Part shown: positions 1 to 22,825 of the stretch, in pieces
Position numbering within the stretch: position 1 is the first letter of the stretch
Layout: the number at the start of each line of letters is the position of its first letter
UHGV virus genome: UHGV-0073937
Direction: 5' to 3' (one strand)
DNA length: 22,825 bases
Origin: a virus
Position numbers and translations under genes: made by a program
The notes under the pieces: generated by a model
The model's database searches: none
Seen by the model: the letters and a program-made list of their open reading frames with translations, nothing else
Told to the model about the DNA's origin: nothing

Positions 1-149
1 ATATATGATTTTCTTTTAAAATAATTACCCACATTTTTAATGTGTCTGTTTTTTAGCGCCGTTGAGAACAACGTTTGCTATAAAAACTACCCCATAGACT
101 CCGATCTTTTCAAACATATTGCACCATCTGTGTACATCGGGGTGAGGAT

Positions 150-365
150 ATGAAATCAATGGATAAGTTAACAACAGGTATCGCCTATGGCACATCGGCT
201 GGGAATGCTGGTTTCTGGGCATTGCAGTTACTCGATAAAGTAACTCCGTCACAGTGGGCTGCAATCGGTGTGCTGGGTAGTCTGGTTTTTGGCCTGCTGA
301 CGTATCTGACAAACCTTTATTTCAAGATTAAAGAAGACAGGCGTAAGGTTGCGAGAAGAGAGTAA
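150..365 (+). CDS. Phage holin, class II (S21/EssD-like), dual-start motif M-K-S-M
   Basis: 71 aa; N-terminal MKSMDKL dual-start; Gly/Ala-rich TM segments ([34 protein letters not shown]); charged C-terminus; SD GGTGAGGA upstream; directly precedes endolysin cassette. Confidence 0.85.
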
Positions 366-369
366 TCCA

Positions 370-714
370 ATGACACAAGACTATGAACTGGTTGTGAAAG
401 GAGTCCGCAATTTTGAGAATAAAGTGGCGGTAACTGTAGCCTTACGGGACAAAAAACGCTTTGACGGTGAAATTTTTGACCTGGACATCTCGCTGGACCG
501 TGTTGAAGGTGCCGCGCTGGAGTTTTATGAGGCAGCAGCCAGAATGAGAATCAGACAGGTATTCCTGGATGTTGCTGCCGGGTTATGTGTAGGGGATGAG
601 CAGTCGCCGGAAAAGCGCCCCATAATTTTAGAGGCGCAGAATGTGTGGATAACCTACAAAGGAAAGCCACCAGGAAGAATTACTGATTCTCTGAAGACTC
701 CACCGAAATGGTAA
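370..714 (+). CDS. Hypothetical protein, DUF1327/YdfR-like (lysis-cassette insert)
   Basis: ORF between holin and endolysin as in Qin-type prophages; ATG at 370 (track ORF begins at TTG 349); N-terminus MTQDYELVVKGVRNFENKV resembles YdfR from memory. Confidence 0.5.
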   Translation: MTQDYELVVKGVRNFENKVAVTVALRDKKRFDGEIFDLDISLDRVEGAALEFYEAAARMRIRQVFLDVAAGLCVGDEQSPEKRPIILEAQNVWITYKGKPPGRITDSLKTPPKW

Positions 715-952
715 TTTTACCAGCATATTTTTCTTCCAGTAATGCCGCCAGCCACTTGAAAGAATTTTGTTGTTCCTGGGACCATTTGGGGTTGCGTGAT
801 TCAAGCAGGAGCGATGCCAGTGTTGGTTGCATTTGTTCTCTGGGAATTGATAAGGCCAAATATGAAAATGCAACAGTGAGGGCATTTACATCATCCCGAA
901 GCTTTGAAATGCAGTCGAGCAACTCCTGTAGAGAAATGGTGTTATTGTCCAT
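680..952 (-). CDS. Hypothetical protein (possible moron, antisense between ydfR-like gene and endolysin)
   Basis: 90-aa ORF with good SD (AAGAGGA, 7-nt spacer) upstream of ATG at 952; non-repetitive helical-looking sequence; 3' end overlaps 370..714 convergently. Confidence 0.4.
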   Translation of the reverse strand: MDNNTISLQELLDCISKLRDDVNALTVAFSYLALSIPREQMQPTLASLLLESRNPKWSQEQQNSFKWLAALLEEKYAGKITISVESSENQ

Positions 953-1057
953 AAATAATCCTCTTGATTGTCTTTACCTTTTCCCCGCCTGATTCAACAG
1001 GCCGGGACAGATAAACATATCCAGGGTTCAGAAACCGATAAATCCTGATAAATATCC

Positions 1058-2079
<1,022 letters not shown>

Positions 2080-2099
2080 ATGTAGATTAACATTAAATC

Positions 2100-2447
2100 G
2101 GATTATTTTTAGTGCTGAATGTGAAATTTAAATAAAAAGGACTCTTCCATGAGTCAAAATCCTTGAAATCTTAAGGGTAAGATAAAAGGTCATTAGACAG
2201 AATGACACGTTTTATTAATAAATAAAGCTATTGTTTCATTCGTGTGTTTTTCTTTACAAAAGTAATCCTTGCTATGGTTGGTTAATCATGCGTTAATGGT
2301 GTTCTGGTTTGTTACAAAATTATCTGAAGCAGTCATTGTTATAATTTTATTATTTGTACCTCTTGAGATTTCCTTGTTGGTTTTTCTCTCTGATATTTTT
2401 TTCGGACCATTCTGCCCAAGGGCTAACTTCTTCAAAAGGTAATAATG
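2100..2447 (+). promoter_or_regulatory. AT-rich promoter and long 5' leader of the cold-shock gene
   Basis: ~350 bp AT-rich non-coding stretch directly upstream of csp ORF, consistent with long csp-family 5' UTRs; no explicit -35/-10 assigned. Confidence 0.35.
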
Positions 2448-2660
2448 ATGTCTAACAAAATGACTGGTTTAGTGAAATGGTTTAACCCTGAAAAAGGTTT
2501 TGGTTTCATCACGCCGAAAGATGGTAGCAAAGATGTGTTTGTCCATTTCTCAGCTATTCAGAGCAACGATTTCAAAACGTTAACTGAGAATCAGCAAGTC
2601 GAATTTGGTATTGAGAACGGACCTAAAGGCCCCGCGGCTGTTCATGTAGTGGCACTTTGA
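2448..2660 (+). CDS. cspI: Cold-shock protein, CspI-like (CspA family, prophage-encoded)
   Basis: 70 aa [38 protein letters not shown]...; RNP1 motif KGFGFI and RNP2-like VFVHF; SD AAAAGG 7 nt upstream. Confidence 0.9.
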
Positions 2661-2865
2661 GGTAGAAAATATTACAAACCATATTCACTTTAGATGCCCG
2701 TGTTGCCATGGTTCTCAGTATAGAACATCATCTTTTGATGTTTCTGACAGGAATCCTTTCGGGGCAAAATGTATCTTTTGTAAATCAATGATGATTACAT
2801 TTGATAATATTTCACAATACTTAAATGTTAGCCGTCTGTCGTTAGATTTAAGAAAGTGAAAATGA

Positions 2866-2887
2866 AGGCTCCTTCGGGAGCTTTTTT
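2866..2887 (+). terminator. Rho-independent terminator (GCTCC-TTCG-GGAGC + T6)
   Basis: GC stem with TTCG tetraloop followed by TTTTTTG. Confidence 0.65.
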
Positions 2888-2931
2888 GCTTAGTGTCTAG
2901 TCGATGGATACTCACATATTACGGTAACATC

Positions 2932-3162
2932 ATGAAAAAAATAATAGTTTTTTTTAACTCTGAACCAGCAATGGTAGTGCCAGTGATGACCGGAGTTAAC
3001 ACCATCATGCGTGAATATCCAAATGGCGAAACAACACATCTCACTGTAATGGCTGCAGGGTTTCCATCTCTGACCGGAGATCATAAAGTCATTTATGTAG
3101 CAGCGGATCGACATGTAACTTCAGAAGAAATTCTGGAAGCAGCAATGAGACTCTTGAATTGA
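2932..3162 (+). CDS. Hypothetical protein (position corresponds to ynfN-type gene of Qin-like prophages)
   Basis: 76-aa ORF from ATG 2932 (MKKIIVFF...); placement between csp and gns genes; no recognised motif. Confidence 0.4.
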   Translation: MKKIIVFFNSEPAMVVPVMTGVNTIMREYPNGETTHLTVMAAGFPSLTGDHKVIYVAADRHVTSEEILEAAMRLLN

Positions 3163-3331
3163 TTTCATTCTAATGCCTTGATAATAAAGGATAATCATCT
3201 TTATCTGTTTGTGCGAAATTTAGACTGTCGTATGTTGATTATTGCGATGTTTCATCTTATCTTTTATACGTTTGCTCCATATAATTGACACTACTGTGTA
3301 CCAGGAAAGTCATAACAGACTAAAAGAGGAA

Positions 3332-3508
3332 ATGATGAACATTGAAGAGTTAAAAACAAAAACAGAAGCAGATATTTCTGAATATATAACAAAAAAAATT
3401 ATTGAGCTTAAGAAAAAGACCGGGAAAGAAGTTACCAGTATCCAGTTTACTGCACGGGAAAAAATGACTGGTCTTGAAAGCTATGATATCAAGATTGATT
3501 TAATCTAG
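3332..3508 (+). CDS. gnsB: Gns family protein (GnsA/GnsB-like)
   Basis: 58 aa MMNIEELKTKTEADISEYITKKIIELKKKTGKEVTSIQFTAREKMTGLESYDIKIDLI matches Gns family from memory; SD AGAGGA upstream. Confidence 0.8.
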   Translation: MMNIEELKTKTEADISEYITKKIIELKKKTGKEVTSIQFTAREKMTGLESYDIKIDLI

Positions 3509-3803
3509 TATGTTTATAGTATTAGCATCAATTTCTTATCAGATGCTATTCAACAATACAATTTACCCATAAACCTCGTTTTTACGGGGTTTTGTTATAT
3601 TTAAACATTACCGAATAGATATAAATCTCGATAGTCGGTGGTATTGGTTGTGTGACAATACCTAGTCTTTCCGGTATGCCTGGAGAGAATACAAACGACA
3701 GATTATGTAAGGGAAACGCGCTGAAACTTTCACACTTTCATGCTGAGTGATTTGACGTTATATTTTTAGCCGCAAGTGAAGAGCAAACGCATGGAGCGAC
3801 AAA

Positions 3804-4010
3804 ATGCATAAAGATCCATACACTGATGACTCATCCTTGGATCAGGTCCGTGTAAAAACTATGCTCACTAGCACCATTTCTATGAGTTATCCGGATGTTG
3901 TAATTGCATGTATAGAACATCAAGTGTCTCTGGAAGCATTCAGGGCAATTGAGGCAGCGTTGGTGAAGCACGATAAGAATTCGAAGGATTATTCCCTGGT
4001 GGTTGACTGA
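3804..4010 (+). CDS. Hypothetical protein
   Basis: 68-aa ORF only; no recognised motifs. Confidence 0.3.
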
Positions 4011-4263
4011 TCGCCATAACTGCTAACCATTCAAACTATTTCACCTGTGACAGAGTCAATATCGCATTCTGTCACTGTCAGGCTAATACAGAACTACAAT
4101 TCAACTACTGCAATGCCTCGTAATTAGGTGAAGTTACAATATCGTCCTGTTCGGATGCCAACTGCATTTCTGAAGATAAGGCGTTTATGACTCACATATT
4201 TGTCCCACACGTTCGCCAGTCCTGTGCGGGGTGGGAGGGGAGGTAAAGAAACCGGGATATTCA

Positions 4264-4455
4264 TTATTCATCACTTTTGATTGATGTAGATGCTCTCTTT
4301 TCTGACGTTAGTCTCCGACGGCAGGCTTCAATGACCCAGGCTGAGAAATTCCCGGACCCTTTTTGATCAAGAGCGATGTTAATTTGTTCAATCATTTGGT
4401 TAGGAAAGCGGATGTTGCGGGTTGTTGTTCTGCGGGTTCTGTTCTTCGTTGACAT
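4264..4455 (-). CDS. Small ribbon-helix-helix-like DNA-binding protein (YlcI/DUF3950-like)
   Basis: MSTKNRTRRTTTRNIRFPNQMIEQINIALDQKGSGNFSAWVIEACRRRL: basic N-terminus, RHH-like beta-strand + helices; ORF track offers longer version to 4584 (no SD); sits adjacent to cos as ylcI sits next to nohD in DLP12. Confidence 0.55.
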   Translation of the reverse strand: MSTKNRTRRTTTRNIRFPNQMIEQINIALDQKGSGNFSAWVIEACRRRLTSEKRASTSIKSDE

Positions 4456-4624
4456 GAGGTTGTCCCGTATTCTGTGTCGCTGATTTGTATTGTCTGAAGT
4501 TGTTTTTACGTTAAGTTGATGCGGATCAATTAATACGATACCTGCGTCATAATTGATTATTTGACGTGGTTTGATGGCGTACACGCACGTTGTGATATGT
4601 AGATGATAATTATTATCATTTTGT

Positions 4625-4700
4625 GGGTCCTTTCCGGCGATCCGACAGGTTACGGGGCGGCGACCTCGCGGTTTTTCGCTATTTATGAGATTTTTTGAGG
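4625..4700 (+). other. cos: Lambda-type cos site 1 (cosQ-cosN, start of cosB); cosN GGGCGGCGACCT at 4655-4666
   Basis: Sequence CGACAGGTTACGGGGCGGCGACCTCGCGGTTTTTCGCTATTTATGA matches lambda cohesive-end region from memory; located ~220 bp upstream of Nu1-like gene. Confidence 0.85.
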
Positions 4701-4882
4701 GGGTGGTTGTTGTTTAATTGTTTGGTATATCTAATTGATAAGTAAGGTGAAAATAAAATAAATACAACAACCTTACGATGTGCTTTGATGTCATTAATGT
4801 GAAAAAATTAAATGATATCAAATGGTTTTGTAAAAACACATGGTTGTTGTATCGCTTTTTATCGATGACTTATGGAGAGGAG

Positions 4883-5389
4883 ATGGCCTTTTTATTGAAT
4901 AAAAGTGATATGGCCTCCTCCATCGGTATCTCTGTTCAGGCATTTGATAAATGGGGCGTTCCTCCTGTCGAGCGTCGGGGGAGGGAAGTTTTTTATGACG
5001 TTAAAACTGTACTGGAGATAGATCGCGAGCGGCGACAACACAATCATAGAACACCTGATGACGGGGGCGATCTGGAGGAAAGGCTGCTTCGGGCCAGAGC
5101 TGAACTGACAGAAGAACAGGCCGTAGCTCAAAAACTTAAAAATCAGGTAACCGAAGGTAAGCTCATCGATTCAGACTTCTGCGTTTTCGCCCTCAGCAAG
5201 CTGGCGATGGCATTGTCCAGTACGCTTGATTCTATTCCGTTATCCATGCAGCGACAGTTCCCGGATTTAACGCCACGTCATCTTGACCATCTGAAAACCC
5301 TTATTGCGAAGGGCGCAAATCAGTGTGCGCGGGCAGGGGATAAATTACCGGATTTGCTGGATGAATATATCAGAGCAACAACTGAATAA
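4883..5389 (+). CDS. nu1: Terminase small subunit, lambda Nu1-like (NohA-like)
   Basis: 168 aa; N-terminal HTH region (ISVQAFDKWGVPPVERRGREVFYD) and C-terminal region (FCVFALSKLAMALSSTLDSIPLSMQRQFPDL) align with lambda Nu1; overlaps terL start. Confidence 0.9.
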   Translation: MAFLLNKSDMASSIGISVQAFDKWGVPPVERRGREVFYDVKTVLEIDRERRQHNHRTPDDGGDLEERLLRARAELTEEQAVAQKLKNQVTEGKLIDSDFCVFALSKLAMALSSTLDSIPLSMQRQFPDLTPRHLDHLKTLIAKGANQCARAGDKLPDLLDEYIRATTE

Positions 5390-7289
5390 TCTGATGGCTG
5401 CCGTTTCGGTTGCGCTGCAGCCTCTGGTCAGGGTTGTACCGATGACGGCAGTTGAATGGGCTGACCAGTATTATTATCTGCCGAAAGAATCCTCATACGG
5501 TGACGGCGAATGGAAAACGCTGCCGTTCCAGATCGCCATCATGAACAGTATGGGGAATGATCAGGTCCGCACTGTTAATCTGATTAAATCTGCCCGTGTT
5601 GGCTATACAAAGATGTTGCTGGGGGTGGTCGGGTATTTTATTGAGCATAAATCCCGAAACAGTCTGCTTTTTCAGCCCACGGATTCTGCCGCTGAAGATT
5701 TTATGAAGTCTCACGTGGAGACGACGATTAGGGACGTGCCATGCCTGAAAGACCTTTCCCCATGGCTGGGTCGTAAACATCGTGATAATACCCTCACGCT
5801 GAAACGCTTTTCATCGGGCGTCGGTTTCTGGTGCCTGGGCGGCGCTGCCGCCAAAAACTACCGTGAAAAATCCGTGGATGTGGTCTGCTATGACGAACTT
5901 TCCTCGTTCGAACCGGATGTTGAAAAAGAGGGTTCGCCAACCCTGCTGGGGGATAAACGTATTGAGGGCTCTGTATGGCCAAAATCCATTCGCGGCTCGA
6001 CGCCTAAAATCAAAGGCTCCTGCCAGATCGAAAAAGCCGCTAACGAGTCGGCACACTTCATGCGTTTTTATGTGCCCTGTCCGCACTGTGGGGAGGAGCA
6101 GTATCTGAAATTTGGCGATGATGCCTCGCCTTTCGGTCTTAAGTGGGAGAAGAATAAGCCAGAAAGTGTTTTCTACCTTTGTGAGCATCATGGCTGTGTG
6201 ATCCATCAGTCTGAGCTTGACCAGAGTAACGGGCGGTGGATCTGTGAAAACACGGGCATGTGGACCCGTGACGGCCTGATGTTTTTCAGCGCCCGGGGTG
6301 ATGAAATTCCGCCGCCGCGCTCCATCACTTTCCATATCTGGACGGCGTACAGTCCGTTCACCACCTGGGTACAGATAGTCTATGACTGGCTGGATGCACT
6401 GAAAGATCCCAACGGCCTGAAAACCTTTGTGAACACCACGCTGGGCGAGACCTACGAAGAGGCCGTGGGCGAAAAACTCGATCACCAGGTACTGATTGAT
6501 AAGGTCGTGCATTACACGGCGGCGGTGCCAGCCCGGGTGGTTTATCTGACGGCGGGCATTGACTCGCAGCGAAACCGTTTTGAGATGTATGTCTGGGGAT
6601 GGGCTCCGGGAGAGGAAGCCTTTCTGGTGGATAAAATCATCATTATGGGACGTCCCGATGAGGAAGAGACGCTGTTACGTGTGGATGCGGCGATCAACAA
6701 AAAATACCGCCATGCAGACGGAACCGAAATGACCATTTCCCGTGTCTGCTGGGACATCGGGGGTATCGATGGCGAAATCGTTTATCAGAGGTCAAAAAAA
6801 CACGGTGTTTTCCGGGTGCTGCCGGTAAAAGGCGCATCTGTCTATGGCAAGCCGGTGATCACCATGCCAAAAACCCGCAATCAGCGGGGCGTGTATCTGT
6901 GTGAAGTGGGGACAGACACCGCAAAAGAAATTCTCTATGCCCGTATGAAAGCCGAGCCCACGCCTGCGGATGAATCCACGTCGTATGCCATCCGTTTTCC
7001 TGATGATCCGGAGATTTTTTCGCAGACAGAGGCGCAGCAACTGGTCGCGGAAGAGCTTGTGGAGAAGTGGGAAAAAGGAAAGATGCGTCTGCTGTGGGAT
7101 AACAAAAAGCGGCGTAACGAAGCGCTGGACTGCCTGGTGTATGCCTACGCGGCATTACGTGTGTCCGTGCAACGCTGGCAGCTTGATCTGGCTGTACTGG
7201 CAAAATCCCGGGAAGAAGAGACGACCCGGCCAACCCTTAAAGAACTGGCAGCGAAGCTGTCCGGAGGAGTGAATGGTTACAGTCGCTGA
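5361..7289 (+). CDS. A: Terminase large subunit, lambda gpA-like
   Basis: 642 aa; extensive collinear similarity to lambda gpA (TAVEWADQYYYLPKES, KRIEGSVWPKSIRGSTPK, HFMRFYVPCPHCGEEQYLKFGD, TWVQIVYDW, YLTAGIDSQ, NKKRRNEALDC). Confidence 0.95.
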   Translation: MNISEQQLNNLMAAVSVALQPLVRVVPMTAVEWADQYYYLPKESSYGDGEWKTLPFQIAIMNSMGNDQVRTVNLIKSARVGYTKMLLGVVGYFIEHKSRNSLLFQPTDSAAEDFMKSHVETTIRDVPCLKDLSPWLGRKHRDNTLTLKRFSSGVGFWCLGGAAAKNYREKSVDVVCYDELSSFEPDVEKEGSPTLLGDKRIEGSVWPKSIRGSTPKIKGSCQIEKAANESAHFMRFYVPCPHCGEEQYLKFGDDASPFGLKWEKNKPESVFYLCEHHGCVIHQSELDQSNGRWICENTGMWTRDGLMFFSARGDEIPPPRSITFHIWTAYSPFTTWVQIVYDWLDALKDPNGLKTFVNTTLGETYEEAVGEKLDHQVLIDKVVHYTAAVPARVVYLTAGIDSQRNRFEMYVWGWAPGEEAFLVDKIIIMGRPDEEETLLRVDAAINKKYRHADGTEMTISRVCWDIGGIDGEIVYQRSKKHGVFRVLPVKGASVYGKPVITMPKTRNQRGVYLCEVGTDTAKEILYARMKAEPTPADESTSYAIRFPDDPEIFSQTEAQQLVAEELVEKWEKGKMRLLWDNKKRRNEALDCLVYAYAALRVSVQRWQLDLAVLAKSREEETTRPTLKELAAKLSGGVNGYSR

Positions 7290-7479
7290 ACTGCAGGCGC
7301 TGCGTCAGGCGCGCCTTGATTTATTAACCGGTAAACGGGTGGTGTCTGTCCAGAAAGATGGTCGCAGAATTGAATATACGGCTGCTTCTCTGGATGAGCT
7401 TAACCGGGCGATCAATGATGCGGAGTCGGTACTGGGGACAACCCGACGTCGCCGTCGTCCGCTGGGAGTGAGGTTATGA
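7273..7479 (+). CDS. W: Head-tail joining protein, lambda gpW-like
   Basis: 68 aa; LLTGKRVVSVQKDGRRIEYTAASL resembles lambda W; overlaps terL end and portal start as in lambda. Confidence 0.8.
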   Translation: MVTVAELQALRQARLDLLTGKRVVSVQKDGRRIEYTAASLDELNRAINDAESVLGTTRRRRRPLGVRL

Positions 7480-8348
7480 AACGAACGCCTGTCCTGATTG
7501 ATGTGAACGGTGTTCCGCTTCGTGAGAGTCTCAGCTACAACGGTGGCGGCGCAGGATTTGGCGGGCAAATGGCGGAGTGGTTGCCACCGGCGCAGAGTGC
7601 CGATGCGGCCCTGCTGCCCGCGTTGCGTCTGGGGAATGCCCGGGCAGATGATCTGGTGCGCAATAACGGAATAGCGGCTAATGCGGTTGCCCTGCATAAG
7701 GATCACATTGTCGGGCATATGTTTCTGATCAGCTACCGTCCGAACTGGCGCTGGCTGGGGATGCGGGAGACCGCAGCAAAAAGCTTTGTCGATGAGGTGG
7801 AGGCGGCCTGGTCGGAATACGCCGAAGGGATGTTTGGCGAGATCGACGTGGAAGGAAAACGCACGTTCACGGAATTTATCCGTGAAGGTGTGGGCGTTCA
7901 TGCGTTTAACGGCGAAATCTTTGTGCAGCCGGTCTGGGATACAGAAACCACGCAGTTATTCCGTACGCGTTTTAAAGCTGTGAGTCCGAAACGGGTGGAC
8001 ACGCCTGGACACGGTATGGGGAACCGTTTTCTGCGGGCCGGTGTGGAGGTCGATCGATATGGCCGTGCCGTCGCGTACCATATCTGTGAGGATGATTTTC
8101 CGTTCTCTGGTAGTGGACGATGGGAACGGATCCCGCGTGAACTTCCCACCGGGCGTCCGGCCATGCTGCATATTTTCGAGCCGGTGGAGGACGGGCAGAC
8201 CCGTGGGGCTAATCAGTTTTACAGCGTCATGGAACGGCTGAAGATGCTCGATTCCCTGCAGGCAACACAGCTTCAGTCGGCCATAGTGAAGGCGATTTAT
8301 GTCTATCATCTCACCGTAGTTGCCCGCATCGTTCGCCAACTCCACTGA
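7476..8348 (+). pseudogene. B: Portal protein (lambda gpB-like) N-terminal fragment, truncated by island insertion at ~8301
   Basis: First ~275 codons collinear with lambda gpB (GNARADDLVRNNG, FEPVEDGQTRGAN, QSAIVKA); after codon AIY the frame reads into unrelated sequence and stops at 8348. Confidence 0.85.
8289..8301. repeat. Left copy of 13-bp imperfect direct repeat (AAGGCGATTTATG) = putative att core (attL)
   Basis: Matches AAGGCGATGTATG at 18579-18591 (12/13); both copies lie exactly at the breakpoint in the portal reading frame. Confidence 0.65.
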
Positions 8349-8424
8349 AACCCTTGCTGCGTCTGGAATGTCGTTTTCCATACTTTTGATGACCGTTCAT
8401 CACCCTTCCAGTTTTTCGCGGTTT

Positions 8425-8478
8425 TGTGTATTGCAATGTGTATTGCAAATTGGCGATCGGGATGGGTGTGTATTGCAA
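8425..8478. repeat. Three copies of TGTGTATTGCAA (candidate integrase arm-type binding sites) upstream of int
   Basis: Perfect 12-mers at 8425-8436, 8437-8448, 8467-8478; two related copies (GTGTATTGCA) at 18483-18506 near other island end. Confidence 0.55.
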
Positions 8479-8496
8479 ATCTCTTGAGGGCTTTTA

Positions 8497-9738
8497 ATGG
8501 CTATTGAAAACAAACTCAGTGACAAACTGTTAAAGAGTCTTGTCGGAAAACGGCAGGACAAACAAAAAACAATAGCGGATGGGCGCGGGTTGTCTGTGCG
8601 TGTAAGCATGGTTGGGGGGATCAGCTTTGTTTTTTACTATCGTCTTGGTGGCAGGGAATCCCCTCCGGTATGGCTTACACTTGGTCGCTATCCTGACATG
8701 TCTCTTGCAACGGCCAGGCGCATGCGTGATCAGTGCCGTGAATGGCTGGCTGAAAATCTGGACCCCCGCAGGCAAATAAAACTTGCTGCCGAAAAAACTA
8801 TGCAACCAGTGACCGTAAGGGATGCGCTGTTTTACTGGTACGACAATCACGCCACAACAGCCAGAAAAGAGCATGAATATTTAATAAAACGATTTGAAAA
8901 GCATATCTTCCCCTATATCGGTGATATGGCTATAGAACAGTGCAAATTACACACATGGCTTACCGTCTTTGACAGGATCAAAAAAAATGCGCCTGTTATG
9001 TCTGGTGCAATTTTTCTTGATATCAAACAGGCGTTGCGTTTTTGTCGCGTCAGGCAATACATCGCGTGCGATCCCTTTGGAGATATTAACGTAAGTTATG
9101 TCGGGGGCTCATCCGGTATAAGGGATCGCGTTCTTAATATCAATGAAACCGCTGATGTATGGTCTTATGCTTACGGTAATAATTTGCTAACTCTGTCATC
9201 AATATATAACCGAAGAATAATGGTTATCTGCCTGGTGTTTGGTTGCCGACAGCAGGAGGCGAGGCTATCCACCTGGGACGAATGGGATTTAAAAAACTGG
9301 GTATGGACAGTCCCAAAAGAGCACAGCAAAAACAAGGAGGCTATAGTAAGGCCTGTTCCTGACGGAATAAAACAATGGATCGTTAATCTTTACGCAGAAA
9401 CAAAAAATCGCGGTTATGTTGTCGGTTGTGCTTTGCAAAGGGCGACAATAACAGGGGCTGCAAACAGAATATGCAGGCGTCTTGGTCATGATACTAATGG
9501 CTTGTGGTGCATACATGATTTCAGGCGCACATTTTCCACTACGCTTAATGATATGGGGGCGGATCCTTATATTGTCGAACTTCTTTTAGGTCATAAAGTG
9601 AAAGGGGTTGCTGGTGTTTACAATAAAAGCAGGCATATAAAGAAAAAACTTGAGGTGCTTAATATGTGGGTTAATTACCTTAATACGATAGCAGGATTTA
9701 ACAACAACGTTATCGAGCTTAATAAAGAGGTGGTGTGA
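8497..9738 (+). CDS. int: Tyrosine recombinase / integrase, P4-type
   Basis: 413 aa; N-terminal arm-binding-like region (GRGLSVRVS...GGISFVFYYR); C-terminal catalytic region with HDFRRTFST...LLGH...GVYNKS; adjacent to island boundary. Confidence 0.9.
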   Translation: MAIENKLSDKLLKSLVGKRQDKQKTIADGRGLSVRVSMVGGISFVFYYRLGGRESPPVWLTLGRYPDMSLATARRMRDQCREWLAENLDPRRQIKLAAEKTMQPVTVRDALFYWYDNHATTARKEHEYLIKRFEKHIFPYIGDMAIEQCKLHTWLTVFDRIKKNAPVMSGAIFLDIKQALRFCRVRQYIACDPFGDINVSYVGGSSGIRDRVLNINETADVWSYAYGNNLLTLSSIYNRRIMVICLVFGCRQQEARLSTWDEWDLKNWVWTVPKEHSKNKEAIVRPVPDGIKQWIVNLYAETKNRGYVVGCALQRATITGAANRICRRLGHDTNGLWCIHDFRRTFSTTLNDMGADPYIVELLLGHKVKGVAGVYNKSRHIKKKLEVLNMWVNYLNTIAGFNNNVIELNKEVV

Positions 9739-9739
9739 T

Positions 9740-9997
9740 ATGGCAATTTATTCTCTTGTTGATGAAAACGATTTGCGCACAATGAAGGACATTGATCGGT
9801 TCATTCGTGAAAAAGAGTGCATAGCACTTACCACGCTGGCAAACTCAACACGCTGGAAAATGGAGCAGGCAGGTAAATTCCCGCGACGTATCAAGATCGG
9901 TGAACGTGCTGCAGGGTATCGACTTTCAGAGGTTCAGGCATGGATCCGTGGTGAGTGGCATCCTGGATGGAAACCTGGAAAAACAAAACAGCAATAA
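9740..9997 (+). CDS. alpA: AlpA-family transcriptional regulator / excisionase-like protein
   Basis: 85 aa; HTH region IALTTLANSTRWKMEQAGKFPRRIKIGERAAGYRLSEVQAWI resembles AlpA/HTH_17; start ATG overlaps int stop (coupled). Confidence 0.7.
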   Translation: MAIYSLVDENDLRTMKDIDRFIREKECIALTTLANSTRWKMEQAGKFPRRIKIGERAAGYRLSEVQAWIRGEWHPGWKPGKTKQQ

Positions 9998-10010
9998 CCA
10001 GTAAATAATG

Positions 10011-10033
10011 CCCCTCATCACGAGGGGTTTTTT
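10011..10033 (+). terminator. Rho-independent terminator (CCCCTC-ATCAC-GAGGGG + T6)
   Basis: Perfect 6-bp GC stem then TTTTTTG immediately after alpA stop. Confidence 0.7.
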
Positions 10034-10053
10034 GTCTATAAGGTAAAAACGCG

Positions 10054-10632
10054 ATGAATAAAAATATTGCCGTGACGGGCAAGGGGTACGCTCGTCCAGT
10101 GAAAAAATTCTGCGATATTCGTGATCTCGTCGTTCTGCGCTTTGATAGTGTGAACGTTCGTGTGGTGTATCTGAACGGCGATCCGTGGTTTGTTGCAAAA
10201 GATGTTTGTGCTGCGCTGGAACTAACCAATTCGCGTACGGCGTTGCAGATGCTTGATGATGATGAAAAGGGAGTAAATTTAACTTACACCCCAGGAGGAA
10301 ATCAGAATATGAGAATTATCTCTGAGTCAGGTTTCTACAAACTAATAGCCCGCAGCCGCAAAGCAACGACGCCTGGCACATTTGCTCATCGTTTCAGTAA
10401 CTGGGTATTCAGAAATGTGATACCAGGTATCAGAAAAACGGGGACTTATGGTATCCCGTGGGGTGCATTACAGGATTTTTCCCGCCGTAAAGAGCAATAT
10501 CAAATAAGTGCCAGCGAGAAGGGGAGAGAGCTACAGGCATGTAAGCGCAAAAAGCGTGAGCTGGAGGAAGAAGAAAAAACGCTGATACGTGAATATCAGC
10601 CTGAGTTTTACTTTGGTAACCGCATTCAGTGA
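10054..10632 (+). CDS. Bro-N domain protein (putative antirepressor-like)
   Basis: 192 aa; N-terminal region (VVYLNGDPWFVAKDVCAALELTNSRTALQMLDDDEKG...RIISESGFYKLIARSRKATT...FSNWVFRNVIP) typical of Bro-N; charged coiled C-terminus. Confidence 0.65.
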   Translation: MNKNIAVTGKGYARPVKKFCDIRDLVVLRFDSVNVRVVYLNGDPWFVAKDVCAALELTNSRTALQMLDDDEKGVNLTYTPGGNQNMRIISESGFYKLIARSRKATTPGTFAHRFSNWVFRNVIPGIRKTGTYGIPWGALQDFSRRKEQYQISASEKGRELQACKRKKRELEEEEKTLIREYQPEFYFGNRIQ

Positions 10633-10661
10633 CAAAACAAAGGCGACCGGGGGCGGTCGCC
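10630..10661 (-). terminator. Hairpin terminator for leftward small-gene operon (GGCGACCG-GGGG-CGGTCGCC; T-rich on minus strand)
   Basis: 8-bp perfect GC-rich stem; minus-strand downstream sequence TTTGTTTTGTC; sits between convergent genes. Confidence 0.55.
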
Positions 10662-10725
10662 AGTGGGAAAACACTAAACATAAGCACGAGGATGATAGCC
10701 GCTATCAGGTTGGTGGGCAATGTGA

Positions 10726-10935
10726 TCAGCCTGGTGGGCGGTTCCTGTTAGCTTTCATTACCCGGGGCTGTTTATTGAGAAACTCATCAAGCGCAAATTT
10801 TGTAGGCGCTGGTTCTGTATTTGGTGGCATTTGTTTAGCGTGTGCCTTTTCTTTCTGGCGTGCAACAATGCTCTGTAAAAGCAATCTTCGTTGTTCTGCG
10901 AAAATCTCTTCAGTGGATAGGTATTTTTTGCTCAT
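10726..10935 (-). CDS. Hypothetical small protein (leftward switch operon, second gene)
   Basis: 69-aa ORF downstream of 10993..11172 on same strand, followed by hairpin terminator. Confidence 0.45.
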   Translation of the reverse strand: MSKKYLSTEEIFAEQRRLLLQSIVARQKEKAHAKQMPPNTEPAPTKFALDEFLNKQPRVMKANRNRPPG

Positions 10936-10992
10936 AGTGCCGACCTGTAAAGCAATGCGCCGGAGTACCTCACACCACAGCGCTGATAGTGA

Positions 10993-11172
10993 TTATTCTT
11001 GCTCTTTAGCCTTGCGTCGCTGGCGGTATTCAACTTCTCGCTTTAATGCTGCTGTTACAAACTGCCCTGTACTTTCACCAGGCATTTTTACCGCCTCAAC
11101 ATTGTTCATAACTTCATGCGGAACCCTTGCCGCAACTGTTTGTGATTTTGCGTTTACTGCTTTTGTCGCCAT
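10993..11172 (-). CDS. Small putative DNA-binding regulator (possible RHH-type repressor), first gene of leftward operon
   Basis: 59-aa ORF derived by manual translation (below ORF-track size cut-off): MATKAVNAKSQTVAARVPHEVMNNVEAVKMPGESTGQFVTAALKREVEYRQRRKAKEQE; diverges from operator repeats. Confidence 0.45.
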   Translation of the reverse strand: MATKAVNAKSQTVAARVPHEVMNNVEAVKMPGESTGQFVTAALKREVEYRQRRKAKEQE

Positions 11173-11222
11173 GTTGTGTACCCCTCACAAAAAACAAATG
11201 CAGTATGCAGGAAAAAAAACAA

Positions 11223-11274
11223 GTGTTCAACACTTGACGTGTTCAACACCTGGGTTTAAATTGGTGTTCAACAC
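11223..11274. promoter_or_regulatory. Operator/promoter region: three perfect copies of near-palindromic 11-mer GTGTTCAACAC with candidate rightward sigma70 promoter
   Basis: Copies at 11223-11233, 11239-11249, 11264-11274; TTGACG (11234-11239) and TTTAAAT (11255-11261) fit -35/-10 with ~16-nt spacer; lies between divergent operons. Confidence 0.65.
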
Positions 11275-11371
11275 CTTGTTGGTGCAAGGTGCAGAAACGA
11301 CGAAACCCGGCAGTGCGCTAACACTAACCGGGCTTCTAACCACCAACGATAGCAACAGTATCGAGGTAGCT

Positions 11372-11575
11372 ATGAGAAATCATACCACACACCCGCAAGG
11401 GCGGGGCTCGCACAACCTGAATAAATACATCTGGCGTTTTATCGCCCTGAGCACCGCACAACCACGCGTAATACACATCGAGGCCGCCAGCGAACAGGAA
11501 GCCCGGCTGCAATCCCCAACTGGCTGCGTGATGATATTCGCCGCCCGTATTCGTCAGGAGGTATGCCGTGCTTAA
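11372..11575 (+). CDS. Small protein, first gene of rightward operon (possibly Icd-like)
   Basis: 67 aa from ATG 11372 with SD GAGG; MRNHTTHPQGRGSHNLNKYIWRFIALSTAQPRVIHIEAASEQEARLQSPTGCVMIFAARIRQE; family assignment from memory only. Confidence 0.45.
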   Translation: MRNHTTHPQGRGSHNLNKYIWRFIALSTAQPRVIHIEAASEQEARLQSPTGCVMIFAARIRQEVCRA

Positions 11576-11753
11576 AACCTTTCGTGTATTTGCTCGTGCG
11601 GTTAACCCACTAGGCCACACAATTGGTATCGCTCAGAACGTGAAGGCTGTTAATGTTCAGACGGCTATTGCTGCGGTGAGAAGCGAATCATCAGAATATG
11701 GCTTATCACAAGTCATTATCTCAGCAGTGTATGAATTAAAAGAGGTGCATTAA
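11568..11753 (+). CDS. Hypothetical protein
   Basis: 61-aa ORF; start overlaps upstream stop (coupled), part of tightly packed operon. Confidence 0.4.
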   Translation: MLKTFRVFARAVNPLGHTIGIAQNVKAVNVQTAIAAVRSESSEYGLSQVIISAVYELKEVH

Positions 11754-11944
11754 TGCAGGAAATTACATTACACGAAGCCGCTGAACGTGCGCACCAGACA
11801 GAAATTGTTTGCCGCCTTCTTGAGTTATACCCGAACAAAATTACAGATGCTGATATATCCGCGCTGGCGAGCCTACTGGCGCGCCTTTCGGGAAGTGTCG
11901 CTAGTTTCCTGATTGAGGAAGAAAGTAAGCTGGTGGGGGATTAA
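11753..11944 (+). CDS. Hypothetical protein
   Basis: 63-aa ORF; ATG overlaps previous stop (TAATG). Confidence 0.4.
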   Translation: MQEITLHEAAERAHQTEIVCRLLELYPNKITDADISALASLLARLSGSVASFLIEEESKLVGD

Positions 11945-12166
11945 ATGAATACAGAACGAGAAGTCTTTTTTAAATTGTTAGCATGTGCAGAGAGTTCATT
12001 AACTTTAAATAATTCAGCAAAAGCAATATTAAATATGTGGCTTGATTGCATAAATGACAATGAAGATGCAAATATTGCTTATGGCCTGTTGTCACTTATT
12101 GATGAAGCAGCAGAGAAACTTAATGACACAATAAATAGTGCCCTGCTATCAAATAAGTCGAGTTAA
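11945..12166 (+). CDS. Hypothetical protein
   Basis: 73-aa ORF; start overlaps previous stop; AT-rich codon usage suggests separate origin. Confidence 0.4.
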   Translation: MNTEREVFFKLLACAESSLTLNNSAKAILNMWLDCINDNEDANIAYGLLSLIDEAAEKLNDTINSALLSNKSS

Positions 12167-12183
12167 GTCGAAGAATAAATAAT

Positions 12184-12483
12184 ATGGAAATGAAAAATTC
12201 TGGCTTTATTGCCAGCGGCCCCGCTCGGCCTGAATTTATGAACGGCGATATTTACCGCGATAAATACGGCGGCACGGTAACGATTAAAGGCGTGGCAGAA
12301 CGGCGCATCACTTACCGCCGTGAGGGGTATAGCTATGACTGCGTGATGCCTGTTTATCAGTTCCGGCGTGATTTTTCCCTGGTATATGCCGCACCCCGCA
12401 GTAAGCCCATCAGCAGGGAAAAAGCGCGGGGAAACATCCAGAAAATGAAAAGCATGATTAACGCATTCAGGGGCAAAAAATGA
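12184..12483 (+). CDS. Hypothetical protein
   Basis: 99-aa ORF; stop overlaps start of replication protein (ATGA). Confidence 0.45.
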   Translation: MEMKNSGFIASGPARPEFMNGDIYRDKYGGTVTIKGVAERRITYRREGYSYDCVMPVYQFRRDFSLVYAAPRSKPISREKARGNIQKMKSMINAFRGKK

Positions 12484-14231
12484 AACTGGCACCGAACTTA
12501 AAAAAACAGCCACGCGACAGACTGACAGAGGTAATCATCTTTGCAGGTAGTGATGCGTGGAGCCATGCGAAAGAGTGGCAGGAATGGGCGGGTAAACATA
12601 TTGCCGCCGACGATGTGCCGCCTGTCGTGCTGGCTGATGAGCAACTGAAAAACATCACCGATTACCGGATCATTGATGAAGATCGTCAGTGTGTGCGTGT
12701 TTACCGCGCAGGACATATCACAGAGCACAGCATGACGCAGATTGTTACGTTACTGGCTGTGGCTGGAGTGAAGACCGTACACGAATACGCGGGGATTACT
12801 GACACCAGCCCAGTGGATTTATCCGACCAGTTGCCGCGACTCAAAGAGGAATGCGAGCGTGGGGAAAGTCTGGTGCTTAATCTTCCGACGAAGCAAAAGG
12901 CGCAACTTTCACAGATGGCAGACAGTGAACGTGCACAACTACTTGCCGATCGCTTTGATGGTGTGTGTGTTCATGCAGAAAGTGAAATCGTCCACGTATG
13001 GCGCGGCGGGGTATGGTGTCCGGTCAGCACAATGGAGCTGAGCCGCGAAATGGTGGCGATCTATTCAGAGCACAGGGCCACGTTCAGCAAACGTGTAATC
13101 AATAACGCCGTGGAAGCGTTAAAAGTTATTGCCGACCCCATGGGGGAGCCGTCCAGTGATTTGCTACCGTTCACTAATGGTGTGCTTAACCTGAAAACGG
13201 GAGAATTTTCTCCGCACTCGCCGGAGCACTGGAGCACCACGCACAATGGCATTGAGTACACGCCACCAGTAGCAGGGGAAAACATCCGCGATAATGCGCC
13301 AAATTTCCATAAATGGCTTGAACATGCTGCAGGAAAAGACCCGCGCAAGATGATGCGTATATGTGCCGCGTTATACATGATTATGGCGAACCGCTACGAC
13401 TGGCAGATGTTCATTGAGGCCACCGGAGACGGGGGAAGCGGAAAGAGCACATTTACCCATATTGCCACCCTGCTTGCTGGCAAACAGAACACCGTAAGCG
13501 CAGAGATGACATCACTCGATGATGCAGGTGGGCGCGCGCAGGTTGTCGGGAGTCGTCTTATCGTCCTTGCCGATCAGCCGAAATATACGGGTGAAGGCAC
13601 TGGCATCAAGAAAATCACGGGAGGCGATCCCGTCGAAATTAACCCGAAATATGAGAAGCGATTCACGACGATAATAAGGGCGGTGGTACTGGCGACCAAT
13701 AACGACCCTATGATCTTTACCGAACGGGCCGGAGGTGTGTCACGCCGTCGGGTGATTTTCCGGTTCGACAACATTGTAAGGGAGGACGAAAAAGACAAGG
13801 AATTACCGGAAAAGATAGCGGCAGAAATCCCCGTAATTATCCGCCGCTTGCTGGCTAACTTTGCTGACCCTGAAAAGGCACGAGCTTTACTACTGGAACA
13901 GCGAGACGGTGATGAAGCTCTGGCAATAAAGCAGCAAACGGATCCGGTTGTTGAGCTTTGCGCGGCGCTGGAGTTTCTGGAGGAAGCTCGTGGGCTAATG
14001 ATGGGCGGTGGTGGTGACTCCGTGAAGTACACGACCAGAAACAGCCTTTACCGTGTCTATATGGCCTTCATGGCATACACAGGAAAGGGGAAATGTTTGA
14101 GCGTGAATGAGTTCGGAAAGGCTATGAGGTCAGCGGCGAAAGTTTACGGATATGAATATATTACTCGAAAAGTTAAGGGAGTCACGCAGACCAACGCAAC
14201 GACTACTGATGATTGCGATGCGTTTTTATAA
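12480..14231 (+). CDS. Replication protein: primase C-terminal/D5-N domain with SF3-type P-loop NTPase (pri-rep-like)
   Basis: 583 aa; Walker A GDGGSGKST, downstream Walker B-like RLIVLADQ; architecture typical of P4-alpha/PICI pri-rep proteins; followed by iterons. Confidence 0.8.
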   Translation: MKLAPNLKKQPRDRLTEVIIFAGSDAWSHAKEWQEWAGKHIAADDVPPVVLADEQLKNITDYRIIDEDRQCVRVYRAGHITEHSMTQIVTLLAVAGVKTVHEYAGITDTSPVDLSDQLPRLKEECERGESLVLNLPTKQKAQLSQMADSERAQLLADRFDGVCVHAESEIVHVWRGGVWCPVSTMELSREMVAIYSEHRATFSKRVINNAVEALKVIADPMGEPSSDLLPFTNGVLNLKTGEFSPHSPEHWSTTHNGIEYTPPVAGENIRDNAPNFHKWLEHAAGKDPRKMMRICAALYMIMANRYDWQMFIEATGDGGSGKSTFTHIATLLAGKQNTVSAEMTSLDDAGGRAQVVGSRLIVLADQPKYTGEGTGIKKITGGDPVEINPKYEKRFTTIIRAVVLATNNDPMIFTERAGGVSRRRVIFRFDNIVREDEKDKELPEKIAAEIPVIIRRLLANFADPEKARALLLEQRDGDEALAIKQQTDPVVELCAALEFLEEARGLMMGGGGDSVKYTTRNSLYRVYMAFMAYTGKGKCLSVNEFGKAMRSAAKVYGYEYITRKVKGVTQTNATTTDDCDAFL

Positions 14232-14239
14232 AAAATGGC

Positions 14240-14480
14240 AATGGTTATCTACCTTGTCTACCTGACTGAAAGAAAATACTTTTATTTCAATGTATTAATG
14301 CAGGTAGATAACTATTTTTCACTGTCTACCTGTTATCTACCTTATCTACCCATTTTTGTAGACAGGTAAGGAGACGGGTAGAGATGAGGTAGACAGCTAT
14401 TTGGGGCTGTCTACCTCCCTGAAACCCGCGCCATTACTGGCCTGATAACTAATCAGGTAGACAAGGTAGACAAGGTGGTG
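14240..14480. repeat. Iteron array (>=10 copies of GGTAGACA / TATCTACC in both orientations) = putative origin of replication
   Basis: e.g. TTATCTACCTTGTCTACC, CAGGTAGATAAC, CTGTCTACCTGTTATCTACCTTATCTACC, GGTAGACAAGGTAGACAAGG; non-coding, directly downstream of rep gene. Confidence 0.75.
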
Positions 14481-14520
14481 GCGCACAAAAAACTTTTTAA
14501 ACGAGGGGGTAAAAATAAAA

Positions 14521-14778
14521 ATGCACACATCAGGAAAACTGAACAAACATATAAAGCCACATTATCGCGCCCTTGATATGGCTGAACACTGGCTAAGGGT
14601 GGCGATTAAGGCAATAGACCGCAACGCCGGGGAAGGATACGCGAAAGCACATCCCGAACTGATAAGCGCATTCATGACAACGGCGGCTGCAAACTTTGCC
14701 GCGCTGACCGAACGGGAGATTGCCGAAGCGGAGGAAGTGACAACCATCAATATTAAGTCCGGAGAGCAGGCAGCTTGA
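14521..14778 (+). CDS. Hypothetical protein
   Basis: 85-aa ORF; stop overlaps SSB start. Confidence 0.45.
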   Translation: MHTSGKLNKHIKPHYRALDMAEHWLRVAIKAIDRNAGEGYAKAHPELISAFMTTAAANFAALTEREIAEAEEVTTINIKSGEQAA

Positions 14779-15224
14779 CGGCGCAAATAGCAGCTTACGG
14801 GCGGCTGGTGGACGACCCACAGGTAAAACATACCAGCAAGGGAGCACCCATGACACTGGCACGGATGACGGTATCTTTGCCATGCAGCCAGGCAGATGAC
14901 GGAACGGCGACGATGTGGTTATCTGTCCTGGCGTTTGGCAGACAAGCCGACGCGCTGGCAAAGCATCACAAAGGCGAACTCCTGAGCGTGGCGGGTAATA
15001 TGCAGGTGAGCCAGTGGAGCGGACAGAACGGGGAAACGCGGCAGGGCTGGCAGGTTATCGCAGACAGCGTAATCAGTGCCAGAACGGTGCGACCGGGCGG
15101 CAAAAAAGGTCAACAGGGGCAGGCTACTGATGCACTGAACAGAGCAAAACAACAGGCAGATCAGCAAGGAAGCCATCCACCAGTGGGAGATAATGAGCAA
15201 TGGGGAGATGATATTCCGTTTTAA
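14775..15224 (+). CDS. ssb: Single-stranded DNA-binding protein homologue (SSB-like, TTG start)
   Basis: 149 aa; OB-fold-like N-terminus; Gln/Gly-rich linker; C-terminal acidic tip GDDIPF matching the SSB DDDIPF tail; SD GGAGAG 8 nt upstream of TTG. Confidence 0.75.
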   Translation: MTAQIAAYGRLVDDPQVKHTSKGAPMTLARMTVSLPCSQADDGTATMWLSVLAFGRQADALAKHHKGELLSVAGNMQVSQWSGQNGETRQGWQVIADSVISARTVRPGGKKGQQGQATDALNRAKQQADQQGSHPPVGDNEQWGDDIPF

Positions 15225-15243
15225 ATTCTGCAAACAAAAAGAT

Positions 15244-15268
15244 GCCGGAAAAAAATAGATTTTCCGGC
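15244..15268. terminator. Hairpin (GCCGGAAAA...TTTTCCGGC), possible terminator after ssb
   Basis: 9-bp inverted repeat; T-run better on minus strand so orientation ambiguous. Confidence 0.4.
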
Positions 15269-15435
15269 ATGCTACATAAATCCCGACCAAAGGAAGTAAA
15301 TACATTAACACGAATTATCAGCACTGAAGTTGTCACGGCATATTTTATACAACATTGCACTTGGTTGCATGTATTCGCATAGCAGACATCGGTAATAGAA
15401 TATATTCACAATTATTTGTAATGAATGTAAAGAGG

Positions 15436-16482
15436 ATGAGTATGGTTGATTTATATTCGCCTACACAGCTTGTGCAGGTGGCTAATGCTGAAGATGTGCA
15501 AAAAAAATTAAATGCGTTGTTTACCAGTTTGTTTTTCACTCGCTCGGTAATGTTTGAATCGAGAGACATTATTCTTGATACGATCGACGATCCAAATATC
15601 CCGATCGCGGCGTTTTGCTCTCCTATGGTGGGCAGTAAAGTTTCACGAGATGAGGGATACGAATCAAAAACAATTCGCCCTGGCTATATGAAACCGAAAA
15701 GCAGCATTGATCCAAATAAGTTAGCTGTGCGCCCTGCTGGTGTATCACCTGAACAATACAATGCTTTTGGGGCGCGTAATATTAAAGTTAAACAGGCGAT
15801 TGTAAATCAGGCTAAAGCTATACGTGCACGTATTGAATGGCTTGCTGTTCAGGCAATCACAACGGGGAAAAATATCATTGAGGGCGATGGTATTGAACGT
15901 TATGAACTGGACTGGAATATAAAACCACAAAATATTATCACGCAGTCTGGCGGTGCTGAGTGGTCAGGTAAGGATAAAGAAACTTTTGATCCAAATGATG
16001 ATATTGAGAGCTACGCAGAATTTAGTGAGGGCGTCACTAATATCATCATTATGGGCGGTAATGTATGGAAGAAATACCGTTCATTCAGAGCGATAAAAGA
16101 GGCTCTGGATACCCGCCGTGGTTCTAATTCCGAACTGGAAACGGCCCTTAAAGACCTTGGTGATTCGGTGAGTTTTAAAGGGTATATGGGCGATGTTGCG
16201 ATTGTTGTTTACAGCGGACGTTATACCGACGAGGACGGAACTGAAAAACATTTCCTTGATCCTGATTTGATGGTGCTTGGCAATACGGCTCTTCAGGGGA
16301 TTGTCGCCTATGGCGGTATTCAGGATCCGGAGCTAATCCGAATGGGGCTGACTAAAGCCGAACTTGCACCGAAAAACTATATTGTGCCTGGTGATCCGGC
16401 TATTGAATATGTGCAGACACATTCAGCACCACAGCCAATACCGGCCCGCATCAATCGTTTTGTTACCGTTCGCATTGGCTAA
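15436..16482 (+). CDS. Major capsid protein, divergent lambda gpE homologue (island-encoded)
   Basis: 348 aa; collinear similarity with lambda E across C-terminal two-thirds (NIITQSGGAEWSGKDKETFDPNDDIE, DTRRGSNSELETALKDLG, YMGDVAIVVYSG, LMVLGNTA, VPGDPAIE); start MSMVDLY parallels lambda MSMYTTA; start could be 15442. Confidence 0.85.
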   Translation: MSMVDLYSPTQLVQVANAEDVQKKLNALFTSLFFTRSVMFESRDIILDTIDDPNIPIAAFCSPMVGSKVSRDEGYESKTIRPGYMKPKSSIDPNKLAVRPAGVSPEQYNAFGARNIKVKQAIVNQAKAIRARIEWLAVQAITTGKNIIEGDGIERYELDWNIKPQNIITQSGGAEWSGKDKETFDPNDDIESYAEFSEGVTNIIIMGGNVWKKYRSFRAIKEALDTRRGSNSELETALKDLGDSVSFKGYMGDVAIVVYSGRYTDEDGTEKHFLDPDLMVLGNTALQGIVAYGGIQDPELIRMGLTKAELAPKNYIVPGDPAIEYVQTHSAPQPIPARINRFVTVRIG

Positions 16483-16491
16483 GGGGGAGCA

Positions 16492-16833
16492 ATGGCTACT
16501 CATTACACTGAACTCATGGCTGGCACTGAAGCACTGGTGACTACGCTGGGGATATTTTCAGCTAATAAAGGGGTAATTCCTGCATTTACGCCACTGATGC
16601 AGGAAGATGCAACAGGTGCACTGGTGGTATGGGATGGTTCGAGCGTAGGTAAAGCGGTTTATGTTTCCGCTGTACAAATCGACACAGCGAAAAAAACACA
16701 GGCACAGGTTTATAAGACAGGTGTTTTAAATGTTGATGCTCTGAACTGGCCTGAGTCTGTAAAAGAACTGTCGGCAAAGGTTGCCGCGTTTGTTGGCTCA
16801 GGTATTTCTGTTCAGCCGCTGGCTCGTGTGTAA
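16492..16833 (+). CDS. Head decoration protein, divergent lambda gpD homologue (island-encoded)
   Basis: 113 aa; VVWDGSSVGKAVYVSAVQIDT...YKTGVLNVDALNWPES parallels lambda [22 protein letters not shown]...[16 protein letters not shown]; strong SD AAGGGGGAG. Confidence 0.75.
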   Translation: MATHYTELMAGTEALVTTLGIFSANKGVIPAFTPLMQEDATGALVVWDGSSVGKAVYVSAVQIDTAKKTQAQVYKTGVLNVDALNWPESVKELSAKVAAFVGSGISVQPLARV

Positions 16834-16844
16834 AGGGGGATACA

Positions 16845-17228
16845 ATGCAGAATCATTACAATGACCTTAAGCCAATTGCCGAAATGATGTATCCGGATCC
16901 AGCAGTAGAGGAATTAAAGGCTATTGCTGACAAAATGCGTTTAAGTGAACGCCTTGTTGATATGAATCAGGTGATGGAACTTACTACCCTTAGCCGTCGC
17001 ACATTGCTAAACCTTGAGGCTCGCGGAGAGTTCCCCGAACGCGTACAGGTTACGGAAGGGCGTAAGGCCTGGTATTTAAGTGAAGTGATCGACTGGATAA
17101 ACAATATTCCTCGATCTTCTGAATATTGCCGCGTACCTGTCCCAAAAAAGCCAGATGCGGCGCTATGCCTCAAGATTGAGCGTGTACGTCGCAATGCACG
17201 GGATGGTCGCTATAAGTTGATTGGTTGA
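16845..17228 (+). CDS. AlpA-like HTH domain protein immediately upstream of island cos
   Basis: 127 aa; central HTH resembling AlpA/HTH_17 (MNQVMELTTLSRRTLLNLEARGEFPERVQVTEGRKAWYLSEVIDWI); strong SD. Confidence 0.55.
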   Translation: MQNHYNDLKPIAEMMYPDPAVEELKAIADKMRLSERLVDMNQVMELTTLSRRTLLNLEARGEFPERVQVTEGRKAWYLSEVIDWINNIPRSSEYCRVPVPKKPDAALCLKIERVRRNARDGRYKLIG

Positions 17229-17254
17229 TGAAATTAGGGCCCGTTCTGGCTGGC

Positions 17255-17330
17255 GGGTCCTTTCCGGCGATCCGGTAGGCTACGGGGCGGCGACCTTGCG
17301 GGTTTTCGCTATTTATGAGCCTTTTTCGGG
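17255..17330 (+). other. cos: Lambda-type cos site 2 (island cos): cosN GGGCGGCGACCT at 17285-17296
   Basis: ~65 bp (17255-17319) near-identical to 4625-4688 including cosQ/cosN; downstream cosB-equivalent sequence differs from cos 1. Confidence 0.8.
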
Positions 17331-17429
17331 TGCTGGTGGTGGTTTTGTTGTTCGCTCTATCTCTATGAATAAAAAGGAAAAGATAAAGCCAATACACCAA
17401 CCTGAAACATTACTTAAGTGGGGATATTG

Positions 17430-17972
17430 ATGAAATCGCACCTGATGAACAAAAAAAACATGGCGCAAAGCTGCCGTGTAAGTGCGACAGCGTTCGACAA
17501 GTGGGGAGTGACTCCCGTTGAACGTAAAGGCCGCGAGGCGTTTTATGATGTTGCCAGCGTAATAGACAATCGGGTTAGCAATGCAATTAACCAGATTACA
17601 GACGACAAAGGCGAGATTGATGATGATGAACTCCTACGAGTCAGGATCAGATTGCTGACAGCACAGGCAGAGGCGCAGGAGCTTAAAAACGAGCGCGAAC
17701 GCGGCGACGTTATTGATACAGCGTTTTGTATATACGTGCTTTCAAAATTGGCGAGTCAGATTTCTTCAATCATGGACAGCCTGCCGCTTGCCATGACAAG
17801 GAAGTTTCCCGACATGAAGCCGTCTATGCTGGATGGACTGAAAAAAGAAGTTATCAGAGCCTGTAACGCATGCGCAAAACTTGACGAAAACATACCGCTG
17901 ATGCTGTCCGATTATCTGATGGAAACTGCCGGAAACGTACCGGATAAGTTGCAGCCGAATAAAGATAAGTAA
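17430..17972 (+). CDS. Terminase small subunit, divergent Nu1-like (island-encoded)
   Basis: 180 aa from ATG 17430; homologous to 4883..5389 product and lambda Nu1 (ATAFDKWGVTPVERKGREAFYDV; AFCIYVLSKLASQISSIMDSLPLAMTRKFPDM) but clearly divergent. Confidence 0.85.
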   Translation: MKSHLMNKKNMAQSCRVSATAFDKWGVTPVERKGREAFYDVASVIDNRVSNAINQITDDKGEIDDDELLRVRIRLLTAQAEAQELKNERERGDVIDTAFCIYVLSKLASQISSIMDSLPLAMTRKFPDMKPSMLDGLKKEVIRACNACAKLDENIPLMLSDYLMETAGNVPDKLQPNKDK

Positions 17973-17983
17973 CGTAGTACGCT

Positions 17984-18286
17984 ATGACTGAATCCGAAAT
18001 ACTGCGATTAATCCGCCGTGCTTGTGGAATCAGCAAGCAGCATGACGAACAGGCCACGCAGCCGGACAGCGTGACCGCAGATAATTATGTGCGTGTAGTG
18101 GCTGAGGTGATGCGCCGTGACGGTATTGAGCTTAACGGCGTGGATATGCGCAACATACGAACAAGAGTCCTTGAGTTGCTGGCATATCGTCGCCGTAATG
18201 ATGATTCAGCCCACCAGCCAAATCAGCACAGCAACGACAGAATAGCCCGACACAGAAAAACCACGAATATGGGGTTTTTGTTATGA
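17984..18286 (+). CDS. Hypothetical protein (last island gene)
   Basis: 100-aa ORF; Arg-rich; no recognised motif. Confidence 0.4.
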   Translation: MTESEILRLIRRACGISKQHDEQATQPDSVTADNYVRVVAEVMRRDGIELNGVDMRNIRTRVLELLAYRRRNDDSAHQPNQHSNDRIARHRKTTNMGFLL

Positions 18287-18482
18287 CATGGTCATGATGA
18301 CCACTCATACAAAACAGGTAAAGCCCACCAGCCTGATTAAAGGTTAACCGGAAAAAAGCCAGGTATCCAATCTCGATATGGGGATCCCTATATCGACATT
18401 AACGCCCACTAAAACTGTGCATATATGCATAGAAAAAGCATCCACCAGCTTTATGACGGATGCCGCTCATCTTATAAATAAT

Positions 18483-18506
18483 CGTGTATTGCAGTGTGTA
18501 TTGCGA
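18483..18506. repeat. Two copies of GTGTATTGCA-type repeat near right island end (candidate arm sites)
   Basis: CGTGTATTGCAGTGTGTATTGCGA; same motif as 8425-8478. Confidence 0.5.
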
Positions 18507-18578
18507 CTCCTTTAAACGATAGGTCTGAGCATTCGTAATGTACTGTTTTTAAATTTTATTTTTTCCTGTCTTTTCATA

Positions 18579-18591
18579 AAGGCGATGTATG
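18579..18591. repeat. Right copy of 13-bp direct repeat (AAGGCGATGTATG) = putative att core (attR)
   Basis: 12/13 match to 8289-8301; portal reading frame (KAMYAATIESEL) resumes exactly here. Confidence 0.65.
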
Positions 18592-19336
18592 CCGCCACCA
18601 TTGAGAGTGAGCTGGATACGCAGTCAGCGATGGATTTTATTCTGGGCGCGAACAGTCAGGAGCAGCGGGAAAGGCTGACCGGCTGGATTGGTGAAATTGC
18701 CGCGTATTACGCCGCAGCACCGGTCCGGCTGGGAGGCGCAAAAGTGCCGCACCTGATGCCGGGTGACTCACTGAACCTGCAGGCTACTCCGTGTTTGAGC
18801 AGTCACTGCTGCGGTATATCGCTGCCGGGCTGGGTGTCTCGTATGAGCAGCTTTCCCGGAATTACGCCCAGATGAGCTACTCCACGGCACGGGCCAGCGC
18901 GAACGAGTCGTGGGCGCACTTTATGGGGCGGCGAAAATTCGTCGCATCCCGTCAGGCGAGTCAGATGTTTCTGTGCTGGCTGGAAGAGGCCATCGTTCGC
19001 CGCGTGGTGACGTTACCTTCAAAAGCGCGCTTCAGTTTTCAGGAAGCCCGTAGTGCCTGGGGGAACTGCGACTGGATAGGCTCCGGTCGTATGGCCATCG
19101 ATGGTCTGAAAGAAGTTCAGGAAGCGGTGATGCTGATAGAAGCCGGACTGAGCACCTACGAGAAAGAGTGCGCGAAACGCGGTGACGACTATCAGGAAAT
19201 TTTTGCCCAGCAGGTCCGTGAAACGATGGAGCGCCGCGCGGCTGGTCTTAAACCGCCCGCCTGGGCGGCTGAGGCATTTGAATCCGGGCTGCGACAATCA
19301 ACAGAGGAGGAGAAGAGTGACAGCAGAGCTGCGTAA
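18579..19336 (+). pseudogene. B: Portal protein (lambda gpB) C-terminal fragment, additionally frameshifted near 18767-18790
   Basis: MYAATIESELDTQSAMDFILGANSQEQRERLTGWIGEIAAYY... then frame change; second frame continues VFEQSLLRYIAAGLGVSYEQL... to the overlap with C; matches lambda gpB C-terminus. Confidence 0.85.
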
Positions 19337-20636
19337 TCTCCCGCATATTGCCAGCATGGCCTTTAATGAGCCGCTGATGCTTGAACCCGCCTATGCGCGG
19401 GTTTTCTTTTGTGCACTTGCAGGCCAGCTTGGGATCAGCCGCCTGACGGATGCGGTGTCCGGTGACAGCCTGGCTGCCGGAGAGGCACCCGCGACGCTGG
19501 CGTTATCCGGTGATGATGACGGACCACGACAGGCCCGCAGTTATCAGGTCATGAACGGCATCGCCGTGCTGCCGGTGTCCGGCACGCTGGTCAGCCGGAC
19601 GCGGGCGCTGCAGCCGTATTCGGGGATGACCGGTTACAACGGCATTATCGCCCGTCTGCAACAGGCTGCCAGCGATCCGATGGTGGACGGCATTCTGCTC
19701 GATATGGACACGCCAGGCGGAATGGTGGCGGGAGCATTTGACTGCGCTGACATCATCGCCCGTGTGCGTGACATAAAACCGGTATGGGCGCTGGCCAACG
19801 ACATGAACTGCAGTGCAGGTCAGCTGCTTGCCAGTGCTGCCTCCCGGCGTCTGGTCACGCAGACCGCCCGGACAGGCTCCATCGGCGTCATGATGGCTCA
19901 CAGTAATTACGGTGCTGCGCTGGAGAAACAGGGTGTGGAAATCACGCTGATTTACAGCGGCAGCCATAAGGTGGATGGCAACCCCTACAGCCATCTTCCG
20001 GATGACGTCCGGGAGACACTGCAGTCCCGGATGGATGCAACCCGCCAGATGTTTGCGCAGAAGGTGTCGGCATATACCGGCCTGTCTGTGCAGGCTGTGC
20101 TGGATACCGAGGCTGCAGTGTACAGCGGTCAGGAGGCCATTGATGCCGGACTGGCTGATGAACTTGTTAACAGCACCGATGCGATCACCGTCATGCGTGA
20201 TGCACTGGATGCACGTAAATCCCGTCTCTCAGGAGGGCGAATGACCAAAGAGACTCAATCAACAACGGTTTCAGCTACTGCCTCGCAGGCTGACATCACC
20301 ACCGTGGTGCAAGCGACGGAGGGCGAGAACGCCAGCGCGGCGCAGCCGGACGTGAACGCGCAGATCACCGCAGCGGTTGCGGCAGAAAACAGCCGCATTA
20401 TGGGGATCCTCAACTGTGAGGAGGCTCACGGACGCGAAGAACAGGCACGCGTGCTGGCAGAAACCCCCGGAATGACCGTGGAAACGGCCCGTCGCATTCT
20501 GGCCGCAGCACCACAGAGTGCACAGGCGCGCAGTGATACTGCGCTGGATCGTCTGATGCAGGGTGCACCGGCACCGCTTGCTGCAGGTAACCCGGCATCA
20601 GATGCCGTTAACGATTTGCTGAACACACCAGTGTAA
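19317..20636 (+). CDS. C: Lambda gpC (minor capsid protein C; S49-family prohead protease)
   Basis: 439 aa from GTG 19317; near-identical to lambda C as recalled (MTAELRNLPHIASMAFNEPLMLEPAYARVFF...). Confidence 0.95.
   Translation: MTAELRNLPHIASMAFNEPLMLEPAYARVFFCALAGQLGISRLTDAVSGDSLAAGEAPATLALSGDDDGPRQARSYQVMNGIAVLPVSGTLVSRTRALQPYSGMTGYNGIIARLQQAASDPMVDGILLDMDTPGGMVAGAFDCADIIARVRDIKPVWALANDMNCSAGQLLASAASRRLVTQTARTGSIGVMMAHSNYGAALEKQGVEITLIYSGSHKVDGNPYSHLPDDVRETLQSRMDATRQMFAQKVSAYTGLSVQAVLDTEAAVYSGQEAIDAGLADELVNSTDAITVMRDALDARKSRLSGGRMTKETQSTTVSATASQADITTVVQATEGENASAAQPDVNAQITAAVAAENSRIMGILNCEEAHGREEQARVLAETPGMTVETARRILAAAPQSAQARSDTALDRLMQGAPAPLAAGNPASDAVNDLLNTPV
20031..20636 (+). CDS. Nu3: Lambda Nu3 scaffolding protein (in-frame internal start within C)
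   Basis: In-frame ATG at 20031, 714 nt into C, same stop; placement inferred from lambda gene organisation. Confidence 0.7.
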   Translation: MDATRQMFAQKVSAYTGLSVQAVLDTEAAVYSGQEAIDAGLADELVNSTDAITVMRDALDARKSRLSGGRMTKETQSTTVSATASQADITTVVQATEGENASAAQPDVNAQITAAVAAENSRIMGILNCEEAHGREEQARVLAETPGMTVETARRILAAAPQSAQARSDTALDRLMQGAPAPLAAGNPASDAVNDLLNTPV

Positions 20637-20645
20637 GGGATGTTT

Positions 20646-20978
20646 ATGACGAGCAAAGAAACCTTTACCCATTACCAGCCGCTGGGCAACAGTGACCCGG
20701 CTCATACCGCAACCGCGCCCGGCGGATTGAGTGCGACAGCGCCTGCAATGACCCCGCTGATGCTGGACACCTCCACCCGTAAGCTGGTTGCATGGGATGG
20801 CACCACCGACGGTGCTGCTGTTGGCATTCTGGCGGTTGCTGCTGACCAGACCAGCACCGCGCTGACGTTCTACAAGTCCGGCACGTTCCGTTATGAGGAT
20901 GTGCTCTGGCCGGAGGCTGCCAGCGACGAGACGAAAAAACGGACCGCGTTTGCCGGAACGGCAATCAGCATCGTTTAA
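20646..20978 (+). CDS. D: Lambda gpD head decoration protein
   Basis: 110 aa [27 protein letters not shown]... near-identical to lambda D. Confidence 0.95.
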
Positions 20979-20996
20979 CCTTACCCTTCATCACTA

Positions 20997-21021
20997 AAGG
21001 CCGCCTGTGCGGCTTTTTTTA
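20997..21021 (+). terminator. Hairpin + T-run between D and E (GGCCGC-CTGT-GCGGC + T7)
   Basis: GC stem followed by TTTTTTT; may act as attenuating terminator or RNA stability element. Confidence 0.5.
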
Positions 21022-21033
21022 CGGGATTTTTTT

Positions 21034-22059
21034 ATGTCGATGTACACAACCGCCCAGCTGCTGGCGGCAAATGAGCAGAAATTTAAGTTTGATCCGCTGT
21101 TTCTGCGTCTCTTTTTCCGTGAGAGCTATCCCTTCACCACGGAGAAAGTCTATCTCTCACAAATTCCGGGACTGGTAAACATGGCGCTGTACGTTTCGCC
21201 GATTGTTTCCGGTGAGGTTATCCGCTCCCGTGGCGGCTCCACCTCTGAATTTACGCCGGGATATGTCAAACCCAAGCATGAAGTGAATCCGCAGATGACC
21301 CTGCGTCGCCTGCCGGATGAAGATCCGCAGAATCTGGCGGACCCGGCTTACCGCCGCCGTCGCATCATTATGCAGAACATGCGTGACGAAGAGCTGGCCA
21401 TTGCCCAGGTCGAAGAGATGCAGGCAGTTTCTGCCGTGCTTAAGGGCAAATACACCATGACCGGTGAAGCCTTCGATCCGGTTGAGGTGGATATGGGCCG
21501 CAGTGCGGCGAATAACATCACGCAGTCCGGCGGCACGGAGTGGAGCAAGCGTGACAAGTCCACGTATGACCCGACCGACGATATCGAAGCCTACGCGCTG
21601 AACGCCAGCGGTGTGGTGAATATCATCGTGTTTGATCCGAAAGGCTGGGCGCTGTTCCGTTCCTTCAAAGCCGTCAAGGAGAAGCTGGATACCCGTCGTG
21701 GCTCTAATTCCGAGCTGGAGACAGCGGTGAAAGACCTGGGTAAAGCGGTGTCCTATAAGGGGATGTATGGCGATGTTGCCATCGTCGTGTATTCCGGACA
21801 GTACGTGGAAAACGGTGTCAAAAAGAACTTCCTGCCGGACAACACGATGGTGCTGGGGAACACTCAGGCACGCGGTCTGCGTACCTATGGCTGTATTCAG
21901 GATGCGGACGCACAGCGCGAAGGCATTAACGCCTCTGCCCGTTACCCGAAAAACTGGGTGACCACCGGCGATCCGGCGCGTGAGTTCACCATGATTCAGT
22001 CAGCACCGCTGATGCTGCTGGCTGACCCTGATGAGTTCGTGTCCGTACAACTGGCGTAA
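21034..22059 (+). CDS. E: Lambda gpE major capsid protein
   Basis: 341 aa MSMYTTAQLLAANEQKFKFDPLFLRLFFRESYPF... near-identical to lambda E. Confidence 0.95.
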   Translation: MSMYTTAQLLAANEQKFKFDPLFLRLFFRESYPFTTEKVYLSQIPGLVNMALYVSPIVSGEVIRSRGGSTSEFTPGYVKPKHEVNPQMTLRRLPDEDPQNLADPAYRRRRIIMQNMRDEELAIAQVEEMQAVSAVLKGKYTMTGEAFDPVEVDMGRSAANNITQSGGTEWSKRDKSTYDPTDDIEAYALNASGVVNIIVFDPKGWALFRSFKAVKEKLDTRRGSNSELETAVKDLGKAVSYKGMYGDVAIVVYSGQYVENGVKKNFLPDNTMVLGNTQARGLRTYGCIQDADAQREGINASARYPKNWVTTGDPAREFTMIQSAPLMLLADPDEFVSVQLA

Positions 22060-22061
22060 TC

Positions 22062-22086
22062 ATGGCCCTTCGGGGCCATTTTCTCT
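22062..22086 (+). terminator. Hairpin after E (ATGGCCC-TTCG-GGGCCAT + T-rich)
   Basis: 7-bp perfect stem with TTCG loop followed by TTTCTCTC. Confidence 0.45.
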
Positions 22087-22100
22087 CTGTGGAGGAGTCC

Positions 22101-22499
22101 ATGACGAAAGATGAACTGATTGCCCGCCTCCGCTCGTTGGGTGAGCAACTGAACCGTGATGTCAGCCTGACGGGGACGAAAGAAGAACTGGCGCTCCGTG
22201 TGGCAGAGCTGGAAGAGGAGCTTGATGACACGGATGACACTGCCGGTCAGGACACCCCTCTCAGCCCGGAAAATGTGCTGACCGGGCATGAAAATGAGGC
22301 TGTATCAGCGCAGCCGGATACCGTGATTCAGGATGCGGCTGATCTGGTCACCGTTGTGGCACTGGTGACGCTGCATACTGATGCACTTCACGCCATCCGG
22401 GATGAACCTGTGGCATTTGTGATGCCGGGAACGGCGTTCCGTGTCTCTGCCGGTGTGGCAACCGAAATGACAGAACGCGGCCTGGCCAGAATGCAATAA
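22101..22499 (+). CDS. FI: Lambda gpFI (DNA packaging / head assembly protein)
   Basis: 132 aa MTKDELIARLRSLGEQLNRDVSLTGTKEELALRVAELEEELDD... matches lambda FI; SD GGAGGA. Confidence 0.9.
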   Translation: MTKDELIARLRSLGEQLNRDVSLTGTKEELALRVAELEEELDDTDDTAGQDTPLSPENVLTGHENEAVSAQPDTVIQDAADLVTVVALVTLHTDALHAIRDEPVAFVMPGTAFRVSAGVATEMTERGLARMQ

Positions 22500-22510
22500 C
22501 GGGAGGCGCT

Positions 22511-22825
22511 GTGGCTGATTTCGATAACCTGTTCGATGCTGCCATTGCCCGCGCCGATGAAACGATACGCGGGTACATGGGAACGTCAGCCACCATTACA
22601 TCCGGTGAGCAGTCCGGTGCTGTGATACGTGGTGTTTTTGATGACCCTGAAAATATCAGCTATGCCGGACAGGGCGTGCGCGTTGAAGGTTCCAGCCCGT
22701 CCCTGTTTGTCCGGACTGATGAGGTACGGCAGCTGCGGCGCGGCGACACGCTGACCATCGGTGAGGAAAACTTCTGGGTAGACCGGGTTTCGCCGGATGA
22801 TGGCGGAAGCTGTCATCTCTGGCTT
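22511..22825 (+). CDS. FII: Lambda gpFII (head-tail joining), 3'-partial at window edge
   Basis: Begins VADFDNLFDAAIARADETIRGYMGTSATITSGEQSGAVIRGVFDDPENISYAG... (GTG start at 22511); runs off the window. Confidence 0.85.
   Translation, partial: MADFDNLFDAAIARADETIRGYMGTSATITSGEQSGAVIRGVFDDPENISYAGQGVRVEGSSPSLFVRTDEVRQLRRGDTLTIGEENFWVDRVSPDDGGSCHLWL

What the first reader, a model, noticed from the sequence alone, without database searches (positions are those of the whole stretch)
8289..18591. A ~10.3-kb integrase-bearing satellite-like island inserted inside the portal gene of a lambda-like prophage
The lambda B-like portal ORF runs collinearly from 7476 to codon ...QSAIVKAIY at ~8301, then reads into unrelated sequence. 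Portal sequence resumes in frame (KAMYAATIESEL...) at 18579. The two breakpoints carry a 13-bp imperfect direct repeat (AAGGCGATTTATG / AAGGCGATGTATG), and a P4-type tyrosine integrase sits ~200 bp inside the left end. The intervening DNA has a satellite-like gene set (int, alpA, bro, switch, pri-rep plus iterons, ssb, capsid genes, cos, terS) and lacks terL, portal, protease and tail genes. A satellite that targets a structural gene of its own presumptive helper, rather than a tRNA or host gene, is unusual: it would silence the helper portal while integrated, and excision could restore it. I am not aware of a described family matching this, but novelty cannot be judged without a database search.
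Basis: partly seen in the sequence, partly recalled or inferred. Interest (0 to 1): 0.95.

Follow-up and report, generated by a model that had tools for sequence, protein, structure and literature searches.

The report
Known satellite embedded in prophage portal gene
A 10.3-kb phage satellite really does sit inside the portal gene of a lambda-like prophage, but this "helper-embedded PICI" at this exact portal site was already described and catalogued in 2023, so the window is one more copy of a known element.

Summary
A lambda B-type portal gene is split at an 8-bp identity block, AAGGCGAT (8289-8296 and 18579-18586). A co-oriented 10,290-bp island lies between the halves. It carries int, alpA, bro, a primase-helicase, iterons, ssb, gpE-like and gpD-like capsid genes, its own cos and a Nu1-like terS.

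The same attR junction occurs in 59 of 5,426 complete E. coli genomes. More than 3,100 genomes carry the uninterrupted portal site.

It is not new. Tommasini, Mageeney & Williams 2023 (NAR Genom Bioinform 5:lqad036) named these helper-embedded PICIs (HE-PICIs). Their site B:Phage_portal_2:241 has the identity block "aaggcgat", and one of their attR strings matches window 18529-18648 letter for letter. The family's doubled TGTATTGC attP motif, its four-zone gene order and a 54%-identical relative of the founding integrase are all present.

It has been shown experimentally only for a capsid-gene HE-PICI.

This copy has two peculiarities: a 22-bp frameshifting deletion in the portal 3' half, and left and right helper flanks from two different head-gene lineages. 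The window is a whole metagenome contig at 3.6x coverage, so either could be an assembly artefact.

The parts
4625..4773 (+). Helper prophage cos region (cosQ/cosN; 12-nt cohesive-end sequence GGGCGGCGACCT at 4655-4666)
   Evidence: Read directly. It is 79% identical over 150 nt to the island cos. It lies just upstream of the helper Nu1 gene.
4778..7479 (+). Helper packaging genes: Nu1-like terS (ORF 4778-5389), gpA terL (ORF 5304-7289), gpW (7273-7479)
   Evidence: Pfam hits to Phage_Nu1, GpA_ATPase plus GpA_nuclease, and gpW. This is the A-type lineage: 96-100% identical to the SF-173 and EC28 prophages.
7476..8296 (+). Helper portal gene, 5' fragment (274 codons plus 2 nt), A-type lineage
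   Evidence: Pfam Phage_portal_2 positions 2-239 of 354. It is 98.8% identical to the uninterrupted SF-173 portal. The ORF runs on into the island and stops at 8348.
8289..8296 (+). attL core (identity block AAGGCGAT)
   Evidence: Exact 8-bp repeat. It is the same identity block the paper lists for B_Phage_portal_2_241.
8425..8477 (+). attP P'-arm: doubled motif tgTGTATTGCaatgTGTATTGCa (8425-8447) plus a third half-site (core 8469-8476)
   Evidence: TGTATTGC occurs 6 times in the window against 0.98 expected. The doubled copy starts 132 bp from the core centre, matching the published 132 +/- 2.
8497..9738 (+). HE-PICI tyrosine integrase (413 aa)
   Evidence: Pfam Arm-DNA-bind_3, Phage_int_M and Phage_integrase. 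It is 98.3% identical to the integrase of the portal-embedded island in SCU-106 and 53.6% identical over its full length (E 7e-170) to the founding 11capE integrase.
9740..9997 (+). alpA (excisionase/regulator), followed by a terminator-like hairpin at 10010-10028
   Evidence: Pfam Phage_AlpA, 5e-14. The hairpin is the first + strand terminator-like site downstream of the portal fragment.
10054..10632 (+). Bro-N family protein (Bro zone)
   Evidence: Pfam Bro-N, 5e-20. PHROG anti-repressor, 4e-85.
10993..11172 (-). YlcI/YnfO family small protein (divergent, variable Bro/immunity zone)
   Evidence: NCBIfam NF041551, 2e-16.
11372..11575 (+). Icd-like host cell division inhibitor
   Evidence: NCBIfam NF033153, 1.5e-19.
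11568..12483 (+). Three small conserved ORFs (11568-11753, 11753-11944, 11945-12166) and a DUF4222 protein (12184-12483)
   Evidence: PHROGs 3672, 1478, 2196 and 285. Pfam DUF4222.
12480..14231 (+). Primase-helicase (D5_N / DUF5906 / Pox_D5), replication zone
   Evidence: Pfam.
14246..14472 (.). Iteron field, presumptive satellite origin of replication
   Evidence: Nine copies of AGGTAGAYA in both orientations, all within this 227 bp, against 0.12 expected in the whole window.
14521..15224 (+). Conserved ORF (14521-14778) and ssb (called 14850-15224)
   Evidence: PHROG 1231. Pfam SSB. Gene call from the source record.
15442..16833 (+). Late zone: gpE-like major capsid protein (15442-16482) and gpD-like decoration protein (16492-16833)
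   Evidence: Pfam Phage_cap_E, 5e-41, and HDPD, 4e-15. They are only 42% and 38% identical to the helper's own E and D.
16845..17228 (+). Second AlpA-family HTH protein (127 aa) just upstream of the island cos
   Evidence: Pfam Phage_AlpA, 1e-8. PDB 8c3t, AlpA family, 8e-11. PHROG 2790.
17255..17403 (+). Island cos site (cosN GGGCGGCGACCT at 17285-17296; the cosB side diverges from the helper's)
   Evidence: 79% identical over 150 nt to the helper cos, with an identical 12-nt cosN.
17430..17972 (+). Island Nu1-like small terminase (180 aa)
   Evidence: Pfam Phage_Nu1, 3.5e-24. PHROG 57 terS, 3e-51. 46% identical to the helper Nu1 over 166 aa. The exact protein is on record in 5,609 blocks of the assembly collection.
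17984..18286 (+). Conserved ORF of unknown function (100 aa)
   Evidence: PHROG 1561.
18483..18505 (+). attP P-arm: doubled motif cgTGTATTGCagtgTGTATTGCg
   Evidence: The cores lie 98 and 86 bp before the core centre.
18579..18586 (+). attR core (AAGGCGAT)
   Evidence: Window 18529-18648 is identical to the published attR of Eco10269.11.B_Phage_portal_2_241.
18587..19336 (+). Helper portal gene, 3' fragment, B-type (lambda-like) lineage, with a 22-bp deletion after about 18781 that shifts the frame
   Evidence: Alignment to SCU-106. The reconstructed ORF stops at codon 370; restoring the 22 bp gives 530 aa. No complete genome shares the deletion. The frameshift product is on record only in this contig.
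19317..22499 (+). Helper head genes downstream: C (S49 protease, 439 aa), D, E and FI, B-type lineage
   Evidence: Pfam and gene calls. 95-100% identical to the SCU-106 helper but only 55-70% to EC28 and SF-173.

Best explanation
The island is a helper-embedded phage-inducible chromosomal island (HE-PICI) of the published group that targets site B:Phage_portal_2:241 in the lambda-B-type portal gene of lambdoid prophages.

Shown here. Its tyrosine integrase recombined an attP with the portal sequence AAGGCGAT. That attP has the 8-bp core flanked by doubled TGTATTGC arm motifs. The island carries no replacement portal sequence, so the helper portal gene is split for as long as the island is integrated. 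All the main island genes point the same way as the helper late operon. No terminator-like site separates the portal fragment from int-alpA. The island has its own replication module (primase-helicase, iterons, SSB). It has gpE-like and gpD-like capsid and decoration genes that are only about 40% identical to the helper's. It has its own cos, with an identical cosN and a divergent cosB side, and a Nu1-type TerS 46% identical to the helper's. It lacks terL, portal, protease, tail and lysis genes.

Inferred from the published model and from the experiments on the capsid-site relative 11capE. On prophage induction the composite excises and replicates. Helper late transcription reads into int-alpA. 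The satellite then excises precisely, rejoining the portal gene late. The satellite TerS directs the helper gpA terminase to the satellite cos, and satellite DNA is packaged into heads built with helper portal, protease and tails. Helper yield is delayed or reduced as a result.

Specific to this copy. As the sequence stands, the rejoined portal would be an A/B-lineage hybrid with a frameshift. This composite is then either a stranded satellite in a defective helper or a flawed low-coverage assembly.
For: Insertion and boundaries.

Recurrence in independent complete genomes and abundant empty sites.

Literature identity: Tommasini et al. 2023 (PMC10111431) define HE-PICIs, list B:Phage_portal_2:241 with identity block aaggcgat, and print an attR identical to window 18529-18648. 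The family is cited as established by Ares-Arroyo et al. 2024 and Moura de Sousa et al. 2023.

Family hallmarks in the window:
- Doubled TGTATTGC motif on both attP arms, with the downstream copy at +132.
- Integrase 54% identical to the 11capE integrase and 98% identical to another portal-embedded copy.
- Integration, Bro, Replication and Late zones in order.
- Late zone 94% identical to that of 11capE.

In-frame rejoining at the core. No + strand terminator-like site before 10010. Own cos and terS. Iterons.
Against: Nothing contradicts family membership.

The mechanism has not been demonstrated for portal-site HE-PICIs. The only induction experiment (mitomycin C, qPCR and read counts) was on the capsid-site element 11capE, and no virions were recovered.

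In this window the portal cannot be restored as sequenced.

The upstream doubled motif spans -100 to -78 from the core centre. That matches the published '81 +/- 2' only approximately, depending on where the motif is anchored.

No C4 or isrK immunity RNA of the kind reported for some HE-PICIs was found.
Confidence: 0.93

Rival explanations
1. The satellite here is stranded. The surrounding prophage is a decayed or recombinant remnant whose portal can no longer be restored (22-bp deletion; N-terminal half from one portal lineage, C-terminal half from another). The resident prophage is then no longer a working helper, and the island can move only if another lambdoid phage supplies portal, protease, terL and tails.
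For: The 22-bp deletion truncates the rejoined portal at codon 370. The left flank is A-type and the right flank B-type. Many other copies sit in visibly decayed helpers, with IS insertions, deletions or a frameshifted int. The paper also notes truncated helpers and 'abandoned' HE-PICIs.
Against: Both peculiarities are seen only in this 3.56x metagenome contig and may not be real. Every other helper late gene visible in the window is an intact ORF.
Confidence: 0.4
2. The A-type/B-type flank pairing, and possibly the 22-bp deletion, are artefacts of a low-coverage metagenome assembly. Two E. coli prophages in the sample each carry an HE-PICI with identical int-alpA-bro sequence, and the assembler joined them through this shared repeat.
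For: The window is the whole of NODE_417_length_22825_cov_3.56 from ENA ERZ1745601. It is 100% identical to an A-type contig (L011) from 4801 to about 11600. It is 100% identical to a B-type composite (L026) from 8301 to 18800. The two share 100%-identical sequence across 8301-10800. All ten other copies with both flanks visible are A/A or B/B.
Against: A real homologous recombinant between two co-resident composites would look exactly the same. A 22-bp deletion is not a typical short-read error. The source record is reported for 2 samples.
Confidence: 0.5
3. The whole insertion is an assembly chimera, or a chance 13-bp repeat between unrelated sequences.
For: The contig has low coverage.
Against: The same attR junction is present in 59 complete genomes, and full composites are annotated in several finished chromosomes. 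The site is published, with identical att strings.
Confidence: 0.01
4. The island is an ordinary small temperate phage, a P4-like satellite or a capsid-forming PICI that landed in the portal gene by accident (off-target integration).
For: It carries a P4-type integrase, a D5/P4-alpha-like primase and its own capsid genes.
Against: It has no lysis, tail, terL, portal, protease or head-tail connector genes, and no sid, psu or delta homologue among its ORFs. The site recurs with a site-specific integrase and a conserved attP architecture. The integrase is 98% identical in other portal-embedded copies.
Confidence: 0.02

Closest known systems
HE-PICI group B:Phage_portal_2:241 (e.g. Eco10269.11.B_Phage_portal_2_241, Eco14781.11...; Tommasini, Mageeney & Williams 2023, NAR Genom Bioinform 5:lqad036)
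   Same: Same target gene and codon. Same 8-bp identity block aaggcgat, with an attR string identical over 120 nt. Same size class (about 11 kb). Same doubled TGTATTGC attP motif, same gene order and same co-orientation with the helper late operon.
   Different: Nothing at family level. This copy is 10.29 kb against about 10.9 kb for the commonest genotype. It has its own mosaic of Bro, replication and ssb variants, a 22-bp deletion in the portal 3' half and mismatched helper flanks.
Eco567.11capE in E. coli NRG857c (founding HE-PICI, site E:Phage_cap_E:80)
   Same: The integrase is 54% identical over its full length. The late zone 14568-17317 (ssb, capsid E and D, AlpA-like HTH, cos) is 94% identical. 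The zone order is the same. The window's island body also occurs with a 99.5%-identical 11capE integrase inside capsid genes (L027, L032, L035).
   Different: 11capE targets the major capsid gene, not the portal. It lacks terS and carries a HEPN/DUF262 pair where this island has terS and a 100-aa ORF. It is the only HE-PICI with experimental excision data.
EcCICFT073 and other Gram-negative PICIs (Fillol-Salom et al. 2018, 2019)
   Same: An int-alpA, replication and late-gene layout of about 10 kb, lambdoid cos helpers, and a satellite cos with a phage-like cosN but a different cosB.
   Different: EcCICFT073 sits at a chromosomal site and redirects packaging with Rpp, which binds the helper TerS. 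This island is inside the helper and encodes a full Nu1-type TerS. No sequence match to any PDB chain other than an AlpA-family protein was found for the HTH protein next to cos.
SaPI-type terS strategy (Staphylococcus pac SaPIs)
   Same: The satellite encodes its own small terminase, which would pair with the helper large terminase and recognise satellite DNA. For this island that role is inferred.
   Different: SaPIs use headful (pac) packaging and are Gram-positive, chromosomal and unrelated in sequence. Here packaging would be at cos.
Regulated gene integrity / 'active lysogeny' elements (e.g. skin in B. subtilis sigK, phi10403S in Listeria comK)
   Same: A mobile element splits a gene, and its precise excision restores the gene at a defined time. 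The paper draws this parallel.
   Different: The interrupted gene belongs to another mobile element (the helper phage), and the regulation would serve the satellite rather than the cell.
Capsid-forming PICIs (cf-PICIs) and P4-like satellites
   Same: A satellite with its own capsid-related genes (cf-PICI). A P4-type integrase and an alpha-like primase (P4).
   Different: The island has no portal, protease, connector or terL genes, which cf-PICIs have. It has no sid, psu or delta, which P4-like satellites have.

Membership tests
HE-PICI (helper-embedded PICI, Tommasini et al. 2023) | [quoted passage not shown] | tested here: met
   The portal gene is split at 8296/18579. Flanking genes are Nu1, gpA and gpW upstream and C, D, E and FI downstream. 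All the main island genes are on the + strand.
HE-PICI (helper-embedded PICI, Tommasini et al. 2023) | One of the catalogued sites, with the matching identity block (B:Phage_portal_2:241, aaggcgat) | tested here: met
   The core is AAGGCGAT. The portal fragment ends at Pfam profile position 239 of 354 in the current profile. The attR is identical to the published Eco10269 attR.
HE-PICI (helper-embedded PICI, Tommasini et al. 2023) | Primary tyrosine integrase belonging to the clade of the 11capE integrase | tested here: inconclusive
   53.6% identity over 412 aa, 470 bits, to the 11capE integrase. 98.3% identity to the integrase of the portal-embedded SCU-106 island. Only 37% to the integrase of a chromosomal PICI with the same late zone. 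No phylogenetic tree was built, so clade placement rests on pairwise identity plus site coherence.
HE-PICI (helper-embedded PICI, Tommasini et al. 2023) | Doubled attP motif tgTGTATTGCantgTGTATTGCa, one copy on each side of the crossover (published 81 +/- 2 upstream, 132 +/- 2 downstream) | tested here: met
   Cores lie at -98 and -86 and at +134 and +146 (plus +176) from the core centre. The downstream doubled motif starts at +132. The upstream copy spans -100 to -78, so agreement with '81' depends on the anchor used. The motif is absent from the related chromosomal PICI L031.
HE-PICI (helper-embedded PICI, Tommasini et al. 2023) | attP carries no replacement sequence, so the target late gene is disrupted | tested here: met
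   The portal ORF stops 17 codons into the island. The island has no portal-like sequence; its only similarity to the helper is at cos and the capsid gene.
HE-PICI (helper-embedded PICI, Tommasini et al. 2023) | Four ordered zones: Integration (int, alpA), Bro, Replication, Late | tested here: met
   The order is int, alpA; Bro-N, YlcI/YnfO, Icd-like; DUF4222, primase, iterons, SSB; capsid E, D, HTH, cos, terS.
HE-PICI (helper-embedded PICI, Tommasini et al. 2023) | Precise excision after helper induction, restoring the late gene | not testable with these tools
   Rejoining at the core is in frame in silico. Experimental data exist only for 11capE. In this copy a 22-bp deletion would still truncate the portal.
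Gram-negative PICI | About 10-kb island with inward-facing int plus alpA and a primase/replication module, lacking lysis and tail genes, and packaged through a cos site | tested here: met
Gram-negative PICI | Induction and high-frequency transfer by a helper phage | not testable with these tools
Capsid-forming PICI (cf-PICI) | Complete head module (capsid, protease, portal, head-tail connectors, terS/terL) | tested here: not met
   Only the major capsid protein, the decoration protein and terS are present.
P4-like satellite | Capsid-size and helper-control genes sid, psu, delta and epsilon, with P2-type helpers | tested here: not met
   No such family was hit among the island ORFs in Pfam, NCBIfam or PHROGs. 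The helper is lambda-type.

The most novel reading that the evidence does not exclude
If the contig is correctly assembled, this copy is a natural recombinant. An HE-PICI shared by two divergent lambdoid prophages served as a stretch of portable homology that joined the terminase/gpW/portal-N arm of one head-gene lineage to the portal-C/protease/capsid arm of another, about 65% identical. Helper-embedded satellites would then be hotspots that reshuffle helper late operons and create hybrid structural genes on excision. The 2023 paper only hints at a related role, in its remarks on late-gene capture.
Probability: 0.25. Interest if true: 0.4.

Novelty: already known. Interest (0 to 1): 0.17.

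Why it matters
The phenomenon itself is interesting. A parasite of a virus hides inside an essential structural gene of that virus and controls when the gene becomes whole again. But it was published in 2023, together with this exact portal site and about a hundred catalogued copies.

What this window adds:
- An independent rediscovery from raw sequence.
- Confirmation that the portal-site element is common: 59 of 5,426 complete E. coli genomes carry the attR junction, and its TerS is on record in 5,609 blocks of public assemblies.
- A reminder that the portal-site group has never been tested experimentally.
- One possibly recombinant copy, whose reality depends on a 3.6x-coverage assembly.

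Tried and rejected
- Assembly chimera as the explanation for the insertion: rejected, because the same junctions occur in dozens of finished genomes.

- Rfam search for the C4/isrK immunity RNAs reported in some HE-PICIs. Nothing reached gathering threshold in the window or E<=1 in 9900-12300. The only hit was a sub-threshold symR-like match.

- Rpp-type packaging redirection as in EcCICFT073. The HTH protein next to cos matched only an AlpA-family PDB chain, and the terS matched no PDB chain. I could not support an Rpp assignment and favour the island's own TerS.

- Search of the phage genome collection for the island: no megablast match.

- Hypothesis that the A/B flank pairing is one product of an inversion between two composites, with the reciprocal product visible in strain VL7S7. 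Rejected: the second VL7S7 locus is an IS911-truncated island remnant in another A-type prophage, and the full VL7S7 composite is A/A.

- Search for other genomes sharing the 22-bp deletion: none among complete genomes, and only the source contig in the assembly index.

- My first literature searches with PICI, portal and satellite terms did not surface the key paper. It was found through a citation in a 2024 essay.

Full report
**What is in the sequence**

The ORF at 7476-8348 is a lambda-B-type portal up to ...LQSAIVKA, then reads 17 unrelated codons and stops. Pfam Phage_portal_2 aligns its residues 29-275 to profile positions 2-239 of 354. Portal sequence resumes at 18579 as KAMYAATIESELD....

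The two breakpoints share an exact 8-bp block, AAGGCGAT, at 8289-8296 and 18579-18586. Uninterrupted portals read AAGGCGATGTATG.

**More than chance, and not a chimera**

- In 5,426 complete E. coli genomes the island is covered at 80% or more in 52.
- The attR junction is present in 59. In about 3,100 others the portal match begins exactly at 18579.
- On the left, portal matches end at 8301.
- The reconstructed empty site is uninterrupted in 3,119 genomes.
- In SCU-106, Ch1, EC28 and VL7S7, PGAP annotates two portal pseudogene halves around the same gene set.

**Anatomy of the island**

All the main genes are on the + strand, the same orientation as the helper late operon. In order:

- Tyrosine integrase, 8497-9738 (Arm-DNA-bind_3 plus Phage_integrase).
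- alpA, 9740-9997.
- A terminator-like hairpin at 10010-10028. It is the first such + strand site after the portal fragment.
- Bro-N protein, 10054-10632.
- A divergent YlcI/YnfO gene (minus strand) and an Icd-like gene.
- Three small conserved ORFs.
- DUF4222, then a D5_N/DUF5906 primase-helicase at 12480-14231.
- Nine AGGTAGAYA iterons in 14246-14472, against 0.12 expected in the window.
- ssb.
- A gpE-like major capsid gene and a gpD-like decoration gene.
- A second AlpA-family HTH protein.
- A cos site at 17255-17403.
- A Nu1-type terS, 17430-17972.
- A 100-aa ORF.

The island cos has the same 12-nt cosN, GGGCGGCGACCT, as the helper cos at 4655-4666, but diverges on the cosB side. The island TerS, capsid and decoration proteins are 46%, 42% and 38% identical to the helper's Nu1, E and D. 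The island has no terL, portal, protease, tail or lysis gene.

The helper context is a typical lambdoid late region: holin, lysozyme, Rz, a cold-shock gene, cos, Nu1, gpA, gpW, the split portal, S49 protease C, D, E and FI.

**It is already described**

My first literature searches missed it. [quoted passage not shown]

That paper:

- Defines HE-PICIs.
- Maps 491 of them to 14 sites in nine lambda-cognate late genes, including three portal sites and one putative further site.
- Shows that their integrases form one clade, with subclades matching the sites.
- Reports a doubled attP motif, tgTGTATTGCantgTGTATTGCa, unique to HE-PICIs.
- Describes four ordered zones: Integration, Bro, Replication, Late.

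Its supplementary table lists roughly a hundred ~11-kb elements named ...B_Phage_portal_2_241, with the identity block "aaggcgat". Most are in E. coli prophages at tRNA-Arg or icd. The printed attR of Eco10269.11.B_Phage_portal_2_241 is identical to window 18529-18648.

**Membership tests done here**

- The TGTATTGC core occurs six times in the window against 0.98 expected. Five of the six lie in the two att arms.
- In the reconstructed attP, the downstream doubled motif starts 132 bp from the core centre, as published. The upstream one spans -100 to -78, roughly matching the published 81.
- The integrase is 53.6% identical over its full length to the founding 11capE integrase fetched from NRG857c. 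It is 98.3% identical to that of the SCU-106 portal-embedded island.
- The late zone 14568-17317 is 94% identical to that of 11capE.
- A chromosomal PICI with a 99%-identical late zone (L031) has a 37%-identical integrase and no TGTATTGC motif. This fits the paper's claim that the motif is specific to HE-PICIs.

I did not build an integrase tree.

**Mechanism, and which parts are shown**

Shown from sequence:
- The portal gene is disrupted and no replacement sequence is supplied.
- The rejoin at the core is in frame.
- The island is co-oriented with the late operon, with no terminator-like site before int-alpA.
- The satellite has its own ori, cos and terS.

Inferred from the 11capE induction experiment and from PICI biology:
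- The composite excises and replicates on SOS induction.
- Helper late transcription drives int-alpA.
- Late satellite excision restores the portal.
- The satellite TerS recruits helper gpA to the satellite cos.
- Packaging uses helper portal, protease and tails.

Nobody has shown excision or transfer for a portal-site HE-PICI, and no virions were obtained even for 11capE.

**Peculiarities of this copy**

1. The portal 3' half lacks 22 bp after about 18781 compared with SCU-106. The rejoined ORF therefore ends at codon 370; restoring the 22 bp gives 530 aa. No complete genome shares the deletion. The frameshift product is on record only in the source contig.

2. The flanks do not match each other. 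The left flank (about 5900-8296) is 96-100% identical to the SF-173 and EC28 "A-type" head-gene lineage, and only about 65% to SCU-106. The right flank (18579 onward) is 95-100% identical to the SCU-106 "B-type" lineage, and about 65% to EC28 and SF-173.

The HE-PICI occurs in both lineages. In ten other copies with both flanks visible, the flanks are always A/A or B/B.

The window is 100% identical to an A-type contig (L011) from 4801 to about 11600. It is 100% identical to a B/B composite (L026) from 8301 to 18800. The two overlap in a 100%-identical int-alpA-bro stretch.

The window is the whole of a metagenome contig, NODE_417_length_22825_cov_3.56 (ENA ERZ1745601). I therefore cannot distinguish a genuine homologous recombinant between two composite prophages from a chimeric join through a shared repeat. 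A predicted reciprocal product in VL7S7 turned out to be an IS911-truncated island remnant.

**Verdict**

The element is a member of a known family at a known site. The novelty claim fails. The idea that excision could restore the portal does not hold for this copy as sequenced. Interest is low for discovery purposes. The only open lead is whether embedded satellites promote recombination between divergent helpers, and that rests on one low-coverage contig.

Noticed in passing
window 18760-18800 (junction about 18781/18782): There is a 22-bp deletion (GACGGCTCAGGACACGGATAAT in SCU-106) in the portal 3' fragment. It shifts the frame, so even a precisely rejoined portal would stop at codon 370. 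It is not seen in any of 5,426 complete genomes, and the frameshift product is on record only in this contig.
   Followed up: yes
window 4801-8296 versus 18579-22825: The helper flanks belong to two lambdoid head-gene lineages. The left arm is A-type (EC28, SF-173, L011) and the right arm is B-type (SCU-106, L026). The switch lies at attL or inside the shared, identical int-alpA-bro stretch. It is either a real recombinant or a chimeric join in a 3.56x metagenome contig.
   Followed up: partly
L027, L032, L035 (capsid gene E site) and L031 (chromosome, between cspD and clpS): The same satellite body (replication, ssb, late zone; 93-99% identical) occurs with a different int-alpA module. With a 99.5% 11capE-type integrase it sits inside the capsid gene. 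With a 37%-identical integrase, and no TGTATTGC motif, it sits at a chromosomal site. Swapping the integration module retargets the same satellite.
   Followed up: partly
L018, L020, L021, L023, L024, L025: Many portal-site copies sit in decayed composites. The lesions include IS insertions, deletions that fuse or remove island or helper genes, and a frameshifted integrase. This agrees with the paper's remark on truncated helpers and abandoned HE-PICIs.
   Followed up: no
window 11299-11371 (- strand): A candidate structured RNA lies just upstream of the Icd-like gene. It gives a sub-threshold Rfam symR match (32.9 bits against a gathering score of 61, E 8.6e-4). It folds at -37.3 kcal/mol, z = -4.4 against shuffles. 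Its 48-nt core is 98% conserved in 11capE. It may be the immunity or antisense RNA of the Bro zone. No C4 or isrK match was found.
   Followed up: partly
window 2291-2706 (+): An Rfam cspA thermoregulator (113.7 bits, above gathering) precedes a 71-aa cold-shock-domain gene (2445-2660) in the helper prophage, between the lysis genes and cos.
   Followed up: no
window 17430-17972: The island's exact 180-aa TerS sequence is on record in 5,609 blocks of the public assembly collection. That is far more than the A-type attL fusion protein (130 blocks) or this ssb variant (91 blocks), so the late-zone module is very widespread among E. coli satellites.
   Followed up: no
L003 9737-11453 (NRG857c 11capE): Where this island carries terS and a 100-aa ORF, 11capE carries a HEPN-domain and DUF262 gene pair on the opposite strand. 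This may be a defence cargo slot next to attR.
   Followed up: no

What the first reader, a model, noticed from the sequence alone, without database searches (positions are those of the whole stretch)
8425..8478. Arm-type repeats (TGTGTATTGCAA) at both island ends
Three tandem or near-tandem copies lie between the left junction and int, and two related copies (CGTGTATTGCAGTGTGTATTGCGA, 18483-18506) lie just inside the right junction. The distribution fits integrase arm-binding sites of an attP, supporting site-specific integration at the 13-bp core rather than illegitimate recombination.
Basis: seen in the sequence. Interest (0 to 1): 0.45.

Follow-up and report, generated by a model that had tools for sequence, protein, structure and literature searches.

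The report
Integrase arm sites of a helper-embedded satellite
The five TGTGTATTGC repeats are real and are most likely the docking sites for the integrase of a small phage satellite sitting inside a prophage portal gene, but this motif has already been published and follows a design known from phage P4 since 1987.

Summary
Observation confirmed. Three exact TGTGTATTGCAA copies lie at 8425-8478 and two near-copies at 18483-18506. All are on the + strand and occur nowhere else in the window.

They lie inside the two ends of a 10.3-kb PICI-type satellite inserted at AAGGCGAT in a lambda-type portal gene. This element belongs to the published HE-PICI group B_Phage_portal_2_241 (Tommasini et al. 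2023, PMC10111431). That paper already reports the doubled motif tgTGTATTGCantgTGTATTGCa at both attP arms and left the binding protein open (Int arm domain, AlpA or unknown).

My comparisons favour Int:
- Relatives of this integrase nearly all carry a 12-bp-period doublet just upstream of int, with a sequence that differs by clade. It was also found on the far arm wherever that arm was in the DNA held, including fis PICIs.
- P4's annotated "attP arm sequence repeats" have the same 2+2(+1) layout.
- Doublet sequence tracks the Int N-terminal beta-sheet (AUC 0.996), not AlpA (0.80). Fifty-five pairs have AlpA at least 90% identical but different doublets.

The third left copy is not mentioned in the paper. 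It is conserved across the portal-site group.

No binding experiment exists. Verdict: interpretation supported, already known, low to moderate interest.

The parts
8425..8436 (+). P'1 arm-type site, TGTGTATTGCAA: first half of the int-proximal doublet
   Evidence: Starts +132.5 from the centre of the AAGGCGAT block, matching the published 132 +/- 2. Invariant in the portal-site group.
8437..8448 (+). P'2 arm-type site, TGTGTATTGCAA: second half of the doublet, 12-bp period
8467..8478 (+). P'3, a third solitary copy (TGTGTATTGCAA), 18 bp after the doublet and 18 bp before the int ATG. Specific to the portal-site (B_241) group.
   Evidence: Conserved as GTGTGTATTG[C/T]A across E. coli, Edwardsiella, Serratia, Erwinia and metagenome relatives despite a diverged spacer. 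Absent from the E-site and C-site HE-PICIs examined. Not mentioned in PMC10111431.
18483..18494 (+). P1 arm-type site, CGTGTATTGCAG: first half of the int-distal doublet
   Evidence: Lies -99.5 from the core centre. Conserved in relatives.
18495..18506 (+). P2 arm-type site, TGTGTATTGCGA: second half of the int-distal doublet
8289..8301 (.). attL core, AAGGCGAT-T-TATG. The 8-bp identity block is where strand exchange must occur. It lies in codon ~271 of the portal gene.
   Evidence: The identity block 'aaggcgat' is listed for group B_Phage_portal_2_241 in the supplement of PMC10111431.
18579..18591 (.). attR core, AAGGCGAT-G-TATG. The portal reading frame resumes here.
8497..9738 (+). int: P4-type tyrosine integrase, 413 aa, with an N-terminal arm-binding domain
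   Evidence: Pfam PF13356 (residues 7-94), PF22022 and PF00589. Residues 11-107 match PDB 3JU0 and 3JTZ. The AlphaFold model has a four-stranded sheet at 24-65 followed by helix 70-85. The protein is 100% identical to an E. coli cluster of 409 members.
9740..9997 (+). alpA: excisionase/regulator-type wHTH protein, the candidate directionality factor and the rival binder
   Evidence: Pfam PF05930. PHROG 2790 'excisionase and transcriptional regulator'.

Best explanation
The five 12-bp repeats are the arm-type binding sites of the satellite's own P4-type tyrosine integrase.

In the excised circle the two island ends join into an attP of about 300 bp:
- a tandem doublet about 100-77 bp upstream of the AAGGCGAT crossover block (P arm);
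- a co-oriented doublet about 132-155 bp downstream (P' arm);
- a third single site at about +175.

The small N-terminal beta-sheet domain of each Int protomer holds an arm site while its C-terminal domains hold the core. The Int tetramer thus folds attP into an intasome that recombines with the naked AAGGCGAT site in the helper's portal gene. After integration the P' sites sit in attL immediately upstream of int and the P sites sit in attR.

Shown here: the sequence, the positions, the conservation, the co-variation with the Int N-domain, and the homology of the layout with P4.

Inferred: physical binding by Int, use of the sites in integration versus excision, and a possible second role of the P' sites in damping int expression, as described for P4 and KplE1.
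For: 1. Int carries an Arm-DNA-bind_3 domain. This domain is homologous to the solved arm-type binding domains 3JU0 and 3JTZ.

2. The motif is the only repeat shared by both arms. It is co-oriented and lies at -99.5/-76.5 and +132.5/+155.5 from the core centre. This is the same geometry as in other HE-PICI site groups with unrelated cores and as published.

3. Phage P4's record annotates 12-bp 'attP arm sequence repeats' as tandem pairs at -86/-64 and +122/+145, plus a fifth copy at the int ATG.

4. 75 of the 83 Int-bearing loci compared (Int 40-100% identical) have a doublet of two near-identical units at a 12-bp period within about 20-75 bp upstream of int. The sequence differs by clade: TGTATTGC, GTGTATCA, TGTATAAA, GTGGGGNAA, GTGYAGTC, GTGTGTAGCA, GGGTACAT. 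The other 8 fitted none of these patterns. In three of them a class-D-like pair, a diverged pair or a triple repeat is still visible.

5. The matching doublet was found on the far arm in L055, L066, L081, L082 and an E. coli fis PICI, with the same geometry.

6. Motif class is predicted by identity of Int residues 1-100 with AUC 0.996, against 0.836 for the rest of Int and 0.798 for AlpA.

7. No pair with different motifs exceeds 62% N-domain identity. By contrast, 55 pairs have AlpA at least 90% identical yet different motifs.

8. In L030 versus L068 only Int residues about 21-60 have diverged (40% identity against 65-95% elsewhere). The DNA doublet is the only replaced block in an otherwise conserved attL.

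9. The class-specific residues fall in the predicted beta-strands 24-27, 32-36, 42-48 and 58-65.

10. E. coli hosts both TGTATTGC and TGTATAAAC elements, so the specificity is encoded by the element, not the host.

11. A phylogenetic footprint across five genera keeps all five sites invariant while flanks diverge.
Against: No binding or mutagenesis data exist for this element, and the only paper on it leaves the binder open.

The co-variation test rests on seven motif classes and on non-independent pairs, so shared ancestry inflates it.

The clean AlpA discordance involves the 93-aa AlpA type of classes C and D, not the 74-86-aa AlpA adjacent to int in HE-PICIs. Within the HE clade all members share one motif, so AlpA cannot be excluded there by co-variation alone. 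The only evidence there is AlpA divergence to about 38-39% identity (window versus L008/L009, where the int-adjacent AlpA was the one compared) with an unchanged motif. The still lower values printed for the Xenorhabdus loci L013, L014 and L016 compare a second, 93-aa AlpA-like ORF and are not used.

No IHF consensus was found between arms and core, so the bending element expected in the lambda model is unidentified.

All five sites are direct repeats, whereas P4's fifth copy is inverted.
Confidence: 0.8

Rival explanations
1. The repeats are binding sites of AlpA, the wHTH excisionase/activator encoded right after int. AlpA would act as a recombination directionality factor and/or as an activator of the int-alpA operon.
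For: AlpA-type proteins are annotated as excisionase and regulator. Directionality factors typically bind direct repeats about one helical turn apart, as noted in the abstract of PMC7498355 and for the five TorI sites in KplE1 attL. The left repeats lie 20-70 bp upstream of int-alpA. The authors of PMC10111431 list AlpA as a possible binder.
Against: In relatives, 55 pairs with AlpA at least 90% identical carry different doublets, while the Int N-domain differs. AlpA identity predicts motif class poorly (AUC 0.80 against 0.996 for the Int N-domain). Within the TGTATTGC class, the int-adjacent AlpA falls to about 38-39% identity (window versus L008/L009) with an unchanged motif. An equal doublet sits on the far arm at a fixed distance from 14 different cores, which an operon activator does not explain; the directionality-factor sites read about here (TorI in KplE1) lie on one arm only. 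P4's homologous repeats are annotated as arm repeats.
Confidence: 0.1
2. The left repeats are only an operator/promoter element controlling int transcription or translation. The right pair is a by-product with no role in recombination.
For: The third copy ends 18 bp before the int ATG. In KplE1 and P4 the int promoter overlaps attL and Int represses itself.
Against: The simple scan found no sigma-70-like promoter at 8200-8700. The right doublet is as conserved as the left one across genera. It keeps a fixed distance to the core in groups with different cores. In the precedents, the operator sites are themselves the arm sites, so regulation is an added role rather than an alternative.
Confidence: 0.06
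3. The repeats are replication iterons, or a chance or relic duplication.
For: They are short tandem direct repeats within a mobile element that replicates.
Against: A separate iteron field (GGTAGA/TCTACC repeats) lies at 14240-14473, right after the primase gene, where the PICI ori is expected. The exact 9-mer count of 5 compares with about 0.17 expected. The repeats are conserved across genera. At least 89 of 135 doublets found motif-first in IMG/VR are arms of such satellites: 81 by neighbouring genes, 8 more by eye.
Confidence: 0.02

Closest known systems
Doubled motif tgTGTATTGCantgTGTATTGCa of helper-embedded PICIs (Tommasini, Mageeney & Williams 2023, NAR Genom Bioinform, PMC10111431)
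   Same: Identical sequence, two co-oriented copies per attP, and the same distances to the crossover centre. The element here is a member of their group B_Phage_portal_2_241, with identity block aaggcgat.
   Different: The paper speaks of four half-sites. This group has a fifth, conserved copy at 8467-8478. The paper states the motif is unique to HE-PICIs. That holds for the sequence, but the doubled architecture with another sequence is present in fis PICIs and other relatives.
attP arm sequence repeats of satellite phage P4 (annotated in NC_001609; Pierson & Kahn 1987, cited from the reference list seen)
   Same: A P4-type Int with the same N-terminal domain family. 12-bp units in tandem pairs on both sides of the core, co-oriented with int. 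The int-proximal pair lies about 120-145 bp from the core and the distal pair about 65-100 bp. There is an extra copy near the int start.
   Different: The unit sequence differs: TGGGGGCAYA against TGTGTATTGCAA. P4's fifth copy is inverted and overlaps the ATG, whereas here it is direct and upstream. P4 integrates in a tRNA-Leu gene (from my own knowledge), not in a phage gene.
KplE1 (CPS-53) IntS/TorI module (Panis et al. 2010, PMC2951348)
   Same: int points inward from attL, so the arm-type P' sites overlap the int control region, and Int represses its own gene.
   Different: In KplE1 a separate set of five TorI sites lies in attL. No equivalent second repeat family was recognised here. The arm motif differs (it contains TAAA).
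Lambda Int arm-type sites P1, P2, P'1-P'3
   Same: A heterobivalent integrase, with five arm sites split 2 + 3 around the core and the triple on the int-proximal arm (from my own knowledge of lambda; the general principle is restated).
   Different: The N-domain family differs (PF13356 rather than the lambda type). No IHF consensus is seen. All sites are direct and the distal pair is tandem rather than spaced.

Membership tests
HE-PICI attP doubled motif (PMC10111431) | Sequence tgTGTATTGCantgTGTATTGCa | tested here: met
   8425-8448 is TGTGTATTGCAATGTGTATTGCAA. 18483-18506 is CGTGTATTGCAGTGTGTATTGCGA.
HE-PICI attP doubled motif (PMC10111431) | Two co-oriented copies, 81 +/- 2 bp upstream and 132 +/- 2 bp downstream of the attP centre | tested here: met
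   Downstream doublet starts at +132.5. Upstream doublet spans -99.5 to -76.5 from the centre of AAGGCGAT, so its inner end is within about 4 bp of the published figure. The paper's reference point is not stated.
HE-PICI attP doubled motif (PMC10111431) | Element is a PICI inserted in, and co-oriented with, a lambdoid late gene, with an Int of the HE clade | tested here: met
   The gene set is int, alpA, Bro-N, D5-type primase, SSB, capsid E, decoration D and Nu1-like TerS, all on +, inside portal gene B. attL and attR match the supplement's B_Phage_portal_2_241 entries.
Arm-type sites of a heterobivalent tyrosine integrase | The integrase has a separate N-terminal arm-binding domain | tested here: met
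   PF13356, E = 3e-17. PDB 3JU0/3JTZ, E about 1e-6. Beta-sheet plus helix in the model.
Arm-type sites of a heterobivalent tyrosine integrase | Repeats unrelated to the core sequence lie on both arms of attP | tested here: met
Arm-type sites of a heterobivalent tyrosine integrase | Site sequence co-varies with the N-domain, not with the core-binding/catalytic part | tested here: met
   AUC 0.996 against 0.836. Localised swap in L030/L068. fis-targeting Ints with different doublets.
Arm-type sites of a heterobivalent tyrosine integrase | Direct binding by the Int N-domain, and requirement for recombination | not testable with these tools
   Needs EMSA or footprinting and attP mutagenesis.
Arm-type sites of a heterobivalent tyrosine integrase | Bending-protein (IHF) sites between arms and core, as in lambda | tested here: not met
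   No WATCAANNNNTTR or WATCARNNNNTTR in the reconstructed attP. The paper also sees none. This is a feature of lambda rather than of the class as a whole.
Recombination directionality factor (AlpA/Xis/TorI) sites | Site sequence follows the directionality factor | tested here: not met
   55 pairs with AlpA at least 90% identical have different doublets. AUC 0.798.
Recombination directionality factor (AlpA/Xis/TorI) sites | Sites confined to one arm, between the core and the outer Int sites | tested here: not met
   Equal doublets lie on both arms.
Replication iterons | Cluster next to the replication gene or ori | tested here: not met
   The repeats lie at the island ends. A different iteron set lies at 14240-14473, after the primase.

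The most novel reading that the evidence does not exclude
The tandem 12-bp doublet on each attP arm is not peculiar to HE-PICIs. It is the common design of the whole P4-type PICI integrase family. An exchangeable pair, namely about 40 residues of the Int N-terminal beta-sheet plus the matching DNA doublet, can be swapped independently of the core-binding/catalytic part and of AlpA. This would be a modular 'arm code' that insulates co-resident satellites from each other's integrases. It would also explain how the HE clade could change core specificity 14 times while keeping one arm motif. A second, weaker reading is that the conserved extra P'3 site between the doublet and the int ATG lets Int throttle its own synthesis from helper late read-through transcription.
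Probability: 0.7. Interest if true: 0.4.

Novelty: already known. Interest (0 to 1): 0.25.

Why it matters
The repeats define the functional attP of a satellite that sits inside its helper's portal gene. Knowing who binds them is needed to understand when the satellite excises and whether the portal gene is restored.

The motif itself is already published. The only additions here are:
- comparative evidence that Int, not AlpA, reads the motif;
- the finding that the doublet design is family-wide;
- the conserved fifth site in the portal-site group.

These points are useful for annotating satellite ends and for engineering orthogonal integrases. They are not surprising to a specialist.

Tried and rejected
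- The IHF consensus search in the reconstructed attP found nothing.
- The sigma-70 promoter scan found nothing at 8200-8700. At the right end it found one weak hit at the chance rate. The idea that the TTGCAA of the repeat serves as a -35 box could therefore not be supported.
- I tried to read Piazzolla et al. 2006 on P4 Int binding, but it is not held. I relied on its description in PMC2951348.
- The ICEKp1 paper gave only references.
- The motif-first scan of IMG/VR assigned 81 of 135 doublets to satellite arms by neighbouring genes, and 8 more by eye. The remaining roughly 46 are low-GC viral contigs with coding repeats or microsatellite-like arrays. The doublet alone is therefore not diagnostic outside enterobacterial contexts.
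- Discriminating Int from AlpA inside the HE clade by co-variation was impossible, because all members share one motif.
- In some Xenorhabdus loci my automatic AlpA pick took a second, 93-aa AlpA-like ORF instead of the adjacent 74-aa one. Those particular pairs should be disregarded.
- 23 loci without an AlpA-like ORF within 1.5 kb of int were left out of the pair statistics.
- The iteron and chance explanations were rejected.

Full report
**What is in the sequence**

TGTGTATTGCAA lies at 8425-8436, 8437-8448 and 8467-8478. CGTGTATTGCAG lies at 18483-18494 and TGTGTATTGCGA at 18495-18506. All five are on the + strand.

The exact 9-mer GTGTATTGC occurs five times in the window, only at these places. 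With up to two mismatches the 12-mer gives 8 matches against 2.5 +/- 1.6 in shuffles, and no shuffle reaches 8. This is not chance.

**Context**

The repeats sit just inside the ends of a 10.3-kb insertion that splits a lambda-type portal gene. The N-terminal part of the portal gene is 7476-8348. The C-terminal part starts at about 18585.

The insertion encodes, all on the + strand:
- a tyrosine integrase with Arm-DNA-bind_3, Phage_int_M and catalytic domains (8497-9738);
- AlpA (9740-9997);
- a Bro-N protein;
- a D5/DUF5906 primase;
- SSB;
- a capsid-E homologue and a decoration-D homologue;
- a second AlpA-like protein;
- a Nu1-like small terminase.

The junctions share AAGGCGAT (8289-8296 and 18579-18586). 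This is followed by T on the left or G on the right, then TATG.

Fifty-two complete E. coli genomes carry at least 80% of the island. The two inspected have it at the same portal position. Relatives in Edwardsiella, Serratia, Erwinia and a metagenome are inserted there too.

**It is already published**

Tommasini, Mageeney and Williams (2023, PMC10111431) describe helper-embedded PICIs (HE-PICIs) integrated in lambdoid late genes. Their supplement lists group B_Phage_portal_2_241 with identity block 'aaggcgat' and attL/attR sequences matching this window.

They also report the motif tgTGTATTGCantgTGTATTGCa. It occurs in two co-oriented copies per attP, 81 +/- 2 bp upstream and 132 +/- 2 bp downstream of the attP centre. 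[quoted passage not shown]

Measured from the centre of AAGGCGAT, the sites in this window are at:
- distal doublet: -99.5 to -76.5;
- int-proximal doublet: +132.5 to +155.5;
- third copy: +174.5 to +185.5;
- int ATG: +204.5.

No later paper in the held library addresses the binder.

**Who binds: new comparative evidence**

I fetched 80 loci encoding Int relatives (40-70% identity) from one genome per species.

Most of them have a tandem doublet with a 12-bp period within about 20-75 bp upstream of the int start. Counting the window and two E. coli islands as well, 75 of the 83 Int-bearing loci compared fitted one of seven doublet patterns. The other 8 fitted none, though three of them still show a related pair or a triple repeat. 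The sequence changes with the clade: TGTATTGC (HE-PICIs), GTGTATCA, TGTATAAA, GTGGGGNAA, GTGYAGTC, GTGTGTAGCA and GGGTACAT.

Where the far end of the island lay within the DNA held, the same doublet reappears there, co-oriented. It lies about 82-98 bp before the identity block, while the int-side doublet lies about 136-160 bp after the block start. This holds for:
- L055;
- three fis-inserted islands, L066, L081 and L082;
- an E. coli fis PICI, L084, with CTGTATAAACATYTGTATAAACA at -97 and +136 from the core.

So the published remark that the motif is absent from fis PICIs holds for the sequence but not for the architecture.

Phage P4, the prototype of this integrase family, has 12-bp 'attP arm sequence repeat' features annotated in its GenBank record. 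They form tandem pairs at -86/-64 and +122/+145 from the core centre, on the int strand. A further inverted copy lies at the int ATG. This is the same 2+2(+1) design.

**Co-variation**

I took 54 loci with a complete Int, an assignable doublet class and an AlpA-like ORF within 1.5 kb. For all 1,431 pairs I compared doublet class with protein identity.

| Protein segment | AUC for predicting same doublet class |
|---|---|
| Int residues 1-100 | 0.996 |
| Rest of Int | 0.836 |
| AlpA | 0.798 |

No pair with different doublets exceeds 62% N-domain identity. Fifty-five pairs have AlpA at least 90% identical yet different doublets (GTGGGG against TGTATAAA). In those pairs the N-domains are only 45-60% identical.

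In L030 versus L068, Int is 65-95% identical everywhere except residues about 21-60, where it is 40% identical. The attL alignment shows a conserved upstream block, with only the doublet replaced.

The residues most informative for doublet class are about 19-26, 30, 33-35, 41-48 and 52-59. They fall on the predicted strands 24-27, 32-36, 42-48 and 58-65 of the N-domain. The following helix, 70-85, is invariant across classes. The N-domain matches the solved arm-type binding domains 3JU0 and 3JTZ.

Conversely, within the TGTATTGC class the N-domain stays 56-94% identical while the rest of Int drops to about 40%. This fits one arm motif serving many core specificities.

**Footprint and the fifth site**

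I aligned the portal-site group: E. coli (two loci), Edwardsiella, Serratia, a metagenome and Erwinia, with Int 69-100% identical.
- The 21-bp int-proximal doublet is invariant.
- The third copy is conserved as GTGTGTATTG[C/T]A.
- The 18-bp spacer between the doublet and the third copy, and the flanks, have diverged freely.
- The distal doublet is likewise conserved in the four loci where that end was available.

HE-PICIs at the capsid (E) and protease (C) sites lack the third copy. Their int starts about 21 bp after the doublet. They have instead a degenerate GCGTTGC about 9 bp upstream of it. The paper does not mention the third copy.

**Motif-first check**

- 49 doublets are followed by satellite genes, including int.
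- 32 are preceded by satellite genes.
- 8 more match published right arms by eye.
- The rest are low-GC viral contigs with coding or microsatellite repeats.

**Mechanism proposed**

In the excised circle the two ends form an attP of about 300 bp. Int protomers bridge arm sites through the N-domain and the AAGGCGAT core through the C-terminal domains. They recombine with the bare site in the helper's portal gene.

After integration the P' sites lie in attL just upstream of int. In KplE1, and reportedly in P4, such overlap makes Int repress its own gene. That may apply here, possibly against helper late read-through transcription, but it is untested. No sigma-70-like promoter was detected upstream of int.

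**Limits**

- There are no binding data.
- The co-variation test uses few classes and non-independent pairs.
- The clean exclusion of AlpA concerns the 93-aa AlpA of classes C and D, not the shorter AlpA adjacent to int in HE-PICIs.
- No IHF consensus or other bending element was identified.

**Verdict**

The finding itself is already known: the motif was published in 2023 and the design in P4 in 1987. The modest additions are the family-wide doublet architecture, the N-domain/doublet co-swap and the conserved fifth site.

Noticed in passing
window 18579-19336 (ORFs 18585-18875 and 18791-19336): The C-terminal part of the interrupted portal gene has a 22-nt gap relative to the same gene in E. 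coli SCU-106 (L001). It is split into two overlapping frames. Precise excision of the satellite would therefore not restore an intact portal gene in this strain, and the satellite encodes no portal of its own.
   Followed up: partly
window 8387-8402: A perfect palindrome TGATGA-CCGT-TCATCA lies 23 bp upstream of the int-proximal doublet. It is conserved in the Edwardsiella, Serratia and metagenome relatives. Other HE-PICI groups have different inverted repeats in the same arm. It is a candidate site for AlpA or another accessory factor.
   Followed up: partly
window 14240-14473: A field of GGTAGA/TCTACC(T) repeats in both orientations lies directly after the primase gene. This is probably the satellite's replication origin.
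   Followed up: no
window 8297 versus 18587: There is a single T/G difference right after the 8-bp identity block. attL has T and attR has G, and the same is seen in L001 and L002. This places strand exchange within AAGGCGAT and shows that attP reads ...GATTTATG while the portal gene reads ...GATGTATG.
   Followed up: partly
L023, L028, L030, L043, L044 versus L041, L056, L063, L068 (about 40-110 bp upstream of int): A block CTGTATATTGTTCCAGTGYTTATTGACG upstream of the doublet is conserved across two doublet classes that share nearly identical AlpA. It may be the int promoter or the AlpA site of those elements.
   Followed up: no
L042 and L070 (upstream of int); L084 at 20000: Some fis-type relatives have three tandem TGTATAAACAT units instead of two. 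The E. coli fis PICI has an extra solitary TTGTATAAAT between the core and the doublet. The number of arm sites therefore varies within a class.
   Followed up: no
L086 (Serratia quinivorans) 10001-11504 and downstream: int and alpA lie at the portal site with all three left repeats intact, but they are followed by unrelated genes (methyltransferase, MFS transporter, type VI secretion). No right doublet was found. This appears to be a decayed or rearranged satellite remnant.
   Followed up: no
window 16845-17228: There is a second AlpA/excisionase-like gene (PF05930; PHROG 2790, E = 2e-48) in the late region of the satellite, between the decoration gene and the small terminase gene.
   Followed up: no
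L171, L179, L129, L138, L149, L163 (IMG/VR, GC about 0.26): An unrelated family of low-GC viral contigs carries TGTATTGCTGATTGTATTGC inside what looks like coding sequence. The doublet pattern alone gives false positives outside enterobacterial prophages.
   Followed up: no

What the first reader, a model, noticed from the sequence alone, without database searches (positions are those of the whole stretch)
11190..11290. Three-operator genetic switch between divergent small-gene operons of the island
Three perfect copies of the near-palindromic 11-mer GTGTTCAACAC (11223-11233, 11239-11249, 11264-11274) overlap a plausible rightward promoter (TTGACG ...16 nt... TTTAAAT). They lie between a leftward pair of small genes (10993..11172, 10726..10935, ending in a hairpin terminator) and the rightward operon that leads into the replication gene. 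This looks like the island immunity/derepression switch; the 59-aa leftward product is a candidate repressor and a likely target of a helper-encoded inducer.
Basis: seen in the sequence. Interest (0 to 1): 0.6.

Follow-up and report, generated by a model that had tools for sequence, protein, structure and literature searches.

The report
Hidden repressor switch of a phage satellite
The three repeats are most likely the binding sites of a tiny, previously overlooked repressor that keeps the replication genes of a phage-parasitising island switched off; Gram-negative islands of this kind, including the laboratory model EcCICFT073, were thought to lack such a repressor.

Summary
Observation confirmed. 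GTGTTCAACAC occurs exactly three times in the window (11223, 11239, 11264; 0.01 expected) and sits on a sigma-70 promoter, TTGACG-17-TAAATT.

Interpretation largely supported and extended. The 59-aa leftward gene (YlcI/YnfO family) is predicted to fold as a ribbon-helix-helix. Its homologues are nearly invariant except for residues 11-15 of the DNA-reading strand. In about 40 related loci from more than 12 genera, the three GTG-N5-CAC repeats change together with those residues. They do not track AlpA, Bro-N or Icd. Promoter geometry is conserved: one site in the spacer, one at +1, one on the repressor's own promoter.

- A SymR-like antisense RNA (11371..11299, minus strand) covers the ribosome-binding site of the first rightward gene.
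- That gene is a homologue of P4 kil. It ends a stop-free frame (10586-11575) that runs antisense through the repressor gene, as in P4 eta/kil. Synonymous sites of the repressor gene are selected to keep this frame open (0/135 vs 402/1202).
- The island sits inside a lambdoid portal gene.

Nothing is shown biochemically. That a helper protein targets the repressor is untested; an upstream read-through bypass fits published AlpA data better.

The parts
11223..11233 (.). Operator O1 (GTGTTCAACAC). It abuts the -35 of P_R and contains the proposed -35 (TTGAAC, minus strand) of the repressor's own promoter P_L.
   Evidence: Exact copy. A site at this position (-61 from the ylcI ATG) is found only in the QT[VIL]AA type (window, L001, L002, L004, L038). 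Other types instead carry the third site at +1 of P_L.
11239..11249 (.). Operator O2, in the spacer of P_R directly after the -35.
   Evidence: Exact copy. A site at the same position next to TTGAC is present in 24 of 25 loci examined, with a type-specific sequence.
11264..11274 (.). Operator O3, starting 2 bp after the -10 of P_R and covering the predicted start site.
   Evidence: Exact copy. The position is conserved 0-3 bp after the -10 in related loci.
11234..11262 (+). Promoter P_R: -35 TTGACG (11234-11239), 17-nt spacer, -10 TAAATT (11257-11262); predicted start ~11269.
   Evidence: Promoter scan. TTGA[CA][GA], a 17-18 nt spacer and TAnnnT are kept in 23 of 24 related loci even though the spacer sequence, which is the operator, differs.
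11202..11230 (-). Proposed promoter P_L of the repressor gene: -35 TTGAAC (11230..11225, inside O1), 17-nt spacer, -10 CATACT (11207..11202). A GAGGGG Shine-Dalgarno sequence precedes the ATG at 11172.
   Evidence: My reading. It matches 8 of 12 consensus positions, below the scan threshold. A -10 (TATACT, TATATT or CATACT) at -36 from the ATG is conserved in all related loci.
10993..11172 (-). ylcI-like gene: a 59-aa predicted ribbon-helix-helix repressor. Residues 11-15 (QTVAA) form the specificity-determining strand.
10726..10935 (-). 69-aa gene downstream of ylcI, function unknown; an accessory gene, not a conserved partner.
   Evidence: No family hit. Identical in L001, L033 and L044, which carry different repressor types. 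Absent or replaced in other genera.
10642..10661 (-). Intrinsic terminator of the leftward ylcI operon. It has no T-run on the + strand, so it does not terminate rightward transcription.
   Evidence: Terminator scan; sequence.
11299..11371 (-). SymR-like cis-antisense RNA (~75 nt). It is complementary to the P_R leader and the Shine-Dalgarno sequence of icd/kil.
   Evidence: Rfam RF01809: 32.9 bits, E 5e-4, below the gathering threshold of 61. Relatives score 32-46 bits. Two hairpins: 17 of 25 pairs show compensatory changes, 96.8% of cells are paired against 35-48% in slid controls, and 0 of 500 shuffles match. 98 G.U cells place the structure on this strand. It aligns with K-12 symR.
11379..11387 (-). 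Promoter of the antisense RNA: extended -10 TGgTATGAT (11387..11379), inside icd codons 2-5; start ~11371.
   Evidence: Sequence. T1, A2 and T6 of the hexamer are invariant in 26 loci, although the overlapping Icd N-termini differ.
11372..11575 (+). icd-like gene (67 aa), the first gene of the P_R operon; a homologue of P4 kil.
   Evidence: NCBIfam NF033153, 69.8 bits. The P4 'cI ORF' residues 85-132 hit the same model at 73.9 bits. L009 Icd against the P4 ORF gives BLASTP E 2e-13.
10586..11575 (+). Stop-free reading frame of 329 codons that ends as icd (eta-like). It starts 46 nt before the Bro-N stop codon. It runs through the ylcI-operon terminator, the antisense of the 69-aa gene and of ylcI, the operators and the leader.
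   Evidence: There are 0 stops in 200 codons against 8-22 in the other two frames in most loci. In 32 of 33 loci an open frame through the operators spans all of ylcI in antisense. The synonymous-site test gives 0/135 vs 402/1202, p 4.5e-23.
11568..14231 (+). Remainder of the P_R operon: ORFs 11568-11753, 11753-11944 and 11945-12166, DUF4222 at 12184-12483, and the D5_N/DUF5906 P4-type primase at 12480-14231.
8497..10632 (+). Upstream co-directional operon: integrase 8497-9738, AlpA 9740-9997, and the Bro-N (Ant-like) protein 10054-10632.
   Evidence: Pfam Phage_AlpA 5e-14 and Bro-N 5e-20. PHROG 'anti-repressor' phrog_2593, 4e-85.
14240..14475 (.). Replication origin: at least 10 copies of the iteron (T/G)TATCTACCT in both orientations, just after the primase gene. 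This is where the island's iterons are, not at 11223-11274.
   Evidence: The position agrees with PMC6092414 and PMC10111431, which place the origin downstream of pri.

Best explanation
The three 11-mers are the operators of a 59-residue ribbon-helix-helix (RHH) repressor of the YlcI/YnfO family, encoded immediately to their left on the opposite strand.

First lock, the repressor. O2 (promoter spacer) and O3 (start site) bracket the -10 of a conserved rightward promoter, P_R. Bound repressor therefore blocks RNA polymerase and silences the operon icd/kil-like gene, small ORFs, DUF4222 and primase. This is the replication module of a phage satellite: a phage-inducible chromosomal island (PICI) embedded in the portal gene of a lambdoid prophage. 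O1 lies on the -35 of the repressor's own leftward promoter, so the repressor also limits its own synthesis. Residues 11-15 of the beta-strand set the specificity. The family has diversified into at least a dozen repressor/operator pairs, that is, immunity types.

Second lock, the antisense RNA. A ~75-nt SymR-like RNA is made from a promoter inside icd codons 2-5. It pairs with the leader and ribosome-binding site of any P_R transcript.

Proposed bypass. The repressor gene, the operators and the leader all lie inside one stop-free rightward reading frame. That frame starts at the end of the int-alpA-bro operon and ends as icd, the arrangement of the nested eta/kil genes of satellite P4. I propose that transcription arriving from upstream is translated straight through the switch. 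That transcription would come from AlpA auto-activation, or here from helper late transcription entering the embedded island. It would escape both locks and, being convergent with the repressor gene, shut the repressor down.

What is shown in sequence and by comparison: the repeats, the promoter geometry, the predicted fold, the protein/operator co-variation, the RNA structure and its strand, the open frame and the selection that maintains it, and the homology to P4 kil.

What is inferred: binding, repression, autoregulation, the action of the antisense RNA, and the whole bypass step.
For: Repeats and promoter.

Hypervariability: 30 homologues are near-invariant except residues 11-15. Hydrophobic residues at 13 and 15 alternate with variable polar residues at 12 and 14, and R16 is invariant. 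The motif R-V-P-H-E-V lines up with Arc R13-W-P-R-E-V, which puts T12, A14 and R16 at Arc's DNA-contact positions Q9, N11 and R13 (the Arc residues are from memory).

Co-variation of the strand with the operator:
- QT[VIL]AA pairs with GTGTTGAACAC.
- QSVTA and QSLTA pair with GTGTCTTACAC.
- QSLKS and QALKA pair with GTGTGGCCCAC.
- [KR]KLEA pairs with GTGTCAGCCAC.
- KRFDV pairs with GTGTCGGACAC.
- KKIDV pairs with GTGTCTGACAC.
- QALRA pairs with GTGGTCTACAC.
- QK[LV]Q[AT] pairs with GTGGACTCCAC.
- QKMSA pairs with CTGGCACCCA.
- QKIQA pairs with CTGGATTCCA.
Of 496 locus pairs, 59 share both strand and operator and 422 share neither. Only 15 are discordant, and all of these are K/R exchanges or lie within the QK-type group.

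The operator follows the strand, not overall similarity. L004 is 58% identical to the window protein and has the same strand and operator. L033 is 75% identical and has a different strand and operator.

Dissociation from other proteins: the same repressor and operators occur with AlpA proteins only 25-47% identical to each other, and the window's nearest AlpA (61%) sits with different operators. Bro-N is 89-95% identical across three repressor types.

P_R geometry is conserved in 23 of 24 loci.

Antisense RNA.

Open frame. P4 homology. P4 eta/kil logic as summarised in PMC10111431.

The module is present in the model PICI EcCICFT073.
Against: - There are no binding, reporter or transcript data of any kind.
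- Operator and repressor are adjacent, so co-inheritance alone produces some co-variation. The argument rests on concerted change of all three sites, on change concentrated in the predicted DNA-reading residues, and on cases decoupled from overall divergence. It does not rest on a phylogeny-corrected statistic.
- Operator spacings (16 and 25 bp here, 22-25 and 45 bp elsewhere) show no helical phasing, so cooperativity is unclear.
- P_L in this window matches only 8 of 12 consensus positions.
- The SymR match is below Rfam's gathering score.
- In 5-6 of 33 loci the long frame stops a few codons before icd rather than running into it.
- The long frame's product has no family hit and an odd composition.
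- The published model for these islands needs only an activator, AlpA.
Confidence: 0.7

Rival explanations
1. The repressor is as described, but it is inactivated by a helper-phage protein that binds it, in the SaPI Stl manner. Alternatively it is inactivated by the island's own Ant-like Bro-N protein made from the alpA operon. In either case upstream read-through is not the route.
For: SaPI and Gram-positive PICI repressors work this way (summarised in PMC6092414). The gene after alpA hits PHROG 'anti-repressor' families at 4e-85. The helical body of the repressor is conserved and could be a common docking surface.
Against: Bro-N does not track repressor type, being 89-95% identical across three types. 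It is replaced by an unrelated ORF6N protein in L001 with the identical repressor. It is absent in L033, L034 and L036, where alpA directly faces ylcI. AlpA over-expression alone, without a helper, induces EcCICFT073 (PMC6092414). This rival does not explain the selected stop-free frame. It is not exclusive with the main model.
Confidence: 0.2
2. ylcI and the 69-aa gene form a toxin-antitoxin-like pair. The repeats serve only to autoregulate that leftward operon, and their overlap with P_R is incidental.
Against: The 69-aa gene is absent or replaced in most genera, and ylcI is usually solitary. Two of the three sites sit in the spacer and at +1 of P_R in 24 loci. This position is conserved independently of sequence. 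The 69-aa protein has no PADLOC-independent or family signal.
Confidence: 0.07
3. The 11-mers are binding sites for AlpA, the known activator of Gram-negative PICIs, which would switch on the rightward operon from them.
For: AlpA is a DNA-binding regulator that is necessary and sufficient for induction (PMC6092414).
Against: Operator sequence does not follow AlpA. Identical operators occur with AlpA proteins 25-47% identical, and the closest AlpA (61%) sits with different operators. Sites in the spacer and at +1 are positions for repression, not activation. No copy of the 11-mer lies near alpA's own promoter, which AlpA activates.
Confidence: 0.04
4. The repeats are replication iterons or chance repeats.
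For: Short repeats lie near a replication gene cluster.
Against: The island's iterons are at 14240-14475, after the primase gene. The expected number of chance copies is 0.01. Position relative to promoter elements is conserved across genera.
Confidence: 0.02

Closest known systems
Satellite phage P4 immunity region (vis - eta/kil nested genes, promoter P_LE inside eta, CI RNA)
   Same: Same gene order and homologous parts. An AlpA/Vis-family gene lies upstream. A long ORF opens at the end of the upstream gene. An internal promoter drives a ~65-aa cell-toxic product that is the C-terminal part of the long ORF; both are NF033153. A P4-type primase lies downstream. In P4, translation of eta from the upstream late promoter makes transcription immune to immunity (PMC10111431; Forti et al. 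1999, from memory).
   Different: P4 has no protein repressor. Its immunity factor is the CI RNA, processed from the leader and acting on seqA/seqC. Here there is no C4/isrK-type hit. Instead an RHH gene lies antisense inside the long ORF, three operators sit on the internal promoter, and there is a cis-antisense RNA. YlcI has no tblastn match in P4 or in any of 50,697 phage records.
Phage P22 immI region (mnt - Omnt/Pant - arc - ant, with sar antisense RNA)
   Same: It works alike. A divergently transcribed RHH repressor (Mnt) has its operator overlapping the rightward promoter and autoregulates. A small antisense RNA made from a promoter inside the downstream gene covers that gene's ribosome-binding site. 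(From memory of the P22 literature.)
E. coli K-12 symE/symR (SOS-repressed gene with cis-antisense RNA)
   Same: The antisense RNA is homologous. It aligns with K-12 symR, including the -10, the two hairpins and the CAT opposite the start codon, and it hits Rfam SymR at 33-46 bits. The logic has the same two tiers: a transcriptional repressor at the promoter plus an antisense RNA over the ribosome-binding site.
   Different: The match is below the family's gathering score (61). The target gene is icd/kil-like, not symE. The repressor is an island-encoded RHH protein rather than LexA; in K-12 a LexA-box-like CTGT-N8-TCAG lies where operator O3 lies here.
Stl/Rpr master repressors of SaPIs and Gram-positive PICIs
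   Same: The role is the same: an island-encoded repressor holds the replication and packaging genes off in the absence of a helper, from a site between divergent promoters.
   Different: Stl proteins are large HTH proteins relieved by binding helper proteins. Here the repressor is a 59-aa RHH protein, the relief mechanism is unknown, and AlpA is required (PMC6092414).
Omega repressor of pSM19035, CopG and MetJ (RHH proteins binding arrays of short repeats)
   Different: The units here are 11 bp (GTG-N5-CAC) and are separated by 5-34 bp rather than contiguous.

Membership tests
Ribbon-helix-helix (Arc/MetJ/CopG) DNA-binding proteins | Beta-strand / helix / helix fold of about 45 residues | tested here: met
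Ribbon-helix-helix (Arc/MetJ/CopG) DNA-binding proteins | Dimer whose paired N-terminal strands enter the major groove; alternating strand residues read the bases | not testable with these tools
   Indirect only. The strand alternates hydrophobic (13, 15, 17) with variable polar (12, 14) residues and has an invariant R16. It co-varies with the operator core.
Ribbon-helix-helix (Arc/MetJ/CopG) DNA-binding proteins | Binds repeated short operator units overlapping a promoter | tested here: inconclusive
   Three units lie on P_R/P_L, with type-specific concerted change in about 40 loci.
NCBIfam NF041551 YlcI/YnfO family | Score at or above the curated cutoff (30 bits) | tested here: met
   59.7 bits, E 2e-16. 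RefSeq annotates the identical protein as a YlcI/YnfO family protein.
P4-type immunity region (eta/kil nested genes) | The first gene after the internal promoter is a Kil/Icd-like protein of about 65 aa | tested here: met
   NF033153 scores 69.8 bits for the window gene and 73.9 bits for the P4 ORF residues 85-132. BLASTP of a relative against P4 gives 2e-13. The window protein against P4 directly is not significant.
P4-type immunity region (eta/kil nested genes) | That gene is the in-frame 3' end of a longer ORF that begins upstream of the promoter, at the end of the vis/alpA-side gene | tested here: met
   The frame is open from 10586 to 11575 and opens 46 nt before the Bro-N stop. The feature is general and maintained by selection on synonymous sites.
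P4-type immunity region (eta/kil nested genes) | Immunity factor is a CI RNA with seqA/seqC targets (Rfam C4 / isrK) | tested here: not met
   There is no C4 or isrK hit at gathering threshold in the window, nor at E<=10 in 10900-12300.
P4-type immunity region (eta/kil nested genes) | Translation of the long ORF prevents termination of transcripts from the upstream promoter | not testable with these tools
   Inferred by analogy.
Rfam RF01809 SymR | Score at or above the gathering threshold (61 bits) | tested here: not met
   32.9 bits in the window; 32.4-45.6 bits in relatives.
Rfam RF01809 SymR | Cis-antisense to the 5' end and ribosome-binding site of the adjacent gene, with its own promoter inside that gene and two hairpins | tested here: met
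   Promoter TGgTATGAT at 11387..11379, with TAnnnT invariant in 26 loci. Structure co-variation and strand assignment. Alignment with K-12 symR. No transcript data.
Rfam RF01809 SymR | Target is symE | tested here: not met
   The target is an icd/kil-like gene.
Gram-negative PICI / helper-embedded PICI (HE-PICI) | int + alpA + primase co-oriented, origin after the primase gene, and integration inside and co-oriented with a lambdoid late gene | tested here: met
   int, AlpA and primase. Iterons at 14240-14475. The portal N-terminal part is at 7476-8348, and the C-terminal part resumes after ~18600. The doubled arm motif GTGTATTGCAA lies at both ends, as described in PMC10111431.

The most novel reading that the evidence does not exclude
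The repressor gene is a true antisense-embedded gene. It lies wholly inside a rightward reading frame that must be translated, and the two frames share wobble positions. The island then flips from silent to active not by an anti-repressor but by ribosome-coupled read-through from the AlpA-activated (or helper late) promoter. This read-through runs over the repressor gene, the operators and the antisense-RNA target. It bypasses both locks and extinguishes repressor synthesis by convergent transcription. This would be a bistable switch built from two overlapping genes on opposite strands. It would also unify P4 and PICI regulation and explain why AlpA alone induces these islands.
Probability: 0.35. 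Interest if true: 0.85.

Novelty: new variant of a known kind. Interest (0 to 1): 0.72.

Why it matters
Gram-negative phage-inducible chromosomal islands (PICIs), including capsid-forming and helper-embedded ones, are major vehicles of gene transfer in Enterobacterales. [quoted passage not shown] A 2026 survey still lists YlcI/YnfO only as a 'prophage-associated protein' (PMC13612085).

This analysis points to a specific 59-aa repressor, its operators and its promoter. It finds them in the model element EcCICFT073, where the small genes carry out-of-series locus tags and were probably not annotated originally. It also finds them in a cf-PICI (L001) and in about a quarter of complete E. coli genomes (1319 of 5426 match at least the leader; 561 carry this immunity type).

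The open question becomes directly testable with existing strains. The analysis also supplies:
- A natural set of a dozen or more orthogonal mini-repressor/operator pairs differing in 2-3 residues, which is useful for reading the RHH recognition code and for synthetic circuits.
- A link between PICI regulation and P4 eta/kil, and between both and the chromosomal symE/symR locus.
- A rare case in which selection for an antisense overlapping reading frame can be shown from synonymous sites.

Tried and rejected
- Rfam at gathering threshold over the whole window, and at E<=10 around the switch, gave no C4, isrK or P4-CI type RNA. P4-style RNA immunity is rejected for this island.
- Pfam gave no family for the 59-aa protein, only weak RHH-family hits among its homologues.
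- tblastn of the repressor against 50,697 phage genomes found no match. The repressor is therefore not a borrowed phage immunity gene of the kinds in that collection. The Icd-like protein hit only one 16.5-kb 'phage', probably a satellite.
- AlpA as the binder was rejected by dissociation.
- Bro-N as a type-specific antirepressor shows no co-variation. This does not exclude binding to the conserved part of the repressor.
- The 69-aa gene as an obligatory partner or toxin is not conserved.
- Iterons lie elsewhere.
- The long ORF as a known protein family gave no hit except Icd at its end. The 'ash family' labels in RefSeq cover a different insertion (L040) or a pseudogene call over the operator and leader region (L044).
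- A direct BLASTP of the window Icd against the P4 ORF was not significant. Homology was established through the shared NCBIfam model and an intermediate sequence.
- Literature searches for YlcI/YnfO, RHH plus satellite, SymR plus Icd, and SymR plus P4-like found no prior description. Forti et al. 1999 could not be retrieved.
Full report
1. THE OBSERVATION

GTGTTCAACAC occurs exactly three times in the window, at 11223-11233, 11239-11249 and 11264-11274, all on the + strand. Shuffles expect 0.01 copies. The copies extend slightly as GTGTTCAACAC(C/T)T(G/T), with start-to-start spacings of 16 and 25 bp. The promoter scan finds TTGACG (11234-11239), a 17-nt spacer and TAAATT (11257-11262) on the + strand. 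O1 therefore abuts the -35, O2 fills the spacer and O3 begins 2 bp after the -10.

2. CONTEXT

The element is a Gram-negative phage-inducible chromosomal island (PICI). Its genes, in order:
- integrase, 8497-9738
- AlpA, 9740-9997
- Bro-N protein, 10054-10632
- the switch
- Icd-like gene, 11372-11575
- small ORFs
- DUF4222, 12184-12483
- D5/P4-type primase, 12480-14231
- iteron origin, 14240-14475
- SSB
- capsid E-like, decoration D-like and Nu1-like genes

The island interrupts a lambda-family portal gene. The N-terminal part of that gene is at 7476-8348 and the C-terminal part resumes after ~18600. The motif GTGTATTGCAA is doubled at both ends. It is therefore a helper-embedded PICI of the kind described in PMC10111431.

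The same switch, 98-100% identical, occurs in other contexts:
- E. coli islands with different integration and late modules, including a capsid-forming PICI (L001)
- a roxA/phoQ island of an O157-like strain (L038)
- Edwardsiella hoshinae (L002)

3. WHO BINDS THE REPEATS

The homologues are almost invariant except residues 11-15. The same holds for the 80 representatives found in 1.84 billion proteins. The pattern is that of an RHH strand:
- hydrophobic residues at 13, 15 and 17
- variable polar residues at 12 and 14
- an invariant R16 followed by V-P-H-E-V, which matches Arc R13-W-P-R-E-V (Arc numbering from memory)

4. CO-VARIATION

I fetched the gene's surroundings in 31 species genomes, several metagenome and NCBI contigs, and E. 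coli genomes. Every locus has three GTG-N5-CAC units upstream of the gene. The three units agree with each other within a locus and differ between loci according to residues 11-15. At least ten pairings were found:

| Strand residues 11-15 | Operator unit |
|---|---|
| QT[VIL]AA | GTGTTGAACAC |
| QSVTA, QSLTA | GTGTCTTACAC |
| QSLKS, QALKA | GTGTGGCCCAC |
| [KR]KLEA | GTGTCAGCCAC |
| KRFDV | GTGTCGGACAC |
| KKIDV | GTGTCTGACAC |
| QALRA | GTGGTCTACAC |
| QK[LV]Q[AT] | GTGGACTCCAC |
| QKMSA | CTGGCACCCA |
| QKIQA | CTGGATTCCA |

The operator follows the strand, not overall similarity. Kosakonia L004 is 58% identical to the window protein, carries QTIAA and has the window's operator three times. 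E. coli L033 is 75% identical, with an identical C-terminal half and an identical leader. It carries QSVTA and has a different operator. KKLEA proteins from E. coli and Xenorhabdus share GTGTCAGCCAC. Proteins with a different N-terminal arm (MTRD...) also differ in the outer triplets, CTG...CCA.

Other island proteins do not track the operators:
- Identical repressor and operators occur with AlpA proteins that are 25-47% identical to each other.
- The window's closest AlpA (61%) sits with different operators.
- Bro-N is 89-95% identical across three repressor types and is replaced or absent elsewhere.
- The Icd type is shared between the window and L033.

The caveat is that repressor and operators are adjacent and co-inherited, and no phylogeny-corrected statistic was computed.

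5. PROMOTER GEOMETRY

In 23 of 24 relatives the rightward strand keeps TTGA[CA][GA], a 17-18 nt spacer and TAnnnT. One unit lies directly after the -35 and one lies 0-3 bp after the -10, although the unit sequences differ.

The repressor's own -10 is conserved 36 nt before its ATG. In most types the third unit follows that -10, at +1 of P_L. In the window's type it has moved onto the -35, where TTGAAC lies inside O1 with a 17-nt spacer to CATACT. L004 keeps both positions.

These are positions for repression of P_R and for autoregulation. The 11-mer occurs nowhere else in the island, so the regulon is local.

6. A SECOND LOCK: AN ANTISENSE RNA

The stretch 11271-11380 is conserved upstream of icd-like genes in many more E. 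coli islands than the ylcI DNA itself. At relaxed threshold Rfam reports a SymR-like RNA on the minus strand, 11371..11299, at 32.9 bits and E 5e-4 against a gathering score of 61. Relatives score 32-46 bits on the same strand.

Evidence from an alignment of 26 loci:
- T1, A2 and T6 of a -10 hexamer are invariant. In the window this is TGgTATGAT at 11387..11379. The Icd N-termini encoded opposite it differ.
- The RNA folds into two hairpins in which 17 of 25 pairs show compensatory changes.
- 96.8% of cells are paired, against 35-48% when the partners are slid, and 0 of 500 shuffles reach this value.
- 98 G.U cells would be A.C on the other strand, where pairing falls to 81.9%. This places the structure on the minus strand.

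The RNA aligns with K-12 symR. Where the islands have operator O3, K-12 has a LexA-box-like sequence. By analogy with SymR (from memory: Kawano et al. 2007), the RNA would block translation of icd and destabilise leaky P_R transcripts.

7. THE SWITCH LIES INSIDE A LONG READING FRAME, AS IN P4

The icd frame is open for 262 codons upstream of its ATG, back to 10586. That point is 46 nt before the Bro-N stop codon. The frame runs across the ylcI-operon terminator, the antisense of both small genes, the operators and the leader.

This is general:
- Most loci have one frame with 0 stops in 200 codons, while the other two frames carry 8-22 stops.
- In 32 of 33 loci an open frame through the operators spans all of ylcI in antisense, usually continuing into Icd.
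- In L038 the frame opens directly after the alpA stop codon, in the same frame as alpA.

The wobble positions of the two frames coincide. The YlcI frame is the better conserved one: 60.9% identity and BLOSUM 3.18 per residue, against 54.1% and 2.33 for the antisense frame.

In this register a stop arises in the antisense frame only when a ylcI codon ending in T precedes CAN, or one ending in T or C precedes TAN. In 34 distinct ylcI sequences, codons in that position that have a T-ending synonym end in T 0 of 135 times. Elsewhere the figure is 402 of 1202 (Fisher p 4.5e-23, uncorrected for relatedness). The frame is therefore kept open by selection.

The long product has no family other than Icd at its end. 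This suggests that the act of translation matters, rather than the product.

The layout is that of P4. The P4 ORF historically called cI (8168-8584, minus strand) hits the same Icd-like model with residues 85-132, which is Kil. A relative's Icd matches it at 2e-13. The P4 vis stop codon overlaps the eta start. PMC10111431 summarises the P4 logic:
- A constitutive promoter lies inside eta.
- Kil is translated from that promoter's transcripts.
- Full-length Eta is made only from the upstream late promoter and is translationally coupled to the alpA homologue.
- Eta translation prevents termination.

P4 lacks ylcI. This island lacks CI/seqA-type RNAs.

8. MECHANISM PROPOSED

In the silent state:
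- The RHH repressor sits on O2 and O3 and blocks P_R. From O1 it limits its own synthesis.
- The antisense RNA neutralises leaky transcripts.

In the induced state:
- AlpA is activated by the helper and activates itself. It is necessary and sufficient for excision and replication (PMC6092414).
- In this embedded island, helper late transcription could also enter from the left (hypothesised in PMC10111431).
- Either source sends rightward transcripts through the stop-free frame.
- Ribosomes cross the leader, so neither the icd ribosome-binding site nor freedom from the antisense RNA is needed.
- Convergent transcription interferes with ylcI.

No strong rightward terminator lies in the way.

My sub-confidences are:
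- 0.75-0.8 that the repressor binds the operators and represses P_R
- 0.6 for autoregulation
- 0.7 that the antisense RNA exists, and 0.5 that it acts as described
- 0.6 that the long frame is translated
- 0.35 for the bypass as the induction route

An anti-repressor route remains possible, whether by a helper protein or by the Ant-like Bro-N (PHROG anti-repressor, 4e-85). The two routes are not exclusive.

9. COMPARISON AND NOVELTY

The parts are of known kinds:
- an RHH repressor with repeated operators (Mnt, Arc, omega, CopG)
- a cis-antisense RNA over a ribosome-binding site (sar, SymR)
- nested eta/kil genes (P4)

The combination is not described in the searchable literature. That includes the repressor gene lying antisense inside the translated frame. 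The 2018 founding paper calls a repressor in Gram-negative PICIs 'unclear'. A 2026 survey lists YlcI/YnfO only as a 'prophage-associated protein'.

The module is present in EcCICFT073: strand QALKA, operator GTGTGGCCCAC, promoter TTGACG-17-TATAGT. There the small genes carry out-of-series locus tags. About a quarter of complete E. coli genomes match at least the leader (1319 of 5426), and 561 carry most of this type. A locus matched only through the leader still has a YlcI-type gene, operators and the open frame.

I rate it a new variant of a known kind, with interest 0.72.

Noticed in passing
window 11299-11387 (minus strand): A SymR-like cis-antisense RNA with its own extended -10 promoter inside icd codons 2-5. 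It is complementary to the leader and Shine-Dalgarno sequence of icd. It shows strong structural co-variation in 26 loci, and G.U pairs assign it to the minus strand.
   Followed up: yes
window 10586-11575 (+ strand): A 329-codon stop-free frame ending as icd. It runs antisense through ylcI, the 69-aa gene and their terminator. It is conserved in 32 of 33 loci and maintained by synonymous-site selection in ylcI (0/135 vs 402/1202). The layout matches P4 eta/kil.
   Followed up: yes
window 7476-8348 and ~18600-19336: The island interrupts a lambda-family portal gene of a lambdoid prophage. Terminase lies at 5304-7289 upstream. The S49 protease, capsid E and FI lie downstream. The island is therefore a helper-embedded PICI, co-oriented with the helper's late operon.
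   Followed up: partly
window 8426-8478 and 18484-18506: GTGTATTGCAA occurs three times just upstream of int, two of them adjacent, and twice adjacent with 1 mismatch each near the right end. Shuffles expect 0.56 copies. These are probably the doubled arm-type motif that PMC10111431 reports for HE-PICI attP.
   Followed up: partly
window 14240-14475: A dense array of at least 10 (T/G)TATCTACCT iterons in both orientations lies directly after the primase gene. This is the likely island origin of replication.
   Followed up: partly
L042 (E. coli K-12 NC_000913.3 4579815-4579935): K-12 symR and its promoter align with the island antisense RNA. A LexA-box-like CTGTATATATCATCAG lies where the islands have their promoter-distal operator. 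The symE/symR control region may be a relic or relative of this satellite cassette, with LexA in place of the RHH repressor.
   Followed up: partly
L043 (E. coli CFT073 NC_004431.1 1380242-1381052): The model PICI EcCICFT073 carries the ylcI-type gene (strand QALKA), GTGTGGCCCAC operators, a small downstream gene and icd. Their locus tags (C_RS30120, C_RS30125, C_RS30800) are out of series. This suggests they were added at re-annotation and were not in the maps used by the original studies.
   Followed up: partly
window 16845-17228: A second AlpA-family gene (127 aa; PHROG 'excisionase and transcriptional regulator') lies in the late zone, between a head-decoration-like gene and a Nu1-like small terminase gene.
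   Followed up: no
window 2291-2706: Rfam cspA thermoregulator at 113.7 bits, above the gathering score. A cold-shock protein gene with its 5' UTR lies to the left of the prophage late genes.
   Followed up: no
L040 1819-1998 (minus strand): In one E. coli relative a second small Arc/Mnt-like ORF (VSTHKNERRGNPPFQFRLDPDLREKMEK...) lies downstream of ylcI. An 'ash family' fragment is inserted between the operators and icd.
   Followed up: no
L003 5853-5921, L005 5893-5961, L022 5519-5587: Rfam int-alpA RNA (RF02996) is found above its gathering score in three related islands. It is not found in the window.
   Followed up: no
P0082, P0087, P0088, P0096, P0100-P0102, L051: Some family members are 100-130 aa long, with a helical C-terminal extension after the RHH domain. 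This may be an oligomerisation domain like that of Mnt.
   Followed up: no

What the first reader, a model, noticed from the sequence alone, without database searches (positions are those of the whole stretch)
14231..14490. Dense iteron array downstream of the replication gene (putative island origin)
At least ten copies of GGTAGACA / TATCTACC-type 8-mers in both orientations occupy the ~250-bp non-coding gap just after the primase-C/SF3-helicase-type rep gene. This is the classic organisation of PICI and P4-type replicons and supports autonomous replication of the excised island.
Basis: seen in the sequence. Interest (0 to 1): 0.5.

Follow-up and report, generated by a model that had tools for sequence, protein, structure and literature searches.

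The report
Replication origin of a phage satellite
The repeat cluster is real and is almost certainly the replication origin of a small phage-parasitic island (a PICI) embedded in a lambda-like prophage; it is a close copy of an origin already tested in E. coli CFT073, so it is ordinary.

Summary
Observation confirmed. GGTAGAYA occurs 10 times exactly, plus 2 one-mismatch copies, six on each strand. All lie in 14246-14472, inside the 289-bp gap after the rep gene; 0.57 copies are expected in the whole window.

Interpretation supported. The gap is the homologue of the EcCICFT073 origin, which is required in cis for Pri-Rep-driven plasmid replication (PMC6092414). The repeat core and the site offsets match.

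- **Geometry:** five of six site pairs are mirror-placed about 14359. A 40-bp AT-rich stretch (14263-14302), locally the least stable DNA, separates opposed sites.
- **Rep protein:** it is an SF3 helicase. Its C-terminus matches the phage P4 alpha origin-binding winged helix (1KA8, E=3e-7).
- **Relatives:** all 70 unique related loci carry an array directly after rep. The repeat sequence changes with the Rep C-terminal domain and not with its N-terminal domain.
- **Link to P4:** all variants fit GGT-NNN-CA, as does the P4 type I iteron, and the right half-array has the site order of P4 ori.

The island (about 8289-18591) is a helper-embedded PICI sitting in a prophage portal gene, which is a published kind of element. 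Verdict: new member of a known kind, low interest. Rep binding and origin firing are inferred, not shown, for this allele.

The parts
12480..14231 (+). rep (Pri-Rep type, 583 aa). It has an N-terminal Toprim-like domain (1-127), D5_N (152-282), an SF3 P-loop helicase (DUF5906, 315-416) and a C-terminal winged-helix origin-binding domain (about 487-578).
14246..14262 (-). Outer left iteron pair: TATCTACC and TGTCTACC, 9 bp start to start.
   Evidence: Same offsets (17-, 26-) in EcCICFT073 and in all E. coli-type relatives.
14263..14302 (.). AT-rich spacer, the candidate DNA-unwinding element.
   Evidence: GC content is 20-22%. The least stable 25-mer within +/-500 bp starts at 14275 (dG -24.1 against a mean of -33.5, sd 3.4). 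The same place is least stable in EcCICFT073.
14303..14330 (.). Inverted iteron pair 1: GGTAGATA, 12 bp, TGTCTACC.
   Evidence: D1, I25.
14334..14350 (-). Inner left iteron pair: TATCTACC twice.
   Evidence: D3.
14357..14384 (+). Two degenerate inner right iterons: TGTAGACA at 14357 and GGTAGAGA at 14377.
   Evidence: The 14377 site is mirror partner of 14334.
14388..14415 (.). Inverted iteron pair 2: GGTAGACA, 12 bp, TGTCTACC.
   Evidence: D1, I8.
14419..14441 (.). Conserved non-iteron block CTGAAACCCGCGCCATTACTGG in the GC-rich right spacer. Function unknown.
   Evidence: Nearly invariant across 45 unique E. coli-type gaps. No Rfam hit and no promoter-like site.
14456..14472 (+). Outer right iteron pair: GGTAGACA twice, 9 bp start to start. 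It is the mirror image of the left pair.
   Evidence: I2: 21-nt arms, 95% complementary.
14490..14519 (+). Conserved AAAACTTTTTAAAC tract followed by the ribosome-binding site (GAGGGGG) of the next ORF.
   Evidence: Invariant in 45 gaps. An A-run/T-run also follows the terminal iteron pair in P4 crr.
14521..14778 (+). ORF85 (phrog_1231, unknown function), the first gene after the origin.
   Evidence: Conserved after the origin in E. coli PICIs but replaced by other ORFs in distant relatives.
14775..15224 (+). Single-stranded DNA-binding protein, part of the replication module.
   Evidence: Pfam SSB and TIGR00621.
12184..12483 (+). DUF4222 gene overlapping the rep start codon. It sits upstream of rep in every E. 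coli relative that was annotated.
8289..18591 (+). The whole island, about 10.3 kb. attL core AAGGCGATTTATG (8289-8301) and attR core AAGGCGATGTATG (18579-18591). Genes: int 8497-9738, alpA-like 9740-9997, Bro-N, rep module, capsid 15355-16482, decoration 16492-16833, second AlpA-like HTH 16845-17228, terS 17418-17972.
   Evidence: The interrupted prophage portal gene is 7476-8348 and resumes at 18579.

Best explanation
The array is the replication origin (ori) of a Gram-negative PICI satellite of the EcCICFT073 type. Here the satellite is embedded in the portal gene of a lambdoid helper prophage.

Proposed mechanism. The island's own Rep is an SF3 helicase-initiator. Its C-terminal winged-helix domain binds the 12 GGTAGAYA sites. 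The sites are laid out as two mirror-image half-arrays: an outer pair, a ~40-bp spacer, an inverted pair with a 12-bp gap, and an inner pair. This layout would position two Rep hexamers in opposite orientation. The duplex opens at the AT-rich left spacer (14263-14302). The hexamers load themselves without a separate loader, and the island-encoded SSB coats the unwound strands. Priming probably depends on the host primase, because the Rep N-terminal Toprim-like domain lacks a zinc ribbon and the usual acidic motifs.

What is shown here: the array, its geometry, its conservation, and homology of both the DNA and the protein to experimentally characterised systems.

What is inferred: Rep binding to these sites, the melting site, double-hexamer loading and the source of primers.
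For: - **Enrichment:** 10 exact plus 2 near copies confined to 227 bp, against 0.57 expected in the whole window.
- **Homology to a tested origin:** the EcCICFT073 gap (L010:8996-9283) has GGTAGA cores at the same offsets as the window. CFT073: 17-, 26-, 72+, 94-, 105-, 114-, 145+, 156+, 178-, 224+, 233+. Window: 17-, 26-, 72+, 94-, 105-, 114-, 146+, 157+, 179-, 225+, 234+. That origin and its Rep are both required for plasmid replication (PMC6092414).
- **Geometry:** five of six site pairs share one dyad centre at 14359 (arithmetic on the coordinates). The same holds in CFT073.
- **Unwinding element:** the AT-rich spacer is the local stability minimum in both elements. Sites on its two sides point in opposite directions, as described for SaPI origins (PMC9371898).
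- **Rep C-terminus:** residues 487-578 match the P4 alpha origin-binding winged helix 1KA8 (E=3e-7). The helicase core matches SaPI5 PriRep5, 7OLA.
- **Always present:** in 70 unique related loci the 300 nt after rep holds a 7-mer repeated 5-11 times, against 2-3 times in control pieces inside rep.
- **Selective conservation:** across 45 unique E. coli-type gaps the GGTAGA core columns are 92.5% conserved, against 52% for the 3' flanking dinucleotide.
- **Repeat type follows the C-terminal domain:** the types are GGTAGAYA, GGTAGAGG, GTGAACAG, ATGAACAC and GGTATACA. Natural chimeras L028 and L029 have an N-terminus 100% identical to the window's but a different C-terminus, and they carry GGTAGAGG repeats.
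- **Wing residues:** among Reps of 626 residues, only two residues in the predicted wing (598, 601) plus the last residue separate GGTATACA-type from ATGAACAC-type arrays.
- **No competing signal:** the gap has no sigma-70-like promoter, no terminator, no Rfam family and no DnaA-box enrichment.
Against: - There is no experimental evidence for this allele. Its gap is only about 75-77% identical to the CFT073-type gap, and the Rep N-terminal domain is only 44-49% identical.
- In the one helper-embedded relative that was induced (11capE), attP:attB was about 1 in two of three repeats and 1.6-1.9 in the third. That means little or no autonomous replication after excision (PMC10111431).
- Covariation between repeats and the Rep C-terminus is confounded by physical linkage, because the C-terminal coding sequence abuts the array.
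- One locus (L045) combines a GGTAGAGG-type recognition-helix sequence with a GGTAGAYA array.
- The full-length Rep model was poor (mean pLDDT 45.5). Placement of residues on the recognition helix or the wing rests on the 1KA8 sequence alignment and on low-confidence secondary structure.
Confidence: 0.9

Rival explanations
1. The array binds Rep but acts as a crr-like accessory element rather than as the initiation site. It would serve as a cis enhancer, or as a copy-number or handcuffing element, as in phage P4. In P4 the iteron block directly after the alpha gene is crr, and the origin proper lies 4.5 kb away.
For: In P4 the region immediately downstream of alpha is crr: two 120-bp repeats, each with five type I iterons. 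The window array occupies the same position relative to rep.
Against: There is no second GGTAGAYA cluster anywhere in the island or in the window. A separate origin would therefore have no Rep sites. The right half-array has the site order of P4 ori itself. In EcCICFT073 rep plus this one region suffices for replication, and deleting the region reduces it (PMC6092414).
Confidence: 0.04
2. The array is an operator or promoter region. A transcription regulator of the island, such as one of its two AlpA-like proteins, would bind the repeats to control the downstream ORF85-SSB-capsid genes.
For: The array lies directly upstream of a co-oriented gene block. The island encodes two AlpA-like helix-turn-helix proteins.
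Against: - There is no promoter-like or terminator-like site in the gap.
- In distant relatives the array stays with rep while the downstream gene changes.
- Repeat type tracks the Rep C-terminal domain.
- The repeats belong to the same GGT-NNN-CA family as the P4 iterons annotated in the P4 origin. [quoted passage not shown]
- The homologous CFT073 region functions as an origin.
Confidence: 0.03
3. The array is an origin by descent but contributes little in this embedded configuration. The island would be copied passively as part of the helper prophage, and the array would persist mainly through recent descent.
For: 11capE showed little replication after excision. Relatives carry damaged replication genes: the SSB gene is frameshifted in L001 and an IS1 sits in the primase region of hit H5.
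Against: - The core positions and the site geometry are conserved across many lineages and integration sites, while flanking bases drift.
- Rep, ORF85 and SSB are all intact in the window.
- 75 E. coli genomes carry the gap at 99% identity or more, which shows it is widespread but says little about selection.
Confidence: 0.1

Closest known systems
EcCICFT073 pri-rep-ori module, the origin of Gram-negative PICIs (Fillol-Salom et al. 2018, PMC6092414)
   Same: - The gene order is the same: DUF4222, rep, gap, 85-aa ORF, SSB, capsid, decoration.
- The GGTAGA core, the 11 core offsets, the dyad layout and the AT-rich spacer all match.
- Rep is 93-95% identical over the D5_N and helicase region and 84% identical over the C-terminal domain.
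   Different: - The gap is only about 75-77% identical.
- Flanking bases differ: AGGTAGAYAA here against RGGTAGAYAG in CFT073.
- The Rep N-terminal 150 residues are a different allele, 49% identical.
- This island has a different integrase and sits inside a prophage portal gene, not between roxA and phoQ. It also carries terS.
Helper-embedded PICIs (HE-PICI, e.g. 11capE; Mageeney et al. 2023, PMC10111431)
   Same: - The island is integrated inside, and co-oriented with, a lambdoid late gene.
- The doubled TGTATTGC motif lies near both att ends.
- A near-identical island (97% over 11306-18196) sits in a prophage capsid gene in E. coli N1420.
- The paper notes a primase gene and an origin downstream of it.
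   Different: The paper does not dissect the origin. The insertion here is in a portal (lambda B cognate) gene at about codon 275. I did not check whether this equals one of the three published B:Phage_portal_2 sites.
Phage P4 ori and crr with the alpha protein
   Same: - The SF3 helicase core is homologous (71% DNA identity over 374 nt), as is the winged-helix origin-binding domain (1KA8).
- The P4 type I iteron, read as GGTGAACA, differs from GGTAGACA at 2 of 8 positions. Serratia and Morganella relatives of this Rep use GTGAACAG and ATGAACAS.
- P4 crr lies immediately after alpha.
- P4 ori has the order 3(+), 1(-), spacer, 2(+), like window 14357-14472. An A-run/T-run follows the terminal pair in P4 crr and in the window.
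   Different: - P4 needs two separated elements, ori and crr, 4.5 kb apart. Here there is one cluster.
- P4 alpha has a zinc-ribbon plus Toprim primase. This Rep has only a short Toprim-like domain with no Pfam primase hit.
- The octamer sequence differs.
SaPI origins and Rep (Ubeda et al. as cited in PMC9371898; structures 7OLA, 7PDS)
   Same: - The origin lies immediately downstream of rep.
- It has 6-12 iterons around a central AT-rich region, with sites on the two sides pointing in opposite directions.
- Rep is a self-loading helicase that reads iterons through a C-terminal winged helix. The helicase core matches 7OLA at E=4e-15.
   Different: SaPI iterons are penta- or hexanucleotides of unrelated sequence in a Gram-positive host. 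In this array the AT-rich region is off-centre, occupying the left spacer only.

Membership tests
PICI replication origin (SaPI / Gram-negative PICI type) | Lies immediately 3' of the rep (pri-rep) gene. | tested here: met
   The rep stop codon ends at 14231 and the first iteron starts at 14246.
PICI replication origin (SaPI / Gram-negative PICI type) | Two sets of iterons flank an AT-rich region, with sites on the two sides in opposite orientation. | tested here: met
   Two minus-strand sites (14246, 14255), then a spacer at 20-22% GC (14263-14302), then a plus-strand site at 14303 followed by nine more sites. The definition is taken from PMC6092414 and PMC9371898.
PICI replication origin (SaPI / Gram-negative PICI type) | The cognate Rep is a helicase-initiator with a C-terminal winged-helix domain specific for the iterons. 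| tested here: inconclusive
   Homology to 1KA8 and 7OLA was found. Repeat type covaries with the C-terminal domain in relatives, with one exception (L045). Binding itself cannot be tested with these tools.
PICI replication origin (SaPI / Gram-negative PICI type) | A rep-ori fragment drives autonomous replication, and deleting the origin abolishes or reduces it. | not testable with these tools
   Shown only for the homologue EcCICFT073 (PMC6092414).
Gram-negative PICI (EcCICFT073 type) | Unidirectional int, alpA, pri-rep, ori and packaging or capsid genes, about 10-20 kb, flanked by att repeats. | tested here: met
   int 8497-9738, alpA-like 9740-9997, rep 12480-14231, capsid, decoration and terS 15355-17972, all on the plus strand. 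The att cores are at 8289-8301 and 18579-18591, giving about 10.3 kb.
Helper-embedded PICI (HE-PICI) | [quoted passage not shown] | tested here: met
   The portal N-terminal ORF is 7476-8348 and the C-terminal part resumes at 18579 (equivalent to L001 position 6894). Terminase genes lie upstream; protease, decoration and capsid genes lie downstream. All are on the plus strand.
Helper-embedded PICI (HE-PICI) | The doubled motif tgTGTATTGCantgTGTATTGCa occurs twice at fixed distances from the attP centre (81 and 132 bp, each +/-2). | tested here: inconclusive
   Doubled motifs are present at 18484-18504, about 90 bp before the attR core centre, and at 8426-8446, about 140 bp after the attL core centre. 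Presence is met. The distances agree only roughly, because the paper's reference points are not known to me.
Phage P4-type replicon | Type I iterons of sequence TGTTCACC. | tested here: not met
   Here the octamer is TRTCTACC, which differs at 2 of 8 positions. More distant relatives (L006, L080) do use CTGTTCAC.
Phage P4-type replicon | Two cis elements, ori and crr, separated by kilobases. | tested here: not met
   There is a single cluster and no other exact copy in the window.
Phage P4-type replicon | An alpha-type protein with a zinc-ribbon/Toprim primase, an SF3 helicase and a winged-helix domain. | tested here: inconclusive
   [not shown]

The most novel reading that the evidence does not exclude
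The PICI origin and the P4 ori/crr may be one homologous origin design and not independent inventions. Four things point that way. The octamers all fit GGT-NNN-CA. The half-array grammar is shared: three sites, one inverted site, a ~40-bp spacer, two sites, then an A-run/T-run. The two half-arrays can be mirrored (this window), swapped in order (L073, L080) or separated by kilobases (P4). Specificity for the central trinucleotide appears to be set by as few as two residues in the wing of the Rep winged helix: N/A598 to T and M601 to V switch GGTATACA to GGTGTTCA. If so, origin specificity of satellites would be predictable and re-programmable from sequence.
Probability: 0.5. Interest if true: 0.35.

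Novelty: new member of a known kind. Interest (0 to 1): 0.18.

Why it matters
The finding confirms that this embedded island keeps a complete replication module of its own: rep, origin, ORF85 and SSB. That marks it as a potentially mobile satellite and not a dead remnant. The general point, an iteron origin 3' of pri-rep in E. coli PICIs, was published in 2018, and helper-embedded PICIs were published in 2023. The origin as such therefore adds nothing new. The added value is descriptive. It gives a base-level map of the 12 sites with their exact dyad geometry. It gives comparative evidence that repeat type follows the Rep C-terminal domain. It also links the array to the P4 iteron family, which could guide incompatibility typing of satellites or the design of orthogonal Rep/origin pairs.

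Tried and rejected
- **Chance or low complexity:** rejected.
- **Promoter or terminator in the gap:** none found.
- **Known RNA family in the gap:** none. The only hits were far below the gathering scores. The only window-wide hit is a cspA thermoregulator at 2291-2706.
- **DnaA boxes:** at chance level, with a single one-mismatch match in the gap.
- **GTDB genome scan with Rep alone:** gave only 4 loci. The useful diversity came from an alignment-based scan of viral contigs.
- **The search for homologous proteins:** returned only E. coli proteins at 80% identity or more in the listed 120. They served as an alignment for structure prediction but not for covariation.
- **Full-length Rep structure prediction:** failed outside the N-terminal domain (mean pLDDT 45.5). 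No structural mapping of the winged helix was attempted.
- **Simple two-residue rule in the recognition helix** (N543A and G546S tracking GGTAGAYA against GGTAGAGG): it fits most loci but is contradicted by L045, so I do not claim it.
- **Phage collection search:** found only P4 alpha.
- **Literature search for a published P4/PICI iteron homology:** none found in the searchable library. That library excludes most subscription journals.
Full report
**1. The observation**

The sequence between the rep stop codon (14229-14231) and the next start codon (14521) is a 289-bp gap. No ORF of 50 codons or more overlaps it on either strand.

GGTAGAYA matches exactly 10 times in the 22,825-bp window, and every match lies in 14246-14472. 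Dinucleotide-preserving shuffles give 0.57 matches on average, and never more than 4. With one mismatch allowed, two further copies appear inside the same stretch: TGTAGACA at 14357 and GGTAGAGA at 14377.

There are therefore 12 sites, six on each strand.

**2. Anatomy of the array**

From left to right the array reads:
- two minus-strand sites (14246, 14255), 9 bp apart;
- a 40-bp AT-rich spacer (14263-14302);
- an inverted pair with a 12-bp gap (14303 plus, 14323 minus);
- two minus-strand sites (14334, 14343);
- three plus-strand sites (14357, 14377, 14388);
- the last of these forms a second inverted pair, again with a 12-bp gap, with 14408 minus;
- a ~40-bp GC-richer spacer;
- two plus-strand sites (14456, 14465), 9 bp apart.

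Five of the six site pairs are placed exactly symmetrically about position 14359: 14246/14472, 14255/14463, 14303/14415, 14323/14395 and 14334/14384. This is arithmetic on the coordinates.

The two spacers are not symmetric in composition. The left spacer is 20-22% GC and the right one is about 55% GC. The left spacer contains the least stable 25-mer within 500 bp on either side: nearest-neighbour dG of -24.1, against a local mean of -33.5 with sd 3.4.

The gap contains no sigma-70-like promoter and no intrinsic terminator. It has no Rfam family, and DnaA boxes are at chance level.

**3. Context**

The upstream gene (12480-14231, 583 aa) has D5_N, DUF5906 (the SF3 P-loop) and Pox_D5 C-terminal Pfam hits. 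It also hits TIGR01613 'primase_Cterm'.

Against solved structures, residues 220-441 match SaPI5 PriRep5 (7OLA, E=4e-15). Residues 487-578 match the origin-binding winged-helix domain of phage P4 alpha (1KA8, E=3e-7). The identity of these two PDB entries is confirmed in PMC9371898 and PMC2777425.

An 85-codon ORF of unknown function and an SSB gene lie downstream. A capsid gene, a decoration gene, an AlpA-like regulator and terS follow. An integrase, an AlpA-like gene and a Bro-N gene lie upstream.

The island runs from about 8289 to 18591. Its att cores are AAGGCGATTTATG and AAGGCGATGTATG. It interrupts the portal gene of a lambdoid prophage, whose terminase genes lie to the left and whose protease, decoration and capsid genes lie to the right.

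This is the helper-embedded PICI configuration described by Mageeney et al. 2023 (PMC10111431). It includes their doubled TGTATTGC motif near both ends.

**4. Comparison with the tested origin**

EcCICFT073 lies between roxA and phoQ in E. coli CFT073 (locus L010). It has the same gene order around rep. Its 288-bp gap carries GGTAGA cores at offsets 17-, 26-, 72+, 94-, 105-, 114-, 145+, 156+, 178-, 224+ and 233+. The window has 17-, 26-, 72+, 94-, 105-, 114-, 146+, 157+, 179-, 225+ and 234+. CFT073 shows the same dyad placement and the same AT-rich stability minimum.

Fillol-Salom et al. [quoted passage not shown] They show that the EcCICFT073 rep-ori fragment maintains a temperature-sensitive plasmid, and that deleting rep or the origin impairs this (PMC6092414). 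The window's array is thus the homologue of an experimentally supported origin.

The window allele is widespread: 75 complete E. coli genomes carry the gap at 99% identity or more.

**5. Comparative evidence that the array is a Rep-binding site set**

I collected 91 related loci from E. coli genomes, GTDB genomes and viral contigs. They give 70 unique combinations of gap and Rep C-terminus.

- **The array is always there.** In every locus the 300 nt after rep contains a 7-mer repeated 5-11 times (median 7). Control pieces of 300 nt inside rep give 2-3.
- **The core is selectively conserved.** Across 45 unique E. coli-type gaps the six core positions are 92.5% conserved and 49 of 66 columns are invariant. 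The two bases 3' of the core are only 52% conserved.
- **Repeat type follows the C-terminal domain.**
  - Window-type and CFT073-type Reps have GGTAGAYA.
  - A third E. coli type has GGTAGAGG or GGTAGAKG.
  - Relatives at 51-55% identity (Serratia, Morganella and uncultured contigs) have GTGAACAG, ATGAACAS or GGTATACA.
- **Repeat type does not follow the N-terminal domain.**
  - The window and CFT073 types differ there (49% identity) but share GGTAGAYA.
  - L028 and L029 have an N-terminus identical to the window's but a type-3 C-terminus, and they carry GGTAGAGG repeats.
- **Two wing residues track a specificity switch.** In one group of 626-residue Reps there are 80 variable columns. Only residues 598 and 601, in the segment aligned with the winged-helix wing, plus the last residue, separate GGTATACA arrays from ATGAACAC arrays.
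- **Caveats.**
  - The C-terminal coding sequence is physically adjacent to the array, so linkage alone would produce some covariation.
  - Locus L045 pairs a type-3 recognition-helix sequence with a GGTAGAYA array.

**6. Relation to P4**

Read on one strand, the known variants are GGTAGACA (window), GGTGAACA (P4 type I, annotated in the P4 record), GGTATACA and GGTGTTCA. All fit GGT-NNN-CA.

In P4 the block immediately after the alpha gene is crr. P4 ori has the site order 3(+), 1(-), spacer, 2(+), with spacings of 10, 11, 22, 43 and 10. The window's right half (14357-14472) has spacings of 20, 11, 20, 48 and 9. An A-run/T-run follows the terminal pair in P4 crr and in the window. In relatives L073 and L080 the two half-arrays occur in the opposite order.

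This suggests one modular origin design shared by P4 and Gram-negative PICIs.

The window differs from P4 in three ways. It has a single cluster. Its octamer differs. Its Rep lacks the zinc-ribbon and Toprim hits that P4 alpha and the Morganella relative show.

**7. The Rep N-terminal domain**

By inspection of the sequence, the canonical glutamate and DxD acidic motifs are not evident. Primase activity is therefore doubtful, and priming may depend on host DnaG. This is inference.

The full-length model was unusable outside this domain.

**8. Mechanism proposed**

Rep monomers bind the 12 sites through the C-terminal winged helix. The dyad layout, with two inverted pairs each spaced by 12 bp, positions two hexamers in opposite orientation. 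The AT-rich left spacer melts. The hexamers load themselves, as proposed for SaPI Reps (PMC9371898). The island's SSB stabilises the single strands.

Shown here: the sites, their geometry, their conservation and the homologies. Inferred: binding, the melting site, double-hexamer loading and priming.

No promoter or terminator separates rep from the array, and the island is co-oriented with the helper's late genes. Transcription entering from the helper could therefore reach rep and cross the origin. Mageeney et al. already raise passive and active contributions to replication of the composite.

**9. Rivals**

- **A crr-like accessory role without initiation** is unlikely. There is no second cluster, and the CFT073 homologue suffices with Rep.
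- **An operator role for a transcription regulator** is unlikely. The gap has no promoter signal, the array stays with rep while the downstream genes change, and repeat type tracks the Rep C-terminus.
- **A functional-by-descent but little-used origin** remains possible. The helper-embedded relative 11capE replicated weakly, if at all, after excision.

**10. Verdict**

This is the origin of a PICI of a published type in a published configuration. It is a new member of a known kind and of low interest.

The modest new points are:
- the exact dyad geometry of the 12 sites;
- the evidence from natural chimeras and from the wing residues that the Rep C-terminal domain sets repeat specificity;
- the similarity to the P4 ori and crr grammar.

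I did not find that similarity described in the searchable literature.

Noticed in passing
window 7476-8348 and 18579 onward; island about 8289-18591: The island interrupts the portal gene of a lambdoid prophage at about codon 275, and is co-oriented with it. A 97%-identical island sits in a prophage capsid gene in E. coli N1420 (L001). A relative sits in a terminase large-subunit gene in E. coli UTAK-5 (L013). This is the published helper-embedded PICI phenomenon (PMC10111431).
   Followed up: yes
window 8426-8446, 8466-8481 and 18484-18504: TGTATTGC repeats lie near both island ends, doubled at 8426 and 18484 and single at 8466. They match the HE-PICI 'doubled motif' proposed as an integrase arm or AlpA site. 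The extra single copy at 8466 is not mentioned in the paper text I read.
   Followed up: partly
[not shown]
   Followed up: partly
window 14419-14441 and 14490-14519: Two non-iteron blocks in the gap are nearly invariant across 45 unique E. coli-type gaps: CTGAAAsCCGCGCCATTACTGG and AAAACTTTTTAAACGAGGGGGTAAAAATAAA. An A-run/T-run in the same relative position occurs in P4 crr and in the Serratia and Morganella relatives. No function could be assigned.
   Followed up: partly
L073:4253-4560 and L080:4274-4560: In these relatives the two half-arrays follow rep in the opposite order: the '3+1, spacer, 2' half comes first and the '2, AT-rich, inverted pair' half comes second. The halves therefore behave as separable modules.
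   Followed up: partly
L082, L084, L086, L087 (300 nt after rep): These arrays mix two repeat types, with six GGTATACA sites and two or three ATGAACAS sites. They may be intermediates in a specificity switch. The corresponding Reps carry the GGTATACA-type wing residues.
   Followed up: partly
L045 (300 nt after rep): This locus pairs a Rep with the type-3 helix sequence NVAEFSKAM with a CFT073-type GGTAGAYA array. It is either a recent recombinant at the rep/ori boundary or evidence that the two types cross-recognise.
   Followed up: no
window 2291-2706 (+): An Rfam cspA thermoregulator hit (113.7 bits against a gathering score of 78) overlaps a 71-codon ORF at 2445-2660. This looks like a cold-shock-protein gene with its 5' UTR, to the left of the prophage terminase genes.
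   Followed up: no
L001:15776-16224 and hit H5 (NZ_AP022177.1): Some otherwise near-identical islands have damaged replication genes. The SSB gene is frameshifted in E. coli N1420, and an IS1 lies in the primase region in strain WP7-S17-ESBL-04. The window's copies of both genes are intact.
   Followed up: no
window 16845-17228 and 9740-9997: The island encodes two AlpA/excisionase-like proteins (both phrog_2790). One lies next to int and a second, longer one lies between the decoration gene and terS.
   Followed up: no

What the first reader, a model, noticed from the sequence alone, without database searches (positions are those of the whole stretch)
14775..15224. Island-encoded SSB homologue with a conserved DDIPF C-terminal tip and TTG start
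The ORF has an OB-fold-like N-terminus, a Gln/Gly-rich linker and ends in ...GDDIPF, the motif host SSB uses to recruit partner proteins. It is translationally coupled to the upstream unknown gene and uses a TTG start. A satellite-encoded SSB could support island replication or compete with host SSB partner proteins.
Basis: partly seen in the sequence, partly recalled or inferred. Interest (0 to 1): 0.45.

Follow-up and report, generated by a model that had tools for sequence, protein, structure and literature searches.

The report
Phage-satellite copy of bacterial SSB
This is an ordinary, already-annotated single-stranded-DNA-binding protein gene in the replication module of a known type of phage satellite lodged inside a prophage's portal gene, and its unusual TTG start is a one-base mutation private to this copy.

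Summary
The ORF at 14775-15224 (+) is real and encodes a 149-aa bacterial-type SSB. It passes the curated cut-offs of Pfam PF00436 and TIGR00621. Its predicted OB fold matches only solved SSBs. It keeps three of the four E. coli ssDNA-stacking aromatics and ends in a family-conserved aromatic-x-D-x-IPF tip. It lies directly downstream of a P4-alpha-like helicase/origin-binding gene and a cluster of ten TRTCTACC iterons, inside a ~10.3-kb helper-embedded PICI. That satellite splits a lambdoid prophage portal gene at the published site B:Phage_portal_2:241. The same module (small protein plus SSB, 4-nt overlap) recurs in HE-PICIs, classical PICIs and capsid-forming PICIs with three replicase types. 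About 27% of complete E. coli genomes carry a homologue, always annotated SSB, and the HE-PICI paper already lists SSB as a replication-zone gene. The TTG start is not a design feature: 40 of 42 related loci have ATG, and no complete E. coli genome has the TTG version, against 143 with ATG. The conserved feature is the ATGA start/stop overlap. The most likely role is an accessory SSB for satellite replication that recruits host replisome proteins through its tail. This is untested, and the gene appears dispensable. Already known; low interest.

The parts
14775..15224 (+). ssb gene of the satellite (149 aa plus stop)
   Evidence: ORF list; Pfam PF00436, TIGR00621 and phrog_44; fold search returns only SSBs in the top 50; dN/dS 0.08-0.24 for the OB domain
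14775..14778 (+). TTGA start/stop overlap with the upstream gene (ancestrally ATGA)
   Evidence: Sequence. 40 of 42 related loci have ATG at this codon and at least 13 have the +1 TGA overlap. The TTG probe gives 0 hits and the ATG probe 143 genomes. Alignment A4.
14761..14766 (+). Shine-Dalgarno-like GGAGAG, 8-10 nt upstream of the start, inside the end of the p85 gene
   Evidence: Sequence; conserved in N1420, mutated to TGAGAG in FDAARGOS_1296
14787..15071 (+). OB-fold ssDNA-binding domain (residues 5-99). W48, F54 and W81 correspond to E. coli W54, F60 and W88.
   Evidence: Pfam envelope; alignments with E. coli SSB; AF2 topology b1-b2-b3-helix-b4-b5
15081..15194 (+). Linker, residues 103-140: predicted disordered, modestly G/Q-rich, with the motif ATDALNRAKQQ
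   Evidence: pLDDT below 50 over 102-121 and 126-149; composition; alignment
15195..15221 (+). C-terminal tip EQWGDDIPF (SSB-Ct-type motif)
   Evidence: Tips among 120 homologues: GDNIPF 45, GDGIPF 16, GDDIPF 15 and others; D145 and F149 invariant
14521..14778 (+). p85, an 85-aa protein of unknown function (phrog_1231), the upstream partner gene
   Evidence: phrog_1231 E 2e-47; 160 clusters, Escherichia/Shigella/Citrobacter only; 70% identical in the O157:H7 PICI; helical hairpin model with no fold match
14246..14472 (.). Iteron cluster: 10 copies of TRTCTACC in both orientations around an AT-rich stretch. Putative satellite origin of replication.
   Evidence: All 10 window matches lie here, against 0.57 expected; repeats; GC 0.36; iterons recur and co-vary with the replicase in relatives; the paper states the ori lies downstream of pri
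12480..14231 (+). pri: SF3 helicase plus a P4-alpha-like winged-helix origin-binding domain. No primase catalytic domain was detected.
   Evidence: Pfam D5_N, DUF5906 and Pox_D5; TIGR01613 104.2 bits, just under the 108.7 cut-off; PDB 1ka8 E 3e-7 and 7ola; PHROG primase families matched only from about profile position 350
15242..15270 (.). 11-bp-stem hairpin just after ssb, A-run before and T-run after on the opposite strand. Possible end of the replication operon.
   Evidence: Scan. It was scored as a terminator on the minus strand only.
8289..8296 (+). attL identity block AAGGCGAT, inside the prophage portal gene
   Evidence: Sequence; same block as published for B:Phage_portal_2:241 HE-PICIs; the portal Pfam match stops at profile position 242
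18579..18586 (+). attR identity block AAGGCGAT; the portal reading frame resumes here
   Evidence: Sequence and translation
8497..9738 (+). Satellite tyrosine integrase
   Evidence: Pfam Arm-DNA-bind_3 and Phage_integrase

Best explanation
The gene encodes a genuine bacterial-type SSB belonging to the replication module of a helper-embedded phage-inducible chromosomal island (HE-PICI). Proposed mechanism: when the lambdoid helper is induced, the satellite's rightward operon is transcribed (integrase, AlpA, Bro/Icd zone, pri, origin, p85, ssb). Pri, an SF3 helicase with a P4-alpha-type winged-helix domain, binds the TRTCTACC iterons and opens the adjacent AT-rich DNA. The satellite SSB is made by ribosomes reinitiating at the 4-nt overlap with p85 and coats the exposed single strands. 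Its acidic ...W-G-D-D-I-P-F tail recruits host proteins that read the SSB C-terminus (Pol III chi, DnaG primase, PriA and others), so a host replisome can work on the satellite origin. Shown here: SSB identity, conserved ssDNA-contact residues and tail, position next to an iteron cluster and the replicase, conservation of this arrangement across satellite types, and purifying selection. Inferred: ssDNA binding, oligomeric state, partner recruitment, co-transcription, and the contribution to replication. It is probably an accessory rather than an essential factor. In this copy the ATG->TTG mutation probably lowers expression.
For: SSB identity. Functional residues and tail conserved in 120 homologues and across genera. 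Purifying selection on the OB domain (dN/dS 0.08-0.24). Ten iterons confined to 14246-14472, immediately upstream. The order replicase-iterons-(small ORF)-SSB recurs with three replicase types, and the iterons co-vary with the replicase. Pri matches the P4 alpha origin-binding domain 1ka8. P4 alpha domain organisation: PMC2777425. Tommasini et al. 2023 place SSB with Primase/DUF5906 in the PICI replication zone, next to mapped origins: PMC10111431. No close relative in 50,697 phage records, so the clade belongs to islands. From my own knowledge: P4 replication in vitro needs host SSB and Pol III but not DnaA/B/C/G, and the E. coli SSB tail binds chi, DnaG, PriA, RecQ and ExoI.
Against: There are no experimental data on any PICI SSB in the searchable literature. 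SSB is optional: only 2 of the 7 visible published gene profiles contain it, and the paper lists only int, alpA and pri as essential for PICI transfer. Host SSB is available anyway. All three closest copies carry a lesion in this module: the TTG start here, a frameshift in N1420, and truncated p85 plus IS66 in pri in FDAARGOS_1296. This suggests individual copies are dispensable. E. coli W40 and the tetramer-interface H55 are not conserved, so binding mode and oligomeric state could differ. No sigma-70-like promoter was found for the pair, so its expression timing is unknown.
Confidence: 0.6

Rival explanations
1. Decaying or weakly expressed copy. The family's function is as described above, but in this window the gene is a poorly translated remnant, because its ATG has mutated to TTG in a satellite stuck inside a defective helper.
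For: TTG is absent from all other copies. The helper portal gene has a 22-nt frameshifting deletion in addition to the insertion. Sister copies also carry lesions. An internal ATG at 14850 with a good AAGGGAG Shine-Dalgarno could give a truncated product lacking beta-1.
Against: TTG is a legitimate E. coli start codon (my own knowledge). The SD and the 4-nt overlap are intact, so coupled reinitiation remains possible. The rest of the ORF is intact and 99.3% identical to an ATG-started copy. All other satellite genes checked are full length.
Confidence: 0.2
2. Competitor or decoy. The satellite SSB is primarily an interference or takeover factor. Its host-like tail titrates SSB-interacting proteins, or it forms mixed tetramers with host SSB, diverting replication and repair factors from helper or host DNA to the satellite.
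For: The tail mimics E. coli SSB (aromatic-x-D-x-IPF) and is conserved. The OB domain is only about 25% identical to host SSB and lacks H55, which is compatible with a separate oligomer carrying the same tail. Satellites typically interfere with their helpers (PMC10111431).
Against: No direct evidence. The position between the origin and the late genes, and co-variation with replication modules, fits replication better. A pure decoy would not need conserved ssDNA-stacking residues under purifying selection.
Confidence: 0.1
3. Counter-defence or protection factor. The SSB shields satellite ssDNA intermediates from host nucleases, or modulates defence systems that sense foreign SSBs or ssDNA.
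For: Only general precedent from my own knowledge: plasmid leading-region SSBs, and phage SSBs acting as triggers of some defence systems. Satellites are hot spots for defence and anti-defence genes (abstract of PMC11846896).
Against: Nothing in the locus points to defence. The neighbours are replication and capsid genes. The gene sits in the replication zone in every element examined.
Confidence: 0.05
4. Primase subunit. The SSB-like protein pairs with a polymerase-type enzyme to make primers, as in the Pol-SSB primases of Bacillota mobile elements.
For: Pri here has no detectable primase catalytic domain. Pol-SSB primases exist on mobile elements (PMC10061031).
Against: That system is defined by an A-family polymerase partner, and no satellite ORF scanned has any polymerase domain. 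This protein is a full-length canonical SSB with linker and SSB-Ct tail, passing TIGR00621. The precedent is limited to Bacillota.
Confidence: 0.02

Closest known systems
SSB genes of gram-negative PICIs / HE-PICIs ('Replication zone' family SSB; Tommasini, Mageeney & Williams 2023, PMC10111431). RefSeq proteins such as WP_001588501.1 and WP_000126640.1.
   Same: Same gene family, same position after Primase/DUF5906 and the origin, and same satellite architecture (Integration, Bro, Replication and Late zones). The insertion site B:Phage_portal_2:241 with att block aaggcgat is identical. 99.3% nucleotide identity to the FDAARGOS_1296 copy.
   Different: Only the start codon (TTG instead of ATG) and a few substitutions. 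The window combines an EC28-like integration end with an N1420-like replication module.
Escherichia coli chromosomal SSB (PF00436 / TIGR00621)
   Same: OB fold with the helix between beta-3 and beta-4. W54, F60 and W88 equivalents present. Disordered linker. Acidic tail ending D-D-I-P-F with an aromatic at position -7.
   Different: Only about 25-28% identical. 149 aa against 178 aa. W40 is replaced (the L23 loop is 3 residues shorter, with an invariant P-C). H55 is replaced by Leu. The linker is 38 aa and less Gly-rich, with a conserved ATDALNRAKQQ motif. Calculated pI is 6.9 against 5.4.
Satellite phage P4 replication system (alpha protein plus ori iterons, using host SSB)
   Same: A satellite replicon built on an SF3 helicase with a C-terminal winged-helix origin-binding domain (1ka8 match) that recognises octamer iterons next to its gene. 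By analogy it depends on SSB function and the host polymerase (my own knowledge).
   Different: P4 alpha carries its own DnaG-type primase domain and P4 relies on host SSB. Here no primase domain is detectable and the satellite brings its own SSB.
SSBs encoded by plasmids and temperate phages (for example the F-plasmid leading-region Ssb and lactococcal phage SSBs)
   Same: A mobile-element-borne extra copy of a canonical SSB with an SSB-Ct-like tail. Weak sequence matches to annotated phage SSBs.
   Different: At most about 34% identical to any SSB in 50,697 phage records. Plasmid hits above 60% identity are PICI-like elements or chromosomal fragments rather than conjugative leading regions.

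Membership tests
Bacterial SSB (Pfam PF00436, NCBIfam TIGR00621) | Sequence matches the family profile above the curated cut-off | tested here: met
   PF00436 51.9 bits (cut-off 26), profile positions 4-101 of 104. TIGR00621 61.5 bits (cut-off 53.95), positions 7-165 of 165.
Bacterial SSB (Pfam PF00436, NCBIfam TIGR00621) | OB fold (five-stranded barrel with a helix between strands 3 and 4) | tested here: met
   The AF2 model has strands 2-11, 16-19, 25-36, 44-54, helix 55-62, strands 69-82 and 88-103. pLDDT is 66-83 in the domain but only 60.5 overall. The top 50 Foldseek PDB hits are all SSBs, E about 3e-8, TM(target) up to 0.76.
Bacterial SSB (Pfam PF00436, NCBIfam TIGR00621) | Aromatic residues that stack on ssDNA (E. 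coli W40, W54, F60, W88) | tested here: met
   W48, F54 and W81 align with W54, F60 and W88 and are invariant in 32 family members. W40 is not conserved, with Gln in its place.
Bacterial SSB (Pfam PF00436, NCBIfam TIGR00621) | Disordered linker followed by an acidic C-terminal tip ending in Pro-Phe (SSB-Ct) | tested here: met
   Residues 102-149 have pLDDT below 50. The tip is EQWGDDIPF. D-x-IPF is found in the large majority of 120 homologues, and D145 and F149 are invariant.
Bacterial SSB (Pfam PF00436, NCBIfam TIGR00621) | Homotetramer (or dimer) assembly and high-affinity ssDNA binding | not testable with these tools
   Needs biochemistry or a multimer prediction. The E. coli interface residue H55 is Leu here.
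Helper-embedded PICI (HE-PICI), site class B:Phage_portal_2:241 | Integrated inside, and co-oriented with, a prophage late gene that is thereby split | tested here: met
   Portal N-part 7476-8348 (profile positions 2-242). Portal C-part resumes at about 18587 (profile 308-354 detected from 18791). All satellite genes are on the + strand, like the late operon.
Helper-embedded PICI (HE-PICI), site class B:Phage_portal_2:241 | attL/attR identity block 'aaggcgat' at portal profile position ~241 | tested here: met
   AAGGCGAT at 8289-8296 and 18579-18586. The published block for Eco14781.11.B_Phage_portal_2_241 and others is 'aaggcgat'.
Helper-embedded PICI (HE-PICI), site class B:Phage_portal_2:241 | Four ordered zones: Integration (Int, AlpA), Bro, Replication (Primase/DUF5906/SSB), Late | tested here: met
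   Int 8497-9738, AlpA 9740-9997, Bro-N 10054-10632, Icd-like, DUF4222, Pri 12480-14231, SSB, capsid E-like 15439-16482, decoration D-like 16492-16833, Nu1-like TerS 17418-17972.
Helper-embedded PICI (HE-PICI), site class B:Phage_portal_2:241 | Integrase belongs to the HE-PICI integrase clade | tested here: inconclusive
   No phylogeny was made. The attL-integrase junction is 99.8% identical to that of a portal-embedded satellite in E. coli EC28, and 64 complete genomes share it.
Helper-embedded PICI (HE-PICI), site class B:Phage_portal_2:241 | Helper-dependent induction, excision, replication and packaging | not testable with these tools
   Experimental property. The helper portal here also has a 22-nt deletion.
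Pol-SSB primases of mobile elements (Rice 2023) | [quoted passage not shown] | tested here: not met
   No polymerase domain in any satellite ORF scanned against Pfam, NCBIfam or PHROGs. Definition from PMC10061031.

The most novel reading that the evidence does not exclude
The conserved p85-SSB pair is not a simple replication helper but a takeover module. The satellite SSB would form its own oligomer and display a host-type SSB-Ct tail. Together with the Escherichia-specific helical protein p85, it would re-route host SSB-interactome proteins (chi, DnaG, PriA, RecQ, ExoI) onto satellite DNA and away from the helper phage. That would add to helper interference and substitute for the missing primase domain of Pri by recruiting DnaG.
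Probability: 0.1. Interest if true: 0.5.

Novelty: already known. Interest (0 to 1): 0.15.

Why it matters
Mostly as a correct annotation. It confirms that the window holds a helper-embedded PICI with a complete replication module: helicase/origin binder, iteron origin, and SSB. The one open biological question is why so many enterobacterial satellites (about 27% of complete E. coli genomes carry a homologue) keep their own SSB with a host-like partner-recruiting tail when host SSB is abundant. Nobody appears to have tested this. An answer could show how satellites with primase-less SF3 helicases assemble a replisome, or how they compete with their helper. That is a modest question and would not shift the field.

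Tried and rejected
1. TTG as a conserved regulatory feature: rejected. ATG is found in 40 of 42 loci, and there were 0 TTG against 143 ATG probe hits.
2. Internal ATG at 14850 as the true start: rejected. The Pfam and TIGR matches and the invariant MTAQIAAYGRL N-terminus lie upstream of it.
3. Phage origin of the gene: no deposited phage has a close relative.
4. 'Plasmid' copies as evidence of autonomous replication: the 32.6-kb E. coli record carries chromosomal genes around a cf-PICI and is probably a chromosomal fragment. The Klebsiella 22.9-kb record is a different element.
5. Function of p85: no hit in Pfam, NCBIfam or the PDB by sequence. The model is only a helical hairpin with no fold match. 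It stays unknown.
6. p85 as a universal SSB partner: rejected. The profile finds it only in Escherichia loci.
7. Pol-SSB primase idea: rejected, because there is no polymerase partner.
8. P4-like immunity RNAs (C4/isrK) in the satellite: no Rfam hit at gathering threshold.
9. The first literature search with loose terms returned only irrelevant SSB papers.

Full report
OBSERVATION. The TTG overlaps the TGA stop of an 85-codon ORF (14521-14778) in the sequence cTTGAc, and a GGAGAG Shine-Dalgarno-like element lies at 14761-14766. The product ends in EQWGDDIPF.

IDENTITY. The protein is a bacterial-type SSB by every test available.
- Pfam PF00436 scores 51.9 bits (cut-off 26; residues 5-99 cover profile positions 4-101 of 104).
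- NCBIfam TIGR00621 scores 61.5 bits (cut-off 53.95) and aligns through to the last residue. PHROG phrog_44 'single strand DNA binding protein' gives E 1e-34.
- A sequence search of the PDB returns 24 SSB entries among its 25 matches.
- An AlphaFold2 model built on 32 family members has the OB-fold order of strands with a helix at 55-62 and a low-confidence tail from residue 102. Overall pLDDT is only 60.5, but 66-83 within the domain.
- The top 50 Foldseek matches to the model in the PDB are all SSBs.

Against E. coli SSB the OB domain is about 25% identical. The ssDNA-stacking residues W54, F60 and W88 correspond to W48, F54 and W81, which are invariant in the family. W40 and the tetramer-interface residue H55 are not conserved. 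The tail motif aromatic-x-D-x-I-P-F is conserved. The family is under purifying selection: dN/dS is 0.08-0.24 for the OB domain in pairs that have diverged.

START CODON. This is the main correction. In 40 of 42 related loci from Escherichia, Klebsiella, Enterobacter, Leclercia, Serratia, Pectobacterium and other genera, the codon at this position is ATG, often in an ATGA overlap with an upstream ORF. I used 41-nt probes centred on the codon, so that every 28-nt megablast seed must span it. The TTG version finds nothing in 5,426 complete E. coli genomes, and the ATG version finds 143. All alignments of the gene to E. coli genomes begin at query position 2. A three-way alignment with the two closest copies shows A->T at the first base of the codon as the only difference there. 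TTG is nevertheless the only start that preserves beta-1 of the OB fold; the next in-frame ATG, at 14850, would remove 25 residues. The conserved feature is the 4-nt start/stop overlap. Each of the three closest copies has a different lesion in this module: TTG here, a 1-nt deletion in an A-run in N1420 (annotated 'frameshifted'), and a premature stop in p85 plus an IS66 insertion in pri in FDAARGOS_1296.

CONTEXT. The window is the late region of a lambdoid prophage: lysozyme, Rz-like, Nu1, gpA, portal, S49 protease, D, E, FI. A satellite of about 10.3 kb has inserted into the portal gene. The portal N-part (7476-8348) stops at Pfam profile position 242, and the reading frame resumes after 18586. 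An AAGGCGAT block lies at both junctions (8289-8296 and 18579-18586). [quoted passage not shown] Their supplement lists 11-kb E. coli HE-PICIs of site class B:Phage_portal_2:241 with the identity block 'aaggcgat'. The satellite shows their four zones:
- Integration: Int, AlpA.
- Bro: Bro-N, Icd-like.
- Replication: DUF4222, Pri, p85, SSB.
- Late: E-like capsid, D-like decoration, a second AlpA, Nu1-like TerS.

That paper explicitly assigns 'Primase, SSB and DUF5906' to the replication zone, next to mapped origins. Sixty-four complete E. coli genomes share the portal|integrase junction, and E. coli EC28 has the same layout including the small-protein/SSB pair. A 96%-identical replication/late module sits in the capsid gene of a prophage in strain N1420.

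ORIGIN AND REPLICASE. The 290-bp spacer between pri and p85 contains all ten TRTCTACC matches in the window, in both orientations around an AT-rich core (0.57 expected by chance). Pri matches the winged-helix origin-binding domain of P4 alpha (PDB 1ka8, E 3e-7) and an SF3 helicase core. It aligns to the large phage primase families only from about profile position 350, so no primase catalytic domain is detectable. P4 alpha combines primase, SF3 helicase and a winged helix (PMC2777425).

The order replicase-iterons-small ORF-SSB recurs in four settings: HE-PICIs (L001, L043, L047), a chromosomal PICI of O157:H7 with a RepA-family helicase (L044), a capsid-forming PICI with HK97-type head genes (L045), and a Klebsiella element with a Zn-binding primase-helicase (L046). 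The iteron sequence changes with the replicase (TRTCTACC, AAAGTGAGG, ACGTCTACC/ACCTCTACC, CATCTACC), whereas the SSB stays.

p85 is 70% identical in the O157 element. Its family is confined to Escherichia, Shigella and Citrobacter, and its profile finds no counterpart upstream of the SSB in other genera. Its model is a two-helix hairpin with no fold match.

DISTRIBUTION. DNA-level homologues of the gene occur in 1,457 of 5,426 complete E. coli genomes, with up to six per genome, and are annotated 'single-stranded DNA-binding protein'. 705 protein clusters match, and all the named ones are called SSB. No record among 50,697 phage genomes has a relative above about 34% identity.

MECHANISM. The best-supported reading is an accessory SSB for satellite replication. 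After helper induction, Pri binds the iterons and unwinds the origin. The SSB, translated by coupling to p85, coats the single strands, and its E. coli-type tail recruits host replisome proteins. The identity, the conserved residues and tail, the genomic position and its conservation are shown here. Binding, oligomeric state, partner recruitment and the benefit to replication are inferred. Against an essential role: SSB is absent from several published PICI gene profiles, only int, alpA and pri are listed as essential for PICI transfer, and lesions are frequent in individual copies. Rival readings are a decaying copy, a competitor for host SSB partners, a protection or counter-defence factor, and a primase subunit. 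They are listed with their tests in the rival-explanations section. The primase-subunit idea fails because the defining A-family polymerase partner is absent. No functional study of a PICI SSB was found.

VERDICT. The gene, its family and the satellite type are all already annotated or published. Novelty: already known. Interest: low.

Noticed in passing
window 8289-18586 (att blocks 8289-8296 and 18579-18586): The whole satellite is embedded in the portal gene of a lambdoid prophage. This is the published HE-PICI configuration, site class B:Phage_portal_2:241. 64 complete E. coli genomes share the junction. A sister satellite with a 96%-identical replication/late module sits in the capsid gene of a prophage in strain N1420.
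   Followed up: yes
window ~18780-18800 (portal C-terminal part): Apart from the satellite insertion, the portal gene has a 22-nt deletion relative to intact phage portals (747 nt against 769 nt). This shifts the frame near ...DSLNLQ|..YSVFEQ, so the helper would stay portal-defective even after the satellite excised.
   Followed up: partly
window 14246-14472: Ten TRTCTACC iterons in both orientations around an AT-rich core, found nowhere else in the window: the putative satellite origin. In related elements the iteron sequence changes with the replicase type.
   Followed up: yes
window 8425-8477 and 18484-18504: GTGTATTGCA repeats just inside both satellite ends, three at the left and two at the right. 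They may be integrase arm-type sites, or the 'doubled DNA motif' that the HE-PICI paper reports near attP.
   Followed up: partly
window 12480-14231: The gene labelled 'primase' has an SF3 helicase and a P4-alpha-like winged-helix domain but no detectable primase catalytic domain. Its first ~150 residues match only phrog_2850 (unknown function). Priming may depend on host DnaG.
   Followed up: partly
window 14775; L001 9376-9824; L043 2993-7988: The three most similar copies of the p85-SSB module each carry a different lesion: ATG->TTG here, a 1-nt deletion in an A-run in N1420, and a premature stop in p85 plus IS66 in pri in FDAARGOS_1296. This suggests relaxed selection in individual resident copies.
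   Followed up: yes
window 14521-14778: p85 (phrog_1231) is a conserved two-helix protein with no detectable homologue of known function. It is confined to Escherichia, Shigella and Citrobacter satellites and always overlaps the SSB start by 4 nt.
   Followed up: partly
window 15439-16833 and 17418-17972 compared with 20640-22059 and 4778-5389: The satellite carries diverged paralogues of the helper's capsid E (42% identical), decoration protein D and small terminase Nu1 (46% identical), but no portal, protease or large terminase. It is therefore neither a minimal PICI nor a full capsid-forming PICI.
   Followed up: partly
window 15135-15176 (SSB residues ~117-130): The SSB linker contains a semi-conserved, possibly helical motif (ATDALNRAKQQ) rather than pure low-complexity sequence. 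It is deleted in the 136-aa variants of the family.
   Followed up: no
window 2291-2706: Rfam cspA thermoregulator hit (113.7 bits) in the prophage region, next to a GnsAB-family gene at 3242-3508. This is a prophage-borne cold-shock gene leader.
   Followed up: no
window 10589-11575: The mechanical 328-aa ORF matches Icd-like / repressor families only in its last ~90 residues. In related satellites this region is annotated as short Icd-like genes plus an opposite-strand YlcI/YnfO gene, so the long ORF is probably over-extended.
   Followed up: no
window 15242-15270: An 11-bp-stem hairpin immediately after ssb, flanked by an A-run and a T-run. It was scored as a terminator only on the minus strand and may mark the boundary between the replication and late zones.
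   Followed up: no

What the first reader, a model, noticed from the sequence alone, without database searches (positions are those of the whole stretch)
15436..16833. Island encodes divergent paralogues of lambda major capsid protein E and decoration protein D
Two adjacent strongly-SD genes in the island are clear but divergent homologues of lambda E (348 aa) and D (113 aa). The resident prophage carries its own E and D at 20646-22059, which are near-identical to lambda. Gene order in the island is E-like then D-like, inverted relative to lambda D-E. Known satellites usually resize helper capsids with scaffold-like proteins or carry a complete capsid module; supplying only an alternative shell subunit and its decoration trimer, while relying on helper portal, protease/scaffold and terminase, would be a distinct strategy, plausibly yielding smaller capsids matched to a ~10-kb genome.
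Basis: partly seen in the sequence, partly recalled or inferred. Interest (0 to 1): 0.9.

Follow-up and report, generated by a model that had tools for sequence, protein, structure and literature searches.

The report
Satellite island's own capsid and decoration genes
The two genes really are divergent copies of the lambda head-shell (E) and head-cement (D) genes, carried by a phage satellite (PICI) inserted in the portal gene of a lambda-like prophage; this gene pair is already published and widespread, and the only knock-outs reported showed no effect.

Summary
Window 15442-16482 encodes a full-length lambda-E-family capsid protein, 42% identical to the resident E. Window 16492-16833 encodes a lambda-D-family decoration protein, 38% identical to the resident D. 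Both lie in a 10.29-kb Gram-negative PICI inserted in codon ~274 of the helper prophage's portal gene.

The arrangement is not new. The pair is orthologous (55%/54%) to c1499/c1500 of the model island EcCICFT073, and c1499 is PDB entry 3BQW. Fillol-Salom et al. 2018 deleted both genes. [quoted passage not shown] Satellites embedded in lambda late genes, including B, were described by Tommasini et al. 2023. SaPIbov5 Ccm is a precedent for a satellite carrying a capsid-protein homologue.

What I add:
- This E/D allele is intact in 397 of 5,426 complete E. coli genomes.
- dN/dS is 0.02-0.11.
- It belongs to a clade with no close match in 50,697 phage records, found in the same E-then-D order in satellites of Serratia, Edwardsiella and Lelliottia.
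- It sits next to a perfect lambda cosN and an island TerS.

The pair is probably functional, but its role is unknown. Small capsids are not supported and not excluded. Interest is low.

The parts
15442..16482 (+).
   Evidence: 42% identical to resident E over the full length. Pfam PF03864. 55% identical to EcCICFT073 c1499. AlphaFold model matches 3BQW at TM 0.88 and lambda gpE at TM 0.82-0.86. dN/dS 0.02-0.09.
16492..16833 (+). Island head-decoration protein, lambda gpD / phage 21 SHP family (113 aa)
   Evidence: 38% identical to resident D. Pfam PF02924. 54% identical to EcCICFT073 c1500. PDB 1TD0 at E=4e-16. dN/dS 0.05-0.11.
15225..15441 (+). Intergenic region upstream of the E-like gene: GC hairpin at 15242-15270, a sigma-70-like site at 15374-15401, and an invariant AAAGAGG Shine-Dalgarno sequence
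   Evidence: The hairpin position and the Shine-Dalgarno sequence are conserved among PICIs. The number of promoter matches in the scan is not above chance.
16845..17228 (+). AlpA-family HTH regulator immediately after the D-like gene, in the same tight operon
   Evidence: Pfam Phage_AlpA; phrog_2790. It occupies the same position in L001, L004, L005, L007-L010.
17255..17403 (+). Island cos site, with a perfect lambda cosN (GGGCGGCGACCT) at 17285-17296
   Evidence: 78.5% identical to the helper cos region 4625-4773. cosN matches exactly. Alignment with lambda and EcCICFT073 cos.
17430..17972 (+). Island small terminase (Nu1 family)
   Evidence: 46% identical to helper Nu1. Pfam Phage_Nu1. No similarity to the EcCICFT073 ORF at the corresponding late-zone position (L003:42660-43094, a 144-aa hypothetical protein).
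8297..18586 (+). The whole island, a 10,290-bp helper-embedded PICI. Gene order: int 8497-9738, alpA 9740-9997, Bro-N 10054-10632, primase 12480-14231, ori iterons 14240-14475, SSB 14775-15224, then the late module.
   Evidence: The same island is found in 52 complete E. coli genomes.
8289..8296 (+). attL core AAGGCGAT, inside portal codons 272-274
   Evidence: The only exact repeat of at least 8 bp shared by the two junctions. The portal alignment ends here.
18579..18586 (+). attR core AAGGCGAT; the portal reading frame resumes here (KAMYAATIESELD)
7476..8296 (+). Helper portal gene B, 5' fragment (codons 1-274), CFT073 phage-4 type
   Evidence: 99% amino-acid identity to the CFT073 portal but only ~66% nucleotide identity to lambda.
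18587..19336 (+). Helper portal gene B, 3' fragment, lambda type, with a 22-bp deletion near 18782 that shifts the frame
   Evidence: two tblastn segments in different frames, 98.6% and 98.9% to lambda B.
20646..20978 (+). Resident prophage decoration gene D
   Evidence: 96.4% amino-acid identity to lambda D.
21034..22059 (+). Resident prophage major capsid gene E
   Evidence: 99.4% amino-acid identity to lambda E.

Best explanation
The two genes are the capsid-shell (gpE-family) and cement (gpD-family) genes of the late/packaging module of a Gram-negative phage-inducible chromosomal island (PICI). This island is of the helper-embedded type: it sits in codon ~274 of the portal gene of a lambdoid prophage and points the same way as the late operon. 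The pair is orthologous to c1499/c1500 of EcCICFT073.

Shown here:
- Both are full-length, intact members of the lambda E and D families.
- Both are under strong purifying selection.
- They diverge together as a pair.
- They belong to a clade that has no close match among sequenced phages and was found in satellite (PICI) context at every locus examined.
- They head a tightly packed operon with an AlpA-like regulator, a lambda-type cos site and an island TerS.

Inferred: they are made late, from the island's own promoter and/or from read-through of the helper's late transcript. They act together as a matched shell-and-cement pair that assembles on the helper's portal and protease/scaffold, contributing to, or partly replacing, the helper's E and D in heads. 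Helper TerL, working with island TerS, then fills those heads from the island's cos site. On published data for the orthologues, this contribution is redundant with common helpers and does not change head size. The role is therefore probably conditional, mattering only with particular or defective helpers.
For: Homology and fold. Orthology to c1499/c1500, and 3BQW being c1499. Purifying selection: E dN/dS 0.019-0.091 and D 0.047-0.111 against relatives that are 84-100% identical. Prevalence: intact and annotated in 397 of 5,426 complete E. coli genomes. Clade separation: no record among 50,697 phage records exceeds 42% identity. Homologue identities run from 99% down to ~52% and then drop to 44% or less for phage-type E, and an NJ tree splits the two groups. 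Context: homologues in Serratia, Edwardsiella and Lelliottia all sit in int-alpA-primase...E-D islands, one of them again inside a portal gene. Co-divergence of D with E: (Cedecea 80/69%, Scandinavium 74/65%, Serratia 75/59%, Lelliottia 52/50%). Operon with cos and TerS. Some relatives add an S49 protease gene after D, which suggests real use in head building. Patches shared between island and phage E genes suggest interchangeable parts.
Against: In EcCICFT073, deleting c1499 or c1500 changed neither island transfer nor interference with lambda, and the authors state they found no phenotype for c1499 (PMC6092414). No particle proteomics or EM shows these proteins in virions. It is unknown whether a shell protein only 42% identical to the helper's can use the helper's scaffold and portal or co-assemble with helper E. 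The promoter-like site upstream is not above chance (5 found, 7.6 expected). In this window the helper portal carries a frameshift, so this particular composite may be unable to make particles at all.
Confidence: 0.5

Rival explanations
1. Capsid-size redirection. The island's shell protein, alone or at the vertices as SaPIbov5 Ccm does, forces smaller heads that fit one or two island genomes and exclude the helper genome. The island's D-like protein cements the altered lattice.
For: There are precedents: Ccm is a capsid-protein homologue that occupies pentamers and yields T=4 heads (PMC8569155), and PmCI172 encodes a capsid homologue and makes small heads (PMC6092414). Redirection can depend on the helper: SaPIpT1028 is packaged in large heads by 80alpha, and its Rcm protein redirects the capsid of phi7206 (PMC12409344). 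The 10.29-kb island is about one fifth of lambda's length. As inference only, scaling lambda's 48.5 kb by T^1.5 gives about 21 kb for T=4 (two island units) and about 14 kb for T=3. A matched D-like partner would be needed if the lattice sites change.
Against: With lambda as helper, all DNA packaged from EcCICFT073 lysates was phage-sized, and the deletions did not relieve interference (PMC6092414; restated in PMC6739421). Four island units (41.2 kb) fit the lambda packaging window. No sequence feature I examined points to altered curvature.
Confidence: 0.18
2. Backup copies. Embedding in, or recombining with, the helper's late operon disrupts or delays the helper's head genes. The island carries E and D so that shell protein is available regardless.
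For: The commonest embedded-satellite site is inside gene E itself (201 of 491; PMC10111431), and locus L005 shows such an island carrying E-D. The authors of that paper propose this idea.
Against: The same E-D pair is carried by islands in chromosomal sites away from any helper: next to tRNA-Pro, next to fis, and EcCICFT073 itself. In this window the interrupted gene is the portal, for which the island has no copy. At 42% identity the island copy is far from a simple duplicate of the helper gene.
Confidence: 0.12
3. Interference. The island proteins co-assemble with helper E and D and poison helper head assembly, lowering phage yield.
For: Satellites generally interfere with their helpers. 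Divergent subunits of the same fold could be dominant-negative.
Against: Deleting c1499 or c1500 did not restore lambda plaquing on EcCICFT073 carriers (PMC6092414). Interference in that island is attributed to Rpp (PMC6739421). Poisoned heads would also harm the satellite's own transfer.
Confidence: 0.08
4. Passenger genes with no current role, captured from a phage and simply carried along.
For: No knock-out phenotype in the one system tested (PMC6092414).
Against: dN/dS is 0.02-0.11. The ORFs are intact in about 400 genomes. The gene order is conserved across genera at 52-99% identity. No close phage donor exists among 50,697 phage records.
Confidence: 0.04

Closest known systems
EcCICFT073 c1499 (capsid protein, PDB 3BQW) and c1500 (head decoration protein), Fillol-Salom et al. 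2018
   Same: Same two families, same E-then-D order, and the same position downstream of primase/SSB and upstream of cos in a ~10-kb int-alpA-pri island. Identity is 55% and 54%.
   Different: This island has a Nu1-type TerS, and nothing in it resembles the EcCICFT073 ORF at the corresponding late-zone position. It sits inside a prophage portal gene rather than at a chromosomal site. Its E-like protein has Tyr where lambda E and c1499 have Trp308.
Helper-embedded PICIs (HE-PICI, e.g. 11capE), Tommasini, Mageeney and Williams 2023
   Same: A PICI integrated within, and pointing the same way as, a lambda-type late gene, carrying its own capsid gene. Sites in gene B (Phage_portal_2) are among the 14 described. 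The integrase is 53% identical to that of an E-site embedded island.
   Different: In this window the two portal halves are of different phage types, and the 3' half carries a 22-bp deletion. I could not match the site to a specific named site group.
SaPIbov5 Ccm (Staphylococcus)
   Same: A cos-type satellite that carries a homologue of its helper's major capsid protein but no portal or protease.
   Different: Ccm is proven to redirect head size and shape by occupying pentamers. No decoration partner is involved, the capsid lineage is unrelated, and no such effect has been shown for the E. coli proteins.
Capsid-forming PICIs (cf-PICI, e.g. EcCIEDL933)
   Same: Satellites of the same broad family that encode capsid proteins.
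   Different: cf-PICIs encode a complete head and packaging module and take only tails from the helper. This island has only the shell, cement and TerS genes.
Lambda gpE / gpD (and phage 21 SHP)
   Same: Same folds and families over the full length, and presumably the same shell-plus-trimer-cement relationship.
   Different: Only 42% and 38% identical, in reversed gene order, and in a separate clade that has no close match in the 50,697 phage records searched.

Membership tests
Lambda gpE-type major capsid protein (Pfam PF03864, HK97 fold) | Profile match above the curated threshold over the whole domain | tested here: met
   141.7 bits against a cut-off of 22.9, profile positions 4-327 of 329.
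Lambda gpE-type major capsid protein (Pfam PF03864, HK97 fold) | HK97-type fold that superposes on solved lambda gpE | tested here: met
   AlphaFold model (pLDDT 76, pTM 0.78). Foldseek TM 0.85 to 7SJ5, 0.82-0.85 to 7VI9, 0.88 to 3BQW.
Lambda gpE-type major capsid protein (Pfam PF03864, HK97 fold) | Assembles into an icosahedral shell on portal and scaffold | not testable with these tools
   Needs expression and EM.
gpD/SHP head-decoration protein (Pfam PF02924) | Profile match above threshold and alignment to solved gpD/SHP | tested here: met
   56.4 bits against 29.1. 1TD0 at E=3.8e-16 and lambda gpD chains at about 8e-12.
gpD/SHP head-decoration protein (Pfam PF02924) | Binds as trimers at three-fold sites of the expanded shell | not testable with these tools
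   No complex modelling or experiment was available.
Gram-negative PICI (EcCICFT073 type) | int and alpA at one end, with all key genes in one direction | tested here: met
   int 8497-9738 and alpA 9740-9997; all assigned island genes are on the + strand.
Gram-negative PICI (EcCICFT073 type) | Primase/replication gene followed by an iteron origin | tested here: met
   D5_N/DUF5906 primase at 12480-14231. GGTAGAC/GTCTACC iterons at 14240-14475.
Gram-negative PICI (EcCICFT073 type) | About 10-15 kb, with no tail, lysis, portal or large terminase genes | tested here: met
   10,290 bp; family scans of all ORFs.
Gram-negative PICI (EcCICFT073 type) | A means of hijacking packaging: helper-type cos plus TerS or Rpp | tested here: met
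   Perfect cosN at 17285. Nu1-family TerS, 46% identical to the helper's.
Gram-negative PICI (EcCICFT073 type) | Helper-phage-dependent induction and high-frequency transfer | not testable with these tools
   Experimental.
Helper-embedded PICI (HE-PICI) | [quoted passage not shown] | tested here: met
   Portal gene split at codon ~274; 8-bp core AAGGCGAT at both junctions.
Helper-embedded PICI (HE-PICI) | Integrase belongs to the HE-PICI clade | tested here: inconclusive
   53% identical to an E-site embedded island's integrase and 40% to EcCICFT073's. No tree against the published clade was made.
Helper-embedded PICI (HE-PICI) | Doubled DNA motif flanking the attP core | tested here: inconclusive
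   GTGTATTGC is repeated at 8425-8480 and 18484-18504. I could not compare it with the published motif.
Capsid-forming PICI (cf-PICI) | Encodes a complete head module (portal, protease, connectors, terminase) | tested here: not met
   Only capsid, decoration and TerS genes were found.
Ccm-type capsid-size redirection (works-like comparison) | The satellite carries a homologue of the helper's major capsid protein | tested here: met
Ccm-type capsid-size redirection (works-like comparison) | Small heads are produced and depend on that gene | not testable with these tools
   Reported negative for the EcCICFT073 orthologue with lambda (PMC6092414). Untested for this island.

The most novel reading that the evidence does not exclude
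The satellite-specific E/D pair builds satellite-only shells, possibly of a smaller triangulation number, on the helper's portal and scaffold, but only with certain helper types. The negative result for EcCICFT073 with lambda and phage 4 would then reflect the choice of helper. This would be capsid redirection by replacing the whole shell and supplying a dedicated cement protein, a mechanism not yet shown for any satellite.
Probability: 0.15. Interest if true: 0.65.

Novelty: already known. Interest (0 to 1): 0.22.

Why it matters
As a discovery it matters little. The gene pair, its presence in most reference Gram-negative PICIs, a crystal structure of one member, knock-outs, and the embedding of such islands in lambda late genes are all in the literature. 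What stays open is the function. The knock-outs had no effect, yet the pair is strongly conserved, belongs to a clade found only in satellite context in every case examined here, and occurs in about 7% of complete E. coli genomes in this allele alone. A 2025 paper from the field still says the genes behind small-capsid formation in Gram-negative PICIs are unknown (PMC12409344). Settling what these proteins do would show how far lambda-type satellites have moved toward building their own heads.

Tried and rejected
- cf-PICI membership: rejected. No portal, protease, connector or TerL gene is in the island.
- Recent capture from the resident prophage: rejected. Identity is only 42%/38%, and no phage record exceeds 42%.
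- Pseudogene or relic: rejected on dN/dS and intactness.
- Rfam scan of the window: only a cspA thermoregulator in the prophage, nothing in the island.
- Promoter/terminator scan around the late module: promoter-like sites are not above the shuffled expectation, so no expression claim rests on it.
- Literature searches for a later functional study of PICI E/D: nothing beyond the 2018 knock-outs.
- Search for W308A: no usable information on the Trp-to-Tyr difference.
- Search for the source genome by either junction: no complete genome is colinear with the window.
- Interface-level comparison with the lambda capsid structure: not possible, because coordinates could not be loaded.

Full report
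**The observation**

The window is the late region of a lambdoid prophage. It reads Nu1, A, W, portal B, C, D, E, interrupted by a foreign block.

The ORF at 15436/15442-16482 aligns end to end with the resident E gene (21007/21034-22059). Identity is 146/349 (42%), E=2e-86, with ten gap positions. The next ORF, 16492-16833, aligns with the resident D: 40/106 identical (38%), E=1e-17.

Family scans agree. PHROGs assigns the two ORFs to 'major head protein' and 'head decoration'. Pfam assigns them to Phage_cap_E (141.7 bits, cut-off 22.9) and HDPD (56.4 bits, cut-off 29.1).

The resident genes are 99.4% (E) and 96.4% (D) identical to lambda's. The order in the island is E then D. The Shine-Dalgarno sequences are strong.

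The ATG at 15436 overlaps the Shine-Dalgarno sequence. The real start is almost certainly 15442, which RefSeq uses in relatives.

**The surroundings**

All assigned island genes run rightward:

| Feature | Coordinates |
|---|---|
| Tyrosine integrase | 8497-9738 |
| AlpA | 9740-9997 |
| Bro-N protein | 10054-10632 |
| Small ORFs | following Bro-N |
| D5/DUF5906 primase | 12480-14231 |
| Iterons (GGTAGAC/GTCTACC) | 14240-14475 |
| SSB | 14775-15224 |
| E-like | 15442-16482 |
| D-like | 16492-16833 |
| Second AlpA-family regulator | 16845-17228 |
| Nu1-family small terminase | 17430-17972 |
| 100-aa ORF | 17984-18286 |

Just upstream of the small terminase gene is a 149-bp stretch that is 78.5% identical to the helper's cos region. 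It includes a perfect lambda cosN, GGGCGGCGACCT, at 17285. The island TerS is 46% identical to the helper's Nu1.

The portal gene stops matching an intact portal at codon ~274 on the left. It resumes with KAMYAATIESELD on the right. An 8-bp block, AAGGCGAT, lies at both junctions (8289-8296 and 18579-18586).

The element is therefore a 10,290-bp satellite of the Gram-negative PICI kind, embedded in the helper's portal gene and pointing the same way as the late operon. It has no portal, protease/scaffold, large terminase, tail or lysis genes.

**Comparison with what is published**

The E. coli model island EcCICFT073 (CFT073 coordinates 1,377,930-1,388,654, locus L003) has the same layout. It carries a 'major capsid protein' followed by a 'head decoration protein'. 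The window's proteins are 55% and 54% identical to these, which is closer than to any phage protein.

Fillol-Salom et al. 2018 (PMC6092414) name these genes c1499 and c1500 and compare them with SaPIbov5 Ccm. They deleted each gene. Neither deletion restored lambda plaquing or altered island transfer. All DNA packaged with lambda as helper was phage-sized. They state that they could find no phenotype for c1499. The 2019 follow-up repeats that this island is packaged in phage-sized capsids (PMC6739421).

PDB entry 3BQW, 'putative capsid protein of prophage (E. coli CFT073)', is 100% identical to c1499. It is the best structural match to my model of the window's protein (TM 0.88), ahead of lambda gpE (TM 0.82-0.86).

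Tommasini, Mageeney and Williams (PMC10111431; preprint 10.1101/2022.07.18.500453) describe 491 'helper-embedded' PICIs at 14 sites in lambda late genes A, B, C, E, V, T, H, L and J. They note that a capsid gene is present in 21 of 29 reference Gram-negative PICIs, and they discuss it as a possible backup copy.

SaPIbov5 Ccm is a satellite-borne capsid-protein homologue that occupies pentamers and yields T=4 heads (PMC8569155). The idea of a satellite supplying only a shell subunit is therefore not new either.

**What the sequence data add**

- **Prevalence.** This E/D allele is present and annotated intact in 397 of 5,426 complete E. coli genomes, mostly at 95-99% nucleotide identity. The whole island is found in 52 of them.
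- **Selection.** Against relatives that are 84-100% identical at the protein level, dN/dS is 0.019-0.091 for E and 0.047-0.111 for D. Both genes are under strong purifying selection.
- **No phage counterpart.** No record among 50,697 phage genomes exceeds 42% identity to the island E; the best hit is lambda itself.
- **A separate clade.** In the large protein collection, homologue identities run from 99% down to about 52% and then drop to 44% or less for ordinary phage E proteins. A neighbour-joining tree separates the two groups.
- **Satellite context across genera.** Three divergent members were looked up in their genomes: Serratia plymuthica (75%), Edwardsiella tarda (59%) and Lelliottia (52%). 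All lie in int-alpA-primase...E-D islands. The Edwardsiella island is again inside a portal gene. The Lelliottia island has an S49 protease gene after D.
- **Co-divergence.** D diverges in step with E across genera.
- **Shared patches.** Window 16077-16219 is 75% identical at the nucleotide level to resident E 21657-21799. A motif in c1499 is shared with a CFT073 prophage E. Both point to occasional exchange between island and phage genes.

**Interpretation**

Identity and membership are secure. Function is not.

Conservation, the matched divergence of the pair, the position in one operon with cos and TerS, and the relatives that add a protease gene all indicate working structural proteins. 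They probably assemble on helper-supplied portal and scaffold. The published knock-outs show that any such contribution is dispensable with the helpers tested and does not shrink heads with lambda.

I therefore favour a conditional, helper-dependent structural role (about 0.5). The rivals are size redirection (about 0.18), backup of disrupted helper genes (about 0.12), interference (about 0.08) and dead cargo (about 0.04).

Size redirection cannot be excluded. This TerS-type island has not been tested. Redirection can depend on the helper, as SaPIpT1028 shows (PMC12409344). That 2025 paper also says the genes behind small capsids in Gram-negative PICIs remain unknown.

Four island units (41.2 kb) fit lambda's packaging window, so small heads are not required.

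**Verdict**

The finding is real but already known: same genes, same order, same kind of island, same kind of insertion. Interest is low. A modest residual value lies in the unsolved function.

Noticed in passing
window 4770-8296 versus 18587-22825: The two sides of the island come from different lambdoid lineages. The left side (Nu1, A, W, portal codons 1-274) is 96-100% identical to CFT073 phage 4 / the EC28 prophage and only ~66-69% to lambda. The right side (rest of the portal, C, D, E) is 97% identical to lambda. Other genomes with this island have matching flanks: both lambda-type (SCU-106, A0 34/86, 20KM2222) or both phage-4-type (EC28). Only 1 of 5,426 complete genomes has an uninterrupted portal of this hybrid type. 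The window therefore looks like a recombinant whose crossover lies in the island or in the ~160-bp conserved block around the att core. Embedded satellites may act as portable homology that shuffles helper late operons.
   Followed up: partly
window ~18782 (portal 3' fragment 18587-19336): There is a 22-bp deletion relative to SCU-106 and lambda B. It removes codons 343-349 and shifts the frame. The helper's portal would stay broken even after precise excision of the island, so this composite probably cannot make particles without another prophage.
   Followed up: yes
window 8425-8480 and 18484-18504: The motif GTGTATTGC(A) is repeated three times near attL and twice near attR. These are probably integrase arm sites and may be the 'doubled motif' reported for embedded PICIs.
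   Followed up: partly
window 18287-18586: The region between the last island ORF and attR is about 330-520 bp shorter than in all close relatives. Their matches split into two pieces spanning 1,233-1,419 bp for a 901-bp query.
   Followed up: no
window 17221-17430: A 69-aa ORF (phrog_11159, no Pfam hit) overlaps the island's cos site. It may be a real gene or simply an open frame across cos.
   Followed up: no
window 16384-16386 (E-like codon 315 in 348-aa numbering): The island E-like protein has Tyr where lambda E has Trp308. PDB entry 7SJ5 is a W308A mutant of lambda E. EcCICFT073 c1499 and the phage E proteins keep Trp; the 84%-identical relative also has Tyr.
   Followed up: partly
L012 10409-11752 (Lelliottia island next to fis): A related island carries an S49 peptidase gene (lambda C-like) directly after its E-D pair, so some islands hold a larger share of the head module.
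   Followed up: no
proteins P0005 (463 aa) and P0077 (470 aa): Single-contig ORFs with both Phage_cap_E and HDPD domains, meaning E and D fused in the island's order. They may be assembly or frameshift artefacts, or real fusions.
   Followed up: no
window 10500-15500: The island itself is mosaic. Its two ends are 99-100% identical to the copies in EC28, A0 34/86 and 20KM2222. The Bro-to-SSB middle matches different relatives segment by segment, at 72-99% identity.
   Followed up: partly
window 2291-2706: Rfam finds a cspA thermoregulator (113.7 bits) in front of a 71-aa cold-shock-type ORF in the prophage.
   Followed up: no

What the first reader, a model, noticed from the sequence alone, without database searches (positions are those of the whole stretch)
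16845..17228. AlpA-like HTH protein encoded immediately upstream of the island cos
A 127-aa protein with an AlpA/HTH_17-like DNA-binding core and additional N- and C-terminal extensions lies between the island capsid genes and cos 2. Its position suggests a role in packaging-site recognition or late-gene control rather than excision (a separate alpA-like gene sits next to int).
Basis: inference. Interest (0 to 1): 0.5.

Follow-up and report, generated by a model that had tools for sequence, protein, structure and literature searches.

The report
Satellite late-module AlpA-like regulator gene
A small DNA-binding protein of the AlpA/excisionase type is the fixed third gene of the capsid gene block of a phage satellite that sits inside a prophage; it most likely controls that block's own promoter rather than recognising the packaging site. 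This is plausible but untested.

Summary
Window 16845-17228 (+) is a real 127-aa gene with an AlpA/excisionase winged-helix core (residues ~36-88) and conserved N- and C-terminal extensions. It lies between the island capsid and decoration genes and a lambda-type cos (cosN 17285-17296). A second alpA sits next to int.

The island is a helper-embedded PICI that splits the helper portal gene, a published configuration. The protein defines a compact Enterobacteriaceae satellite subfamily, present in about 7% of complete E. coli genomes and absent from deposited phage genomes.

It is always the third gene of a capsid–decoration–HTH triad. It co-varies with that triad, not with integrase, replicase, the int-proximal AlpA, or TerS/cosB type.

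The triad's promoter carries 3-5 direct repeats of TT(G/A)(C/T)AC at a 10-bp period, 23-25 nt upstream of a -10 box. The array is unique in the window and conserved across about ten genera.

Best reading (confidence about 0.5): a late-module transcription regulator that binds this array, like PrtN on P boxes. Binding is inferred, not shown.

A packaging-site role is not supported, though not excluded, and an excisionase role is unlikely. Interest is moderate.

The parts
16845..17228 (+). Target gene: 127-aa AlpA-family winged-helix protein with N-terminal (1-35) and C-terminal (89-127) extensions. It is the third gene of the capsid-decoration-HTH triad.
15345..15379 (+). Direct-repeat array: TTATAC 15345-15350, TTGCAC 15355-15360, TTGCAT 15365-15370, and a degenerate TTCGCA 15374-15379 that doubles as a weak -35. 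Period 10 bp. This is the proposed operator of the target protein.
   Evidence: Sequence. It is the only such array in the window, with 0.015 expected in shuffles, and there is none in the helper prophage. It is conserved in every island that carries the gene, across about 10 genera and 26 further promoter variants.
15396..15401 (+). -10-like hexamer TAGAAT of the late (capsid) promoter. Most other islands have TGnTAGCAT, an extended -10.
   Evidence: Promoter scan gives TTCGCA-16-TAGAAT. The gap from the proximal repeat is fixed at 23-25 nt in 14 of 14 promoter variants, while the spacer sequence itself is not conserved.
15242..15270 (.). Perfect 11-bp stem hairpin between the SSB gene and the late promoter. 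G+C-rich terminator hairpins occupy the same place in other islands. It marks the late module as a separate transcription unit.
   Evidence: the alignment shows equivalent hairpins in L008 and L010-L012.
15442..16482 (+). Island major-capsid (lambda gpE-like) gene, first gene of the triad. The true start is ATG 15442, not the TTG 15355 listed mechanically.
   Evidence: PF03864 at 5e-41 and phrog_29. PGAP start in L001. 42% identical to the helper capsid.
16492..16833 (+). Island head-decoration (lambda gpD-like) gene, second gene of the triad.
   Evidence: PF02924 at 4e-15 and phrog_49.
17236..17261 (+). Stem-loop immediately after the target's stop codon. Its 3' arm is the start of cosQ. It is terminator-like.
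   Evidence: Fold of -20 kcal/mol. Equivalent hairpins with different stem sequences occur in other genera, and clean terminators occupy the same place in EcCICFT073 and Cedecea.
17255..17403 (+). Island cos: cosQ-like 17255-17265, cosN 17285-17296, and conserved CGCTATTTATGAG at 17308-17320. Candidate cosB repeats are CTGGTGGTGGTTTTGTTGTT (17333-17352) and CAATACACCAACC (17390-17402).
17430..17972 (+). Island Nu1-like small terminase, 46% identical to the helper TerS (4778-5389).
   Evidence: PF07471 at 3.5e-24 and phrog_57 at 3.4e-51.
9740..9997 (+). Int-proximal AlpA, the canonical PICI activator/RDF candidate and a paralogue of the target.
   Evidence: PF05930 at 5.4e-14; 33% identity to the target.

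Best explanation
The gene encodes the dedicated transcription regulator of the island's morphogenesis (late) module.

Proposed mechanism: several copies bind head-to-tail, through the AlpA/Xis-type winged helix, to the 3-5 direct repeats TT(G/A)(C/T)AC spaced 10 bp apart. These lie at about -63 to -38 (plus a degenerate repeat over -35) of the promoter in front of the capsid gene. From there the protein controls transcription of capsid, decoration and its own gene. With read-through of the cosQ hairpin it may also control TerS. Given the poor -35 and the fixed class-II-like geometry, activation (positive autoregulation) is the most likely mode.

The first molecules would come from basal extended -10 activity, or from read-through from upstream: AlpA-driven early transcription, or in this helper-embedded island the helper's Q-modified late transcription.

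Shown: the family, fold and gene linkage; the array, its uniqueness, conservation and geometry.

Inferred: that this protein is what binds the array, the sign of regulation, and the source of the first molecules.

For: (2) Module linkage. In every context examined the order is capsidE(346 aa)-HDPD(113 aa)-HTH with near-identical spacing. Against the window, HTH identity (53-86%) follows capsid identity (75-94%). Integrases are only 25-50% identical and replicases 40-44% or of other families.

(3) The array. It is unique in the window (0.015 expected) and absent from about 58 kb of helper prophage. It is present upstream of the capsid gene in all 13 diverse islands and in 26 further promoter variants. 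The hexamers are conserved while the 3-4-nt spacers and flanks vary, and the gap to the -10 box is fixed at 23-25 nt.

(4) The int-proximal AlpA proteins of these islands are 15-65% identical, with different recognition helices. The target's helix TTLSRRTLL(N/D)(L/M)E is nearly invariant. The most divergent members (Serratia SRQTI, Buttiauxella) have variant hexamers (TTAGAC/TTGTGC, TTATAC).

(5) The array is not the replication origin. Iterons lie just 3' of the replicase gene and change with replicase type.

(6) Precedent. PrtN activates pyocin genes through P boxes: four 10-11-nt repeats of ATTGnn(n)GTnn(n), 60-100 bp upstream of the SD (PMC4905994). Proteins annotated as PrtN are among the fold neighbours.

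(7) The alternative EcCICFT073-type late module lacks this gene. It carries a PerC-family activator gene just upstream of its own, different promoter.
Against: - No binding or expression data exist.
- Co-occurrence of gene and array is largely shared ancestry of one module, so it is not independent evidence. Of 62 array-bearing IMG/VR loci, 58 have the gene, but most are near-identical E. coli sequences.
- The covariation signal rests on two or three divergent lineages only. The metagenome scan found no members more distant than about 50% identity.
- An activator encoded downstream of the promoter it activates needs an external trigger, which is not identified.
- EcCICFT073, which lacks the gene, has faint TTGC-like elements (TTGCAA...TTGCTC-N4-TGCAAT) before its late operon.
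- The functions of the N- and C-terminal extensions are unexplained.
Confidence: 0.5

Rival explanations
1. Packaging accessory acting at cos. The protein would bind near cosQ/cosN or the terminase. It might help terminase initiate or terminate on the short island genome, or bridge the terminase-DNA complex to island-type procapsids (gpFI-like), or partner with TerS (Rpp-like).
Against: - The island has a full TerS with its own winged helix and plausible cosB repeats.
- The HTH is invariant while TerS/cosB vary. Only 25 of 53 loci have this TerS. IAI39 has a lambda-type cosB and no TerS. Serratia and Cedecea have a different cosB.
- Only cosQ/cosN are common to all, and the helper shares them, so binding there would give no specificity.
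- There is no repeat motif at cos.
- In Pluralibacter a 131-aa ORF lies between the gene and cos.
- There is no sequence similarity to RppA/RppC, and the domain order differs.
- Similarity to excisionases is much stronger than to TerS or Rpp.
Confidence: 0.12
2. The protein is a regulator, but the array is bound by something else (int-proximal AlpA, a helper factor or a host factor). Its real targets would lie elsewhere, for example repression of helper or host genes as interference, or negative feedback on early island genes.
For: Satellite regulators that act on helper genes are known, such as CapR of PLE as cited in PMC10111431. A PICI-encoded regulator acts on host virulence genes in PMC11773190. 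The binder of the array is not established.
Against: - Int-proximal AlpA proteins vary greatly while the array is constant.
- Helpers differ: lambda-like tails in E. coli, and P2-like baseplate genes next to the Buttiauxella island.
- This helper has no annotated CII, and the geometry does not fit CII sites (established knowledge of pRE).
- No array was found in about 58 kb of helper.
Confidence: 0.15
3. A second recombination directionality factor (excisionase) for the island, with the int-proximal AlpA serving as the transcription activator.
Against: - The gene is about 7 kb from int and 1.3 kb from attR. It sits inside the capsid operon and is inherited with it.
- It is the same protein in islands using at least five different integrase/att types: portal, capsid E, cspD-clpS, fis, and a site near rpoD.
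- The att-flanking doubled motif GTGTATTGCA occurs only in helper-embedded islands, not in chromosomal PICIs that carry the same gene.
Confidence: 0.08

Closest known systems
AlpA / excisionase-type winged-helix proteins (Pfam PF05930 Phage_AlpA), including the int-proximal AlpA that activates Gram-negative PICIs (EcCICFT073; PMC6092414) and the GIsul2 excisionase (PDB 8c3t)
   Same: Same domain family by sequence and predicted fold. Encoded by a phage satellite. PICI AlpA is an activator of island transcription.
   Different: - It is not next to int but is the last gene of the capsid operon.
- It has about 35 extra N-terminal and about 40 extra C-terminal residues that are conserved.
- It is only 33% identical to the island's own AlpA.
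- It co-varies with the capsid module rather than with int.
- Its role has not been studied. No paper in the searched library mentions the three RefSeq accessions or the PHROG id searched.
PrtN and the P box of Pseudomonas aeruginosa pyocin genes
   Same: A small winged-helix activator of phage-derived structural genes. The operator is about four direct repeats of 10-11 nt beginning ATTG, 60-100 bp upstream of the SD (PMC4905994). Here there are 3-5 repeats (A/T)TTGCAC at a 10-bp period, about 62-97 nt upstream of the capsid ATG. Proteins annotated as PrtN appear among the fold neighbours.
   Different: There is no sequence-level membership: no Pfam PyocinActivator hit at E<=0.1. The repeat consensus is different. 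prtN lies outside the operons it activates and is controlled by PrtR, whereas this gene lies inside the operon. Binding here is only inferred.
Rpp (redirecting phage packaging) proteins of EcCICFT073-type PICIs (PMC6739421)
   Different: There is no sequence similarity. In Rpp the winged helix is N-terminal, followed by a coiled-coil dimeriser, and its gene lies downstream of cos in the slot that TerS occupies here. This island has a complete TerS, so redirection of the helper TerS is not needed.
Helper-embedded PICIs (HE-PICIs; PMC10111431)
   Same: The host element in this window is one. It is integrated co-directionally in a lambdoid late gene (portal), has the int/AlpA-Bro-replication-late zone order, and has the doubled att-flanking motif.
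   Different: That paper counts Phage_AlpA only as an integration-zone signature. It does not describe a late-zone paralogue or its promoter array.

Membership tests
Pfam Phage_AlpA (PF05930) / excisionase-like winged helix | Sequence match above the curated gathering score | tested here: met
   35 bits against a cut-off of 21, residues 36-85. Precomputed PF05930 on nearly all homologues.
Pfam Phage_AlpA (PF05930) / excisionase-like winged helix | Strand-helix-helix-wing-helix fold, as in solved AlpA/Xis structures | tested here: met
Recombination directionality factor (excisionase) of the island | Gene linked to, and co-evolving with, the cognate integrase/att | tested here: not met
   The gene is about 7 kb from int. 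HTH identity follows the capsid, not Int (25-50% identity), across five or more att types.
Recombination directionality factor (excisionase) of the island | Binding sites in the att arms; stimulation of excision | not testable with these tools
   There is no repeat array near att. The att-flanking GTGTATTGCA motif is specific to the HE-PICI integrase clade. This needs an excision assay.
PICI master activator AlpA (EcCICFT073 type) | Position immediately downstream of int in the integration zone | tested here: not met
   That position is occupied by a different AlpA at 9740-9997.
PICI master activator AlpA (EcCICFT073 type) | Required for island induction; activates PalpA | not testable with these tools
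   This needs genetics.
Rpp (redirecting phage packaging) | Sequence homology to RppA/B/C | tested here: not met
   phmmer against the PDB, which includes 6HLK and 6HN7, at E<=10 finds only 8c3t. BLASTP against RppA gives no alignment.
Rpp (redirecting phage packaging) | N-terminal winged helix followed by a C-terminal coiled-coil dimerisation domain; gene downstream of cos | tested here: not met
   The winged helix is central (36-88) and the gene is upstream of cos. For the Rpp layout.
Rpp (redirecting phage packaging) | Heterocomplex with the helper TerS | not testable with these tools
   This needs a two-hybrid or pull-down assay.
PrtN-type activators (Pfam PyocinActivator) | Sequence match to the family profile | tested here: not met
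   No hit at E<=0.1 in Pfam. There is only fold-level similarity.
PrtN-type activators (works-like comparison) | Operator of about four direct repeats with a 10-11-nt period, 60-100 bp upstream of the regulated gene | tested here: inconclusive
   An array of that design is present and conserved. That this protein binds it is inferred only.
Helper-embedded PICI (host element) | Co-oriented integration inside a prophage late gene, int-AlpA-Bro-replication-late order, doubled att-flanking motif | tested here: met
   The portal gene is split at 8348 and 18585. Gene order. Motifs at 8425-8480 and 18484-18508. Criteria from PMC10111431.

The most novel reading that the evidence does not exclude
The protein is not, or not only, a transcription factor but a cos-proximal packaging factor. 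It would be an AlpA-fold protein that acts with terminase at the conserved cosQ/cosN-hairpin region. It could let terminase stop at closely spaced cos sites of a 10-kb genome, or couple the terminase-DNA complex to procapsids built with the island's own capsid protein, as a functional analogue of lambda gpFI. This would be a third satellite packaging-redirection strategy, besides satellite TerS and Rpp.
Probability: 0.1. Interest if true: 0.7.

Novelty: new variant of a known kind. Interest (0 to 1): 0.35.

Why it matters
How Gram-negative PICIs time the expression of their capsid, decoration and terminase genes is not known. The role of those capsid homologues is also unclear: deleting them in EcCICFT073 had no phenotype (PMC6092414).

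A dedicated, satellite-specific regulator with a defined candidate operator would give a direct experimental handle on the late module of a PICI type found in about 7% of complete E. coli genomes and in many other Enterobacteriaceae. It would also show that PICIs use a two-tier cascade of AlpA paralogues, one early and one late.

If the regulator reading is wrong and the protein acts at cos, it would be a new packaging-hijack mechanism. Either way the gene is a useful marker, because it separates this late module from the EcCICFT073/Rpp module.

Tried and rejected
- **P. aeruginosa AlpA as a model (Q-like antiterminator).** Rejected. That protein is an eight-helix protein with a C-terminal HTH and an RNA-exit-channel ring (PMC9371919). 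The shared name is a coincidence, and no such N-terminal ring is predicted here.
- **Helper CII binding TTGC-N6-TTGC.** Rejected. The TTGC core is not invariant (TTAT, TTGT and TTAG variants). The array lies about 14 bp further upstream than CII sites do. This helper has a YdaT-type gene where cII would be.
- **Sigma-54 promoter (TGGCAC-N5-TTGCA look-alike).** Rejected because the essential GG is absent.
- **Array as replication origin.** Rejected. Iterons lie just 3' of the replicase gene and change with replicase type.
- **The 137-aa c1501 in the same slot of EcCICFT073 as a hidden homologue.** Rejected. BLASTP gives no alignment. It weakly matches the scaffold end of the head protease instead.
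- **First AF2 run with 20 close homologues.** It gave a poor model (pLDDT 51.6). It was repeated with 54 more diverse sequences.
- **Searches for more divergent members.** The genome-contig scan returned only 4 loci. The metagenome scan returned no family members below about 70% identity apart from generic AlpA proteins. The helix/operator covariation test therefore stays underpowered.
- **No hits.** NCBIfam gave no hit. tblastn against deposited phage genomes gave no hit.
- **Repeats upstream of the int-proximal alpA of two chromosomal PICIs.** Nothing comparable was found.

Full report
**1. The observation**

Window 16845-17228 (+) is an ATG-to-TGA ORF of 127 codons. A strong ribosome-binding site precedes it, 11 nt after the stop of the upstream gene. 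The product scores 35 bits on Pfam Phage_AlpA (cut-off 21; residues 36-85) and E=2.4e-48 on phrog_2790. Its only solved-structure relative by sequence is 8c3t, the AlpA-family excisionase of GIsul2 (E=8e-11).

A first AF2 model from 20 close homologues was poor (pLDDT 51.6). A second, from 54 more diverse sequences, reached pLDDT 78.7, with the core above 90. It shows helices 8-15 and 19-32, then the winged helix (strand 37-38, helices 40-47 and 51-60, wing 67-77, helix 78-86), a low-confidence linker, and helix 105-119.

**2. The surroundings**

The window is the late region of a lambdoid prophage. It runs cos at 4655, Nu1-like TerS, gpA, W and portal, and later the protease, D and E. A 10-kb island interrupts the portal gene.

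The island carries, in order:
- int (8497-9738), an int-proximal AlpA (9740-9997) and a Bro-N gene;
- DUF4222 and a D5-type primase, followed by ori iterons, a small ORF and SSB;
- a gpE-like capsid gene (15442-16482) and a gpD-like decoration gene (16492-16833);
- the target gene, a second lambda-type cos (cosN 17285-17296), a Nu1-like TerS (17430-17972) and a small ORF.

E. coli A0 34/86 has the same arrangement in a prophage integrated at icd. This is the helper-embedded PICI configuration described by PMC10111431. That paper does not mention a late-zone AlpA paralogue.

**3. The family**

Homologues are almost all 127 aa long and 50-100% identical. They come from Escherichia, Enterobacter, Citrobacter, Klebsiella aerogenes, Salmonella, Pluralibacter, Trabulsiella, Kosakonia, Kluyvera, Superficieibacter, Cedecea, Scandinavium, Buttiauxella and Serratia.

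The gene is present in 408 of 5426 complete E. coli genomes. It is absent from 50,697 deposited phage genomes. The metagenome scan found nothing between this compact family and generic AlpA proteins.

The winged-helix core is nearly invariant. The C-terminal tail (C.VP.P.KP....L.LK.ER.RR) is moderately conserved and the N-terminus is more variable.

**4. Synteny**

In every locus examined the gene is the third gene of a capsidE(346 aa)-HDPD(113 aa)-HTH triad with almost identical spacing. These loci are:
- the helper portal here and in A0 34/86;
- helper capsid genes in IAI39 and Enterobacter;
- the cspD-clpS site in two E. coli strains;
- the fis site in Serratia;
- a site near rpoD in Pluralibacter;
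- Buttiauxella, and metagenomic contigs.

Compared with the window, HTH identity (53-86%) follows capsid identity (75-94%). Integrases are 25-50% identical. Replicases are 40-44% identical or of other families (AAA_25, DUF927). The gene therefore belongs to the morphogenesis module, not to the integration or replication modules.

**5. Relation to cos and TerS**

A cos (cosQ-like box, cosN, CGCTATTTAYGAG) follows the stop codon by 26-80 nt in all islands but one. In Pluralibacter a 131-aa ORF intervenes and cos lies 470 nt downstream.

What follows cos varies. It is this Nu1-like TerS in only 25 of 53 IMG/VR loci. In IAI39 there is a lambda-type cosB with no TerS and a TIR-domain gene. Serratia and Cedecea have other cosB sequences and other genes.

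In the window the TerS is 46% identical to the helper TerS. Its own candidate cosB repeats (GGTGGTGGT / ACACCAACC) differ subtly from the helper's (GGTTGTTGT / ACAACAACC). Packaging specificity therefore already has an obvious agent. The target does not co-vary with cosB type, and the only cos elements common to all islands are shared with the helper.

In EcCICFT073 the slot after the decoration gene holds an unrelated 137-aa protein (c1501), and RppA sits where TerS sits here. An island with tetA inserted in c1501 still transfers (PMC6092414). Because c1501 is not a homologue, this says nothing direct about the target.

**6. A conserved operator-like array**

Aligning the region upstream of the capsid gene from 11 islands carrying the triad revealed 3-5 direct repeats of TT(G/A)(C/T)AC at a 10-bp period. 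The EcCICFT073 sequence included in the same alignment as a comparison does not show them.

In the window these are TTATAC 15345, TTGCAC 15355, TTGCAT 15365 and a degenerate TTCGCA 15374 that serves as a weak -35. TAGAAT follows at 15396.

The evidence that the array is a functional element:
- It is the only one of its kind in the window (0.015 expected in shuffles). None occurs in about 58 kb of the helper prophage.
- In 14 distinct promoter variants the gap between the proximal repeat and the -10 box is 23-25 nt, although the gap sequence is not conserved. Most variants have an extended -10 (TGnTAGCAT).
- 26 further variants from metagenomes show conserved hexamers with variable 3-4-nt spacers.
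- A hairpin or terminator separates this promoter from the replication genes.
- The array is not the origin. Iterons lie immediately 3' of the replicase gene and change with replicase type: AGGTAGAC here, AAGTGGGTA with AAA_25, GGTGGGAC with DUF927.

Searching IMG/VR with the array pattern returned 118 matching stretches. Of the 62 usable loci among those returned, 60 have the capsid gene about 97-111 nt downstream and 58 have the target gene. The exceptions are an IS insertion, a capsid-capsid recombinant and two chance matches in one unrelated phage.

**7. Who binds the array?**

The int-proximal AlpA proteins of these islands are only 15-65% identical and have different recognition helices. 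The target's helix is nearly invariant. Helpers differ between hosts.

The most divergent family members carry variant hexamers. Serratia (helix SRQTILDME) has TTAGAC/TTGTGC. Buttiauxella (LLDME) has TTATAC.

Tandem direct repeats with a helical-turn period are the operator type of this fold class. From established knowledge this holds for lambda Xis and BldC. PrtN is a documented parallel: its P box is four 10-11-nt repeats of ATTGnn(n)GTnn(n), 60-100 bp upstream of the SD of phage-derived structural genes (PMC4905994). Proteins annotated as PrtN are among the fold neighbours.

The alternative EcCICFT073-type late module, found in 457 E. coli genomes, lacks this gene. It has a PerC-family activator gene immediately upstream of a different promoter. 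That is consistent with each late module carrying its own regulator.

I therefore propose that the target is the late-module regulator acting on this array, probably as an activator. The repeats abut a poor -35 with class-II-like geometry.

This step is inference. No binding or expression data exist, and co-occurrence mostly reflects inheritance of one module. The covariation rests on few lineages. EcCICFT073 has faint TTGC-like elements despite lacking the gene.

**8. Rivals**

- A packaging role at cos is not excluded but has no positive evidence beyond adjacency (section 5).
- An excisionase role is unlikely because the gene does not follow the integrase or att type. The att-flanking GTGTATTGCA motifs (8425-8480, 18484-18508) occur only in helper-embedded islands.
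- The P. aeruginosa 'AlpA' antiterminator is an unrelated protein.
- CII, sigma-54 and origin readings of the array were rejected (see the section on what was tried and rejected).

**9. Novelty and interest**

The element type, the AlpA family and the Rpp/TerS packaging strategies are all published. The gene is routinely annotated as an AlpA-family or HTH regulator.

What seems undescribed is the satellite-specific late-zone paralogue with its extensions, its strict membership of the capsid-decoration triad, and the conserved promoter array. No paper in the searched library mentions the three RefSeq accessions or the PHROG id searched. SatelliteFinder notes only that some satellites have two regulatory genes.

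This is a new variant of a known kind. Interest is moderate: it is a clean, testable hypothesis about PICI late-gene control rather than a surprise.

Noticed in passing
window 7476-8348 and 18585-19336; island about 8400-18550: The island splits the helper prophage portal gene and is co-oriented with it, which is a helper-embedded PICI. The same arrangement occurs in E. coli A0 34/86, where the helper is integrated at icd. The configuration is published (PMC10111431).
   Followed up: partly
window 8425-8450, 8468-8480 and 18484-18508: The motif GTGTATTGCA is doubled (12-bp period) upstream of int and again near attR. This is the 'doubled motif' of the HE-PICI paper. It shares the core ATTGCA with the capsid-promoter repeats. 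It is absent from chromosomal PICIs that carry the same HTH gene, so it probably belongs to the integrase.
   Followed up: partly
window 17236-17261: A stem-loop lies right after the target's stop codon, and its 3' arm is the first bases of cosQ. Hairpins with different stem sequences occupy the same place in other genera. Clean Rho-independent terminators sit there in EcCICFT073 and Cedecea. It may terminate the late operon before cos, or matter for cosQ function.
   Followed up: partly
window 4700-4775 versus 17330-17403: The helper and island cos share cosQ, cosN and the CGCTATTTATGAG box. They differ in candidate cosB repeats: helper GGTTGTTGT/ACAACAACC, island GGTGGTGGT/ACACCAACC. The two Nu1-like TerS proteins are 46% identical. 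This looks like a matched pair of packaging specificities within one prophage.
   Followed up: partly
window 14240-14475: A dense set of direct and inverted AGGTAGAC iterons lies immediately 3' of the primase gene and is the likely island origin. Islands with other replicases have other iterons at the same place (AAGTGGGTA, GGTGGGAC).
   Followed up: partly
L005 (E. coli CFT073) 4960-8655: The EcCICFT073 late module differs. It runs a PerC-family activator gene, a small ORF, capsid, decoration, c1501, cos, RppA and a small ORF. c1501 (137 aa) weakly matches the scaffold end of the head protease, phrog_53. This module is in 457 complete E. coli genomes; the module studied here is in 366-408.
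   Followed up: partly
L002 (E. coli IAI39) 10385-12125: A sister island in the helper capsid gene keeps capsid, decoration and HTH. It has a lambda-type cosB (R3/R2/R1-like) and no TerS, and carries a TIR-domain gene on the opposite strand, a probable defence cargo. Its int is interrupted by IS3 and its primase has an internal stop.
   Followed up: no
L053 (IMG/VR) 2259-3470: This is a hybrid capsid gene. The island promoter and N-terminal part are joined to the helper capsid C-terminal part and helper downstream genes. Apparently recombination between the island and helper capsid genes deleted decoration, HTH and cos.
   Followed up: no
window 17221-17430 (+) and 15355-15441: Two mechanical ORF artefacts were seen. 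A 69-codon TTG ORF spanning cos is annotated as a hypothetical protein in some genomes (for example L004 10300-10509). The TTG 15355 start of the capsid ORF would read through the repeat array; the real start is ATG 15442.
   Followed up: partly
window 17984-18286: A 100-aa ORF after TerS (phrog_1561, unknown function) is conserved at the island's right end in many islands, including EcCICFT073 (93 aa at L005 8374-8655). Its function is unknown.
   Followed up: no

What the first reader, a model, noticed from the sequence alone, without database searches (positions are those of the whole stretch)
17255..17972. Island carries its own lambda-type cos with helper-identical cosQ/cosN but a different cosB, plus a divergent Nu1-like small terminase
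A ~65-bp segment (17255-17319) is near-identical to the prophage cos region (4625-4688), including the lambda cohesive-end 12-mer GGGCGGCGACCT. Downstream, where Nu1 binding sites lie in lambda, the two copies are unrelated. Each cos is followed by a Nu1 homologue (4883..5389 and 17430..17972); the two proteins share the overall fold signature but diverge strongly. The island has no large terminase. This is the arrangement expected if the island TerS recognises island cosB and recruits the helper gpA to cut at the shared cosN, redirecting packaging to island DNA.
Basis: partly seen in the sequence, partly recalled or inferred. Interest (0 to 1): 0.9.

Follow-up and report, generated by a model that had tools for sequence, protein, structure and literature searches.

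The report
Satellite island's own cos and small terminase
A 10-kb phage satellite sitting inside a prophage's portal gene carries its own lambda-type DNA-packaging site and its own intact small terminase; this is a widespread, already catalogued kind of element whose packaging mechanism is plausible but untested.

Summary
Window 17255-17319 matches 4625-4689 at 60/65 bases, including cosQ (GGGTCCT) and the 12-base end GGGCGGCGACCT. Each copy is followed by a Nu1-family small terminase (46% identical). The island has no large terminase.

Two points are wrong or incomplete. First, the regions downstream of cosN are not unrelated: they stay in register for 84 more bases at 68% identity. R3- and R2-like 9-mers sit at the same distances from cosN and differ only by T-to-G changes. 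Second, the neighbouring prophage arm is probably not the island's co-evolved helper. The flanks are a hybrid of two prophage types, and the portal's 3' part is frameshifted.

The island is a helper-embedded PICI integrated in portal gene B, a described class. Its cos+terS module occurs in 763 of 5,426 complete E. coli genomes. In the four other embedded copies examined, the helper has a lambda-type cosB unrelated to the island's. The island TerS is full length, unlike Rpp, and under purifying selection (dN/dS 0.15; 0.04 in the DNA-binding domain). That domain is co-conserved with invariant cosB blocks.

Most likely the island TerS binds island cosB and recruits helper TerL. This is inferred, not shown. 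It is a new member of a known kind, of moderate interest.

The parts
4625..4689 (+). Prophage cosQ (GGGTCCT, 4625-4631), cosN (12-base overhang 4655-4666) and I2-like segment
   Evidence: Sequence read directly. Collinear with the lambda-type cos of locus L001.
4705..4850 (+). Prophage cosB: GGTTGTTGT at 4705-4713 (+, R3 position, bp 51-59), 4764-4772 (-, R2 position, bp 110-118) and 4842-4850 (+, R1-like)
   Evidence: The 9-mer occurs 4 times in the window, all within 4420-4850, against 0.18 expected. It is the same 9-mer at the same position as phage N15 R3 (N15 R3 mapped to bp 48-60, PMC9026076). The +/-/+ orientation matches R3-I1-R2-R1 (PMC9026076).
4883..5389 (+). Prophage small terminase (168 aa), a mosaic of an N15-type DNA-binding domain and a PhiR12-type C-terminal half
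   Evidence: PF07471. C-terminal half 91% identical to PhiR12 phages and N-terminal half N15-like.
5361..7289 (+). Prophage large terminase gpA (642 aa)
   Evidence: GpA_ATPase and GpA_nuclease Pfam domains. 65% identical to the lambda-type TerL of L001.
8289..8301 (+). attL core AAGGCGATTTATG inside portal gene B (codon ~275)
   Evidence: Alignment of both portal fragments to an intact portal gene. The match to the uninterrupted portal of strain Z247 stops exactly at 8301.
8302..18578 (+). Island (~10.3 kb helper-embedded PICI): int 8497-9738, alpA 9740-9997, Bro-N 10054-10632, DUF4222 12184-12483, primase 12480-14231, SSB 14775-15224, gpE-like capsid 15436-16482, gpD-like 16492-16833, AlpA-like 16845-17228, cos, terS, orf100
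   Evidence: Pfam and PHROGs assignments. Same gene order in relatives annotated by PGAP.
17255..17319 (+). Island cosQ (17255-17261), cosN overhang (17285-17296) and conserved CGCTATTTATGAG (17307-17319)
   Evidence: 60/65 identical to the prophage cos. Conserved across 56 distinct family sequences, except for the overhang itself, which varies.
17335..17352 (+). Island R3-position block GGTGGTGGTTTTGTTGTT (bp 51-68)
   Evidence: Invariant or nearly so in 56 distinct cos sequences while flanking bases vary. GGTGGTGGT is also at bp 51-59 in Enterobacter/Citrobacter relatives whose TerS is only ~60% identical.
17357..17370 (+). Conserved block CTATCTCTATGAAT between the R3 and R2 positions (lambda I1 position)
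   Evidence: Conserved in the family alignment. No IHF consensus match with up to 1 mismatch, so its function is undetermined.
17394..17406 (-). Island R2-position block ACACCAACCTGAA (bp 110-122; reverse complement contains GGTTGGTGT)
   Evidence: All 13 columns invariant across 56 distinct E. coli family sequences. Match reported at 17394-17402 on the minus strand. Not conserved in the Enterobacter/Citrobacter group.
17430..17972 (+). Island small terminase, 180 aa, Nu1 family, full length
   Evidence: PF07471, 85.8 bits against a cutoff of 30. phrog_57 matches residues 1-176. 35 distinct variants, all 180 aa. dN/dS 0.15. A profile built without lambda hits lambda TerS 1-98, E 4e-6.
17984..18286 (+). 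Conserved 100-aa ORF directly after terS, function unknown
   Evidence: phrog_1561, unknown function. No Pfam hit. A hypothetical-protein ORF follows terS in all annotated relatives; its homology to orf100 was not tested.
18579..18591 (+). attR core AAGGCGATGTATG; portal gene resumes here
   Evidence: Alignment to an intact portal gene.
18579..19336 (+). 3' part of portal gene B, frameshifted by a 22-bp deletion at 18782/18783
   Evidence: 22-base gap relative to the KE47 portal gene. The reading frame is split into ORFs 18585-18875 and 18791-19336.

Best explanation
The segment is the packaging module of a helper-embedded PICI. It consists of a lambda-type cos site followed by the satellite's own complete Nu1-family small terminase.

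Proposed mechanism:
1. After induction and excision, the island replicates into concatemers.
2. Island TerS dimers use an N15-like winged-helix domain to bind the island-specific elements at the R3 position (GGTGGTGGT..., bp 51-68) and the R2 position (bp 110-122).
3. Through the retained C-terminal segment, island TerS brings a helper phage's large terminase to the generic lambdoid cosN.
4. Island DNA is then cut and packaged into helper-built capsids.

This would be a TerS swap on a cos phage. It differs from the Rpp route, in which a shorter protein must borrow the helper's TerS.

What is shown: the anatomy, the family membership, purifying selection, and the co-conservation of the DNA-binding domain with the cosB blocks. 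What is inferred: DNA binding, TerL recruitment and independence from helper TerS.

The likely natural helpers are lambda/DLP12-type prophages with a lambda cosB. The Qin-type arm that lies upstream in this window is probably not one.
For: TerS identity and integrity:
- Full-length TerS: PF07471 above threshold and phrog_57 over residues 1-176.
- A profile of island, Qin-type and N15 TerS, built without lambda, aligns residues 5-84 to lambda TerS 1-98 (6HN7_B), E 4.4e-6.
- The AF2 secondary structure is strand, helix, helix, hairpin, long helix, as expected for a winged HTH.
- C-terminal residues conserved with lambda, N15 and Qin-type TerS: L137, K138, N146, A149, P156, L159, Y162.

Selection and co-conservation:
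- 35 distinct proteins, all 180 aa. In positions 21-45, 23 of 25 are invariant.
- dN/dS is 0.15 overall and 0.04 in residues 1-50, with dS ~0.47.
- Invariant cosB blocks lie at bp 51-68 and 110-122 in 56 distinct cos sequences.

Covariation of recognition helix and R-site:
- lambda: SIRTIQNW with CGTTTCC.
- N15 and Qin-type: SVQAFDKW with GGTTGTTGT.
- E. coli PICI: SATAFDKW with GGTGGTGGT.
- Enterobacter/Citrobacter PICI: GVTAFDKW with GGTGGTGGT.

Distribution:
- No phage among 50,697 records has this TerS at >60% identity.
- In the four other embedded copies examined, the helper cosB is lambda-type (GGCGTTTCCGTTC) and the island cosB is GGTGGTGGT.
- The module is in 763 of 5,426 complete genomes.
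Against: - There is no experimental or structural evidence here for DNA binding or TerL binding.
- The island TerS C-terminal 38 residues are equally distant from the Qin-type (12/38) and lambda-type (15/38) TerS. The TerS-TerL contact is believed to be type-specific.
- Island C-terminal variants do not track helper type. Four helpers with the identical lambda-type TerS carry three different island C-termini.
- The experimentally studied relative EcCICFT073 strictly needs helper TerS (PMC6092414, PMC6739421).
- Some family members have a different 12-base overhang from their embedding helper. It is unclear which TerL cuts those.
- The AF2 model is weak (pLDDT 68, pTM 0.29) and the fold search gave no significant match.
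- In this window the adjacent prophage has a frameshifted portal and mixed arms, so it cannot itself be a competent helper.
Confidence: 0.55

Rival explanations
1. Rpp-like heterocomplex. The island TerS co-assembles with the helper's TerS through the conserved central self-association region. The mixed complex loses affinity for helper cosB, gains affinity for island cosB, and reaches TerL through the helper TerS C-terminus. Helper TerS would then be required.
For: - This is the precedent in E. coli PICIs: Rpp binds helper TerS, and helper TerS is essential (PMC6739421, PMC6092414).
- terS occupies the same position as rpp, directly after the PICI cos (PMC9026076, Figure 1 legend).
- The central region, about residues 70-130, is the part best conserved between island, Qin-type, N15 and lambda TerS.
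- The island C-terminus is not matched to the helper type.
Against: - The island protein keeps the C-terminal ~40 residues that Rpp proteins lack (PMC9026076).
- It has no detectable sequence similarity to any Rpp chain in the PDB, although entry 6HN7 is present.
- Rpp contacts the helper DNA-binding domain. Here that domain differs in wing length from lambda's, by a 5-residue deletion.
Confidence: 0.22
2. Interference first. The island TerS mainly titrates helper TerL, or poisons helper terminase, to block phage packaging. Island DNA would be packaged through whatever terminase recognises the generic cosQ-cosN, with cosB contributing little.
For: - PICIs generally combine packaging redirection with interference (PMC6739421).
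- EcCICFT073 cos sites cloned on plasmids are transferred by lambda at reduced levels even without Rpp (PMC6092414).
- N15-type terminase is promiscuous and packages lambda DNA (PMC9026076).
Against: - The R3- and R2-position blocks are invariant, and dN/dS in the DNA-binding domain is 0.04. This argues that sequence-specific DNA recognition is what selection maintains.
Confidence: 0.13
3. Passive carry-over. The cos and terS are late genes captured from a former helper and no longer function. Any mobilisation would be by the helper's own TerS acting on a shared cos.
For: - HE-PICIs and PICIs do capture helper late-gene clusters (PMC10111431).
- In this window the island and prophage cosB are related at 68% identity.
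- The surrounding prophage is decayed.
Against: - All 35 distinct family proteins are intact at 180 aa, with dN/dS 0.15.
- The module is kept in 763 genomes, in embedded and chromosomal PICIs at at least four different sites.
- This TerS lineage is absent from sequenced phages at >60% identity.
- The gene order (E, D, HTH, cos, terS) is not the phage order.
Confidence: 0.05

Closest known systems
Rpp system of EcCICFT073-type E. coli PICIs (Fillol-Salom et al. 2019, PMC6739421; Murialdo and Feiss 2022, PMC9026076)
   Same: - Gram-negative PICI with a capsid gene, a decoration gene, cos, and then a winged-helix packaging protein.
- cosQ and cosN like lambdoid helpers, with a private cosB.
- The proposed binding site is at the R3 position, about bp 48-65.
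- The outcome is redirection of the helper terminase to satellite DNA.
   Different: - The protein here is a 180-aa bona fide Nu1-family TerS with the C-terminal segment that Rpp (144-153 aa) lacks.
- It has no detectable sequence similarity to Rpp.
- Rpp needs helper TerS as a bridge to TerL, whereas this protein may not.
- The E. coli members also have a conserved R2-position block, which is reported absent from Rpp-type PICI cos sites.
TerS of pac-type SaPIs (SaPI1, SaPIbov1; cited in PMC6739421 and PMC6092414)
   Same: - The satellite encodes a homologue of the helper's small terminase.
- That homologue recognises the satellite's own packaging site and uses the helper's large terminase.
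- The satellite has no TerL.
   Different: - SaPIs use headful (pac) packaging in Gram-positive hosts, with an unrelated TerS family and a separate inhibitor (Ppi).
- Here packaging is cos-type, with defined cohesive ends and a lambda-like cosQ-cosN-cosB layout.
Phage N15 gp1 and cos (Feiss et al. 2015, as reviewed in PMC9026076)
   Same: - N15 gp1 is the closest phage TerS (47.6% identity).
- It has the same short-wing DNA-binding domain (...AFDKWGV.PVE..GRE.F.DV).
- Its R3 lies at bp ~50-58 and is a G/T-rich 9-mer.
   Different: - N15 R3 is GGTTGTTGT and the island's is GGTGGTGGT.
- The recognition helix has Q in N15 where the island has T.
- N15 gene 1 is followed by its own TerL.
- N15 cosB is R3 only.
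Helper-embedded PICIs (HE-PICI/HES, e.g. 11capE; Tommasini, Mageeney and Williams 2023, PMC10111431)
   Same: [quoted passage not shown]
- The site is in the portal at about Phage_portal_2 profile position 240.
- It has the int-alpA, Bro, replication and late zones.
- A repeated motif lies next to int.
- The integrase is 54% identical to that of a capsid-E-embedded element.
   Different: - That paper states that 11capE lacks terS and shares 258 bp at 90% identity with its helper's cos.
- This element carries terS and a private cosB.
- In this window the two flanks derive from different prophage types.
SaPIbov5 and satellite P4 (cos satellites without TerS; SaPIbov5 cited in PMC6092414; P4 from general knowledge)
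   Same: - Small satellites with cohesive-end sites that are cut by the helper's terminase.
   Different: - Those carry the helper's own cos recognition elements and no terminase subunit.
- Here cosB is private and a TerS is encoded.

Membership tests
Lambda-type small terminase (gpNu1; Pfam PF07471, phrog_57) | Sequence match to the family profile above the curated threshold | tested here: met
   PF07471 at 85.8 bits against a cutoff of 30, E 3.3e-24. phrog_57 at E 5e-51 over residues 1-176.
Lambda-type small terminase (gpNu1; Pfam PF07471, phrog_57) | N-terminal winged helix-turn-helix DNA-binding domain homologous to gpNu1 1-68 | tested here: met
   A profile without lambda aligns residues 5-84 to lambda TerS 1-98 (6HN7_B), E 4.4e-6, and more weakly to 1J9I. 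The AF2 secondary structure fits a wHTH. The Foldseek search itself was not significant.
Lambda-type small terminase (gpNu1; Pfam PF07471, phrog_57) | C-terminal ~40-residue segment that binds the large terminase | tested here: inconclusive
   The segment is present and shares a conserved pattern (L137, K138, N146, A149, P156, L159, Y162) with lambda, N15 and Qin-type TerS. It matches neither helper type closely (12/38 and 15/38). Binding cannot be tested with these tools.
Lambda-type small terminase (gpNu1; Pfam PF07471, phrog_57) | Gene lies just downstream of cos and just upstream of the large terminase gene | tested here: not met
   The gene lies 145 bp downstream of cosN, but it is followed by a 100-aa ORF and attR, not by a TerL gene. 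This is the satellite arrangement, not the phage one.
Rpp (redirecting phage packaging) proteins | Short protein (144-153 aa) lacking the TerL-binding C-terminus | tested here: not met
   The protein is 180 aa and gives a full-length TerS profile match. Rpp lengths are taken from PMC6739421 and PMC9026076.
Rpp (redirecting phage packaging) proteins | Sequence similarity to RppA, RppB or RppC | tested here: not met
   No Rpp chain was found at E up to 10, with the single sequence or with two profiles, although entry 6HN7 (the RppC-TerS complex) is in the library.
Rpp (redirecting phage packaging) proteins | Encoded immediately downstream of the PICI cos site | tested here: met
   The start codon is at bp 146 from the cohesive end. 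The rpp start in PICI-C is at bp 102 (PMC9026076).
Rpp (redirecting phage packaging) proteins | Forms a heterocomplex with helper TerS, and helper TerS is required for transfer | not testable with these tools
   This needs genetics or biochemistry.
Gram-negative PICI / helper-embedded PICI | ~10-kb unidirectional element with int, alpA, primase-replicase, capsid homologue and terS | tested here: met
   Gene content and order. It matches the five-component PICI model of PMC10085698.
Gram-negative PICI / helper-embedded PICI | [quoted passage not shown] | tested here: met
   Portal gene B is split at 8301/18579, with a 13-bp att core. Portal residue ~275 corresponds to Phage_portal_2 profile position ~240, a site group reported in PMC10111431.
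Gram-negative PICI / helper-embedded PICI | Integrase belongs to the HE-PICI integrase clade | tested here: inconclusive
   The integrase is 54% identical over its full length to that of a capsid-E-embedded element. No phylogeny was built.
Gram-negative PICI / helper-embedded PICI | Induced, packaged and transferred by a helper phage | not testable with these tools
   This needs induction and transduction assays.
Lambda-type cos site | cosQ 7-mer ~30 bp left of cosN, and a 12-base 5' overhang sequence | tested here: met
   GGGTCCT at 17255-17261 and GGGCGGCGACCT at 17285-17296. The spacing is identical to the prophage and to the lambda-type cos of L001.
Lambda-type cos site | TerS-binding R element at about bp 48-65, with an inverted second element | tested here: met
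   Conservation footprints lie at bp 51-68 and 110-122. The positions equal those of GGTTGTTGT in the prophage and N15. Binding itself was not tested.
Lambda-type cos site | IHF site (I1) between R3 and R2 | tested here: not met
   No WATCAANNNNTTR match with up to 1 mismatch lies between 17343 and 17394. The prophage has two such matches (4715-4727, 4728-4740), though such matches are not enriched overall. A conserved block of unknown role exists at 17357-17370.

The most novel reading that the evidence does not exclude
The PICI TerS lineage is a satellite-specific Nu1-family small terminase. By itself, without helper TerS, it retargets the large terminases of lambda-type phages to a private R3 element (GGTGGTGGT). 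This would be the first cos-phage equivalent of the SaPI TerS swap and would be mechanistically distinct from Rpp. The specificity change relative to N15-type terminases would be encoded by a Q-to-T change at one recognition-helix position, matched by T-to-G changes in the R elements.
Probability: 0.4. Interest if true: 0.55.

Novelty: new member of a known kind. Interest (0 to 1): 0.35.

Why it matters
If the island TerS works alone with helper TerL, E. coli satellites would have two different ways of hijacking the same lambda-type terminase: a TerS swap and Rpp.

The helix/R-site covariation (lambda, N15-type, PICI-type) would give a compact natural system for dissecting cosB recognition. 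That question is still open for N15 and for Rpp (PMC9026076).

The module is common, in about 14% of complete E. coli genomes. It travels with cargo such as TIR-domain and abortive-infection genes in some relatives. Its packaging rules therefore bear on how such cargo spreads.

As it stands, the element type is already catalogued and nothing here is experimentally established.

Tried and rejected
- Structure route. The AF2 model of island TerS from an 18-sequence alignment reached only pLDDT 68 and pTM 0.29. Foldseek against the PDB gave no hit with E below 0.1; the top hits were MerR-like wHTH proteins (CbpM, BrlR, BldC, RacA). I used it only for secondary structure.
- Search for Rpp similarity in the PDB, by phmmer and by two profiles: nothing found.
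- Test for co-variation of the island TerS C-terminus with helper terminase type. Four embedded copies all sit in helpers with the identical lambda-type TerS (WP_000453587.1), yet carry three different island C-termini. The window's variant is also found next to a Qin-type TerL. The test neither supports nor excludes direct TerL binding.
- IHF consensus scan: no site in island cosB, and matches are not enriched overall.
- Possible second cos, as in EcCICFT073. The partial cosN-like strings at 17045-17062 and 18921-18934 lie in coding sequence and have no cosQ. Rejected as chance.
- Promoter scan between the AlpA-like gene and terS: none found. terS is therefore probably read through cos from the upstream late genes.
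- Rfam: only a cspA thermoregulator in the prophage arm. No C4/isrK-type immunity RNA reached the gathering threshold.
- Search for phages carrying the variant overhang GGGCGTCAGGCG: the best phage matches were 88% over 73 bases, and I did not resolve whether any phage shares it.
Full report
**What is in the window**

The ORF map and profile searches show a lambdoid prophage late region, with these genes:
- lysis genes, then cos at 4625-4850
- a Nu1-family small terminase at 4883-5389
- gpA at 5361-7289, and W
- the first ~275 codons of portal gene B

A ~10.3-kb island interrupts this region. It carries the following:
- integrase 8497-9738, AlpA 9740-9997 and a Bro-N protein
- DUF4222, a D5/P4-type primase at 12480-14231, and SSB
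- a gpE-like capsid protein at 15436-16482, 42% identical to the prophage gpE
- a gpD-like decoration protein and an AlpA-like protein
- the cos copy, a second Nu1-family gene at 17430-17972, and a 100-aa ORF

The portal gene resumes at 18579, followed by C, D and E. Aligning both portal fragments to an intact portal gene places the junctions at 8289-8301 (AAGGCGATTTATG) and 18579-18591 (AAGGCGATGTATG).

**The observation**

The two cos copies are identical at 60 of 65 positions, in register. The 100 bases upstream match at only 27%. This is the longest direct repeat in the window. Both copies contain GGGTCCT and GGGCGGCGACCT. The two TerS proteins are 46% identical, E 2e-53, and both pass the Pfam threshold. 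No island ORF resembles a large terminase. These parts of the finding are correct.

One statement is wrong: that the regions downstream of cosN are unrelated. The repeat runs ungapped for 149 nt, and the 84 bases beyond the first 65 are 68% identical.

Numbering from the first base of the cohesive end, the prophage has GGTTGTTGT at three places:
- bp 51-59, plus strand
- bp 110-118, minus strand
- bp 188-196, plus strand

The 9-mer occurs four times in the window, all within 4420-4850, against 0.18 expected. The plus/minus/plus order is that described for R3-I1-R2-R1 (PMC9026076).

The island has GGTGGTGGT at bp 51-59 and ACACCAACC (reverse complement GGTTGGTGT) at bp 110-118. In the lambda-type cos of locus L001, the R3 core CGTTTCC is at bp 53-59 and the inverted GGAAACG is at bp 114-120. 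All three cos sites therefore share one architecture.

**What the prophage cosB is**

Phage N15 has GGTTGTTGT at bp 50-58. This lies within the segment (bp 48-60) mapped as N15 R3 by mutagenesis (PMC9026076). N15 gp1 begins MAVLLNKSDMASSLGISVQAFDKWGV. The window's prophage TerS begins MAFLLNKSDMASSIGISVQAFDKWGV.

The C-terminal half of the prophage TerS is instead 91% identical to the PhiR12 phages, and its TerL N-terminus is also PhiR12-like. The prophage TerS is therefore a mosaic: an N15-type DNA-binding domain paired with an N15-type cosB.

The island TerS is closest to N15 gp1 among phages (47.6% identity). No phage among 50,697 records reaches 60%.

**Family evidence**

A scan of IMG/VR returned 80 loci with island-type TerS at 79-100% identity. 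In 56 distinct upstream sequences:
- cosQ is conserved.
- The 12-base overhang varies, with at least seven versions.
- Four downstream blocks are invariant or nearly so: CGCTATTTATGAG, GGTGGTGGTTTTGTTGTT (bp 51-68), CTATCT.TATGAAT, and ACACCAACCTGAA (bp 110-122).

The 35 distinct proteins are all 180 aa. In positions 21-45, 23 of 25 are invariant, while residues 136-180 vary most. dN/dS is 0.15 overall, 0.04 for residues 1-50 and 0.19 for the C-terminus, with dS about 0.47. The gene is not a remnant. Its DNA-binding domain is conserved together with the cosB blocks.

A more distant group from Enterobacter and Citrobacter (TerS ~60% identical, also embedded in a capsid gene) keeps GGTGGTGGT at bp 51-59 but not the R2-position block.

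Across the four groups, the recognition helix tracks the R-site:

| Group | Recognition helix | R-site |
|---|---|---|
| lambda | SIRTIQNW | CGTTTCC |
| N15 / Qin-type prophage | SVQAFDKW | GGTTGTTGT |
| E. coli PICI | SATAFDKW | GGTGGTGGT |
| Enterobacter/Citrobacter PICI | GVTAFDKW | GGTGGTGGT |

The residue that consistently separates the PICI type from the N15 type is T versus Q. By the alignment, this position aligns with lambda R17. That this residue sets specificity is my inference.

**Is it a TerS or an Rpp?**

The experimentally studied E. coli PICIs encode Rpp. Rpp is 144-153 aa and lacks the TerL-binding C-terminus. It forms a heterocomplex with helper TerS, which is strictly required (PMC6739421, PMC6092414, PMC9026076).

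The island protein differs:
- It matches the TerS profile end to end.
- It retains a C-terminal pattern shared with lambda, N15 and Qin-type TerS.
- It shows no similarity to any Rpp chain in the PDB, even though the RppC-TerS entry 6HN7 is in the library and its TerS chain is hit.

It fails the membership test for Rpp and passes it for Nu1-family TerS. It lacks only the phage-typical adjacent TerL gene.

The AF2 model is of low confidence, and the fold search was uninformative.

**Context and the identity of the helper**

The island is a helper-embedded PICI of the class described by Tommasini, Mageeney and Williams (PMC10111431). It is integrated in, and co-oriented with, a lambdoid late gene. 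The site is at about position 240 of the Phage_portal_2 profile, one of their site groups. Its integrase is 54% identical to that of a capsid-E-embedded element.

The cos+terS module occurs at 80% coverage or more in 763 of 5,426 complete E. coli genomes. It is found in these settings:
- portal-embedded elements
- capsid-embedded elements
- chromosomal PICIs next to tRNA-Pro
- chromosomal PICIs between roxA and phoQ in O157:H7 and other strains

Earlier surveys already note that some Gram-negative PICIs carry a terS homologue (PMC6092414), and they treat terS as a core PICI component (PMC10085698).

In the four other embedded copies whose helper cos I read (APEC O2-211, SCU-106, GPEC1209, KE47), the helper has the same lambda-type Nu1 protein and a lambda cosB, unrelated to the island's.

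In the window:
- The left arm (1-8301) is 99.7% identical to a Qin-like prophage with an intact portal in strain Z247.
- The right arm (18560-22825) is 96% identical to the lambda/DLP12-type helpers and only 67% identical to Z247.
- The right portal fragment carries a 22-bp deletion that shifts the frame.

The upstream cos, terS and terL are therefore probably not this island's co-evolved partner. This prophage could not supply a portal.

**Mechanism**

The best-supported reading (confidence 0.55) is a TerS swap on a cos system. Island TerS dimers bind the private R3 and R2 elements and bring a helper TerL to the generic cosN.

The main rival (0.22) is an Rpp-like mixed complex with helper TerS. 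In its favour, the island C-terminus matches neither helper type well (12/38 and 15/38). Its variants also do not track helper type.

A mainly interfering role (0.13) and a passive remnant (0.05) are less likely, given the conservation pattern. None of these can be separated without experiments. The single most decisive experiment is island transfer from a helper deleted for its own terS.

**Verdict**

The element belongs to a known, catalogued kind. The untested possibility of a self-sufficient cos-type satellite TerS, with a readable specificity code, is moderately interesting.

Noticed in passing
window 1-8301 versus 18560-22825: The two prophage arms flanking the island come from different prophage types. 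The left arm is 99.7% identical to a Qin-like prophage (strain Z247, intact portal). The right arm is 96% identical to lambda/DLP12-type helpers and only 67% identical to Z247. Excision would create a chimeric portal gene. This could reflect recombination through island copies or att sites, or an assembly mis-join.
   Followed up: partly
window 18782/18783: A 22-bp deletion relative to intact portal genes shifts the frame of the portal 3' fragment, giving ORFs 18585-18875 and 18791-19336. The prophage would be portal-defective even after island excision.
   Followed up: yes
loci L001, L003, L013, L016 and others (cos upstream of terS); window 17285-17296: Within the PICI TerS family the 12-base cohesive-end sequence varies: GGGCGGCGACCT, GGGCGTCAGGCG, GGGCGGCAGACG, GGGCGGAAGGCG, GGGCGGCTGACG and others. 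cosQ and the cosB blocks stay fixed. In SCU-106 and KE47 the island overhang differs from that of the embedding helper. Which terminase cuts these variants is unexplained.
   Followed up: partly
window 8425-8480 and 18495-18508: TGTGTATTGCAAAT-like 14-mers occur three times just upstream of int and once near attR. They are probably integrase arm-type sites, as in the doubled attP motif reported for HE-PICIs.
   Followed up: no
window 14302-14331 and 14387-14416: Two 30-nt near-palindromic repeats (AGGTAGA.A.CTATTT....CTGTCTACCT) lie 85 bp apart, just downstream of the primase gene. PICI replication origins are reported at this position.
   Followed up: no
window 4420-4428: A fourth exact GGTTGTTGT lies ~235 bp to the left of cosN, inside a minus-strand YlcI/YnfO-like ORF. 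It may be an extra TerS site or a chance match.
   Followed up: no
window 4883-5389: The prophage TerS is a mosaic. Residues ~1-60 are N15 gp1-like, while residues 81-168 are 91% identical to PhiR12-type phages, whose own N-terminus and cosB (CCGGACATG repeats) are quite different. This is a natural domain swap between DNA recognition and TerL binding.
   Followed up: partly
window 15436-16833: The island encodes its own gpE-like major capsid protein (42% identical to the prophage gpE) and a gpD-like decoration protein, but no portal, protease or scaffold. [quoted passage not shown] Their role here is open.
   Followed up: no
window 2291-2706: Rfam cspA thermoregulator match (113.7 bits) in the prophage arm, in front of a cold-shock protein gene, as in Qin-type prophages.
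   Followed up: no
loci L003 (4988-5863, 13438-14199) and L092 (5559-6916): Related islands carry likely defence cargo. One has a TIR-domain protein in the Bro zone and an abortive-infection protein after terS (KE47). The Enterobacter/Citrobacter group has FRG-domain and DUF3892 genes after terS.
   Followed up: no
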